Assembly (NCBI GenBank): GCA_037447605.1
Contig: CM074806.1
Location: 3,782,001-3,846,000 of the forward strand
Direction: 5' to 3'
Length of the DNA: 64,000 bases
DNA from: Zygnema circumcarinatum SAG 698-1b
Taxonomy: Eukaryota; Plantae; Zygnematophyceae
Shown: in pieces, positions 1 through 64,000 of the stretch
How the letters are laid out: every line of letters begins with the position of its first letter
How positions within the stretch are numbered: the first letter of the stretch is position 1
Notes under the pieces: model-generated
What the model was told of the DNA's origin: nothing
What the model saw: the letters and a program-made list of their open reading frames with translations, nothing else
The model's database searches: none
Translations under genes and position numbers: made by a program

Positions 1-46
1 ATCACAGAGGCCTCAGCCGCTCCTCTCTAGTGTTTGTTATCTGCGT

Positions 47-3000
47 ATGGAGTCATCGCTTAGACAGGCTTCTATAAATTCTGGCGTTCGAAGTGTTATA
101 GATAGCACCGCTGCGATGAAGTTAGTCGCCGCGTCTAGAATTCCTTTCTTCTCCAAGTTGAGCTGTTTCTTCTGTACTCCGCAAGGACTAGGGGTCGGCC
201 TTAGAGCTCGCTCTCGGTCTGATGCGGTTTTTGGCTCACTGAGAAAAACTAAAGGTCAGAGAGCTCTTCGTTTCCTTGTTGAAGCAAAATTTAGAGTTTT
301 GATGTGTGCTTTGCTTTGTGATCGTCCTATTAACCGTGCAGAAATGCCTTGCTCTGCAGTTTACCGAAATAGCTATTGTTCTGCAATTAAATCATCCCTA
401 GCGCAATTATGTGATTAACATGGTGATAAGGACCAAGTGATAAGGAGAGCAAAGTGAATTTTCCTATATTGTTTGTACAAAGGAGTTTTACTTAACCCAT
501 TCCTATGCGTCTCGTCCGGGTAACCCAAAAAACGTCGTTCGAGCAGAGTTACATAGGGTAAGCCATGCAATATGAAATGCATGCATGCCACTGTCTTAGC
601 CGATGGCCATGAACCTCAGACATTTTGAAGCTCTATATGTCTTTCACTTAATTCACCCATCCTGGAAGCTCCATTCTGCTTTTCGACGCTACTGATCGCT
701 CTTCAAATGTATCCTGACCATTCGATTTTCTCTTTGGACTTAATTACAGGAGAGGTTTATGTGCAACATGGTGCCAAGCGGAGTTTTATATGCCGAGCCT
801 ACAAAAATCCATCAAGCGATTCTCAGTCACCTTTGCAGCAGGAGCGGGCACCAACAACCCCACTTGATCAGCTCTATCCCTCAAATGGAGCAACTGATGC
901 ATCAAGTCTTGAAGAGAGTCGACCGCTCTCTGACAAGTCTGAAGACGATTTTGCTGACACCATCGGGGAAAATGGAAAGCCCCTGCATTTCGAGAACGCT
1001 GTTGTGGAGCCGCCCCCTCGACTTCGCTCCAAACGATATCGGAATAATGTGCTTTGGCTCCTTGGTCTCCGACTGCAACTAAAGAGAGAGATTGAAAAGG
1101 TTCTGAAGAGTGAACTTTCGAGGCGCGTCGTTGTCACCATGTTCTTCTTGGCCCTTAGTCGAGTGGGACAATGCGTTCTTCTTCCTGGTTTTGATCGACA
1201 GTTGTTGACCGCATCGAGGGGTCCGCGTGGAGGGGATGCTGGTGAGTTAGCTTCATTTGCGATGGTTGCCATAACTTGAGCCATTTGCGATCGTATGAAT
1301 TCACAGGAGTGCGTTAGACCTGAGCTACACTCTCTATTGCATCTTGATGAAGTAGTTCTTGCTATTTTCTAACGACGTGTTGTGAGGTTCACGTACTAGG
1401 ACATCGTCTGTGATCCTGTACAATGCATCCGCAAGGTATCTTTCAGTAGTTTGGCGCAGGTTCCTCCAGCGTTTCATACTTTTGAGGTGCTTCATGAGCT
1501 ACGCTTTAGTAACAAAGTCAATTGAAACAAAATGGATAGAAGGACATGCAGGATCAGTCTTCGTGTTCACTGTACCTTGAACCTTTCATATTGCAGTGAC
1601 CTTAACCATAGCCTGGTCTTAGTATGCCCGTTTGACCACATATGCAGGACGTACATAGATTGTTAACTTTGGTCAGACAAGCCAAATTCTTTCCTATCAT
1701 TTCCATAGTTGGAAGGAATGGCCTGTTCATTCCTTTTTGTGTTTGTTCAATCATGTTTTGTACAAGGACACACAAGATCATAGCTGTCCTCAGGTGATCC
1801 TTCCTGATACATGTTTGGGGGCTCGATATGCAGCCGGTCTTGAGGAATTGCTGCAGTCAGGAATACCGGTGAACCTTTTCCATATTGGATTGTTTCCATT
1901 CATCTTCGCCTCCGTCTTCGTAGAGGTTTGTCCCAATTTTATTGCCTCAAGGCGGGCAACTGTATTTGGTATGGAAAGTATCTATACAAGTTTGGCTGAC
2001 GCATACGTTAGTTAAACAGTTGGGTTTCGCTAATCTCTGCCGGTGACTTCATTTTCTGGTATTCTTGTGTTTCAATGCATTCGAAAGGCATCTGTAACAA
2101 TTGTGATCTTGGGGAAGCATTGGATCGCATGGAGTAATGTGGACGGTTGGTGGCGCAGGCACTAGTGGAGCTGAAGGCTGTGGAGTCATGGAGCAAGCTC
2201 AAGGAAGAAGGGAGGCAGGGCATGGAGAAACTTAAAGAATATATGTGAGGTCACTGAAACTCTGTTCGCTAAGCTTGAGGCCAAAGCAGAGAGCTGTGCA
2301 GCGGCTTTCTGGAGTGGGCTTTAACAATGAGTTACTCGAGGAGTTCAATACAAAGCATTCAAACTCCTGTGTTCGCTTTTTTTTTTCAAGTTACTGTTGT
2401 CGTTTCTATCTTATGTTTTACAAGGAATGACTCAATTGAACTGAACTTCAGTGAGTTGGCCATTTCTACAGTATGGAAGCTTGACTTTGAACATACCAAC
2501 ACGGCCAGCCTCAGATTGCCAAATTAATGGGTTAAACACAGTTTGTACGTATGCTTTCTTCATGCAATCATCGCTTGCCGGGGACGGGTTCGAGGGGAAT
2601 GCAGATGGAGAATCTCCGGCGTTGCAGCCGTTGTGTTTGGAGCTGGGCAGGCAGTGCTGCTCCGAGATTTCTCAGTATTCAGCTCTTCCAGCCCGTAAGT
2701 CCTCGACACTTGTCAATTGAAAACCGGCAAATGCAATAATAAACGATACATTAGATAGAAATTACATTCTTTTGTATTCGGGATGGTGAAGAACAGAAAC
2801 GGTTATGTTTGGGGAATACAAACGGAAAGGTGAGAAAACGGAGAGAGTAAAAGAGGTGTATTCTACTTAAGGGATATTATGTTTGGAGGGGTGCATAACC
2901 TTTCTGCAACTTTTCGGTAGCAGACAGTGACAAAATTGAGATATTTGAGACAGTGGCATAGAAAGAGAATTAAGAGAATGAGCTTCAATGTCTGACAACG

Positions 3001-6000
3001 TCTCTTTGGGAGTTCCTTCAATTGAAGAAGGAGCCAACTGGAAGGAGACGGACACAGCCACAAGGGTGTATATGTAGAATTCCGTATAGCGTAATGCTTG
3101 ATTGAGTCGCTATACAGTCCTTGCAAGCATCGGGGGCTGAATAAGACATGGAGAGCTGCATTGCATGCAATGTGTGCTGCATCTTTTTTAGAAGTGTATC
3201 AAACTGGTCACGGAGTTCACACACGTGAGAAATCAAGAGCCCGTACGCTGTGATTTTTGGTTGCATGATGTCTGACGTGGAGAGTGTGCTGGGGCCTCTT
3301 CATCAGGGTGAAGTACTACTTCTGGACAACAGCTTGGCTAGCGTTAGGAGCCATTATTTACCATTGGATTGGGGATCGCATCACGGAAGATGGATTTGGT
3401 GAGTTAAGATACCGCAATAACGTGGAAATCGTTTGTCACAAGTGGATGGGTATTTATTTTTAAGATGGTTCTGGCTGCATAGTCAGTGTGCTTTCAAAAG
3501 TCACGTGTCATGCGAAAAGCCTCCCCTCACTGCACATTCGTTCCAAAGCTTTCCCCAGAGGCTTTCTCAGGTGACTCTTTCTCTGTCCTCCTTTCCGTCC
3601 TTGGGCCTACTGATTCCTCCTGCTGGCAATTCTCCCTGGAGTTGTTTCCAGTCCTACTGATTCACAGCTGAACTTGATGGCCACCTTTTATCGTCTACAT
3701 CTTTGGAAGGGTGTTTTTTTCACACTCTATTTCTTGCATCTCTTTTTTCCTGTGCTTAGACAACCTCCATTTAGGCTTCTCAGTTCGACGCTGTCACATG
3801 TTGAGATCTTCTGGAATGCCCATCACGAACAAGCTCGTCTACTTTACTACAGATCGAGATGTTGCAGTTTTGAACTGACTGAACCTGGTGTTCGGTTACT
3901 CTTGTTGCAGGACATGGAACGACAGTTCTGATATCATGCTCCATCATCACCGCGTCAACCGACTCCTTAGCGGCCATGTTTCGTAGTCTAGCAAGTGAGT
4001 ACTCCCTTACGCATTGCCGCTAATCCCTACCTCTGCATCACTTGCTATTCCATTTCTCCGTTCCCACAATTGTCGGACCTATTTCTGACTCATTCCTAGC
4101 CCTGCCCTGAACCCTGAACCCTGCAGACCTTCCTCCCTCCTCTGCCTGCTTCCTCGTCGCGGTTTGGGCTCTCTGCTTCCTCGGAATGACCGCGGGGGCC
4201 GCCGTCCTGCTCGGCGCAAAAAGGGACGTTGAGCTCGAATACTTCGACGCGGACTTTGTGGAGGGGGGAGGGTGAGATCAAAGATCACTCACTGCTCGTT
4301 CTGCCTGTACAGGATTTTTGGGGTCGGCTTTCCACGGGCTAGTTGTTTCAAGCTTGAGGAGTATTTGCCCTGTGCATTCCACTGAGCGTTACTGGCCACA
4401 GGTTTTTGGTTGCTTTCTGAGAGGAGTGAAAGCAGCGGCAGCGCTGCTTCTTTTGGGCAGACTGTGATTTCACAAGCAGTGGAGTGATGGATTAATTCTC
4501 AAAGACATCGGTTCGCAAGTTGCAGCTACCGCAGTACTATTTATGAATTACTCTTTTCTATTAGTTATGACCAATACAATGAAGTGGCAGCTATGTCCAT
4601 CCGCCGCGTGAGCCATCCGCGGAATGGGGAAGAGTGCCCTCTGTAGGATAGAGGCGTGTTTATCTAATGTAAGATGCCTATGCAACTGGACTTCTCTCGA
4701 AGGGAGGAGTATTGATGCAGCTCCTTACTGAAAAAGTGAATTCTTCTTGGTTTCATGGCGGGGGCAGGGGGGAGGAGGGGCTTGAAGGGCGGCCCTATGT
4801 ACCGTTTCCATTGACTCCGGATGGAGTAGCACCTGTCTTCTACACCTACTATGTGTTGGCCCTGCCCACCATTCTGCAGAGGTGAGCTCAAAGAAAGGAG
4901 ATAGAACAGGTGCCATTCGCCCCTTCCTTGCACCGAAAGAAGACTGAAGCCACTCTATCTGAGCTTGTGTGCAGTTCTTATTTTTTCTCCTTAAAACCCA
5001 CCACTACACATGGGTTCGATGCCTGCCATAGCAGCTTTTTGCTTTTGTTACTTGCATTGCTCCTAGTGTCGTATAGTAATAGGCCACAAGCAGGGACATT
5101 TTGTCCGTTTGTGTGCTCCCCGTTGCGGAATGTCATACTGACAATGACACGGTCGAGTGCATTGGGCCAATTCATCCTTGTGTTGGACAGTGTCGGCTTT
5201 GGCTTTCCAATTGAATTTGGACCCAACGTTCGCGGACCCGGACAGTTGTTGTATCACGCGCTCTTCATGCTCAGCGTTATTCTCTTCAGCGGCGTTGACA
5301 CTGTGAGGGCAACACTTTTCCCCCTCAGGTAGCAAGTAGATGTAATTTTTTTATTTGTGATAGTCATTCTGAACCGAAGGTTGTGTTTTATGTGGTTGTA
5401 TTGAGACCCTCATTTAACTCGATTAGATTTGCGTGTCTGTTACAGTTGCCTATTGCCCCTTTGTTGTTTCTTGTTCCATTCTCATGAAAGCTGCGGAGAG
5501 ATAAGCAAACTTTAAGTTACTTGGGGGAATGGTTCAATGCAGGCCAATGTGCCCGGGAAACTGTCGCAGTACATGGTCAAAATTGGTGCGCGTGTGCGAA
5601 AAAGTACGAGTCCAATGAGGAATGACAGCACTACTATACAGAGGATATGGCGCCGATGGTGTGAGTTGCTCTGCCTTCATTATTAAACTCACAATAGTCT
5701 GATGGGGCATCAAATGAAGGCAACAAAGCCTGCATTTCTTGGTTGTTTTGGGTTTTGTGAAAGAGTCAGCCCTAAGCTCAAGGTCTCATATCCTATTTTG
5801 TACATTGATGTACTTTAGAGTTGATCTGCTTCTCGAGAAGCGCATATCATCTTATCTGTTTTGTGGAGTTCTTTTTGTAGTCACCAAATATGTCTCGTTA
5901 CCTATTTATTTTTACTAAGAAAATGCCCAAGTCATGCTTCAGTCAGCTTCAGTATCGACGTGGGATCGTGCTTTTCAGTTGTTCAATTTAAGGGCTGTGG

Positions 6001-6939
6001 AATTCTGGTTTCACCATGCAAGCCATTGGTTGTTCAGGGAGAGATGTTTATATGACATGCTGTGGACTTTATTACGAAGCGAGTTTGAAATGAGCTAATG
6101 GAAGGCACTCGTGTGGGGGAGCGTGCTATATTTGGAGCAGGGAGGGGGCTAGGTTGGGGTTTGAGTCTCCTATTCTGGCCTCTTTTGAAGCCCTTTGGGA
6201 TCGATACGAGAGATGTGAATGCAAAGGTAGAGATGGTGGAGCAGAGTATCCGGGACCCCCCCAAACCTGGGGAAGAAACTGAACGCTACTTGCAGCGTGT
6301 GCAGCGAAGTGCTCGCTTCACTGGTAAGCCCTTCGTTTTGAGAGACTGAGTCACCCACGAGCGAAGTGATCAAGTAATGCCCTCCTTTGTGGAGGACGAC
6401 CTGTTCAAATGTAAATGCGCTTGTGTTGTGGTGTAACCAGTCCTCCTAGGCTTTCTTAGTTCAGAGCATGATGCGCGTACACGTTGCCTTAATACTCCAT
6501 AATATAATCAACTCTTTTACAAAAAAAAAATCTGTGGCAAATGCTCCCAGGTGGTGTGCTTTTAGCGATTCTCTCAGTTGCGTCAAACTGTCTCGACAAC
6601 TTCCTTCAGGGGTACTTGAAGGGTTCAAGCATTGGCTTCACCTCTATGCTAATCATCGTAAGGATCTTTGCCCTTAACTTTGCAACCCAGCAGGTCGGGA
6701 TGTGTGTGAGCCGTTAAATATATGACAGTGTGAAGTATTGGGAGTCATCCTTGTGCAGCCCCTTGTTTGCCAGCCAAGTATCGCCTTCCTAGTCTCGGTC
6801 TGAACCGGCTTTTGGAACTGGACGGGTCTATTCGCAGGTTGGTTCTGTAATTGCGATGAAGCGGACATACGAAGCTTATCAGCAGATGCCTCAGCTCGAG
6901 CAGATTATTGCGAAGTACAAGTTTGATCTTGGAGCATAA
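47..6939 (+). CDS. SCY2: Plastid inner-envelope preprotein translocase SecY2 (SCY2), 14 coding exons: 47-254, 750-1241, 1834-1925, 2159-~2243, ~2606-2693, ~3307-3401, ~3911-3993, ~4126-4271, 4768-4881, 5191-5302, 5543-5660, 6141-6323, 6551-6657, 6838-6939
   Basis: Spliced translation gives a Ser/Arg-rich transit-like N-terminus, then KSELSRRVVVTMFFLALSRVGQCVLLPGFDR, VNLFHIGLFPFIFAS, LKEEGRQGMEKLKEYIW, WIGDRITEDGFGHGTTVLI, PYVPFPLTPDGVAP, ANVPGKLSQYMVKIGAR, KPGEETERYLQRVQRSARFTGG and SIGFTSMLIIVGSVIAMKRTYEAY. These follow the SecY motif order and match my recollection of the SCY2 subfamily rather than SCY1. Intron phases I checked are compatible. Confidence 0.92.
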
Positions 6940-9009
6940 TCCTTAAGGTGCCAACAAGGACAAGGCGACCTTTCATGCTGCCAACACTCTCTCTGTGATC
7001 TCCTTCTCCACTTAGTTTAATGAGAAATGAAGAGGGGAAAAGCTGTCTGCCCAGCCAAAAGCTGTCTGTGCCAATCAAGGCCGAGGCTTCCTGAAATTGG
7101 CACCGCAGGTCCAGCCTCGTGGAATACCCCCGAAAATGAACTGTTTCAATCCTTTCATGCACTCATTTGAGGTGCACCGCTGAGTGGTTTTTACCATGCT
7201 GAAGCCTGTCTATAGTCTATTCTATTCACAGCTGCAGCATAATCTGCAGAGCCAAATAGTGGCTCCGGAAAATAAGGGGCGAATTAAGCGAGGATAATTG
7301 TCGGAATCGGAGGTAGCTATGGGGCCACTTAGCTGAAAGGCGGGGAGTGGTGGAATGTGGAGAGGAAGCGGGTGTAGCTGCTTGGCTTGAAGCCTCGAGC
7401 TGAGGGAGCCGGTCCTTGCAAGTGAGCTTGCGGCTTCGTATCATTCTTCCCAAGGTCAGAACCCTCATCCTACACAGATTTTCCCGGATCCAAAAGCGTC
7501 GGAAGGTCGTACAGTTATCCTTTTGATCGGTGTTGTGCTGCGTCTACTTAGGCTTTTCTGCTTTTGGATTCTTCAGTTTTCTCGTTACTCTAAACTGGCG
7601 ACCAAAGCCAGAAAACCATTCTTTGTGTCTTCAGTCAGGCGCTTACTCTTCATGTTCTGGGCGGATGCATTCCATATTGTGCAGGCGACTGCGACAAAAG
7701 CAGGACAACTCGAAAATGGTCATTCTGCATTCTCACTTGGAATTCATCAACTTCATAATGGATCAGCCATTATGACAAGTCTTTTTTTTTTTTTTTTTTG
7801 TTTTTCCTATTCCGAAAAAAATGGATGGTTTACAGTGATTGTAGTCTTCAGTTTTTGACGAGTCCTAAAGTGAAAACTGAATGTGGTATGCTTTTGGCGA
7901 AGGGTATCGCCTTTTTCCATGCTCCATCTTTGAGTGTTTCACGAGGCGGGTCGTACGTGCCCTTATGTAAAATAATTACACCTCACGTAAGAAACCTACT
8001 TGACGAGTGATAGATGTCGTATGGAGCTCCAACTGCGTCTTATAGTTCGAACACATAACTGCAGCGAGCAGTCACAAAGTCACGAGATTCAACCGACGGC
8101 AACAACGTTTTTTGTGCTGTGCTGATTACATGTCAGCATTTCAAAAAAAACCTGCCGACGTATGGTTTTCGAAGTTACACGAGCACTTCAAAAGTCGTGA
8201 TTAGTATAAGAATACGCGTTCCGTCCCGATTCCATAATTGACGCGTTACTTAAAGCGTAAGGTGGAAACATATTTTTTAAATGCTGCAAGCACGGTTCCA
8301 TCAGCGTGAAGATTTCTCCCTCCCCGTGGCTCTGTTTTCCAAGGCAGCGGAGAAACTCTGGTTCCATATCCTTCGCGCCATCTCAACTTCGTAGGAAACA
8401 GGCGACCCTTCTCTTTCCTCACTGACGGCTCGTCCCTCGAAACCAATATCAATTCTGGTCCCAATTTTTGTCTGCAATTATCCACATTGGAAAACTCGAT
8501 ATGGAATTTACGGTTCCCTTCAGTACGAGATCGAAAAATCATCACAAATTGTCATCAATGGAGACATCAATCCGCATGGTGCTGGCACAGACCGACTAGG
8601 CACGATCATAACAACGACAGAGATCACATTTTTCTCCATTATCGCTTATAGCGTGAAGGCAATTTACATTAAAGTATTGAGACCCGCGATAAGCTTTTGC
8701 GGTCGCGGGACCGCCTAGAGAAAGTGACTTCAGCGACTTAACATCGACGTGAGCGCGGGGCTTATATGTGCCCCACTTATTTTGAAAGAAAATGGGAAAA
8801 AAAAAATATTGAAAAGCTTGGGCACTTGGCTGCCCCAGAAAGCGCCTTGTGGCTGCTTCCTTTCGTCAATCGACCCACCTTCAAAAGCATCACCTTTACA
8901 AAGTATAGCGTATGTCTACTCCATGCATTGGAACATGCCTCCCTCATAAATTAATTATACTTCTCCTCCTCCCACCGCTCCCTCTCCCTCCCTCCCTCTC
9001 CCTCCCTCC

Positions 9010-9945
9010 CTACACCGGTGTCCGCACCCCCTTGAGCCGCGGCGTGTCGCCGAGCAGCCCCGCCATCCACGCCCACATGGAGGAGGGCCGCCCCTCGCCC
9101 GCCTTGGAGGAGGAGAAAGACTGCCGCCATGGCTCGGAAGCTTCGGAGCTTTCTTCGAGCTCCGCCGCCTCCTCCGCCAGCAGCAGCGCCTCCTCCTGCA
9201 GCCGCAGGGCCGCCAGGACCTGCTCCGCCTGCATCACTCCCCACGCCGCCTCCTTCACACGTGCGCGTGCAGCTTCCATCCTCAGCTCGTCACAGGCAAC
9301 CTCCGCATCTGCACATTCGACAATTAGAAACCAAAAGGTTAAGTGACAGTTGAGGAAATTTCAATATGCGGAAAAGAAATTTGCAAACTTACTAGCCTCC
9401 CCTCCCCCTCTCCCCACGCCCGAGAGAGAGCGGCACTCACCATGGCAGATCGCACGTGCGGGCAAGCTCATGGTCCTCGAAAGGCCCCTTCGGGGAAGCT
9501 GCACATCCGCGTATCCTGCGGAGGCGGTCCGCAGCAAGCAGCTCTGCCTTCCCCCATCCTCCCGCCATGGCTGGCACTCCTCCTTCTCTTCCTCCAACCT
9601 CCCTACTGCCTCCTCGCTCCTCCTCTCGTAGAACCTTTGCCAGCCATCCTCCTCTCCTTCGTCGTCCGAGCCGCTTCCCATCCCCCCATCATCCCCAAGC
9701 CTCCTGAGCATGTCCCAGTCCTCCACAAAGCCCACGGGATCCATCACCCTCCACTCCTCCTCCGACCATCCCTCTACGCCGAACCTCTCCTCGGTCACGT
9801 CGGCCATGTCCGCCTCCTGCCCCTCTGCCGAGCGCGCCTCCGGGAAGTCGAACACGTTGGTAGGAGAGGTGGGCGGGGAGAAGTGCCGGTAGCAGGCTCC
9901 GGCAGCCGCCTTGACCTCTGCGAGCTCTCCTCCGCGGCAGTCCAT
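9010..9945 (-). CDS. Unknown family protein, paralogue A (exons 9945-9441, 9308-9010; 267 aa)
   Basis: Phase-1 GTGAGT...GTGCAG intron joins two open exons with a total length divisible by 3. Contains SPTNVFDFPE, LSRTMSLP and ACDELRMEAARARVKEAAWGVMQAEQVLAAL, shared with the two neighbouring paralogues. Confidence 0.85.
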
Positions 9946-10699
9946 GGCGGCCCGTACTGCTACAGCTGCGCAGAGGCTCCGCTCAGTACAGCGCTTGGCT
10001 GGAAGTCCGCTTGGCCCTCAGGCTCCCCCTATATCTATGTATATATGTATGCTTGCATGTACGTACGGGATGTACGTATGTATGGTTCAGGCATGGGGGG
10101 AAGGGCAAGGATTCGGGGCAGGGGGGATGCACCGGGACCTGGGGTGCCAGGGGGGCGGGAGCCGCGTCAGGGACGGATTGAGCTGACGAGGATGGTGGGA
10201 TTGGACCAATGAGAGGCGCCATAAAGATAGGCTTTGGATTGCATCGGCAAGGGGAGGGGGGAGGTGGAGATTTGGAGGAGGATTTTCAGGGGATCTGGTT
10301 GGTCCATTAAATGAAGGAGGATCTAAAAGATTTGAAACGAATCTAATAATTTGGCGTATCCTGGGTTTGGTGGGGGACAGTGCCACATTTGGCGAATAGT
10401 GTGGCAGAGAAAGGTATGAACACGTCGGACAGATCTGATACTGCTCAATAATGTCGGTGCCAAACACTGTGAAAGGATCGCGGGACAACATGCCAGGGTG
10501 GCGACAATGCTGTACGGAGATATCATTGACTGCCATACGCAAATAACTTACTAAGATATCAGTACTAGTACAATTGCACGATTTTGAAGTTACATGAGCT
10601 AACAATAAATGTACTGAATTCAAAAACAAACCTTGCCAGCACAAATCGTCTGCAACTCTTTCAAGATCGAGAGGTCTAATTAACAATAACCGTCGAGAT

Positions 10700-11300
10700 A
10701 CACAGCACGCCAAGCGACGACAAAGCTAAGTATCCGCCTCGGAACGATCGCCGCTCCGCGAATCTTTTCCCGCTCCGCCATTGGCTGCACAGGCCAAGGA
10801 GGATGGGCCGTACACTTCGTACAGTTTCCGTCCGCCTTCTGATGACGGGAGCGGACGGACTCTGACCGAAACGGTTACGAGGAGAGCGCTGATTGGCGGA
10901 CGCGGTGCCACAGTCACTGTACGGACATGTTTCGTACAATAAGCTCAGACAGTGTACGGCCCATTGATCCGCGTGTTCGCTCTGACGTGCTTGTGACCGT
11001 ACAGATATTTGTCCGGAGGTGCCGTACAGAACAGCGCCGTGTCAAGATCTTGTCTCGTCCACAAACGAAAAATCCAAACGGGGGGAATCCGGGCGGCGCA
11101 GACCGCACAGAGGCTCACCCCCGTCCGTCGCTGTCCGTCACTGTCCGTCGGCGGCACCTGCTCACGAGTCACGACAGAAACGCCAAAATCTGCCGCCCGG
11201 CCGCAACTGGGCCGCCCTGAAGCCGACCAGTTCTAACCTGGCGGACACGTGACCGAACCTGATTGGCCCTGTGCCAAACTTTTGTCTGTTCGCACAGGCC
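10700..11300. promoter_or_regulatory. GC/CpG- and GTAC-rich bidirectional promoter island between paralogues A and B
   Basis: Lies between two divergent starts. Repeated CGTAC/GTACG, TGGGCC, CCAAT-like ATTGG and ACGTG motifs. Confidence 0.55.
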
Positions 11301-11664
11301 AAGACTCCATGTCAGCATGCCCCTTGCCTTTGCTGACGTGGTGAACTCCGACTCCTCCAATCAGAGCGCCGAACAACCCTCCAAATGTTCCCGTTCCAGA
11401 GAGCGTGATGACGTGGCAGCAGAGCGCCCCTGCCATGATGGCGCGCAGGTGGCGCCGTATCATTCGCCGCGCGCCCATTGGCCCGCGTCCCCCTTGCCGC
11501 CATGCCGCCGGCTTTAAAGAAAACCGCCTCTTCTCGGAGGGAGGGAGGGAGAGAGAGAGGGAGAGGGAGAGGAGGAGAGAGAGGGAGGTAGCAGAAGCGG
11601 AGGCAGGAATACAAACAGTTTCTAAGGAAACAAAGATTAAAATTTGGGATAAGGAAGGAGCAGA

Positions 11665-12639
11665 ATGAAGGGCGCGCGGGCAGCCATGGAGGGGGGAGGC
11701 GAGTGCGTGCTCGGGGGAGGGGACGGTGCAGAGATACTGGGGAGCAGCGCTTCCAGAGGGCTTCCGTGCTTGAAGACGCCGCGGAGTGAGAGGGAGGCCG
11801 AGGGGGGCGATGCGAACTCCCCCTCGACTCCCTTCGACTTCCCCGACGGCGGCGAGGAGGACCGCGGCGCGGAGAAGGGGAAGGGCGGGCGGTGCTCTGC
11901 GCCGGGGTCGCCTCTGAATGGGAGGCGGCAGGACATGGCGGGGGGGGGAGGAGGGGGGGGGAGGGCGAGGAGGGAGGGGAGGGGCGGGGAAGAGGACAGT
12001 GGGAGCTTTGGGGGCGACGAGCAGGCCTTCGCCGCAAGGCGGCTCGACCGCTCGGCGAGCCTGCCGATGCATCTCGTGTGGAAAGGTGAGGGAGGTCCTG
12101 CATTAGGCTAAGCTCGAATTATAGAAACGGCGGCATTTTATGATGCGGAGCACGCTAAAGCGCAGGCTACAGAGAACAATGCTGACTTGTTCAGACATGC
12201 TTGTGCTTCTCCAAGTCGATTATCTCCTTTTCGCTGTTTTTTTTTTTGTTGTTGTACGGTATTGGAGCAGGTCGACGTTGGTGCTGTTCCTAGATCTGAC
12301 CTTTGCCTTCTCGTTCTCACGGCAGATGCCGAGGCGGCCTGCGATGAGCTGACGATGGAGGCCGCGCGGATGCGCGTAAAGCACGCCGCGTGGCGCGTGA
12401 TGGAGGCGGAGCAGGCCGTGGCGGCGCTGACGGGCTCCTTCCGGCGGAGCCAAACCATGAGGACGGGCGGCGGCCGGCAGGGGGCGGACCCCCCTCGCCA
12501 GTCGCGATCGTTCCTTCCGGCTATACGGTCGTGGCGCACACTGTGGGCAGCCATAGCCGGACCACGAAGCAGCAGCAGCAGCAGCAGAAGCAGCAGCAAA
12601 ACGGGTTCAGATGAGGCAAAAGCGGCAAGGAGGGGATAA
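11665..12639 (+). CDS. Unknown family protein, paralogue B (exons 11665-12085, 12326-12639; 244 aa)
   Basis: Same phase-1 intron position as A and C. Contains SPSTPFDFPD, LDRSASLP and ACDELTMEAARMRVKHAAWRVMEAEQAVAAL. Confidence 0.85.
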
Positions 12640-14009
12640 GCTTTGTTCAGCGGAGGAGGACTTCATCCTCGGCGGCGGAGGATGAAGTCCTCCGCCGCTT
12701 CATTCGAGGTTAGCAATAATGAGACTTGCGATGGGATCCTGTTCAACACATCCGCTGAACAGAGCAGGTCACATCTGCACCTGCTTCTGTAGCAAGTGCG
12801 GGTCATTCGCTTATTCCAGGTGCTTACTTCGGGTTATGGAGGTCCGGAGCGAAGTTGACTGGCGACATCAAGATAAGGCTTGCAACCGTTGGTTGCACCG
12901 CGGCAGTTTATTTCATGGATTCAACATTTGAATCAGGAGCAGTGATCGTTTATTCCTTTAGATGGATGGGCGAGAAAAGGATCTTAAGACAAGGCACTTT
13001 TAGGATGGCAGCCCTCGATTCAAATGTTTGAAGTTCAGCGATACAACTCTCACTAGTCTTGTTACATCTGAATAGACGGCTCTCTGGCGGAAACCTGCCT
13101 AGGAACGCCTTTTTGTTTGGTGTTGCTTTGTGAAAGTAGTTTGACTACTACTGTAAATAAACTGATTGGTAATATTTAAGAACGTTGGTTTTGTTTTTCT
13201 TTCTTTGTTTTTCTTTTCTTATCCTTCGCTTCTGTCCCAGTGATGCTTTGCATTTGCTCACAGGCAACTGGAACAGCGATATTCGAAATGCAGGCGGAGT
13301 TTCGCCCTTGCACGCAGCAACCATTATTGACGGCAGGATGAAGAAACAGTCTGATGTGCATCCAAACATTCAAGCCTCTTCGGCATTCGAGATATTGGTT
13401 TACAACTACACGTCATTCAGCGTCACAAAACACTCCCATGCGCATGCGTGCGACATGACATGCCATGATATGACATGACATGACATCTGGGCACAAATGA
13501 CTTAAAAGCATGAGCGACAACAATGGAACTTTCAACAAAGCAAGACACCGAGTCAGAGAGAGAAGCCTTCCTTGGTTATTTCTCATTCCCTACAGCTCTA
13601 CTACCCATCGCTACCTGCTCAGTTTACACATACCCGCGCTGGAAATGGCCGCCATGACTCATGGCAGAACCGTCCGAGGTCCGACGCATCTAACAGCAGA
13701 CTTGTTCCCTTGCTACACCTACAGCGAGAAGAGAATTTCCTCGTAGACGGGGTTGAATTTACAAATGTAGAATAAAATTAATGAAAGTATGAATAGCACG
13801 AATGATTGAATGGGCTAATTTTCCTTCTCCTTACTCCAATCTCCCGTCAATGTACACACACGCACGCGCTTCCGACCATCTTCATCATCACTTATCTCAC
13901 CACTCCTCGTTCATGGCTCTCCACGAGCCTCCTCGACCGTGTAAAAACAAACCCCCCCTCCCCCCCCCCAACGATGGCGCCAATGATCAAAACTTCCCCC
14001 CTCCCTCCA

Positions 14010-14088
14010 TTCCCCCTCCCTCCATTCCCCCCTCCCTCCCTCCCTCCCCCCTCCCTCCCTCCCTCCCTCCCTCCCTTCCTCCCTCCCT
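14010..14088 (-). repeat. (GGGA)n-rich tract just 3' of the paralogue C stop codon
   Basis: The plus strand reads (CCCT)n. A shorter equivalent follows the paralogue A stop (8965-9010). Confidence 0.85.
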
Positions 14089-14110
14089 GAGGGCAGCAGC
14101 CGCGCTCCCT

Positions 14111-14973
14111 TCAGGCAATTGGCGTCTGCAGGTCGAGCCCCTCCCTCTCCTTCGCGGTCGCGTTCCAGAAGGATCGCAGGCACTTGGCGGCGTCCGAGAG
14201 CGTCCTCGCGGGCTTGCGCCGCGGCCCCCGCGGAGTGCCGCCCCCCGGCCCGCCCTCGGGGAGGAGGCGCCGCGGGGAGGACCGCTCCTCCTCCTGCAGC
14301 CGCATGGCGGCCACGACCTGCTCCGCCTCCATCACCTGCCACGCCGCGTGCTTCACCCGGATGCGCGCAGCCTCCACCTCGTCCTCGTCGCATGTCGCCC
14401 CAAAATCTGCACACCATGAATGCACACATTCGCGTCAGACAGAACTCGCCGCCATCTGCGTTACACAAGCAGCCATCGTTAAAAGCACGCAGAGGGGGGT
14501 GGACATTCTCTCTCACTACCTTCGTTTCCGAGAGACACGGGGAGGCTGGAGGAGCGGAGCAGGCTCGGCTCGTCCGCAATGATGAGAGGCGGCGGCGCAG
14601 ACCACGTCCGCGGAGAGCTCGGGCGGCGCTGCGGCCTGTCCGCCATGGCGAGGACCTCCAGCCGCCGCTCCGCGCCCTTGCCCGTGAACGAGTCCGCGAA
14701 CCCCATGGAGGCCGTGCGCGCGGGGCGCACCTCCTTCTCCTCGTCGGCTGCGGAGGCCTTTGCGCCCTTCAGCATCCACTCCTGCCACGCGGCCGCCTTC
14801 TCGTCGAGGGAGACCTCTGCGTGGCTGCTATTGCCATGGCTGCCATTGCTGCTGTCGGGGAAGTCGAACACAGTGCTCGGCGAGTTCTGCGGACTGCTCG
14901 TCGCGACCTCGACCTCGTCCTCATCCCACTTGGGCCGCTCCGCCGCAAAGTGGTCGAAGTCGATCAGTGCCAT
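14111..14973 (-). CDS. Unknown family protein, paralogue C (exons 14973-14520, 14406-14111; 249 aa)
   Basis: Same phase-1 intron position. Contains SPSTVFDFPD, LLRSSSLP and TCDEDEVEAARIRVKHAAWQVMEAEQVVAAM. Confidence 0.85.
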
Positions 14974-15169
14974 AGCAGCGACCCGGAATTCCCCGCCCGC
15001 TCAAACCCTATATGCCTGCTGCAGCCTTCTGCGGCTATGGCTGCCGGGCCCTGCGCGGGAAGGAGGGAGGGTGGCAGGGAGGGAGGGCCTTTGACTGGGC
15101 GCGGGCGGGGGGCGGGCGCGGCCCTTAAAGCGCCCTGCGGGTCCTGCGGGCCGCGCGCGGGCAGCGGCT

Positions 15170-17130
15170 GAAACATTTAGGGCTGCCCGCCGGAACGGCG
15201 CCATACATGCGCGGGCGGAGGGGCGCCACGTGGCGAGCTGACCGGCTGGCAAGTAGCGGCGGACGGAAGACGACAGAAAACGAAAAAGGACGACGAGGGA
15301 CTGACAAGGAACGGTCCGTACATTGTGCCAGGCTGTCGAAAGGAATGGCGGCGGTAGATTTTTGTCGCAATGGGAAGAGGATCTGGGGAGGGAAGCGTGC
15401 GCGGCGGAATGGGACACGTGGCGGCACGAAGGGGGTGGAGCTAGATCCGAAGTACGAACTGATTCTGTAATTATATGGACAGTGTACGAACGGGCCTCGA
15501 TACGGAGAGTGAAAATCGGCGATTGGCGAGAGTACGTTTTGTCGCGGAGCGGGACAATTGTCCGCATCGTACGGTTCGCTCAGGGGGATTGTACGTCAGA
15601 AAACGACGGGCGGATGATTGCTGGAAATCAGCGGCGCGCGGATCTGAGAGAGAGCAGAAAACGGACACGCAGAAAAATGATGATGTAAAACGACAAGGCG
15701 GGGGATGGTTTTGGCCCATTAGGCCGACCGTATCGGAAACCAATGGGAGTACGCCACGTTGGACAACTTTGCCGCCCGCAGACCCGCAGGCAGTAAAGCT
15801 TGTTGGCATTTTCGAACCGTCCGGTCTTGCGCCAGCTCGCGCAGACGCGGCCACGTGCGCATGCCAGCTGTGTGCGAGCCGCGCGCGGTTACAGGCCGCG
15901 CGTGGGCGAGGGTCAACCGCGCGGCGCGCACTTGCAGGACACGTGGCGCACATAAAACGGAGCAGTGTGGTTGAAAGCGCACGTCGCGTGGTTTGGTTGC
16001 ACCGATCACAGCTGGAGGGTTTACGGCGCGCCACATGGCAGCGCGGGGAGGAGGCGCTCGTGGCGGACGCGTGGCGGCGCAATGATCGCGGCGCCACTCG
16101 CGCCTCGCGGTGAGTGCCGACATTTCACGCTGCGCCGACACCACCGACACGCTCTGCCGACATTTGCGCTGCCGACACCGTCCTCCACTTCTCGCGGAGC
16201 TCCCCGAGAGCCGCCGTCGAGCCGACACACTGTATCGTATCGTACCGTACCGTATCATACCGTACCGTATCGCGGCCATCTGCGCACCTGGGAATGCACC
16301 GCTCTGTCCGTCCGTCGAGCGCGGATGGTCCCCCCGGAGGAGGGGCGGGCCGGCGCGAGTCTCGCGACCCATTGGATGACACAGTTGGCCGGCAATGCTT
16401 GGCAATTTCTTCCATGCCAAGATGCAAATAGATATTGGAATGGTTGGCAACCATTAGTGTATGCTGCCAGTAACTACGCCAGGTTACGACCACTGGCAGT
16501 TGTTGATTCGATCGACGCTAGTGGCTTGGTTGCCAACCATAGAATCCAGTTGCAACCATTGGCAATTGTTTGCAACCATTGCATTCAACCAGTTGCATTG
16601 GTCGATTGACGCGCGAACCAATGTCCCCACCCATCCCATGGTCCCCCGCTTCCAGTTCGCCTCAAAAACCTTTGGACCCGTCGGCCGGCGAACAATCCCC
16701 CGTGCCCAATAATGGCGCGCCTCCACCCTCGCTCTTGTCGCCACCTGTTCCGCGCCGACGCGGAGCGTCAGCACCGGTACGCCGACCAATCAGGAGCCAC
16801 CGGCCATTTTTGTCGTTTTATATATGAGTAACCGTATTCGTCATATCGCCAGCATAGCGGATGCGACCGACACGACCGACGCGCCGTTTACTGCCGACCG
16901 GTGGGATTGCCGGGCACTGCGGTATCGAGGCAGCGGCCGGCAAACTCTGTCGGAAATGTCCGATACACAGGCGATGTGACGATATTTTCGATATGCAAAC
17001 CGTCAGCAGTCAAGCCCTGAACGTACGGATCGTCCGTTTCCTTGCGTACGGGGATAATCGGTGGTTCCTGATTGGTTGTCGTATCCTTGCTTACGTCATG
17101 ATGTTAAGGTCCTCTCCGTCGTGATGTCAC
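15170..17130. promoter_or_regulatory. Extended regulatory island upstream of paralogue C with ABRE (ACGTGGC), DRE (RCCGAC) and GTAC clusters
   Basis: ACGTGGC at 15228, 15416 and 15941; six RCCGAC within 16116-16226; CGTAC runs at 16242-16270; minus-strand TATATAAA at 16824-16817. Confidence 0.55.
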
Positions 17131-18645
17131 GTGGTCCAATGTTTCTATGGAGCATGAGAGGGAGGGTTTGACATTGGTCTCGCGACGATGGCGATGTCAT
17201 GAATGGTGCATGCATGCTCAACAACAACATGGGGAGCCACGAGGAGCCGGTCGCAAAGGTATAGGTATCTCGAGGTGATGTAAGCGGTGGAGATTTGAGA
17301 ACGAGCAATGGACATACCCATGAAAGGCGACATGGAAAGGCAACATGTCACGAAACAAACAAGGACAGGAATCCTAAGGGGTGGGAGGTCGGAAAATGCT
17401 GCGACGAGGCTGAACGAACGCACCATGGCTCTCAATGCAGCCGCGGGGGTCGCCAATGTGAAGAAATTCTCGAAAAAAAGTTTACCTTGTTCAGGGCGGG
17501 TTGAGGTTTGGTAGAGGGGTATTTGTTGGCATAATTGGTAGGACCAGCATGAATTGCTCGCGAATTCGCTATCCTATGTTTGGTCCATTTCGTTTGAAGT
17601 AGACTAGGCCAAAGCAAAAGGCTACGGTTTAAGACGTAAGAAGAAAAGAAGACAGCTTATATTCGTTTAGGCAACCTGGTCAAATTTTTTTTTTTTTTTT
17701 TGGAATGTAAGTAGATCTGCCATCTTGGGCAGGCCTGCATGGGCGCAATACCAGAGATGTTCCCAGTAAGTGAGTCAGTAAGCAGAGTTTATGCAGCTTC
17801 AAATCATTTGGTATTAACATCGCCAGTGAGACTGGAGTACACGTTCATTGTTGGCTGTTTGCCGAGGACGGATGTCTCATTGGTCGCTCCATATCGGCCA
17901 AGCACACGGGAAAAAGCAACAAGAACATGGAAAGCCACCCTGTCAGGCGAAAGTTAGAAGTGTCTGTATATGAGACTGTTAACTTGCCACAAATTTGCCG
18001 TCCTGGGATCATGGGAACGTTGACTTTACTTTATCAAGGATCTTACTTTATAGACAAGTTATTGTTGGTTCTTCTGCATGAGCAGTATGAACGGGCTCCC
18101 CAACTCAACCTTCCAGAGGACACTAATGAACTACTCGTGAACTTGATATAACTGCTCTGCTCAATGGAACAACAATGAAAAAGGTTTTTTTTCCAGATTT
18201 CCAAAAACAAGAGAAAAGGAGAGGAACGGCAACGACAATCAAACTGCAGAAAACATGGCCGCAAAAACGTCAGCCTGCAGGTCACGCTGCAACTCGTGAC
18301 AGCCCCAACAAGCTTCCTAACCGCCCCAAAGTTGGTAAAACATAAAACGCAACAGCAAAAAAAGCGGTGACCACGGCTTCAAAAAGTCACGCTATTTGTG
18401 CACTACAAGCAGGTGCACACTACCTACCTCCGCCACAATGTAGAACATCGCCCTGATCCTCATAAAGGCGGACTATCCGCACCCTCTACCAATTTACATG
18501 TTTGTAGCGCATGTACAGAACTCACCCTTACATTTGGAACGCCAATACATCTCCCCTTCCAAGGGCCCCCATTCCCCTTCCCCTTCCCCTTCTTGGATTT
18601 CAAGTTCAACCAGAAAAAGGCTGCATGTAGAGCTCCTCTGCTGCA

Positions 18646-21600
18646 TTATGATGATCGATTGGGTTGCCACGATGTCATGGCGAGCAGAGGCTTGTCGTCC
18701 CATGTGAGAATAAGGCAGCCTTCTTCTTTCAACAGTCCATAGCTCGACCTATACCTGCACAAAATGCACAGGAAAAAGACGAGGATGAGAGATCCCTCCG
18801 AGACGCTTTCCCAGTCATTGCTTGAAGGTTCAGGAAAGCGACTCTTGCATTCTACTTCCAAACGCCACGAACAGCAGAGCAGTGGAAATAGATCGACCAT
18901 TGCTAATAGATTCTGGTCCTCGGTATTGTCTACAGGCTTCATTTGGCCATGGTCAATTCTAAAGACAAACAGATGAGAAAATGCCACTGTCAAGGTGGGC
19001 GAGAGGGAGAACCGGAAACGCGAAGTGAAAGCTGCCTACTCACGTTTGTAAAAGGGCCTTGACTGTTATGACCATGCCTTCACTGACAGGTCGAGGATTG
19101 AACCCAACGGTTCGCATCAGCTCCTGCCATCGGCCCGCCAACTCCTGTCTTTTTCCACAGCCCTTTCCTCCTTCAGCGACCACATTTACGATGGCCCGCC
19201 CAAGAACTTGTTGCTCAAATAAACGTCGCGCTGCCAGGTCTCTAGGAATAGCTTCCTCAATAGACTCAAAAAGTGAGGAATAGTAGTACAATGCTTCATA
19301 AAATCGAGCCAGAAAGAAGGGTGAGTTGTGGTTTGTGTGCTGTTCTACAATAGTGCACACTTTTGGATTCAAAGATCGAAAAGTACGAAGCACATGCTCG
19401 CATGAGCTTGCTGACAAGCGAAAGTTGTCCAAAAGCTGATGAAGACGGAGTGAGAAGTTGACAGCTATGGCCTCTCCATTCCTCATGTCCAAAATGTTGG
19501 CCGCCAAGTCCTCCAGGCGACAAAACACCGGATGATATTCGAAAGGCACGCCCCACAACTTCGCAACCCTCTGCAAACAAACAACCCGACGGTAAATCAG
19601 CATGCAGACATGCTCCGCCACATACACTTCCTCTGCAACATGCCTTCATTAAAGAGGTCCATCATATGTGATTTTGACGATCCTCTGCTTTTTGAATCAA
19701 AGAGAATGTTAGAGGTAAGATTACCTTCAATTTTTCACCGACGTTCAGAAGACAATAAGGAGAATTTCCTTCCCCCTGTTGGAACTCAATGGCTGTCAGA
19801 CGGACAACAGGTGGTCCTCCTGGCCGAGCTGCTAGAGCTTGGATAAGGGCAGGCCATTGAAGACCAAACCCAGTCCCACAATCCATGATGTGAACGCTGT
19901 TCTCCCCTTTAAAGGCTTCCAAGATTGCGCTGTTCGCTGCTACTTGACCAAATGTCAGGTAAGGGCTTGCATTCATCACAACCTGCACAAGTCCGGACAG
20001 ACAGCATCAAATAGAGTGTCAAAAATACTGGCGAAATCAGACTCGTTAAAGTTCCAGGGACGACTAGTGACGAGCAGCAATCTTGGCTGAAACAACCGCA
20101 AAACGACAAACGACAAGATGAGGCACTTCGCCTGTGTACCTTATAGAAAACACCACCAATTTCCAGTTCTCAATTAAGTAATAGTTCTGCTCAAAATAAA
20201 AGCCGACTAAAAGCTGTCTAGGAACTTCCACATAAAATCCACCCCGTACATGCAGGTAATTTAGTGAAAGACTATCGTGTTTCAATGTGGAAAGTATCTC
20301 TGCAACCATCATACCTACATGCCGTTACAAATGTGAAAGAAATGCTAACTGACTCACCTGGAAAGACTCCAAGATATGCCTCGCTCTTTGACTACAGGAC
20401 TTGCCATTTTCGCCAGCGTTTATAGAGGAGCTCGTGTCTTCGACCACAGTCCCAACTTCCGAACAACTGGGCTTACACGGTTTTTGACACTCGTCAACTA
20501 TTTTGTCGCCCGACATTCTTGCATTGAGACCTTGTAAGAAGTATGCTGATAGCCTCTGCTGAGCATCACCATAGACGGATGCGACTTCAGTTAGCTTAGC
20601 GAGCAAGTCAACTACTCTTGACTGATCGTCTGATACAATTGCCTTGGCAACTTCGATGAGAAGTTCCATAGCTGGAAGTGTGCTCTCTTGATGAACATTA
20701 GCCCTCTGTCCCTGATCACTAGGGCTGAAATGCCCATTGGGTGGTCTGCTTGATGCAGTCGTGACAAGCGTTGCCTTTTTCTTGTTGCATTCATTCAATA
20801 TCTTACCTAGAGGTTCTTGAGCATGCAGCACTTCTAAGCTCAAACCGGGATGTTTAGATACGTCTGCAAGGATCTCACTCGACATTAATTCTCCTCGAGT
20901 ACTAGCTTCTTCAGCCACATGCTCATTAGTAAAATAGTCCGCAAGCAAGTCATACGCTTCTTCCGCCTCCAAACCTCCAACACTTGCACTCTGGAATTCA
21001 GCAGCGTCTTCCGCAGGCGTCACTCCGTCCTTGGTCACAGCGGCTGCTGCAGTCAAATCTTCTGCACTATCAAGGAACTGCTGCATCTCCAAAAATGCAT
21101 CCTCTAAACCATCCAACCCTCTAAAAAAGTCTTCCTCCATGACTGCGCTTGCCCCATGACTATCCACTTCCTGAAATATGTCGCCAGCCAATCCAGTACC
21201 CTGTGATCCTTTTTTCGCTTCTGGCCGATCGGAAGCAGTTCTAGACGCTGTATAATCAGTACCATTCATTGGCCCTTGTCTTACGGATTCGACCAATGGA
21301 ACGGCAGATGATGCAGCTGTGGCACTTGACAGCTCGGGAAGATGGTCGTACGCTCGCATGTGTGTCGAATTTGATCGAGTCCTCATCCATAGATTTTGTA
21401 AAGTGTTTGTCAGGTTTCGTGAATTCCCAACATCGTCTTTCCCAGACCTAACTCTCTTTAAGCCCTTGCTTTGAGTCTCTGCAGAGCACAATTCGAAAAG
21501 TAAGACCTCATGTGCACCAGTCAGATTCTTCAACAATGAAATATTCGCGAACCTGGGGTGCTTTTCTAGGGATGGACCAAGCATTAAACAAACAAATTTT

Positions 21601-22267
21601 TGCGTGAAAACTTTGTCATCAGAGGGCATCAAAATATCTCCTCATACACATACGCATGTCCAGCGTGAAGTACTTTCAGCATGACATAGATACATTTGTC
21701 AATTCAAGTTTGCAGCAGCACACGCAGCATAGAAGGATCATGAGGCGAAAGAGCTAGAAGTAATTGCACATGAAAGTGTACATTCAGAACATCGCCACCT
21801 CTGAAACAGCTGCTGGCAAATCACTTAAGAAGTGTTCAGACTGATCTACTCCAGATAAAACATTTTTGCCCGAAATAAGTCAGCCACCATTACGGAATAG
21901 TCTACCAACTTTAAAATCACACCAGGATGCCAAATCCTTCCAGAACATTAAACAGTAGAGAAACTAGGAGATCATTAAGTAAAATCGTCAGGTAAAACCT
22001 GAACGGGAGATAAAAAACCGCACCTCCCATCTGCTTGCTGCTCTTGCCGTTGGTGCTGGCAACAGGAACTGCCTCTTCCAAGACACGTTCTGAACGAGAG
22101 CCTCCATGGCTGCCACCGCTGGCCGGTTGCTTGCTCTGCAACCATGCCTTCTGCAACCTCGACTCCAAATCCTTTGGAAGAGTCTCCCTGTCAGTGACCA
22201 CCTTTGCAGGGATGAGAGGGCCGTTGTTGATCCTGCCGAACTCGCGACGAGCGAATCCTGCAGTCAT
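18646..22267 (-). CDS. GRAS-domain transcriptional regulator, copy 1 (exons 22267-22024, 21478-20358, 19982-19725, 19570-19044, 18754-18646; start codon uncertain)
   Basis: [14 protein letters not shown]...[15 protein letters not shown]; VHIID region [20 protein letters not shown]...VHIMD...[18 protein letters not shown]; [34 protein letters not shown]; [23 protein letters not shown]. All four subdomains are in order. Confidence 0.95.
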
Positions 22268-23499
22268 GGCGCCCTCTTTCACTTCCTCCTGCTGTCCTTG
22301 CAGCCGCCTTTTATGCTCAAATGCTTTAGGAAGATGCCATGGCGGCCATGGACAGGTCAGCTCCAAGAGCAGAACTTGAAGCTTTCATCGTTGCAGGCAA
22401 ACAAACGACCATGCCTGCACAGTTGAAAGACGCGCACAGTACCTCTAATTGGGACGCCACGGTACCCTCTAGAAGGACGACGCGCTCCAAGTTATTCAAA
22501 ATTGGGCGAATCCGCGCGGCCGGCCGGTTTCCGTGAGCAGCGTACAGTTTCAAAATCCGCGTTATCCGAAAATAGCGGGACTGTGATGCTGAATTTCCAC
22601 AGCGAACCAGGCCACTTTCCCATCGCCCACTTTCATCTCGGCGGGTCCTGTCCTGCCTCCCCATTCAAAGATCTGGCGAATCTAGACTACCAATGAAAAG
22701 CCGTCGCGTGTCCGCTGACGTGGACACTGCCATGCTGGGCGCGCAGCGGTGCATGCGATGGCGCGCCGCAGAGTGGGTTTGCGGGCCATGCTTAAGCCAT
22801 GGTGGCCGGGCCATGGCCGCCGCCTCCTGCTGCCTGGCTGCCTACTTCTGCTCTGCCTCCCCTTGCATCGGGGCCTCGCCCGTGCTGAGGGCTTTCAGCG
22901 AATCCCTGATCCTGCATCCGTGGGAATCATTAGGGCTATGCAGGACAGTTTAGGGCGAATTTGCTGCTTTCAAGGAACGCCTGCCCCCCCCCCCCCCCCA
23001 CTGCTGCAAGAGAACCTAGAAGCCTCCCTCTCTCTCTTACTCTCCTTCCCTTTCCCTCTCCTTTTAATTAGCCCCTCTCCCTCTCTCTCTCGGTTTCGCG
23101 CTACCTCTTTCTCGCTTGTTGAAACCACCCCTATCTTCTTTTTTCTCCATTTAATGCAGGCCCTCCCCCTCCCTCGGCTTCATGCTCTCCCTCTCACGAT
23201 TCCCTGCTCTCTTTCTCAGTTCCATGAGATATCTCTCTCCCCATCCTCTCTCTCTATTGTTGAGATTCAAGAATTAGGCTTCAGGGACTTAGTGGGGGAA
23301 GTACAGCTTTTAAGCATTCGGGTTTAGTGTTTGAGAGTGGGATGTGGCATTGATCCCACGATGGCGATAATGCCATCAGATGTGCATGGACAAAGTCAGC
23401 ATGGGAACCACGAAGGACTGGCTGCAAAGGACCCAAGCACAAAAGAAAAAGCTAGGAGCTGGAAGCTACGCCTAGGGTCAACCTGAAGGGGGGGGGGGC

Positions 23500-23990
23500 T
23501 TGCACGAATTAGGGCTCCGAGATTACGGCAGGGCTCGGCTCGGCGCGCATTCGCAAGTTCGTACAACATACGGCCGCGCCTCCGGAGGGCCGGGACCGGG
23601 AGGGCCCGCGCTCGCCGTACATCCAGCAGTACTGTACTACAGTACAGTACAGTATACGGTACGAAAAATCTTGCTGTACTGTATGTACTGTACAGTATCA
23701 CCTGATACTGTTCGTACGTATCACGTGGCCCTGCCGCCCATCCACGTGCCACTCTTACTCGCGCGCTCCAATCAGAACTTTGCCGTATGACGCTCGCAGA
23801 CAAGGGCAGGGCCGGACCTTCCGTATCAAAAAGTACAGTACGGTCATTATATTTCTCAGATTTTTTCAAACTGGACATAGAACGTCAGTGGCCAGTCGCC
23901 TGCGACGGGAACGGTCGCATGTGTCCTCCCTCCCTGCCCGCCGGCCGTCCTGTTTCGCAAGCACGCACGCAAGCACGCAAGCAAGCAGGT
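23500..23990. promoter_or_regulatory. GTAC-saturated core of the bidirectional GRAS promoter
   Basis: About 13 GTAC tetramers counted by eye in ~290 bp (23560-23845), plus ACGTGGC at 23723. Confidence 0.6.
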
Positions 23991-24459
23991 ATTTTCCGCG
24001 GCCCTCTCCCGGGGGGTGGGACAGGTAGGGCAGAGTCCCCCGCGTTGTCCTGGAAGGCCTCCTTCCCTCCCTGTCCCCCCTTCTCCCTCCATCTCCACTC
24101 TGGCCACTCCTCCCCTCCTCCTGCCTCCCTCCCTACCTACCTCCCTCCCTACCTACCTCCCTCCCTCCCCGCTCGCTCTGCTCCTTCCAGCAGCATCTGT
24201 AAGGTTCTCGAGGCGGAGGAGTCGTAAAGCTTCCTGCGAGGCCATCCGTGCGTACGTGTGTCCCTGCTGCAATGTGGCAGAGAGAGCCACCGCTTTCCGA
24301 GGGGGATGGAGTGGCTGGGTGCGGATTGCTGGTCGAGGGGACGGGGGCCTAAGGGAAGTGTGCAGTTAGCAGGCTTTGATCGCAGCAGTGCGAGTCTCGC
24401 TTAGCAGATCGGGTTCCGTGCTGTCTTAGGGTTTCCCATAGTTTTTGTAGGGTTTGGAG

Positions 24460-27400
24460 ATGACGGGCTCAATGTGGAGGAAGGATTCTCGGACGGAGCA
24501 TGGGAAGGCTGCCGTGGTGGAGCCTGCGAGAGCAGTTGCAGACAGGCAGGGCGTTCCTAAGGACTTGGAGGCGCGCCTGCACTTGGCATGGCTGCGCTCG
24601 CAGCTCAATGCTGTCATCTCCAAAGCAGACATTTCAGGTAATGCGGGCACGTCAATGCTCTGTCTCTGCTTATTGAACTGACCTCGAGGTGAAGACTAGA
24701 TATGTCAGTTATTTTTTCCTTATTTTTGCATATGCACTGACGTTGATTCTTCCAGGTTGCGTCTGGAAAGGCATTTTTTTGAGGCCTGGCGATTTCTGGT
24801 GTTCGTTGATATTCACCCGTGAATTGTACTAAAAGGGAATGCCTTTGCTTGAGATGTTGTGGGATCATTTGCCAATATTTCTCTCGCATTGAGTGTTGGA
24901 TTTTTTGCGATGACGTGGGCTTTTTTGCGTGTGGAAATTTTGAAATACAGCACTTTAACATATTGTTCACAGTATGACTATTCTGCAAGCAGGAACATGC
25001 TGTTGGGTTCATTATTTGAATCCACACAATCCTTTAACGCAGTGTGATTCTGACTTACGGACACTAGAGGCTAGCAGCCACTGTACACATGTATGAAACT
25101 CATGTATCAGTATCGATCACTTAGTAAGCGCCACTTCTTGTTGTACTTGCTGTTCCAGAAGCGGTTTTTCCACAAAGAATTTGACGTGTTTGCGCCTTAA
25201 TTTTTTTTCTCTAGGTGGAGGAAACATTAGCCGGAACCGAGCAAGCAAAGCAGCTGAACAGGAGGCGAGTCGATGTAGTGACCCAGTTCAGCCGGGGCCA
25301 ATTAATGAGTCGTTCTCCATCCTTGCAGCTCAGCAAGTTCCTGCTTCCAGTGCTCCCACCCTCCATTCCACCAATAATGCCGATGTGAATCACTCCCTTG
25401 AGGCCCCTTCGAGAGGTTTATCGGTGGAAGAGCGGGTTCGATCAGACTTAAACCCTCGGATCCATGACCTCTGGAATGCAGTGGGATCTGGGTCACCTAT
25501 ATCCAGGGGCAGCAATGATTCAGCCGAGCAGTCGTATACTTTGCATGCTGACTCACATCACGATTCGCTCGTGGTAAACCTCATTTATAAGGAAGCAAAC
25601 ATGAACTTTGATTTGACGGAGGAGGACCTGTTTAAGGGTTTGGAAGATTTGAGTGGTGCCTTTGGGGAGCTGGAAGAGCTGCTTCCAGATGGGCCTGGAG
25701 GCTTTGTCTCCCCTGCTCTTGCAGCTCACGATAAAAAGGACATTCCTCCTGAGAACAATGTGCAGAACAACGTGACTTTGGAGCAAAGGACTTTCCTACA
25801 GGAACTCGTTGATGAGCAGGGTGATGTTTTGGAGGCAGGCAGGAAATGGAATGGGATTTCTGCTCCTCCTGCTAGAGACCTTGATAAAGTACCCTCTCTC
25901 CCAGCAGTGAGGAACAACAGGCATCCAAGGCTTCTCCCTGAAGGGGCTGCAAGTCAGCAACAAAGAGGCTCGTTGAAAAGGTCTCTCTACAAGCAGACAG
26001 AGGAGTCTTCAACAGCAGATAGCTCGAGTGTAGAACGTCGGGCTGTTCCGCGAACTAATGGGGCTCAAGCGGGAGCTCAGGCAGCAGCCATGGCGGGAGC
26101 TTCTGCAGCTGCTACAGTTAAGGCTCAAGGAGTAAATCCCATTGAATTGTTGGTAGCTGTGGCCCAAGCCATCGTGAAGAGGGATCAGACTGCTGCCCAC
26201 AAGCTGCTGGGACAGCTTTTCAATGTGGCGTCTATCTACGGAGATGCATCGCAGAGGCTCTCTGCGTACTTTCTTGAGGGGCTCACAGCGAGAATTTCGG
26301 GTGAGATGCCAAGGGATCATATGGCGCTTATCCAGCCTGTGGATTACAAGGTGCCCAATTGCACACACAACATCATGGAGGCGTTCCAAGTGCGTTTCTG
26401 AACTCCCTGCGAGCTTTTGCACATGTTAAGCTTGTGAAAGGACTAGCGAAGATTAGGATGTAGCATCGTAACTTGAGGTTTTGTCATATTCTGGCTTACC
26501 TTGCCAACAAGGCGGCACAGGAAGGAAACTAACCCTAAAGATCCCTTCCAAAGGTCTTACATAAATCATTCTTTCGCGTGGGAGTGTTTTCTGCAGTCTT
26601 TAATGGCATCCACACCGTACCTCACCTTCGGCCAGGTGACCGTGAACTGCGCAATTTTGGAGTCCTTTGTGGGAGTTGAGAAGGTCCATATTGTTGACTT
26701 TGGAATCGGCCATGGCCTCCAGTGGCCTCCTCTCTTCCAGGCCCTCTCTGCTCGGCCGGGAGGTCCCCCTCTTGTGAGGATGACTGCAATCGACCTTCCC
26801 TCCCATGGCACCCGGCGAGCTTACTGCATTGAGGAGACGGGCGAGCGGCTGAAGGTGAGTCGGCAGACGCTCCTCAAAACTTGGAAAATCTGAAAGTGTC
26901 TGAAAAAATAAAGTATATGGCAGTTATTACATCCAACAAAGGATTATTAACACCTGATATGAAGATTTTTTAAAAGGTTAAAAGGTTAAAAGGTTCATAG
27001 ATCTTGTAAGAACTTAGCGCAGCCAGTTTCTGGACAGGATTAAATAGACCGGGTCCTGCAACTAAAAGACCAAGAGAAGAAAAATTGGAGGACAGGTTGC
27101 CGTTGCTCCCTGGAAAGAATGTGAATTCAATATAGTTTGACGGTAAATTTACTCTTTTATAGTATGTTTTCACATAAGAATGTCACCATCTTCGGAGATC
27201 TTCTTGAAATGGATTTTGTTTCAGTGCCCGAGTCTCACTTAACTGGACAGAAGAAAATTATGTGGGAACGTAATACCCCTCCATCACCATCACGGTTGGA
27301 ACATGTCCTCCGAATGAATGGGACCTAAGACAGTTATATTTTCTGGTCATCTTATGACCGTGAATCATTCAAAAGAACTCGTTGCATATATCAGTTGATT

Positions 27401-28310
27401 AACCGGGTCTCTGGATATCTGTTTCTCTCGTTGCAGGCTATAGCTTGGACATATAACATTGCTTTGGAGTATCATCCTATTCCCTCCCGTTTAGAAAATG
27501 TCCTCCCTGAACGGATAAACTTATATGATGATGAAGTGTTGGCAGTGAACTGCTCACTTCGGCTTCATCAGCTTTTGGATGAGACCGCGACGCCCACCAA
27601 TCCTCGAAGTATAGTTTTGCGTACAATAAGAGCTCTTAAACCCAAAATATTTACAGTCGTGGAACAGCATACAAACCATAACTCGCCCTTCTTTCTTGCA
27701 CGCTTTTATGAAGCCCTGTACTACTATGCTGGCCTGTTCGACTCTGTGGATGCATCTGTCCCAGCCTACAGTCCGGAACGACTTGTTTTTGAGCAGCAGG
27801 TTTTGGGGAGGTCCATTGTAAACTGCATTGCCAACGAAGGAGTAAATCGAGTTGAGAGACAGGAGTGCTTTGGCCACTGGCAGGCAAGAATGCAGAAAGC
27901 TGGGTTTCGGCAGCGACTTTTGAGTGCAAATGTGGCAGGCATCGCGCATGAGCTTCTGAAGACGTGAGACTTCCCAGCACCCTTTTGCCGCCTTTCCTTT
28001 CCTTTCCTTTCATGGTTCTCTATCTGATTTGTAGAAGTTGCCAACTCTTCCATACAGTTTCACCGAGAATGTGTGCGAGTTTGGGAAAGACTCTCAGTTT
28101 GGAGGGCTATCACGGGCATGATTGAGATGACGGTCTTCCTCGCTACTTGTATGACAAGACGAGTGTGTTGGTACGCCTTATTGCAGATACCATAATGGAT
28201 ATGGTCTCCGGTTATATGAGGCAGACGGTCTCCTTCTGACTTGGCAGAACATGCCTCTCCTCTGCGTATCCACATGGGAGCCGGATGATGTTGGAGGTGG
28301 ATGCCGATAG
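24460..28310 (+). CDS. GRAS-domain transcriptional regulator, copy 2 (exons 24460-24637, 25215-26389, 26597-26854, 27437-27963, 28187-28310)
   Basis: ELLVAVAQAI...[18 protein letters not shown]; [20 protein letters not shown]...VHIVDFGIGHGLQWPPLFQALSARPGGPP; [23 protein letters not shown]; RVERQE; GLLLTWQNMPLLCVSTW. Intron positions match copy 1. Confidence 0.95.
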
Positions 28311-30279
28311 AAGCGGCGAGCAGTCATGGCCCATCCCACCTAAGTGGGCCCATGCCCGTTGTCGGAAGGATCGAGCATTGAATCACATAGATTTTGGTAA
28401 CTTAGTCTTCACACCCTCCCTGTATGCGATGTGAAGGTGCCTTTGATCCTTCTTTTTCTCTGCCGGCAACGTTTTTATCGCAGGGGAAAGTACGAGAGAA
28501 AGCCCTAAAGAGGCCTTGCTGCAGTTGCACTGTTCTTAAAGAAAGTGACACTTTTCAACTTCTGATGGTTCTTATGGTGTTTGTTGTTGTGAAGGGCATT
28601 ATCAACAGCCCCATCGGGCGAAGGCTGAGCTGCGCGTCCTTCATAGAGTCTGAGTTTCGCCAGCTTTGCTGTGTCGCTACCCCAACTGTGCTTGTGCCGT
28701 GCGCAGAGCCGTGGGATTAGGCTCGCCCTTGATGCCCTCTGCACGTGACAACTGTCCAGTCCCTCGTGTCCAGTCCGTTTGTAAATTGTCGCCGCACTTT
28801 AAAAGGAACTCTCAACTGTGTCATCATCCAACTGCACTGAACTGTGCTGCGACTTCGACTCCAGGAGTTCAGCGAACACATCTGAAGTAGCCCGCCCTTG
28901 CAAGTGCAATGCAGCTGGTAAGGATTTAGTTTTACTGTTGGGGACTTGTAGAAAGCTTCTTGGCTTTGTTTTTGTAATTGCTAGAGATGCCTCAGCGGTT
29001 AGCCTGTGCGCAGGAACCACCTTTTTTGGAAAAGAGAGTACAAGATTGTGGGGGTTACGCGCCTTCTGCAGCTGGGTCGTGTGTAGCGGATGTAGGCCGT
29101 AGGATTGACGACCAAAAAACTAAAAATGATAAATGAAAATGGTCCTAAATGATCCTATTTGTATTATGGAAGAATGAAAATGTATTTGCCTGATGACGGT
29201 GTGCTGGTTGTTTCTAGAATTCTAAGAGTTTGTGTTTGTATATGATCCTAGTGTTGTTCTTTAGTCATAGTCACTAGTCTTTGGACCTCACATAAAAAAT
29301 ACCTCACACTATCTCCCATTCTCTCTGGAAATTTAACCTCTTTAATGCGCCTCATTGCGTGGCGCTAGTCCCATCAGGCAGGCGGTTGGCTGCACACGGT
29401 TCAAGTTCAGCACTTGGAAAAACTTCGTCGTGGAGATCGACCCCCCTTCCTCCCCCCCCCCTCGGTCTGCACCTCCAAAGGCTCAAGTTTTCGACCCGCG
29501 GAGGCGCAAACCGAGTGGGCGAGTTTTTTGGCGAAAACCTGCGAGCGAAGTTTTCCAACTTGCTCCAACCGGTTGAACTTCAACCGTCAGCGTGCGCAAG
29601 CTGGCTGGATGGAACTTGGAAGGAGGAGGGGCGCCGCAATTCTCGCGACTAGCACCAACCAGAACGCGCCACGTGGACTCCACGTGGCACCAATCAAACA
29701 GCGAATGGGGAGGTAGGCTGCAAAATGTTTGGAGTGCCCGAGGACTTGACGCGGTCTGACGTGCCACGTGTTGGCGTCTCGTAGTTGACGTTTCGTTAGT
29801 TTACCCCATTTTTCTATTCGGGTGTGAAGGAGAGACCGAATTTCGAGAGGCTCATTTAACCTCCCCCGCCTCCAGCAGTGCAACTTTTCGCACGTGCTAA
29901 ATGACATAAAAAAAGTTGACCCGGTCAGCAAAAGTTGAAGAAGGACGATCCCTGAGGACTAGTGGAATAGAGGGCCAAAGTTCAAGGAACTCGAATCACG
30001 AGTGGACTCCAGCCCTCGGTCAGAGGGGCCAAGGCCAGCCAAGACTTCGAGATTCTAATGTCCGATCATGTGAGATTCTGCAGTTCAATATCTGCCGGCC
30101 GCATCTCTTTGAGATTTCACCGTTCACAATAAGCGCTGGATACGCGCAGCAGTATCGAATTTCACCACCGTCATTGATTCGATCTTTACTTGCACGGGAG
30201 ATCTTACGCCTTAAATATTCAGATTTTACCTGACGTGGCATTCCTCTTTTGCGATACGAGGTGAATCTTGAAAGATCTT

Positions 30280-31060
30280 TTCGTATCAACCAATCGTTTG
30301 TCTGTTAGTGCCAATCTCCAGCTGATCGCCGCCATGCCACGTGGGCTCGGCCAATATACGAGCGCCGCCTGCCCAAAAGATGTTGTCGGCGAAGTTTGTC
30401 ACGGCCTGTTCGCAAACAAGACCTTTTCTCCGAGCAGCGACCACCGTGCCACGTGTCTACACGACGGGCGGCGTGACCACGTCATCCCTGTGCTGGCGCC
30501 CCCGCTCCCAATCCCGCGGCGCACCATCCGGCGCCGGTCAACGGACGGTCCCGATCGCCCGCTCTTGAATGACGCCCGCCCGGCCACCCGACGGAGGCCG
30601 AATCGACGGCTGCGATCGACTCTTCTGTCTCCGTCTCGCCGATCCGGGCGCGCGGATCCTTCGTACGGCACAACTCCCGACAAAACGACCGTACGTATGT
30701 CTGCCGCGGATACTTGCCGCCCGCCCTCCTACTCCTGGCAGGCCCGGGCGGCACTTTGTCCCTTTTCAACCGCTTCGTACAGATTCCTTCTTTCGCCAGC
30801 CCACCGTCCGTACGGCTGGCCCTCCCGCGCGACTGCCAGCTCCGCCCGCTTGCGTCCGTACATATGTTCGTACGTTTACCGTACGGCCTCCCGCGCCCGT
30901 ATTCCGGGGGGCCCCTTGGCGCGGTCCAATCATCCGTACGATGCTGCGCGCCGCGCCGGCCGGTGCCGGCCAGTCGCTTTTCCGCCGGCCGGCGACAGCG
31001 ACCGGCGGGTCCGCCCTCTTATTTCTTGGGTCCGCCACCGGCGGCCGGCAATTTTTTTTT
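30280..31060. promoter_or_regulatory. CpG/GTAC-rich promoter island upstream of the single-pass RLK
   Basis: Multiple CCGTACG/TCGTAC and CACGTG motifs, same composition as the other islands. Confidence 0.45.
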
Positions 31061-32172
31061 TTTTTTTGTTTTTTTGAAAAAAATGATTTCAACTCTGGTG
31101 ACGGGCTACTCGGCGCGCGCCTCGTGGCAGGGGTCGGTCGGCTCTTTGGAGGCGGGCCGGGCGGTTCGCGGAGGGAGGGAGGGAGGGAGGGAGGGAGGGA
31201 GCGAGGCGAGGGGTCTCTTTCACTCGAGCAGGGCAGCCATGGCAGCCGCCGCCTGCGACCGGGCGGGGAGGGCGGGCAGCGCGAGAAGGGCCTCGGGGAG
31301 GCGGTGAGGTGGCCATGGCTTTGGCGCGGCTGAAGGATGGGGCGGCGGCTCGGGCGGGACTTGGATCGGCTGAGGAGAGGGGGGGCGGGAGGGGGCAGGC
31401 GGTTTGATGGACGCGTGTAGGGCGGCGAGGTGAGGTCGAATAGGGCGGTATTGAGTGATTTTACTATTGCTTTTTTTTCTTGTGTGCTGTTTGGCATTTG
31501 TAAGGGACAGGGTGTCGTTTGCCCAGTTCTTGTAGGGTCCGTTTTTTTGAATTGCGTTTGAATCACTGCGAGGGAGAGGCTGCATTTGCAATGTTTGATT
31601 TGCTGACGCTCACTCACGAATGTACATCCTTCGAAGCGTGTAGCTTGAGGAGCAGGAGGAGCGGCTGGAGAGATGTTCTTATCTTGTGAATGAGAGAGAG
31701 AGAGAAAAAGAGGGAGAGAGAGTGGGGGAGAGAAAGAGGAAGGCGGGCCATGAGAATGATGATGCTAGTGGAAGGAAAGACAAGCTTTCTTTCTTGCTGT
31801 CCGCATTCAGTTCAGCTTGAGAGTCTCACGCTTTGTCCACAATTTCTTTTTGCCAGACTCCGACCGCCCGCTGTTGCTGGTTTTGAGTGCGTACATATGG
31901 GGACATTGATCAGCAAACGCTCAATAAGATAGGGATCGATAAATAACATCGTTAGTTTATGTATTAATAAAGTATATATATAATGACATAATTAGTTTTA
32001 GGATGCAACTAACAGCATTAATGAATCGTTAGAATGAGTAGAGCTCCGCCTTTATATTCCTTCCAAGTATAATCCTTTAGGTCCCATCACCATTTGTAGG
32101 AATTCTTACATTACATCAGTATAAAGCCTTCTTCTATAAAGAGTCAGTGACCCCATCAGCTAGGCAGCAGAA

Positions 32173-35787
<3,615 letters not shown>

Positions 35788-36274
35788 CCGAGAAATGGTA
35801 CCACAAGTGGTGCTATGTAATGTTGTGACAGGTATTTGGCAAACAAAAGTTTGGCACGCGGGTCTTGGCTCAGTTCTTACCCTTTTCCCCCTTTTTGCAC
35901 TGAGGTTCAGCCTCTTGTTCTCTCCCCGTTTGATTGCCCAAACAGTCTTTTATCGGCTGCTGGGTTTTCTGCTTGTGTGAAAGCCTGCCAACATAGGGCT
36001 CCCATTCAAAAGTATAAGGTGTAACATAGGCTGAAATAAACTGGTAGCCTGCCTGAACATTGTTGTTTGTGGTGCGTTCAGTCTATCGTACACCTGGTTT
36101 GGAAGTTGCAAACCGTAGTGATTACACTATGTATTCGATTTTCTGGAATTGAATTGAAAGGAAGCTTTGCGACGCTATGATCTCTAAATTTCCTAGGGGC
36201 TCATTCTCGGGGTCCTACTCGAACTAAAAGCACACCATTTTCAAACTGTCTTAAACGCACTTCTCTCTTGTCTC

Positions 36275-39082
36275 CTATGGCCTCCCCTTCTTTCCTGAGC
36301 CTGCCTTCCCCCTTGATGGCCTTCCGAACGTCCCTCCTCCACGCTTCGCTGCTCCCCCCCTCCCTCGTCCTGGGCCCCCCATAGCGAGTGTCCTCCCCCC
36401 ACCAGCTTCTATCGCCTGCATGGCTGCCGAAGCCTTTTGAGCAAACTTTCTTGCAGCTACCGCTGGTCTCTTCCCACTTTTCCCTTTTCCCATCCCTCCC
36501 CTAACAGCTTCTAGCACGCTTTGAGTGCTCCTCTCCCTATTTCCTCTGCCAAACCCTCCACCTTCACCTCCTGCTTTCGGAACAGTACCAATTTCCTTCA
36601 CTGCCTTTCCACCTGGTTTCCCCGATCGGAGCCCTTCCCATGGTTGGCGCTTCACTTTAGTTTTCATGTTTGCATCGTCATTTTCGGATCCAACCCCTCC
36701 TTGCATCTCCTCCTGCGATTTCCGCCTCTCATAGCCGTCCTGTACAACAGGCGGTTGCGGAGCCGCCACATTCTTTTGGGCTGCCCCAGGGATCGGCCTG
36801 GTTATTCTCAGCAGCCGATCACGAAGTTTAATGTCCATTGTGTTCAGAGCGTTCCTTGCCGCCTTCTGCTCTCCCATTCATATAAGAAATCAGGTAAGTT
36901 TGATCAGCCCAGGCTACCTTGGTCAGAGACCTTATGAGTCCACGAGCCTTAAGGAAAATAAGTGCGGATCCAGTCTTTCCCGTGGGTCACTTTTTACAAA
37001 AAGAAATACGAGCATCTTACCTTCGTCTTGAAAAGCACAAAGGCGATACCACGCCCCAGATTTGAATGGCGGTCTCGTATCACTCTCACTGCCTCTACCA
37101 CATCCTTCTCCTCCAACGCTTCAAGATTTCCAAATAACTGATACAGCTCCTCCTCCTGTTGCACATGATAGAAATCGTTAAATCAAAACAGCCTGCGGCC
37201 TCAAAACTTGCCTCGTCAAACCATGAAAGCTGCCGCACCTAGAAAGATGTATGTAGTGCAGGTGCTCGACAACGAGTAAAGCTACCTCCACATCGTAAGG
37301 AAGATTCCCGATGAAGACGGAGCGTGTACGATCGTACTCTGTGACTGCTGCTGTTGTAGCTTCAGCGCCACTACTTGGGGCTGCATGGTCCACGCGAATA
37401 TGGTGACCAAAAAGCTGCAAAGGGAAGGAGCTGCAGGAAAGTTACAGGACAGCGACTTTAACAACTTCTGTGGCTTTTTGTGAGCCAATCATTAGGCAGC
37501 TTATCATGCACCATCACTCTTCCGAAGCCTCAAACACCTCCACTTTTCCTCCTGTTGAACATCAGCACAGCTCATCCTTCTCAGCAACAAAAACATCTAA
37601 ATTAATTAAATTTGGCCGTCACATTTCAGGTCACGTGCTGGGCTTATGCCACACCACTAGGCAGATCCACTTTCGAATGCCGTAATCCTCGTTTCTTCCC
37701 CAAAGGGAGAAAGACCGACCTCTTTCCCATTATGTTGAAGAGCAGCTGTGGCTGATTCCTCCTCTTTAAAGACCAAATAAGCATTACAGCTGGAAAACCA
37801 TCCGACCAAGGGGAAAATTCGAAGAACGGCATCAGACGACATAAGCATGCGACTCTGAATTACATTCGATTTCAGAAAGCTTATCCCCTTTTGCAGCCGT
37901 TCAGCTGTGATGAAAAATGGAACACTCCCCGCTAAAGAATTGCTGCTCCCCACTACACACACCTTTTACGAACTTCGCTGAGTTGGCCAACAATGACTGC
38001 CGCCTTCCTCGGCATTTTTGTCTTCACACAGCAAACAACAAAAGCGATAGGACGAGGGTGAGGCTGAGCGGTTTCTATAAGTGGTTTGCCTTTCTGTAAA
38101 CTTCACATTACTAGTAACAACTGGTTTACAGAACCGAAACATTCCAAAAGCCTTGAAAACTCTATTTCACTTAAGTGCCTGTAGTACCTCACGTAAACAG
38201 TCAAACAAACCTTTTCAATAGACACTGACGATCCTACATAGCTTGTGTTTGATTGTGACAATTAACAATTGTAACGAGCTAAGCAAAACTAAAACAAAGC
38301 TTCGAGTTACGATCCCTTGAAGCATAATGCAGACTCATTCACCGCTAGCATTGAGAGGTATGAGCTTGAAACAAAAAAGGATGAACAGTACCGGGTGAAT
38401 CTAAGGAAATTTCATTATTTCAAACATGAAAACTGTAAACTTGAAAAAAGAAAATTGTTCGGATTTGACGACAACGACAACTGGCGGAACACGTAGGCCG
38501 TTGAAATGAGGATTGTCGGAAGCTCACAAGAGCTCAACTCTAAGGGCGAGTTCACGGCCGTGAAATTATTGAATTGCTACTATTTGGGTTTTAAAGAATG
38601 CAAAATTAAAAAGCTGAAAGCTGAAGAGGCTCAACACATGTAGTCTCAACGGAGCACGACTGAGCGCGTTTCTCGACCGGGAAAGCCCTCCGTAACTCAA
38701 AGCAAAGAAACGATATGTCACAAAGTCAACAACCCTAAAAACTGCCTATTCGCAAAGCCCAATTGCCGGTGCTGACCTCTGCCAGGGGCACGGAGCGAAT
38801 CCTGAGCGACTCCACCGTCCCGAACTGCGTAAACTCCCTCACAATAGCCTTCTTCTTCGCCGACTTGGGTAGGTTTCCCAAAAATACCGTCCTACGAAGT
38901 CGCTGGGCCTCTTCCTCCGGCGTCTCCCTCTCCCTCTCGCTCTCCCTCTTCTTCTCCAGCACCTCTTTCCGTCTACCACCCTCTTCATCGCTGCTATCCT
39001 CTTCAAAATCCCTCTTCCTCTTCCTCCTGCCGCCCACGCGCGCTTCTGGAGACGCCATGTGGCGCTTCAAGCTGCCCTCCAT
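36275..39082 (-). CDS. Two-RRM nucleolar RNA-binding protein, RBM34/Nop12-like (start uncertain)
   Basis: RRTVFLGNLP...FGTVESLRIRSVP, KMPRKAAVI, NAYLVFKEEESATAAL, GHHIRVD, RSVFIGNLPYDV, VEAVRVIRD...GRGIAFVLFK, and a Lys/Gly/Arg-rich C-terminal tail. Confidence 0.85.
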
Positions 39083-39239
39083 GGCTGCCACCCTCTCCTC
39101 CAGAAGCCCTCTCTCCCCGTCCCCCTCCCAGCTCCCTTCTGCACATTTCCCGCTCCATGATCCCAAAACCAGTTCTGTTCAAACTACAGTTTATATTTTT
39201 CTCAAAATCTAGTTTACGGTTTCCCGTGTGAATCTCGGC

Positions 39240-39800
39240 GGTCGTGCTTTCATTTCGACGGGACTGAGAACAGCGTGCATATAACTTCCCGGCTCCTGCC
39301 GGCCGGCCGGTAGCCGTCCCCAAGTAGCGTCCCCGGCAGAACGTACCGGAAATCTAGCAGCTTACCGCCTGCCCATCGACGTCCTTCCAGGTGTCCCTCA
39401 CCATTCCCTACGCGTCCCCTGAACGAGTACCCGGTCGGGCCCGTCAGTGCAACTTTTTCCGGTCGTGGCCGCGCGAACCGGCGGAGGCGCTTTCCGCCGT
39501 ACGGTTTTGTACCGTACGGTCGGGTCCGGTCCCGTCCGGTCTGCCGCCCGGCGTTGTCCGACCAAGAAAGCGGGTAACCGACACGGACTGCCGCCAGTTC
39601 CATGACCAATCTCCGACTGTTCTCGTACAGTTACCGTCGCCTTCAACAGGTGCAGTGTCGGTGGAGAGCGGCCGGCACGCGACTGTTGTCACTGCTCTGC
39701 CAACGAGGACTTGCCACGTGGCAAATGCATTATGTGTACGGATGATTGCTGGCCAATGGGGGAAATGCCGTACATATGCTGATCGTACGAAGTACGGTCC
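39240..39800. promoter_or_regulatory. Bidirectional promoter island between RBM34-like and LRR-RLK genes
   Basis: Between divergent starts; CCGTACGG twice near 39495-39520, further GTAC sites and CACGTG. Confidence 0.55.
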
Positions 39801-39920
39801 TGTGCAGTACAAATAGGCTGCCGTCTTTTGATTTTTCATTTTTTCTCTCTCACTCTCACTCGCCCCTCTCTCTCTCTCTGTCTCTCTCTCTCTATGCGCG
39901 CGCTGCCCGCTGTCGGGAAT

Positions 39921-50363
<10,443 letters not shown>

Positions 50364-51329
50364 GTTGAATTGTTTTTTGGGTTGTAGGTTTGTTAGGTAT
50401 TTAAATGAATGCATTTTTTCTTTTTTGTAACTTTATTTATCTATCATCACGCCTCGTGAGATGACCCTCTCGTGACACAGTCACGAGGGGGAATTTATTG
50501 GTAGGAGACGAATGATTCCTCATCGTGTGAAGATGAGGGATCTCATTTTTAGTATATATTTCTTTATTCATCGTTCCATTTGTAATTTGCGGTTGCTTTT
50601 TTGCTTTTCACGAGGAAGAGGTGCTGATTATTAGTTTTTTAATGTGAAAGCCAAAGATATAGATCTTAAACTCATCGTACAACTTCATGTTGGCAGCTTG
50701 TAGTGCAGGCCAATGATCTGGGGTCCGTGGCTCTGTTCATCCATACATGGGCGGAGGGGGTATGAAAGATCACAACCCATTTAAATTTGTTGAACACGAA
50801 CTGATGCATCCAAAGTGGTACTTGATGCTACGTGTTTGCATTCGAGTAAGCATAAACAAAAAACGGATTAAAAACATATAATGATGTAAAACATAACGCA
50901 AGCGGAGGAAGATGAACGTGGCATGTTCTGAAGGTGTGCTCGTGGCGGCACATTTATTTGACAGAGTTCAGTGGTCACATAGAAGGAGAAGAAGTTTTGT
51001 GGGAGAAACCGAGACTTGTTTTACCCGTTGCAATGTGCAACGGCTGCAGCCTCTGAAAATATTGAAAAAATGTGCAACCGCTCGGCCGCCTTGATACAGA
51101 TTGGCTTAGCTTGAATCTCAAACGAGCCAAACATCTGGCGAGGATTTTATATTCTACCTAACTAACAATGAAGGCTCGGACGGCCTGGAGACTGATGAGT
51201 TCTAAGGCAGCTCTTTAAGCGACTCCACTCGTCGTGCCTTGCATCAGTTTCGTGCACGTCCAGCAATTTACTTATTCTTGAGGAAGGAATTTCGAAGTTG
51301 CAGATCACTTAAAAACAGCAACAAGATGT

Positions 51330-54300
51330 CTACTGCCGCACATTCTTTTGGAGGAATCTCAACGCGAGATACCCCAAGAAGCGGAACAGACAGATGAAGG
51401 TGAGAAGAATCGCAACGTCCATCCACTTGTTGGTGCTTCCCAAGCCAGCAGACTCCAAATACTGGGGATCATTGCACACACAAAAGAAGAGGGAACATTA
51501 TCAGTCCGGTATTTCGATGCTTTAAGTCCTCCTCACTCATGACTGGTCCTGTATTGGAGGAGATATAGTACCGTCCTATGATAGCCTCACTACAAAGTCA
51601 GTCACTGAATTGCATAAAATGAAGCGCAGCCTGTACCTGTTGGCCAGTCTGAATGCAGACATCTCCGTTCAGAGAATCGTACAAGAAGCAAGCGCTTGCT
51701 CTGCTTCGATATTCATTCACAAGTAAGGCATCGAAGGGGTACTTGAATATTGATAAGTAGTGAGCCCATATCCAATAGCTCGGAATGTACTGCAAAACGA
51801 CCGATCGATGAATGCGATTATAAGTCCTTCGTATTGTACTTTGCTTAAAACCACGGCAAAAAAGCTGGACTATGTACAAAAACAAAGAAACATAAAATCC
51901 TTCGTGAAAGATTGGGGGTTGATTTGGTAGAAGGAAAGCTTTTTGGCGGTCAAATACCTCCTGCGCTATAAAGTATCCGGAAAAGAGAAAGCAAGCTCCC
52001 AATATGCCAGCTACCATCGAATTCCCAGTGATGTAGTTGGGGGAGATGGCCCTGCGCAGATCAAGGGGGAGACTCAAATTCGGTCTTTTCAAACTTTCCT
52101 AGGAGCTTTTGAGAAATTTATGTGAGCGGATGGAGGGGTAAACTTACGCAAAGCATGCGACAATTGAGTTCGCACTCAGCAGAACGAGCCAAACCACAAG
52201 TACGAAGAAGAGAAAGGCTCCGAAATTGGGGCTAAATCCGACCAGCCAATATGCTGGAGTTGAGAACAGGAGTGCCAAAACGAGGAGGAAGGGCATGAAG
52301 ACGAGGGTGCTGCCAGGAATAAGAAAAAGCTTGTAAGTGGTATTTGTATGCTTTAGATTGCTTTAGATTTGTTTGTACGGATCGCAGGGAAGCATGCACC
52401 ACTGTAAATCGAAAGTGAGAAGCTATGCAGAGACGCCTTCCTTCCAACCATTTTGTGTGCATGGAAACAGCGTGCTTATCATAGTTTTAAGGTTTTTAGG
52501 CAAATGCAAATGCCATGGAAAGGAGTAGATGTACAAAAACATTACCTCGCAAAAAGATAAGATGAGGTTCGGTATGCTCCTCGTGTTGTCTCCCGCATCA
52601 AAATCTGTCGTTCCTGTACCGCGGGGAGTTTCACATGCCAGCATGAGTATGAATATCTTCAGTCAAGCGGTGCCTAGTGCAGGTTTTTTTTTGAATTTTC
52701 TGAAAATTCCGATGCATGATGTGCATGACTATTTATTATTTACTTTTTATTGAAGCAATTGAGCCTTGAGAATTCAGAATCGTGGGCTGTGTGCCGAACC
52801 TGCAAGAAGATTGGCAGTGCTTCAACAGACGAAGTGAGGAGGAAGGCCAAGGAGAAGGCGAGGAAGCCCAAGCGCTCCTGCACCTCCGCAAAGATGTGAT
52901 GGGGAAGGGAAAATTTAGGATAATTTAGGGTATGATTGTGGAGGTCATTCACTGGACAATTAGTTTTTATCCTGGATTGGACCTGAGGACTGAGAAAAAC
53001 TGGAGAATTGTGTTAATGTTCAGAGTTTTTATAGCTGGCGAATCACGGAAAGAGGTAAGTTAAATGTGCTTACGACTTGGCCTCGCGTGTCATTGTGAAC
53101 GTGGAGGAAGAGAGTGCCCAAAGACACTCCGCAAACTGCAACTTGGGCGGCTCTTCCATTGAAGAGCTCCTTCGTACGGAAAATATTCTGCATGCAGCAA
53201 CACTGCATCGTTACCATCTTGCAAACAAAGAAATCATTTCCTCCGAAGGCTCCGATGTTTTTAAGAAACGTAAATGTGTACAAATAAAAATGAAACATGA
53301 CACGTACGCTGCATCTGCCAAAAAATTTCGAAGTAAAATTCTGCATGCTGTACCGCGCCATAAAATGAGAAGGACACCTTTTTAAAATGACATTTTTATG
53401 ATCCAAAACTGTACCTTGTAATACCGGGTGGCGAGAGTCCACGTTTCTTGCATGGGCGAGCAAGCAAAGCCGATAGGTTCAGAACTGAGGTCGCTTCCCG
53501 GCAGTCCATGGCTGCCAGTGGCCCCTTCCGCGTCCTCTCCCTCCTCTGAACTCAGAGGGGGCTCGTCCGCAAAGACAACAGTGCGCAGCTTCTCGGATAG
53601 TTCCTCGTGCGATGTCCACATTTTCCGAGAGCTCCGCTCCGAGACAGTCAGTTTTCTGTATTGCTGTAAACAGAAAATAGAGAATTGGAATCAGATTCTC
53701 GTAGCGTCTACCTTCGCACGAGCAAAAGGATCCAAACGAATCCCCCGAAACATATTTACTCTCCCACGTGAAATGACTGAAGAAGTTCAACTTGCCTCCC
53801 AGAAAAATGTTCAGTACCTGAAGGTCTAAAGCGTCAATCGCATATTCCAGAGGGTTGACTCGCGGCGGAATCTCTTCCCCCGCCATTCGGAAGCGCAGTT
53901 CCAATGCATCCAAAGTCCCGTGATGAACAACGGAGCCTTGTGAAAGGAGAAGCAGGTTGTGGAAGAGCTCAAGAATACGAAAACTTGGCTGCACTTTACA
54001 ACAGAGCAAACCCACAAACTTCAGCTTTGAAAACCAATACCCCCCCTTTGAAATTTCCATCACTGCATGTTGAACTTGCATCGAAGTCAGTCCCGACATG
54101 GTGATGGCGCCCGAGCCATCCTGCCTGATGAATGGAGAGGATGATCGTCCGGCGGCCATGCACGGCCATGTCGTGCAGCACTTCGATGATGTTGAGCGCC
54201 GCGGTGCTGTCCAGGCCCGAGGTCGGCTCGTCGAGGAGCAGCACGGGCGGGTCGTGGATTAGGTCAACTCCGATCGAAACGCGCCGCCGCTCTCCGCCCG

Positions 54301-55758
54301 ACACGCCGCGCACGTCCTCGTTTCCAATGCGAGTCTCAGCAGCCCCCTGAGGAGAGAAGGAGGAGGGAACGTTGGAGAATACTTTTTTTTTTCTTAAGAA
54401 TGTTTTGTAAGACTCTCTCTACTCTAGTGAAGAGTGGAATTTTAAAGGTTTAGTTTCTCAGATGCGAAAAAAGGGTATTTTTCGGCTGTAAGTCATGAAC
54501 GCATGATGGGTCTATGTCTTCTTTCTTTAGCTTACGGTTGAAGGTTAAGCTTTTGGAATGGCTGAGGTCGACTTACCTTCAAGCCGAGTTCTTGGATTAG
54601 GTCTTCGACTCGCTTGCATTTTTCGCTCAAGGACATGGCCCCTGGCAGGCGCAAGCGGGCGCTGTAGAGGAGTGTCTCGCGCACTGTGAGCATGGGAAAC
54701 AGCGCATCATCCTGCATCACATAACCTGGAAGGACAAGACAAAAAATCAGGGTTTTTAGGGTTTTTAAAAAAAAGAGAGACATCGTAGTTAGAGTTTTCC
54801 TGAGGAGTCTTTGGTGGCAAGATCCTTTTAAAATTGCTAATAATCTTTTTTTTTCTGCTCTCAGAGCTTCCTGGTAGATTAAATGCCTAAAGACATCGAA
54901 AATATGGGTGGGCAAGGCAAAACCCTAAAAACCCTAATCACGTGTTTGTTGGGTTTTGGGAAAGTTCAATGCAAGCACCCCCGCCTACCTGTTATCCGCC
55001 GGAAGTACTTGACATGCACCGGCTTTTCGTTCACCAAAATTTCACCTTCCAAACTCTTGGGGTTGATCCGCCCCCCCAGAGCGTCCAAGAGAGTGGACTT
55101 CCCTGCTCCACTTGGACCCGCCACTGCCAGAATTTCGCCAGGATTTGCTTTACAGTTGATATTTTTCAACAAGTACGAGCTTGATGGCTCGTTTGGCGAT
55201 GGATCAACTGCAGGGTTAACTTTTCTGGGCGTTGAACAGCTCTTCGAGGACGTCGATGGCAGGAGCGCGTCTGGAATAATGCTTTGTTTACCCTTTTGCA
55301 CTTTGTAACTAAGGTTCTTCATCGAGATTTTGAAAGTCTTTGACTGTTCGTTCCTTGTCAATTGGCTGCATTGCCCTTCCCCTCTTCAACTATCAGCATT
55401 GATAACAGGCAAACCAACATGGCAAGCAAAAGAAGACACATATGACTATATGAGGGGAGAATCATAACACCATCAAATCCCATGCAAGGGGCGCTTTTTA
55501 CAACATCTCTAAAAACCCTAAGAACCCTACAAACCATAGACAAATGTAGATGTACCTTTCTTGTGGTAAGTCGATGCTGACTGTCGCTGGGGCGCTGACC
55601 TTCACTTTGAGCTGATGATCGCTGGGTGCCATTTGAGAACGAGCAAGCCTTTGGGCCATCGACGCATCCGCAGGACGTAACTCAAAATTGTTGTTCAAGT
55701 ATATGGCATCCATGTCTTGGAACGTCCACATGTCAGTCCCACCACGTGCACCCCTCAT
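51330..55758 (-). CDS. Half-size ABC transporter G family (NBD-TMD, WBC type), similar to the ABCG5/8/10 clade
   Basis: Walker [18 protein letters not shown], signature [12 protein letters not shown], Walker [19 protein letters not shown], then [48 protein letters not shown] and C-terminal [24 protein letters not shown]. Confidence 0.95.
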
Positions 55759-56589
55759 GGCGGTGCTTACATGTACATCTGTAGGGTCGAAATCCTGAAC
55801 GAAAAGGAAAGGGAAGTTGAAGGTGTCACAAGGTCGATTTTAAGTTATACAGGAGAATGATGTCACTTGAATCTCATGAACTTGTGTATGGGCATACATG
55901 AAGCTTGCCTTTTCCTTGTCCAAGGCAAGGCCAGCTGTAAAACGAGTAACAAGGGGTCTATATGGGTCCTTAACTATGGGCTATGGGTGATGCCTACGGA
56001 TGAAGTCCTTATTCAAGTTCATTGCAATGTTACGGTGAACGACGATCATGCTTTGGGATGAATTCAAGGTTTCATGTGGATGCTTCGCCATGCTATAGCG
56101 CCATTCCAGCAGCATAACGCACGGTTCTACACATGCATGGCATGTCTCGGACACCGAATTTGGAGAAGCAGATAGGAAAATCTGTCTCCTATGACATTTT
56201 TTCTCATTTTTTTTTGTTCGCTTTCTTGCCTATCCCAATGTACATCTGCCTACAACCTGACAAGCGCACGCAACGACACTAACGCAGAAACCCGGACTCA
56301 TACCCACCTTTCCCCCAAAATCCAAAAACAAGTATCTAAATGACATCCACCCCTAAACCCTGAAGCCCCATGGCCCCCCATGCCTTCCCTCCAAATCCTC
56401 CACTTCACAAAACCCCGCCCAAAGGCTCGAGTCCTCAGTCTCCTGACCTGAATCTCTCCTGCAGAAGCTTTCCTCGGCTGAACCATCTTCCTTCCCTCCC
56501 TTTCAGTGCAGCCGCTGCTCTCGTCTTGTCTCCCCGTCGTCGTCGTCCTCCCGGCCGGCCTGCCCTCTTCTGCAAGGCTCTGCATGACC

Positions 56590-57430
56590 CGGCGGCCGCC
56601 GCCCCTTTACGGCGCGCGGCGGCGGCCCGACCTCTCGTCGTTCCGTCGCCGGCGCTTCTCGAGGGCGGCCGAGTCGGGACACTTTTGTCGGCGCGCTGAC
56701 ATGGCGACCGCTCACTGGCTGCCGGCTCGCCGCTCGGACGGACGGTCACGGTCGGCTGTCCGTCCGTCCGTCCGTCCGTCCATCCGTCGGTCGGTCGGTC
56801 GGACGTCGGTCGGATGTCGGACTGATGACCTTGGCGCGCAGTGAGACTGTGACACGACGTGACGTGACTCACTCAATACGGTTCGGTCGGGCTGTCGGTC
56901 CGCTCTCATCGCTCTTTTGTCGTTTCTGTCCCCCGCCGCCAACGGTTGGATTTTGCAGGGCTGACGCGGCACACGGAGGGGTACAGCTCGCCGTCGATTA
57001 CACTTGTGATGTATCGCAGCCGTCGTTTTCCTAGCAGGAAAAGGCTTATCCAGCGCCCATGCTATCTGCGCCGTCGGTCGCACTTGCAGAAGCCAAGGCC
57101 GTCCGATTGATGGCGTCACATAGGACACGACACGTGGCGCTCCTGTCAGTCATAGGCGGGTCCACGAGCGCTCATTGGAAGACGCTGTTGTGATGGATCC
57201 GCATCCGTCAAAAAAATCGCCACGTGTTATTAAACAGCTGTTTTGCCCGGTCGAATGCCACGTGTCACCTTGAGGGTTTTGCTCTTGCCTTCGCCACGTG
57301 TCATCACAGGAAAATTCTGAAGAAATCCTAACCCCACCCTCCACCCTCCACCCTCCACCCTCCACCTGGACATCCTCGAGCTCCAAAACCCTCGAACCTT
57401 TTCAGCCTTAAACCCTAAACCCTAGTACGG
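56590..57430. promoter_or_regulatory. Bidirectional promoter island between ABCG and RimP-like genes, ending in tandem telo-boxes (AAACCCTA at 57410 and 57417)
   Basis: (CCGT)n/(CGGT)n runs at 56759-56810, CACGTG motifs, and AAACCCTAAACCCTA about 140 bp upstream of the RimP start. Telo-boxes are known in promoters of plant translation-machinery genes. Confidence 0.5.
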
Positions 57431-57563
57431 TAGCCCTTTGAACTCCCAAAAACTGTGCAGAACCTAAGAAAGACTTCCAGTCACTGTTTTACGGGCACAT
57501 GCAGAACTGGCCCTATTCTACCTTGCGCAGTTTCGGTTACAGTTGCAGTTGAACTGCCCGCGC

Positions 57564-60466
57564 ATGGAGACGGCCGCTCAAAGCCCCCTTCTTCTCCGCC
57601 TTCTGTCTGCCGCGGCGAGACTATGTCTGTGAGGCAACGCCTCCTGCTGCTGCTGCTGCTGCGGACGCCTCGCCCTCCCGCCATGGCCACGGCCTCCGTT
57701 ACTCTTCCGGCCATGTCGGCCTGCAGCAGGCGCCTCACAGATAGGAGGGAGGTGGAGAGTGTGTTTCTTGCAGGATTTCACTCAACGAGCTCCTCCCCTT
57801 CCTTTGGCAGTAAGGGAGAGAGGAGCCTCCCTTCCTGCCGCAGCAGTGCAGGCCTGTTTAGACTTGCATCCCGACGCAGGATGTCTCTGGAATTGCAGGC
57901 AAAGCAGGATTCGGGGGAGGTGGAAGAGCGTGAGCAAGGGAAGAAAAAGAAGGAGAAGAAGAAGAAGGCTGGGAAAAAGGAGGAGCAGGAGGTGGAGGAG
58001 GGGGAGGAGCAGGCGGAGGTTACGTGGGCAGATGTGATCGCAGAGGAGGGCGAGATTTCGGCTGGTGAGGAGCAGAGCGGTGAAATGGCAAGTGGAGGGG
58101 ATGAGGTGAACTGGGACCTTACTGAAGAAGGTGCGTCTGAATGTCAGGAGAATGGGGCACTGAATTTTGATTCAAGCTTTCCAATGCCGTTCTTCTTCCT
58201 TTTCTTTTTGAAACATAGCTTCCCTTTATTTTTGACTGTTGTCCTGTAGACTTGGTTTAGTTTCTGAAGCTCCCTGAATTTGAACTGTGGAGCTGCATGG
58301 GTGTGTCTTTGTTTGATAGGATGTCTCTCCAGTTCTGATGTAAACAGGACGTTGAACAGGCACGGTAGTGGAAAATTCTTCTTTAAAAAAAAAAAAAACG
58401 AACACCATCTTTGGGGCAAGACCTTCGACCGCTCTTTATCCGCTCCAGTGGATTTTTTTCCGTATGATTGAGGCCACTTACATATTTCTCGATTGGAAAG
58501 AGGGAACGCGGGAAAGGACGTTGGATAATTGAATTCATTAAATTCATCCTGCTCCTCTTTCAAACATAGGAAAAGATTGACAGACAGACAGACTTCGACA
58601 GACCCTATGGGCATCAGCAATATGTATATGTGCATACTTTGAGTATTAACTTTTCTAAAGAAATTCAATGAGTTTCAACTCAAAAAGGCATGTTGCATAA
58701 CAGGATGGAATGCATTGACACTCAAATTCATTTCAGATATAAGCAAAAAAATTGACGACTTGAAAAGTGTCAGGTCCGTATGCAATGTACGCAAACCTTA
58801 GAAAAGTGATATTACAGATGCCCTGAGGCATACAAATCAGCACAGGAGAGTTGAAGTCTGCAAGCAGGCCCTCGTTGGCTTACTGACCGGCTAAAATAGT
58901 GGTGATTTGGAACTATGGACCTACAGAAGCAGCAGAGCTGGAGCTGGAGATCGCGGAACAGGTGGATGCTGAATTGGAAAATGTTGAAGATGACATATGG
59001 GGAGATTTTGAGGAGGATGTTGAGGCCGAGGTAAGCAACTGTTCCAGACCTGATGCGGCTATATATGCTATTGGGAACTTTACAACAGAACGCTGTTGTC
59101 TGGGAATCAAGGATCTTGGGCTAGGCTCAGATTTTTGTAGGGGGCGCGAGTCGTATCTTCATATATGAGCAGAGATAGGCATTAAAGGGGCGACGTCGTA
59201 AATGACCATGAAGTGCATGCCATCATGTGAGCCAAGCTTTCATTCATTCTGCCATCATTGGATTTGTTTGAAACCAGGTGAGCGAAGCTCTGGCTTACTG
59301 CCATGAATTGCAACCATAATTGGAGTTGTTTGCATAAGACAAAGAAGGGTTGAGGCCTATTGCTTGCAAATCATTACAATGACCGTTCTGAAAACTCCAA
59401 GAACCGAGGTCATAATGGCTGTGAACATTTCCTTACTGCTGAGTGTGCTTCCGAGTGTGATGCTGGGTTGCTGACAAGGAGTCAGCCATAATGGGAGGAG
59501 TGAAAAGGATGAAATGCTATGCAGGTTGGGAGAGGGGAGACCTCAACTGAGAATGTTTGGAGGGGCTTTGGCAGGCTGGAGATGGCGCCGACGGAGGAGG
59601 AGTTGTGTTGGGAGGTGCTTCGTGGGGTGAAATGGTGCTTGCTAAAACAGAGGCCCTGTTACAGGAGGACAAGCATGAGGGACTTGCTTTGTACGCCTTC
59701 CAAGCTGTACCAAGCCAAGGCCTTCTTCGCGTGCGGTTGGACAAGTTGTCAGACAGGTGAAACGAAGTGCTCAAAATCTTTTTGACACGTGCATGAATTT
59801 TACATCCCTACTCGTCGATTGACACAGAAGAATAGTAGTACTAGGGGGATAGGGTGAATGTGGAACACAAGAATCATAGGAGCTTAGATATAATTAAGAG
59901 CTTGTGCTGGCTGTTGATGTATCAGGTATGGCTCACCCACTCTACAAGACATAGAAGACTTTTCCCGAGACTTAAACCAAATTCTCGAAAGTATGGCTGC
60001 AAGCAACACTATCCCGAACGACATCGCGCTCGAGGTCAGCTTTCCTTGTTTGCAACGTAACTATAAAGAGTATCCTGTATCAATGTGAAAGAGTGATGCA
60101 TTTCAGTATTGAGAAAATAGGCCATACAAATTTCGATCGCTGCTGAAAATTGCGGCTGCACTTTGGAAATCGCAGGTATCATCGCCTGGAGCGGAGCGTG
60201 TGCTAAGGATACCAGGCGAGCTTGAGCGGTTTAAAGATATCCCCATGTATATCCGCTACAGTGAGGGGGATGCAGAAAAACACGAAGTTTTTAATATTGT
60301 AGAAGTCGATGCTGTTAATGGATTAACAAAATGGAAAGTAGCCAATGTCAGAATCAATCGGGAGGCAGCGGGGAAAGGCCGAGGGTTGAATAAGAAGCAA
60401 AGAGATAGGGTTATTGATATATCGTTGGAAAACCTCAGGATGGTGCGGTTGTACATAGACATTTGA
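57564..60466 (+). CDS. Organellar ribosome maturation factor RimP-like / DUF150 protein (At1g69210-like); start at 57564 (with intron 57630-57726) or 57623
   Basis: Transit-like, then acidic N-terminus; AGDGADGGGVVL...WGE, VRLDKLSDRYGSPTLQDIEDFSR, IPNDIALEVSSPGAERVLRIP...ERFKDIPM, WKVANVRINR...KGRGLNKKQRD. LEVSSPG is the RimP hallmark. Confidence 0.9.
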
Positions 60467-61021
60467 GGACGAGTGACGTTTCTGCAGTCATGGAGCGCTC
60501 CTCGTGTGGCTGTTTGGCTTTCAAGTTGTGGCACTCATGCCCTCATGTCCTTGTTCGCCATGGTCCCTTCCATGCCATTGCTTAACTTAGTGTCTGAATT
60601 CATGGAATGGTGGGTGATGATGATGGGGTAAGTCGAACATCACACATGTGAAGTATCCCAACCATGAGGCCCTCCAAGTTTTTGTGCCGTACCCTATGAT
60701 GGTGTCTTCCAATGGTTGTACAATTGAGGCATGTTCGTAGCGGGTGAGCGGTAGAGCATGAAGTTCACCTTGCGACATGTTGTGGCCCAACAACAAGTCC
60801 CCTCTAGCCAGCCCAACACCCTCCAAAACGTGGTCACTAAATAGACGGTGATCTATGTCCCAACCTGCCCAAAATTTCGCCCCACATAATAGAACGGGAA
60901 TTCACGGCCCCACATAGAGCCTTGGCCAGAGCACAGCCGCCTGCTGTGCACGCTGCTGCTCGCGCCGCCTTCGACTTGCGGCTGCTGAGAGGAGGAGGAG
61001 GAGGAGGAGGAGACGGCCGCC

Positions 61022-64000
61022 ATGGTGAAGTATGTGGTTGTGACGGGGGGCGTGGTTAGCGGGCTGGGGAAGGGCGTCACTGCCAGCAGCATCGGCGTGC
61101 TGCTGCGGGCCACGGGGCTGCGGGTCACCTCCATCAAGATTGGTGAGGAGCTTCAAGAATCTGTTTAATGAGCTGAGAGGAGAGGAGAGAAGGGGGAAAG
61201 GGGAGTTCAGCCTGCAGCTTGCAGTTAGGTATTGAATGAAGGTGTTTGGCACCGCTTGCAGACCCCTATATCAATACGGATGCCGGGACCATGTCTCCCT
61301 TCGAGCACGGGGAGGTGTTTGTGCTGGATGACGGCGGCGAGGTGCGTCTGTTTCTGTTTCAGCTTAATTCGTCTTTTTTTTTGTCTAATTGGGAAGTCAA
61401 AAGCTTTCCTTTGGAAGTATTGGAGGGTGCAGGGCCTCTTCTGAAGTGGCTGAAGGGGGCAGGGCGTGAGCGCTGCAGGTGGATTTGGACCTTGGAAACT
61501 ATGAAAGATTCTTAGACATTACCCTTACCCGTGATAACAACATTACTACCGGGAAAGTCTATCAGGTACTGCACATAGGAAGTGATGTCACTCTAATTTG
61601 GAAATCTTTTGGAAGCTCAAAGATGGATTAGTTCAAACTTTTGGCAAAGGACAATAAAGTAGCTAAAGCAATGTCAAGAATTTTTTTTATCTGTTTAGCG
61701 TAGGGTTTGTGTTGGTTGAAGTTTGGGGAGAGAGGCAAGGCATGCATTGCCTTATAGAAATGTTTGGGGTTCAAGCGGACCTGAAAAATCAAGTTCAGCT
61801 AATTCGCCAATGCGACCCTAACATTGTTGCGAGTCTTGGGTTAAATGCGCTTGAAAGCGCTAATAATTTCGGTGCATGTGTTACAAAGGCTGCGTTAGAG
61901 GGGATTTGGCAATCACGGATGATTGGAACTCATTGGCTGAGCACTAAAAAAACCGGTCTGGAAGTTCCTAAATAGCTGATGGAGCTCGGGCGAATGCCGA
62001 ACTGGCCTGTTGGGGGTGCAGAGGGTTATTGAAAAGGAGCGAAAAGGTGACTATCTTGGGAAGACAGTACAGGTGAAAGTTTTATCTGTCGCTGAGGTTG
62101 GATGAAATGTTGAACTTAGCCAAACACGAGGCAGCCTTTCCACTTTGTTTTTAAAAAAAATGTCAGTGGCGTATGTGACAGGTGGTTCCACACATAACTG
62201 ACGCCATACAGGACTGGATTGAGCGTGTGGCTCGAGTATCGGTAGATGGTTCAGGGGAGTCGGCGGACGTGTGTATTATTGAGCTTGGTGGCACTATTGG
62301 TATGTTGTCGGTCACAGAGAGGGGAAACATTGCTGTGCTGCTAGGGAGATTATGTCAACACGGTCTAGAATGAGGTTCATTGCACTTTAATGAGAAAGTT
62401 ACTACTTTCGTGAACTCAATTAATTGGAAGTTGTGCAATCATGCCAGGTGAATTGCAATAGCAGTGATCGAGACAGGCCTTTAAAGTTATATGGATTCTC
62501 CTGTATCAAAGGCATTTTGCACGACAACGATGCATGCTGAAATTTCACAATTTTGTTTACTGGACTGTTGGTTGGCATCAGGTGACATTGAATCTATGCC
62601 ATTTGTGGAGGCACTCCGTCAGTTTCAGTTTCGAGTAGGTGAGTAGCCATCCAAAACGGATCCTTTAGCCTCTTGCTTATGTGATCAGCAAGTTGACTAA
62701 AGTGGAACAGTTCCTTGGTTATCGCAGGCTCGGACAGCTTTTGTCTGGTGCATGTCAGCCTTGTACCAGTGCTTGGAGTGGTGGGCGAGCAGGTGCTGAC
62801 TCTGAATCCCAAACTTACAGTTTTTTAGGCTGATTGTAGACATTCGTGGCACCTCAGAGCTGCAGTGTTTTTTATATTTTCCATAGAGACGGATCCCTTG
62901 CCCAGAATTTTGTTCTGTCAAATTCAGGTTACTTTGTGCCTATGGATTTTTTTTTGGATGTGAAATCTGCCTCGTGCCTTGCCTTCGATTACGAATTTCA
63001 GTGGAAGGAGAATGTGGAAAATGCATGCATGGTGGCCCGATCGCTAACAGATTTGGACACTGAGGGAATGCAGAAGACAAAGCCCAGTCAACACAGTGTG
63101 AGAGAGCTGCGAGCGCTTGGGCTTACCCCTCACATCCTCGCTTGCCGCAGTGCGCAGGTGGGCACTGGAGAGTTTTCTAGCATGGGAGGAGCTTGCTGAA
63201 TGCAGGTCTGCAGGTGCATCATGCAATGCATTCGCTCTGTAGCACAGTGTGCTCGATTTTGTAGAACTCTGTGCACCTTGAACTTTAAACATTTACTGAA
63301 AGGGAGGGCAGGCACTACATTGTCGATATTAATTCAAGGTTGTCAGATTAGACTGTTTCCTCGTTTGTTAAAATGGATTCAATGCCTTGTATAGCTAATT
63401 TATGGCATCCATTACGAATGCGATGGCGAAAACACCGTGTCTCATTGAATGTGACTTTGTACAAGTACTTAGTTTGATTAGCTCCGTCTGACATTTTACA
63501 TCGAGGCCTTCCTTTTGGGGTTGATGGAGGTGCAGCCACTGCAGCAGGCAACTAAGGAAAAGTTAGCGCAGTTCTGCCATGTTCCGGTGGGTAGGATGGA
63601 GGATCCTATTGAGGCCTATTCCTTCGGCTGTGTAATTTTGCAAACTGAAGCATTTGAAGCCGGTCAGAAGGCATCTGAGAATTGCAACTGGGATGATGGA
63701 TTTTAGTTCACATTTTGCGGGTTTGCAGGCACACCATGTCCTCAACCTTCATGATGTCAGCAACATCTGGCATGTTCCATTGCTGCTCGAGGTATATGGC
63801 GTTCCACGCTCTAACATTAACGCTTAAGGACACGACTTTGAAGCTGCACATTGAGAAGGCTCGCACAGGAATTCGTTTTGTAAAGGAAAAAAGGGGTCAA
63901 CGGAGTGCAGGCACAGGGAGGCCATACAGCTATTTTGAAGCAGCTTAATTTGAGGTGAGATACAACTTCCGCATTGTTGATAGTTAGCAGCCTGACCCTA
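61022..64000 (+). CDS. CTPS: CTP synthase, 5' part (continues beyond the window)
   Basis: [116 protein letters not shown]. Confidence 0.98.

Follow-up and report, generated by a model that had tools for sequence, protein, structure and literature searches.

Three neighbouring genes of Zygnema circumcarinatum, designated A, B and C, represent the tandem triplication of one genuine protein-coding gene, which is spliced and expressed. Together with a single relative found in another organism (P0002), they constitute an undescribed protein family, so far confined to a single lineage. This family is new as a sequence family and ordinary as a kind of protein. The finding is solid, yet unsurprising to a specialist, and the function proposed below is one that we infer; orphan families of disordered proteins are, to our knowledge, common in every algal genome. 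The initial annotation of the window (the whole stretch of 64,000 nt that was analysed) had already singled out the three genes. What is added to this first reading is one detectable outside member, and a set of motifs that may be read, from their sequence, as kinase, 14-3-3 and MAPK-docking sites.

The gene models were rebuilt from the sequence and encode proteins of 267, 244 and 249 amino acids for A, B and C, in the orientation -, +, -:

9441-9945, minus strand: gene A exon 1 (residues 1-168 plus 1 nt; RNA contigs 9441-10053)
9309-9440, minus strand: gene A intron (132 nt, GT..AG, phase 1)
9010-9308, minus strand: gene A exon 2, stop included
11665-12085, plus strand: gene B exon 1 (RNA contig 11588-11889)
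12086-12325, plus strand: gene B intron (240 nt, GT..AG, phase 1)
12326-12639, plus strand: gene B exon 2, stop included (RNA contig 12324-13183)
14520-14973, minus strand: gene C exon 1
14407-14519, minus strand: gene C intron (113 nt, GT..AG, phase 1)
14111-14406, minus strand: gene C exon 2, stop included

The three introns are all of the GT..AG type, in phase 1, and split an Asp codon at the same position, which confirms the shared intron proposed by the initial annotation. In-frame stops precede the ATG in the three genes, and in A and B no upstream ATG was found over the part of the 5' UTR that is covered by RNA contigs; the 3' UTR of gene B reaches approximately position 13183. The annotation had also called for transcript support of the three junctions, and spliced RNA contigs from four public runs (X1 to X4) do contain the exact joints 9308/9441 (A), 12085/12326 (B) and 14406/14520 (C). 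The joint of gene A is present in runs X1 (depth 847), X2 and X3, that of gene B (cut +2) in runs X2, X3 and X4 at low depth, and that of gene C in all four runs, with a depth of 1397 in X1. Transcripts of A and C are thus very abundant in one run (X1), and gene B is weakly expressed. An unspliced form of gene A is also present in run X4.

The three proteins share three motifs in the same order, located as follows:

9838-9867, minus strand: SPTNVFDFPE, gene A exon 1
11818-11847, plus strand: SPSTPFDFPD, gene B exon 1
14854-14883, minus strand: SPSTVFDFPD, gene C exon 1
9460-9483, minus strand: LSRTMSLP, gene A exon 1
12043-12066, plus strand: LDRSASLP, gene B exon 1
14539-14562, minus strand: LLRSSSLP, gene C exon 1
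9196-9294, minus strand: helix core, gene A exon 2
12340-12438, plus strand: helix core, gene B exon 2
14294-14392, minus strand: helix core, gene C exon 2

In each protein, LxR(S/T)xSLP ends 6 residues ahead of the intron junction and the core of about 33 residues, CDE...EAARxRVKxAAWxVMxAEQxxAA(L/M), begins 5 residues past it. A Trp-containing segment lies close to the C-terminus (MWAWMAGLL in A, WRTLWAAIA in B, LRSFWNATA in C). Two further motifs are limited to A and C, namely RTASxG(Y/F)AD (RTASAGYAD in A, RTASMGFAD in C) and AAxRLQEE. All these elements were recovered at the relative positions originally described. The similarity of the core between paralogues is well beyond chance (tblastn E values of 1e-11 to 4e-14), and no fourth copy was found by tblastn in the window. 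At the nucleotide level, the copies resemble one another over a core of 105-130 nt only (approximately 78-80%), in addition to GA-rich low complexity. The dN/dS ratio of the core ranges from 0.17 to 0.51 (Nei-Gojobori, 35 codons), an estimate in which dS is depressed by a GC3 of 0.81-0.90. The purifying selection initially suggested for the short motifs and the helix is therefore supported for the core, and there only moderately.

When 1.84 billion proteins were searched exhaustively with a profile, three matches were obtained, one of which is a true relative. This protein, P0002, is a predicted product of 532 amino acids from a EukProt Trinity transcriptome, aligned by blastp with E values of 1.5e-15 (A), 2.5e-11 (B) and 3.4e-12 (C). 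The other two matches, P0001 and P0003, result from the low-complexity tail of the profile and are artefacts: they align in 11 and 9 stretches and represent a WD40-like repeat and a second, different repeat. P0002 has retained RATSLP, DAEAACDDD after an 11-aa linker, the helix and the C-terminal Trp segment. It differs from A, B and C in being twice as long, in carrying a Ser-rich N-terminal extension, in having Arg instead of Leu at position -5 of the RxxSLP site, and in showing no clear FDFP but at best a degenerate SPST...YFDKP. The family can thus be described by a module in which RxxSLP is joined by a linker of some 10 residues to the acidic cap DAExACD[ED] and a long helix, MEAARxR[VI][KR]xAAWx[VI][MV]xAxQ. 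RxxSLP is invariant in the four sequences and keeps a constant distance to the helix, with only 43-53% identity over the module; since the family is defined by these four sequences only, such conservation statistics are thin. As P0002 is a true relative, the family predates the local triplication and is very sparsely sampled.

The initial annotation could not assign these proteins to any Pfam family, and this was borne out: no family was returned by hmmscan at E<=10 with the six exon translations of A, B and C or with P0002, Dehydrin, the LEA groups, CP12, Remorin_C and DUFs being among the negatives. Local resemblances to the CP12 'AAWD.VEEL' stretch, to Remorin_C and to the dehydrin F-segment were rejected, with no Pfam match at E<=10 and a different surrounding context; the same applies to the FDF motif that binds DDX6, whose sequence context is unlike that of the present proteins. 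A profile search of PDB sequences gave no match at E<=10. Structure prediction on the core, which had been proposed as a further check, produced a single helix with pLDDT >90, and the Foldseek comparison of this model with the AFDB clusters yielded no match below E=1 (best E 1.3, probability <=0.28), a lone helix being uninformative in such a search. The ESM Atlas queried with gene C exon 2 provided no lead (top score 0.71), and none of the 599 matches of degenerate core patterns in metagenome contigs was confirmed by tblastn. Word-index homology searches with gene A exon 1, the C-terminal region of P0002 and the four-sequence alignment found nothing besides P0002, in a collection that does not include the A, B and C proteins themselves and among candidates of 0.55-1.75 times the query length, so that kin outside this range may be missed. 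The use of exon pieces as queries in all searches lowered sensitivity, because RxxSLP and the helix reside in separate exons.

The proteins had been described as disordered with one helical module, which fits the AlphaFold2 models. Gene A exon 2 forms a single helix over residues 2-56 (pLDDT >90) followed by a low-confidence region, and gene C exon 1 has a mean pLDDT of 55, a pTM of 0.18 and one weak helix only. The composition is rich in Ala, Glu, Gly, Arg and Ser, with GRAVY values of -0.67 to -0.80; the product of gene B is basic, and a signal peptide or hydrophobic span is absent from the three proteins. On a helical wheel, the invariant residues are distributed all around the helix, with an Ala stripe on one face and, on a second face, conserved Glu, Trp and Gln together with basic and hydrophobic positions. 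This all-round conservation suggests a bundle or a sandwiched interface and not a membrane-surface helix.

The region upstream of gene C contains the following feature:

15225-15947, no strand assigned: G-box/ABRE-like cluster (CCACGTGTC, CACGTGGC), within 1 kb upstream of gene C

The palindrome CACGTG occurs there four times (15227, 15415, 15852 and 15940), together with ACGTGGC at 15753. The pattern ACGTG[GT]C reaches 8 strand-counts versus 0.30 expected from 2000 dinucleotide-model simulations. Combined with the high transcript abundance, this putative cluster suggests a stress- or light-responsive expression.

On the basis of these motifs, A, B and C may be regarded, tentatively, as phospho-regulated signalling substrates or adaptors, with a helix gated by 14-3-3 proteins and a MAPK input, a function that seems quite possible. 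The 14-3-3 mode-1 consensus was reportedly given by Yaffe et al. in 1997 as RSxpSxP, and the pattern R-x-x-S/T-x-P is present as RTMSLP in A, RSASLP in B, RSSSLP in C and RATSLP in P0002. The same site reads L(-5)xR(-3)xxS(0)L(+1)P(+2) in A, B and C, which conform to the SnRK2/SnRK1/CDPK substrate pattern and match, as a pattern, the SnRK2 optimum at 4/4 specificity positions; P0002 has R at -5. LxRxxSLP fits both the kinase optimum and the mode-1 motif RxxpSxP. The hinge site of nitrate reductase is an example of a 14-3-3 client phosphorylated by SnRK/CDPK kinases. The SnRK2 optimum is [LIVMF]-5 x [RK]-3 xx[S/T][LFIM]+1, and a 14-3-3 site created by an SnRK2 has a precedent in ABF3, phosphorylated at T451 by OST1 (PMC2978106). 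These clients represent a motif class and not homologues, as A, B and C are unrelated in sequence to ABFs and nitrate reductase. Phosphorylation of the RxxSLP serine would recruit a 14-3-3 dimer approximately 15 residues from the helix, and this dimer would in turn control binding by the helix, whether to a partner or within its own oligomer.

A second input may be provided by the N-terminal motif. In A, B and C, S-P is followed three residues on by F-D-F-P, in agreement with the DEF (FxFP) pattern of MAPK substrates, and could represent a proline-directed site with its docking motif. Since these predicted motifs occur in the three local paralogues, MAPK input is likely in Zygnema circumcarinatum. 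The canonical spacing between S-P and FxFP is 6-20 residues, so that A, B and C, with F at +5, are at the lower edge of this range or just short of it, and FDFP is not preserved in P0002; both points count against the proposed function. A full-text literature search for 'FDFP' identified a candidate DEF motif in human ATR only, an example of FDFP being read as FxFP. The land plant proteins BASL/BSLL are comparable in being about 250 aa long and largely disordered, with few short motifs and S/T-P beside FxFP. In BASL, FxFP acts as a DEF docking motif for MAPKs, has a link to MPK3/6 and is needed for function (PMC5014157; bioRxiv 10.1101/2021.08.05.455184). The architecture of A, B and C is nevertheless unlike that of BASL/BSLL as published: FDFP is N-terminal, whereas the FxFP of BASL/BSLL (FAFP[I/V]L) belongs to the C-terminal D3 domain and is followed by CC(R/K)F, a tail that A, B and C do not possess. 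Conversely, RxxSLP with the helix module is not described for BASL/BSLL.

The helix could also serve a purely structural or protective role. The proteins might be stress-protective and hydrophilin/LEA-like, with a helix that folds upon desiccation or in the cold and protects membranes or proteins; the phospho-motifs would then be secondary, like the S-segment of dehydrins. Dehydrins and LEA proteins are likewise abundant, hydrophilic and disordered, with a helix-forming segment and phospho-serines (predicted in A, B and C), and this resemblance extends to the very high contig depths of A and C in run X1, to the Ala/Glu/Gly/Arg-rich composition, to the ABRE-rich promoter of gene C and to the N-terminal FDF motif, which we take to be a loose reminder of the dehydrin F-segment. 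The absence of any Dehydrin or LEA match in Pfam at E<=10, of K-segments rich in Lys and of repeated 11-mers nevertheless makes this explanation rather unlikely. Moreover, the helix differs in composition, being Ala/Trp-rich and conserved on all faces instead of a Lys-flanked amphipathic membrane helix; kinase-type motifs kept so precisely are more usual in signalling proteins; and gene B is basic and weakly expressed.

No more probable is an oligomeric scaffold or coiled-coil mediated by the helix, in which the kinase, 14-3-3 and MAPK matches are coincidental and the motifs bind other partners. Short motif matches are often non-functional and have a high false-positive rate, P0002 has no FDFP, and the helix of about 55 residues in A, conserved all around, displays near-heptad Ala pairs (A-A x6 A-A x5 A). 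Coincidence does not readily account for an RxxSLP that is invariant in four otherwise divergent sequences, with a constant spacing to the helix, nor for the SnRK2 optimum at all four positions in A, B and C, whose retention is hard to explain if unused.

It is improbable that the proteins are nuclear co-regulators forming one co-regulated module with the GRAS transcription regulators encoded nearby. A GRAS pair does lie close by, at approximately 19.9-26.7 kb of the window, and the acidic, Trp-rich stretch in A resembles an activation domain; but at least 5 kb, with other sequence in it, separates this pair from the three genes, a conserved nuclear localisation signal is absent, and adjacency alone is weak evidence in eukaryotes. 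Finally, chance or transposon-derived ORFs, conceivable in a GC-rich region where long ORFs overlap in large numbers on either strand, can be dismissed: this reading is refuted by the exact spliced joints at high depth across four RNA runs, and also contradicted by the conserved phase and position of the intron, by the P0002 homologue in another organism's transcriptome and by the lack of repeat structure outside the coding core. Transposase or reverse transcriptase domains, dispersed near-identical copies and repeat termini were not found in the Pfam and window comparisons. Neither a characterised family, nor a transposon ORF, nor a lack of spliced transcripts, the three outcomes that the initial annotation considered fatal to its claim, was encountered; the family is real and not transposon-derived, being spliced and expressed, with a similarity limited to the coding core and GA-rich low complexity.

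In its most developed and more speculative form, which we consider doubtful, the phospho-regulated adaptor reading would make these proteins a putative, hitherto unrecognised point at which SnRK2-type signalling, MAPK signalling and 14-3-3 proteins meet in the algal sister lineage of land plants: stress-induced, ABRE-driven disordered adaptors without a recognisable land-plant counterpart, whose helix would engage a core partner only when RxxSLP is unphosphorylated or free of 14-3-3. Streptophyte algae near land plants serve to reconstruct how the signalling of plants in stress and development originated. A family that is highly expressed, confined to one lineage and endowed with a defined module is a tractable candidate for a lineage-specific signalling branch, and its basophilic kinase/14-3-3-type and MAPK-docking-type motifs make the signalling hypothesis directly testable.

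The reconstruction of the gene models from the sequence produced three paralogous two-exon genes, designated A, B and C, and confirmed the initial annotation with regard to their sizes, their -,+,- orientations, the phase-1 intron and all of the motifs quoted for them:

9010-9945, minus strand: gene A (267 aa, rebuilt from sequence), exon 1 at 9441-9945, intron at 9309-9440 (132 nt), exon 2 at 9010-9308
11665-12639, plus strand: gene B (244 aa, rebuilt from sequence), exon 1 at 11665-12085, intron at 12086-12325 (240 nt), exon 2 at 12326-12639
14111-14973, minus strand: gene C (249 aa, rebuilt from sequence), exon 1 at 14520-14973, intron at 14407-14519 (113 nt), exon 2 at 14111-14406

All three introns are of the GT..AG type and split an Asp codon in phase 1, and an in-frame stop lies upstream of the ATG in each gene. 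As far as the RNA contigs extend, no upstream ATG was found in the 5' UTRs of A and B. A tblastn search of the whole window with the three proteins detected no locus besides these three, the paralogues matching one another in the core, the conserved helical segment just after the intron, with E values of 1e-11 to 4e-14.

RNA contigs from four public runs of the same organism (X1 to X4) were compared with window positions 9010-14973 (5964 nt). Each predicted splice joint was found exactly: that of gene A (9308/9441) in X1 (depth 847), X2 and X3, that of gene B (12085/12326, given as 12083/12324 with the cut at +2) in X2, X3 and X4 at low depth, and that of gene C (14406/14520) in all four runs, with a depth of 1397 in X1. 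Spliced transcripts therefore exist for all three, and their interpretation as genuine spliced genes stands. The transcripts of A and C reach high abundance in one library or more; those of B are weak.

Several other features of these RNA contigs can be described. In X4, gene A is represented by contigs that retain the intron (9384-9440) alongside the spliced form, and the retained intron carries an in-frame stop at 9361-9363. One X1 contig lacks 2 nt of a poly-T tract at 12237 in the intron of B, a difference probably due to strain or length polymorphism. The intergenic stretch from which A and B diverge (10172-11528) is covered by contigs of X2-X4 (depth 12-17) and almost silent in X1; it contains no convincing ORF, and its coverage could come from non-coding transcription, from an extended alternative 5' UTR of B, or from carried-over DNA. 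Contigs at 13486-13969 probably represent a long 3' UTR of C, since their depth (1505 in X1) resembles that of this gene. Contigs from X1, X3 and X4, three of the four runs, depart from the window sequence at 13454/13486 with identical loose ends, which could reflect a 3'-UTR intron or an assembly or strain difference at a CATGACATG-type repeat; RNA depth is zero at 13189-13387.

Similarity at the DNA level among A, B and C is restricted to the 105-130 nt core (78-80%) and to GA-rich low complexity; hence the duplication is old, and the genes are neither recent copies nor mobile elements. In the core, dN/dS is 0.17-0.51 with a pS of 0.41-0.55 (Nei-Gojobori, 35 codons), these ratios being upper-leaning estimates because a GC3 of 0.81-0.90 compresses dS. 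The sole non-coding similarity among the three loci consists of GGGA/GA-rich tracts, located directly after the stops of A and C (8975-9009 and 14050-14100) and just upstream of B (about 11540-11590).

No exon piece matched Pfam at E<=10, and a PDB sequence search gave no match. All 1.84 billion representative proteins were scored with a profile built from exon 2 of A, B and C as translated, and three matches were returned, two of which were rejected as repeat artefacts. The third, P0002, is a 532 aa protein from a EukProt Trinity transcriptome, devoid of any Pfam domain. Its alignment (43-53% identity; blastp E of 1.5e-15 against A, 2.5e-11 against B and 3.4e-12 against C) spans RATSLP, an 11-residue linker, DAEAACDDD and the helix. 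A C-terminal Trp segment is also present; a clear FDFP is absent, and Arg replaces Leu at position -5. Further homology searches, including Atlas and Foldseek, added nothing beyond P0002, and no land-plant homologue was found at E<=1e-3 with the short exon-2 profile. The proteins of the window are themselves missing from the large collections, whose sampling of streptophyte algae is therefore thin. As first proposed, A, B and C constitute a family of their own; it is genuine, expressed and hitherto undescribed, and P0002 is the one member of it detected elsewhere.

On reading their sequences, the three proteins have neither a signal peptide nor a hydrophobic span; they are hydrophilic (GRAVY -0.67 to -0.80), acidic in the case of A and C (pI 4.5 and 5.1) and basic in that of B (9.5). 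Exon 1 is divergent, its only invariant blocks being SPxxxFDFP and L-x-R-x-x-S-L-P, and for that of C AlphaFold2 predicted a single weak helix (mean pLDDT 55, pTM 0.18). At the start of exon 2, an acidic cap and an invariant Cys-Asp precede the core; exon 2 of A was predicted as one unbroken helix over residues 2-56 (pLDDT above 90), then a low-confidence stretch and a short, weak helix where the Trp segment lies. On a helical wheel of the four sequences, one face is an Ala stripe and another bears invariant Glu/Trp/Gln with conserved Lys/Arg and Met/Val positions. Invariant residues thus occupy all sides, which argues for a helix buried or sandwiched in a bundle, an oligomer or a partner groove, and not for a one-sided amphipathic one.

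The conserved unit is the R-x-x-S-L-P serine placed about 15 residues upstream of this long helix. The site reads L(-5)-x-R(-3)-x-x-S(0)-L(+1)-P(+2) in A, B and C, and further RxxS sites exist in A and C, including RTASxG[YF]AD. The mode-1 14-3-3 consensus is R-x-x-pS-x-P. By pattern, the LxRxxSLP site conforms to the optimum determined experimentally for OST1, [LIVMF]-5 x [RK]-3 xx[S/T][LFIM]+1, a SnRK2 kinase known to generate a 14-3-3 site on ABF3 (PMC2978106). In the simplest model, phosphorylation of the serine would recruit a 14-3-3 dimer beside the helix and thereby switch its interaction. Near the N-terminus, S-P with F-D-F-P after it may represent a proline-directed acceptor with a DEF (FxFP) MAPK docking motif. 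This motif is functional in BASL, a disordered protein of plants (PMC5014157; 10.1101/2021.08.05.455184). In the three paralogues the S-P to FDFP spacing is short for a DEF motif, which is absent from P0002.

Within 1 kb upstream of C, four CACGTG palindromes with ABRE-type flanks and one more ACGTGGC were found (8 strand-counts of ABRE-like elements versus 0.30 expected), a cluster which, as sequence, hints at regulation by bZIP or bHLH factors, as is typical of genes that respond to stress or light. Other ABRE-like ACGTG[GT]C clusters lie at 57001-58000 (7 strand-counts per kb) and 30001-31000 (4 per kb), for a window mean of 0.59. The cluster upstream of C, together with abundance and disorder, is consistent with protective hydrophilin or LEA-like proteins, a role nevertheless unlikely, being at odds with the precision of the motifs, the helix composition and the Pfam result. 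A further, less probable reading is that A, B and C simply form an oligomeric scaffold, their motif matches being coincidence. A functional tie to putative GRAS genes 5-12 kb away (about 19863-26716), suggested by adjacency, is improbable; two long ORFs of that interval are located at 20325-21632 (minus) and 25181-26401 (plus). That the three are not genes at all, or derive from transposons, is refuted.

The sequence family is new and the kind of protein familiar, namely a disordered polypeptide that carries short linear motifs together with a single interaction helix. From the conserved module of the family follows a phospho-switch hypothesis that is concrete and can be tested.

What the first reader, a model, noticed from the sequence alone, without database searches (positions are those of the whole stretch)
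19863..26716. Both GRAS proteins keep an intact methyltransferase motif I (D-x-G-x-G-x-G)
Seen: copy 1 [11 protein letters not shown] (19895-19863) and copy 2 VHIVDFGIGHG (26684-26716). Established: the GRAS domain has a class I SAM-dependent methyltransferase (Rossmann) fold and is related to bacterial proteins; this loop is the SAM-binding motif I. The land-plant subfamilies I recall have lost one or more of these glycines (e.g. DFSMSQG, DLDIMQG, DFQIAQG, DFGIVQG). Retaining all three glycines in two otherwise diverged paralogues suggests selection. Inference: these may be transitional GRAS proteins that still bind SAM/SAH or a related ligand, or even retain catalysis.
Basis: partly seen in the sequence, partly recalled or inferred. 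Interest (0 to 1): 0.8.

Follow-up and report, generated by a model that had tools for sequence, protein, structure and literature searches.

The report
Algal GRAS genes keep bacterial SAM-loop
Two neighbouring, expressed GRAS regulator genes of a zygnematophyte alga still carry the glycine-rich cofactor-binding loop of their bacterial methyltransferase-like ancestors, which every sampled land-plant GRAS protein has lost; this makes them good test cases for how an enzyme fold became a plant transcription regulator, though cofactor binding itself is untested.

Summary
Both peptides are at the stated coordinates. They lie in two head-to-head, five-exon GRAS genes of 752 and 749 aa. Copy 1's introns are confirmed exactly by transcript contigs.

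The pattern reflects shared ancestry, not chance.
- 16 of 16 bacterial GRAS proteins fetched here have D-x-G-x-G-x-G. One Kofleriaceae protein has GIGHGLQW, identical to copy 2.
- The zygnematophyte "core" GRAS clade has G-G-[G/A] in 17 of 18 sequences.
- None of 222 land-plant-type GRAS sequences has all three glycines.
- The first and especially the middle glycine are diagnostic (7% in land plants). The third is not: 96% in land plants, G or A in algae.

The motif II acid, motif III acid and strand-4 acid are also present. An AF2 model of copy 2's orthologue superposes on whole SAM-bound methyltransferases (Z 18).

Against catalysis, the algal clade has replaced several polar residues that are invariant in bacterial GRAS. 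No Pfam methyltransferase model matches. The copy-1 lineage has lost the universal RVER loop.

Verdict: an ancestral motif I is retained under constraint. SAM/SAH binding is plausible (about 0.4) but untested, and catalysis is unlikely (about 0.1). Earlier scan notes on this genome mention other GRAS paralogues, but none mentions this loop.

The parts
18646..22267 (-). GRAS gene copy 1, coding region of 752 aa in 5 exons: 22267-22024, 21478-20358, 19982-19725, 19570-19044 and 18754-18646 (stop included). The transcript starts near 22415.
   Evidence: All four introns are GT-AG and are confirmed by transcript contigs in four runs, with joints at 21478/22024, 20356/19980 (+2), 19725/19570 and 19042/18752 (+2). 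ORF, coordinates. Pfam GRAS matches on the exons.
19725..19982 (-). Copy 1 exon 3. It encodes the helix before strand 1, strand 1, the motif I loop, helix A and strand 2.
   Evidence: Pfam GRAS profile positions 85-165, E 5.7e-27. Both exon borders are confirmed by reads.
19863..19883 (-). Copy 1 motif I core, D-C-G-T-G-F-G (residues 489-495).
   Evidence: The orthologues P0007 and P0121 have DFGTGFG.
19785..19796 (-). Copy 1 end of strand 2, T-A-I-E. The Glu sits at the motif II position that binds the ribose hydroxyls in class I methyltransferases.
   Evidence: The position follows from the strand assignment in the AF2 model of P0005. The motif definition comes from PMC1282579.
24472..28310 (+). 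GRAS gene copy 2, coding model of 749 aa in 5 exons: 24472-24637, 25215-26389, 26597-26854, 27437-27963 and 28187-28310 (stop included).
   Evidence: The three introns inside the GRAS domain are GT-AG and sit at the same positions and phases as in copy 1. Exon 1 and intron 1 are inferred from homology to the N-terminus of P0267 plus the best GT..polypyrimidine-AG pair. RNA-like runs hold 0.67-0.74 of the stretch's sampled words, roughly the predicted exon share of 25000-28400. No reads were laid on copy 2.
26597..26854 (+). Copy 2 exon 3, with strand 1, the motif I loop, helix A and strand 2.
   Evidence: Pfam GRAS profile positions 84-166, E 6.2e-28.
26696..26716 (+). Copy 2 motif I core, D-F-G-I-G-H-G (residues 481-487).
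   Evidence: The loop is identical in orthologues P0005, P0267 and P0122 and in Mesotaenium P0130. The bacterial Kofleriaceae protein P0280 has DLGIGHGLQW.
26783..26794 (+). Copy 2 end of strand 2, T-A-I-D (motif II acid).
22416..24471 (.). Divergent intergenic region between the two head-to-head genes. The start codons are 2.2 kb apart. It is a candidate shared (bidirectional) promoter.
   Evidence: The position follows from the gene models. Promoter function was not tested.
22024..22267 (-). Copy 1 coding exon 1, with an N-terminal motif shared with copy 2 (..R-E[15 protein letters not shown]..). The counterpart in copy 2 is 24472-24637 on the + strand (..R-Q-G-V-P-K-D-L-E-A-R-L-H-L-A-W-L..).
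   Evidence: tblastn of P0267 and P0005 hits both exons. No Pfam family matches.

Best explanation
These are two ancient paralogues of the Zygnematophyceae-specific GRAS clade. Each is about 750 aa, with a long N-terminal region that matches no Pfam family and a C-terminal GRAS domain. They sit head to head in the genome. Copy 1 is shown to be transcribed and spliced; for copy 2 the evidence is indirect.

Their GRAS domain has the class I (Rossmann) SAM-methyltransferase fold. It keeps the ancestral bacterial form of the cofactor site:
- an acidic residue in strand 1;
- the G-x-G-x-G loop after strand 1;
- an acidic residue at the end of strand 2;
- an acid near the end of strand 3;
- an acid at the start of strand 4.

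Shown: this loop is the state of bacterial GRAS proteins. It is conserved throughout the algal core clade and is lost in all sampled land-plant-type GRAS.

Inferred: land plants put bulky residues (L, M, K, Q, Y) at the first two glycine positions without harming the fold. Keeping glycine there across the algal clade therefore points to a constraint other than folding. The simplest such constraint is that the pocket still holds an adenosyl ligand such as SAM or SAH.

I think the proteins most likely act as GRAS-type transcriptional co-regulators whose pocket is occupied or gated by that ligand, not as enzymes. The reason is that many polar residues invariant in bacterial GRAS elsewhere in the domain have been replaced.
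For: - Sequence and gene models.
- GRAS membership.
- Orthologues exist for each copy in other zygnematophytes at 51-56% identity, with the same loop, so the duplication is old and the loop is stable.
- Loop counts: bacterial GGG 16/16. Algal core GGG 9, GGA 8, GAG 1 of 18. Land-plant type 0/222 (loop list).
- The bacterial sequences are truly bacterial: Sorangium chromosomes of 13.8-14.6 Mb and a Kofleriaceae contig.
- Tree: plant GRAS form one clade (support 100) inside bacterial GRAS, and the algal core clade has support 100. Placing the algal core as sister to all other plant GRAS is not rejected (p-AU 0.55).
- Other motif positions in the algal core: strand-1 D 17/17, motif II D/E 16/17, motif III E 14/17, strand-4 E 17/17. 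Motif definitions from PMC1282579.
- Only 4 of 78 bacterial-conserved columns are shared by the algal core but not by land plants. One is the middle glycine. The other three lie in the two helices just before strand 1.
- AF2 model of P0005:400-791, which has the same loop as copy 2: pLDDT 92, strand 1 at 117-123, loop at 124-130, strand 2 ending in D154.
- The model aligns to solved GRAS domains at Z 40-45. It aligns to whole SAM/SAH-bound methyltransferases (BelI, CmoA, YecO, CysG(N-16)) at Z 18, rmsd 2.6-3.2 A.
Against: - No binding data exist for any algal or bacterial GRAS protein.
- Solved land-plant GRAS domains have the cavity but showed no SAM or SAH binding by ITC (PMC5873383). The fold and cavity alone therefore do not imply binding.
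- The loop is highly conserved within every GRAS subfamily, including non-binders. The third glycine is 96% conserved in land plants. Loop conservation can therefore have structural or partner-binding reasons.
- The algal core has lost residues that are invariant in bacterial GRAS (H216Q, P248Q, D249H, H267Y, E297A, H313Q, R315P, A210C, A213R). Some of these could be needed for ligand binding.
- No Pfam methyltransferase family matches even at E up to 10.
- The bacterial GRAS profile gives only sub-threshold hits to methyltransferases in the PDB (E 0.7-2.2).
- The copy-1 lineage lacks the universal RVER loop.
- The model is of an orthologue, not of the window's own protein. No coordinates were available, so pocket volume and clashes were not examined.
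Confidence: 0.42

Rival explanations
1. Structural relic. The glycine loop is simply the unchanged ancestral turn between strand 1 and helix A. It is kept because in this clade it packs against other parts of the domain or against a protein partner. No nucleotide ligand is bound, and the proteins work like land-plant GRAS co-regulators.
For: - Land-plant GRAS domains keep the cavity and most other motif positions (strand-1 D 98%, strand-4 E 97%, motif II acid 70%), yet SHR-SCR bind no SAM or SAH.
- The loop is near-invariant within each land-plant subfamily (DFGILYG, DFQIAQG, DFNLMHG), so strong loop conservation does not need a cofactor.
- The algal core lost many residues that are invariant in bacterial GRAS.
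- No methyltransferase HMM matches.
Against: The fold tolerates bulky residues at the first two glycine positions, as the land-plant sequences show. Pure fold maintenance therefore does not explain 100% and 94% glycine across algal paralogues that are only 47% identical. The three other columns shared only by bacteria and the algal core lie in the helices just before strand 1, next to the loop in the sequence.
Confidence: 0.4
2. Active enzyme. The algal GRAS proteins are still SAM-dependent small-molecule methyltransferases, as was predicted in the literature for bacterial GRAS, fused to a regulatory N-terminal region.
For: - The SAM-side motifs are intact.
- The closest non-GRAS folds are small-molecule and natural-product methyltransferases.
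- From memory, because the paper is not held in the library: Zhang, Iyer and Aravind (2012) predicted that bacterial GRAS and a subset of plant GRAS are methylases.
Against: - Six bacterial-invariant polar residues (H216, D249, H267, E297, H313, R315), plus the bacterial-invariant P248, are replaced in 100% of algal core sequences.
- The copy-1 lineage also lacks RVER.
- The N-terminal region matches no Pfam family, an architecture more like land-plant GRAS regulators than the standalone bacterial GRAS proteins.
- No activity has been shown even for bacterial GRAS; my literature searches found none.
Confidence: 0.1
3. No special meaning. D-x-G-x-G-x-G is a common variant of the VHIID loop across GRAS proteins, and its presence in two paralogues is coincidence.
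For: Each single glycine does occur in land plants: G1 53%, G3 96%, G2 7%. 129 of 222 land-plant-type sequences have two of the three. 12 of 222 have three small residues, for example DFGISYG.
Against: 0 of 222 land-plant-type sequences have all three glycines. This compares with 16/16 bacterial sequences and 17/18 algal core sequences with G-G-[G/A]. The pattern follows phylogeny exactly.
Confidence: 0.03

Closest known systems
Bacterial GRAS proteins (for example Sorangium cellulosum 'GRAS-like transcription factor' and Kofleriaceae 'GRAS family protein'; family described by Zhang, Iyer and Aravind 2012)
   Same: Same Pfam family. Same motif I (D-x-G-x-G-x-G-x-Q-W); the Kofleriaceae loop GIGHGLQW is identical to copy 2. 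Same motif II acid followed by Pro (T-G/A-I/V-D-L-P). Same F and G positions in the helices before strand 1.
   Different: The bacterial proteins are stand-alone domains of about 350-440 aa, encoded by intronless chromosomal genes. The algal proteins add about 350 N-terminal residues and have four introns. They have also replaced many bacterial-invariant residues (A210, A213, H216, P248, D249, H267, E297, H313, R315).
Zygnematophyte ('algal') GRAS clade (Closterium, Spirogloea, Mesotaenium, Penium; Hernandez-Garcia et al. bioRxiv 10.1101/398883; Penium genome bioRxiv 10.1101/835561)
   Same: The two genes fall inside this clade, which has support 100. The closest database proteins are unnamed zygnematophyte transcripts and Closterium, Spirogloea and Mesotaenium proteins.
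   Different: None in kind; they are new members of the clade. I did not find retention of the motif I loop in this clade mentioned in the papers I could search. A second algal clade (Spirogloea P0129 and P0268, Closterium P0131) has G-I-T-H-G, so not every algal GRAS keeps the loop.
Land-plant GRAS with solved structures (SCR, SHR, SCL3, OsSCL7, DELLA/RGA, NSP1/NSP2)
   Same: Same domain and fold: model versus structures Z 40-45, 31-38% identity; sequence E 1e-63 to 1e-23. Same alpha-helical cap plus alpha/beta core with a large internal cavity (PMC5873383).
   Different: Land-plant loops carry bulky residues at the first and/or middle glycine position (DFNLMHG, DFGLKQG, DLDLMQG, DFQIAQG, DFGILYG). 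SHR-SCR showed no SAM or SAH binding by ITC. Most land-plant GRAS genes are intronless (PMC9474926); these have four introns.
LISCL / SCL14-type land-plant GRAS
   Same: They keep the first and third glycines and the motif II acid (DFGILYG ... RITGIE/D). A few have a small middle residue (DFGISYG, DFGIAFG).
   Different: The middle glycine is replaced, mostly by Leu. They also differ from bacteria at the F84 and G97 columns that the algal core keeps.
Small class I SAM-dependent methyltransferases (BelI, CysG(N-16), CmoA, YecO, EgtD)
   Same: The whole chains superpose on model residues about 84-384 (Z 15-18, rmsd 2.6-4 A). Motifs I-IV are present at the topologically equivalent places.
   Different: Sequence identity is 12-15%. 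No Pfam methyltransferase model matches. GRAS adds an N-terminal helical cap and an extra strand-helix-strand segment. No catalytic residues can be assigned.

Membership tests
GRAS domain family (Pfam PF03514) | Profile match above the curated threshold (27 bits) across the domain | tested here: met
   All GRAS-domain exons of both copies match. Copy 1 scores 43, 95 and 164.5 bits. Copy 2 scores 42.8, 98.2 and 176.1 bits. Together they cover profile positions 3-342 of 374. The last exon carries the SAW-type end.
GRAS domain family (Pfam PF03514) | Ordered motifs LHRI, VHIID, LHRII, PFYRE and SAW, including the RVER loop | tested here: inconclusive
   Copy 2 has all of them ([24 protein letters not shown]). 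Copy 1 has VHIMD, the PFYRE region and TSW, but GCGKRQE in place of RVER. Its orthologues P0007 and P0121 also lack RVER.
GRAS domain family (Pfam PF03514) | Alpha-helical cap plus alpha/beta core fold | tested here: met
   AF2 model of the orthologue P0005:400-791 has pLDDT 92. It aligns at Z 40-45 to SHR, SCL3, SCL7 and RGA. The window's own spliced proteins could not be submitted by reference.
Zygnematophyte-specific (algal core) GRAS clade | Placement inside the clade in a tree that includes land-plant and bacterial GRAS | tested here: met
   Clade support is 100 in both the FastTree and IQ-TREE quick trees, with the loop columns left out.
DELLA subfamily | N-terminal DELLA/TVHYNP domain (PF12041) | tested here: not met
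   No Pfam family other than GRAS matches the N-terminal exons.
Class I (Rossmann-fold) SAM-dependent methyltransferases | Motif I: acidic residue in strand 1 followed by a G-x-G-x-G loop | tested here: met
   DCGTGFG and DFGIGHG sit directly after strand 1. Definition from PMC1282579.
Class I (Rossmann-fold) SAM-dependent methyltransferases | Motif II acid at the C-terminus of strand 2 (contacts the ribose hydroxyls) | tested here: met
   Copy 1 has TAIE and copy 2 has TAID. In the model, strand 2 (147-154) ends in D154. About 70% of land-plant GRAS also have this acid, so it does not discriminate.
Class I (Rossmann-fold) SAM-dependent methyltransferases | Motif III acid near the end of strand 3, and a D/E/N at the start of strand 4 | tested here: met
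   Copy 1 has RLED and copy 2 has RLEN after strand 3. Glu precedes strand 4 (EAIAVN and EVLAVN). Assignment is by topology, not by a residue-level structural alignment.
Class I (Rossmann-fold) SAM-dependent methyltransferases | Seven-stranded methyltransferase core fold | tested here: met
   Whole-chain superposition of BelI-SAM, CmoA, YecO-SAH and CysG(N-16)-SAH on the orthologue model gives Z 17.7-18.3. Foldseek E values are 1e-7 to 1e-6.
Class I (Rossmann-fold) SAM-dependent methyltransferases | Detectable sequence-profile similarity to a methyltransferase family | tested here: not met
   No Pfam methyltransferase family matches at E up to 10 for the exons or for P0005, P0007 and P0009. 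The bacterial GRAS profile gives only E 0.7-2.2 to Hen1 and BamL-type chains in the PDB. Protein-language-model neighbours outside GRAS are methyltransferases, but only at lead-level scores of 0.60-0.67.
Class I (Rossmann-fold) SAM-dependent methyltransferases | Binding of SAM or SAH, and methyl transfer | not testable with these tools
   Needs recombinant protein (ITC, thermal shift, activity assay), or at least model coordinates with a docked ligand. The tools return no coordinates.

The most novel reading that the evidence does not exclude
The algal core GRAS proteins still bind SAM or SAH in the ancestral pocket and use it, either as a methyl donor or as a metabolic signal that gates a transcriptional co-regulator. 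That would make them living intermediates between a bacterial small-molecule methyltransferase and the ligand-free GRAS regulators of land plants.
Probability: 0.35. Interest if true: 0.8.

Novelty: new variant of a known kind. Interest (0 to 1): 0.55.

Why it matters
GRAS regulators (DELLA, SCR/SHR, NSP, LISCL) control growth, patterning and symbiosis in land plants. They are thought to descend from a bacterial methyltransferase-like gene acquired before plants moved onto land. How an enzyme fold became a protein-interaction hub is unknown. The only binding tests, on land-plant proteins, were negative. This work shows that the sister lineage of land plants keeps the bacterial cofactor loop intact in a whole clade of expressed genes, while every sampled land-plant GRAS has lost it. 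That yields concrete proteins, and two defined glycine positions, with which to test whether loss of cofactor binding accompanied the change of function. If binding is found, algal GRAS would be metabolite-linked regulators. If not, the loop is a well-dated molecular fossil.

Tried and rejected
- Bacterial GRAS through the search for related loci on genome contigs. One scan used a plant alignment and one used P0238. Both found pattern matches but no relative. Bacterial sequences were reached only after recognising P0238, a 389-aa metagenome protein with DLGIGVG, as bacterial-type and using it for the last homologue search.
- Zhang, Iyer and Aravind (2012) could not be read by DOI, PMC id or PubMed id. 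What I say about it is from memory and from citing papers.
- Pfam at E up to 10, looking for any methyltransferase family: none found.
- AlphaFold DB cluster search, in the hope of bacterial or methyltransferase neighbours: the top 30 rows were all plant GRAS.
- Pocket volume and occlusion: not possible, because structure prediction returns no coordinates and /data holds none.
- Modelling the window's own proteins: not possible by reference, because they are spliced and I did not type long sequences. I modelled orthologue P0005, which has the same loop as copy 2.
- My first exon-1 model for copy 1 (ATG near 21629) was wrong. Reads showed a further 5' intron, and the model was corrected.
- The idea that the algal clade is simply 'more ancestral' overall was rejected. 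It has lost bacterial-invariant residues that land plants partly keep.
- Gene neighbourhoods of bacterial GRAS in Sorangium and Kofleriaceae gave no functional clue.
- Species identity: run and organism names are coded. The organism was not identified beyond a zygnematophyte whose own proteins do not appear among the database hits.

Full report
**1. Observation**

Window 19895-19863 on the minus strand translates to [11 protein letters not shown]. Window 26684-26716 on the plus strand translates to VHIVDFGIGHG. Both lie in exons that match Pfam GRAS (PF03514) at profile positions 84-166, with E 6e-27 and 6e-28. The flanking exons match the rest of the profile.

**2. Gene anatomy**

Both genes contain introns.

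For copy 1 (minus strand), I predicted three GT-AG introns inside the GRAS domain. Transcript contigs from four public runs show exactly these joints, plus a fourth intron further 5' (21479-22023) that I had missed. The corrected coding sequence has five exons: 22267-22024, 21478-20358, 19982-19725, 19570-19044 and 18754-18646. It encodes 752 aa.

Copy 2 (plus strand) has introns at the same three positions and phases in the GRAS domain. Its first coding exon (24472-24637) and first intron are inferred, not read-confirmed. The inference rests on homology to the N-terminus of orthologue P0267 and the best GT..polypyrimidine-AG pair. The model is 749 aa. RNA-like runs hold 0.67-0.74 of the sampled words of 25000-28400. 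That is roughly the predicted exon share of the stretch, so copy 2 is very probably expressed and spliced too.

The genes lie head to head, with start codons 2.2 kb apart. Their N-terminal halves match no Pfam family, and in particular carry no DELLA domain. They share a short motif in exon 1 (..P-K-D-L-E-x-R-L-x-x-A-W-L..) and an acidic E-E-D-[FL]-F-[RK]-G-L-[DE]-x-L stretch. The two GRAS domains are 47% identical.

**3. Relatives**

The genome's own proteins did not appear among the database hits. The nearest proteins are all from Zygnematophyceae:
- unnamed transcript-derived proteins (P0007 and P0121, P0005, P0267 and P0122, P0009);
- several Closterium species;
- Spirogloea muscicola;
- Mesotaenium endlicherianum.

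Copy 1 is orthologous to P0007 and P0121 (51-52% identity over about 750 aa, loop DFGTGFG). Copy 2 is orthologous to P0267 and P0005 (54-56% identity, loop DFGIGHG). The duplication therefore predates the split from those species, and each lineage has kept its own version of the loop.

**4. Tabulating the loop**

I aligned 284 GRAS sequences to one HMM. They came from three homologue searches and from one exhaustive search of cluster representatives. That last search used exon 4 of copy 2, which does not contain the loop, so its ranking is independent of the loop.

| Group | n | State of the three glycine positions |
|---|---|---|
| Bacterial GRAS | 16 | GGG 16 |
| Algal core clade | 18 | GGG 9, GGA 8, GAG 1 |
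| Second algal clade (Spirogloea, Closterium) | 3 | GTG 3 |
| Land-plant-type | 222 | GGG 0 |

- Per-position glycine frequencies in the land-plant-type set are G1 53%, G2 7% and G3 96%.
- Typical land-plant loops are DFGILYG (SCL14 type), DFQIAQG (PAT1 type) and DFNLMHG or DFGLKQG (DELLA).
- Twelve land-plant sequences have three small residues, for example DFGISYG.

The informative positions, however, are the first and especially the middle glycine. The third glycine is a general GRAS feature.

Caveat: SHR, HAM, LAS, NSP and SCL3-type subfamilies are thin in this sample, because hits were ranked by similarity to algal queries.

**5. Bacterial comparison**

Two pattern-based scans of prokaryotic genomes failed. 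One hit from the representative search, P0238, proved the way in. It is a 389-aa stand-alone GRAS domain on metagenome contigs next to a transposase-like ORF and an integrase fragment, and it carries DLGIGVG. Using it as the query returned 15 more proteins:
- Sorangium cellulosum and Sorangium sp. proteins, located on chromosomes of 13.8-14.6 Mb;
- a Kofleriaceae MAG protein;
- a Hymenobacteraceae MAG protein.

All 16 have D-[LI]-G-x-G-x-G-x-Q-W, and all 16 have Asp at the end of strand 2 followed by [LI]-P. The Kofleriaceae loop GIGHGLQW is identical to copy 2.

In a tree with the loop columns removed, plant GRAS form one clade (support 100) nested in bacterial GRAS. The algal core clade has support 100. 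The backbone among plant clades is weak. An AU test does not reject the algal core clade as sister to all other plant GRAS (p 0.55). The loop in the two window genes is therefore the ancestral bacterial state, retained.

**6. Other cofactor-site positions**

I used the motif definitions of Kozbial and Mushegian (PMC1282579) and the strand positions in an AF2 model. In the algal core clade:
- the strand-1 acid is present in 17/17;
- the motif II acid at the end of strand 2 in 16/17 (copy 1 Glu, copy 2 Asp);
- the motif III Glu after strand 3 in 14/17;
- the Glu at the start of strand 4 in 17/17.

Most land-plant GRAS keep these too (98%, 70%, 56% and 97%). Only the glycine loop separates the groups.

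**7. What else is shared with bacteria**

Of 78 columns conserved at 85% or more in bacterial GRAS, four are kept by the algal core but not by land plants. These are the middle glycine, plus an F, an L and a G in the two helices that precede strand 1.

In the other direction, sixteen bacterial-conserved columns are changed in both plant groups. The algal core has also fully replaced H216, H267, E297 and H313, which 33-52% of land-plant sequences still keep.

The algal proteins are thus a mosaic. They are bacterial-like around the loop and derived elsewhere. I could not assign these residues to the cofactor side or the substrate side, because no coordinates were available.

**8. Fold**

I therefore modelled the GRAS domain of P0005, copy 2's orthologue with the identical loop, using a 100-row alignment. 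The result was pLDDT 92.3 and pTM 0.91.
- Against solved GRAS domains it gives Z 40-45.
- Among the roughly 1000 top Foldseek matches that were realigned, the best non-GRAS structures are small SAM-dependent methyltransferases. Their whole chains superpose on model residues about 84-384: BelI-SAM Z 18.3 at rmsd 2.6 A, CmoA 18.1, YecO-SAH 18.0 and CysG(N-16)-SAH 17.9.
- At sequence level nothing links the proteins to a methyltransferase family. Protein-language-model neighbours outside GRAS are methyltransferases, but only at lead-level scores.

**9. What is known**

A review of the solved structures states that GRAS domains have a large cavity like SAM-methyltransferases but lack the SAM-binding motifs. 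It also states that SHR-SCR bound neither SAM nor SAH by ITC (PMC5873383). Those proteins lack the first and middle glycines, so they do not test the algal configuration.

The bacterial origin and methyltransferase fold of GRAS were proposed by Zhang, Iyer and Aravind (2012). I could not read that paper. From memory, it predicted that bacterial and a subset of plant GRAS proteins are methylases. The algal clade is described in bioRxiv 10.1101/398883 and 10.1101/835561.

In six full-text searches I found no statement that algal GRAS retain motif I, and no experiment on any bacterial or algal GRAS protein.

**10. Interpretation**

Shown:
- an ancestral, bacterial-type motif I is retained in two expressed paralogues and across their clade;
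- it is absent from sampled land-plant GRAS.

Inferred:
- Land plants replace the first two glycines with bulky residues and the fold survives. Their near-invariance in the algal clade therefore indicates a constraint other than folding.
- Ligand occupancy is the simplest candidate for that constraint.

Weighing against enzymatic activity are the loss of many bacterial-invariant polar residues, the regulator-like architecture, and, for the copy-1 lineage, the loss of the otherwise universal RVER loop.

My odds:

| Reading | Probability |
|---|---|
| Ligand-binding regulator | about 0.4 |
| Structural relic without ligand | about 0.4 |
| Active methyltransferase | about 0.1 |
| Coincidence | about 0.03 |

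**11. Novelty and value**

The genes are new members of a known clade of a known family. The feature is a variant not noted in the literature I could search: a eukaryotic GRAS clade with the complete bacterial cofactor loop. It turns a long-standing question, how the GRAS fold moved from enzyme to regulator, into a simple binding experiment with defined controls and two defined point mutations.

Earlier notes of this scan record other intron-rich GRAS paralogues and a related N-terminal motif elsewhere in this genome. None concerns the loop.

Noticed in passing
window 19100-19160 (- strand), copy 1 residues around ..[14 protein letters not shown]..: Copy 1 and its orthologues P0007 and P0121 lack the R-V-E-R loop. 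In this sample that loop is 100% conserved in bacterial GRAS and 94-100% in land-plant GRAS. Copy 2 keeps it (NRVERQE). By its position in the model and the cavity description in PMC5873383, the loop probably lies between two cap helices at the cavity (my inference).
   Followed up: partly
window 22024-22267 (-) and 24472-24637 (+): Both paralogues begin with a separate small exon encoding a shared motif (..[LV]-P-K-D-L-E-x-R-L-x-x-A-W-L..). The motif is also present in orthologues P0267 and P0005. It resembles the motif that another note of this scan (s1-350940) reports for GRAS paralogues elsewhere in the genome. No Pfam family matches.
   Followed up: partly
window 22416-24471: The two GRAS genes are arranged head to head, with about 2 kb between the copy 1 transcript start and the copy 2 start codon. 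This is a candidate bidirectional promoter for two paralogues that diverged long ago.
   Followed up: no
window 20900-21150 (-) and 25600-25700 (+): There is a conserved acidic stretch in the otherwise unalignable N-terminal halves ([22 protein letters not shown] and EEDLFKGLEDLSGAFGELEELL). Closterium P0001 has it too (VEEFLRGLDGLDNAFVELEDMF). It could be an activation or partner-binding motif.
   Followed up: no
P0279 (Hymenobacteraceae MAG): This bacterial GRAS domain is annotated in one 644-aa protein together with an aminotransferase domain (PF00155, 'histidinol-phosphate transaminase, partial'). It is either a real fusion or a gene-calling join on a 4.4-kb contig.
   Followed up: no
P0129 and P0268 (Spirogloea), P0131 (Closterium); A second zygnematophyte GRAS clade has G-I-T-H-G, with the middle glycine replaced by Thr. 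It groups apart from the core algal clade, so algae already hold both loop states.
   Followed up: partly
L001 2216-3364 (-) and L002 3858-4175 (+): The metagenome contigs carrying the bacterial-type GRAS protein P0238 also carry a 382-aa ORF without a Pfam match and an rve integrase fragment. This suggests a mobile-element neighbourhood.
   Followed up: partly
window 9010-14973: Another note on this window reports three paralogues of an unrecognised two-exon family upstream of the GRAS pair. I did not examine them.
   Followed up: no
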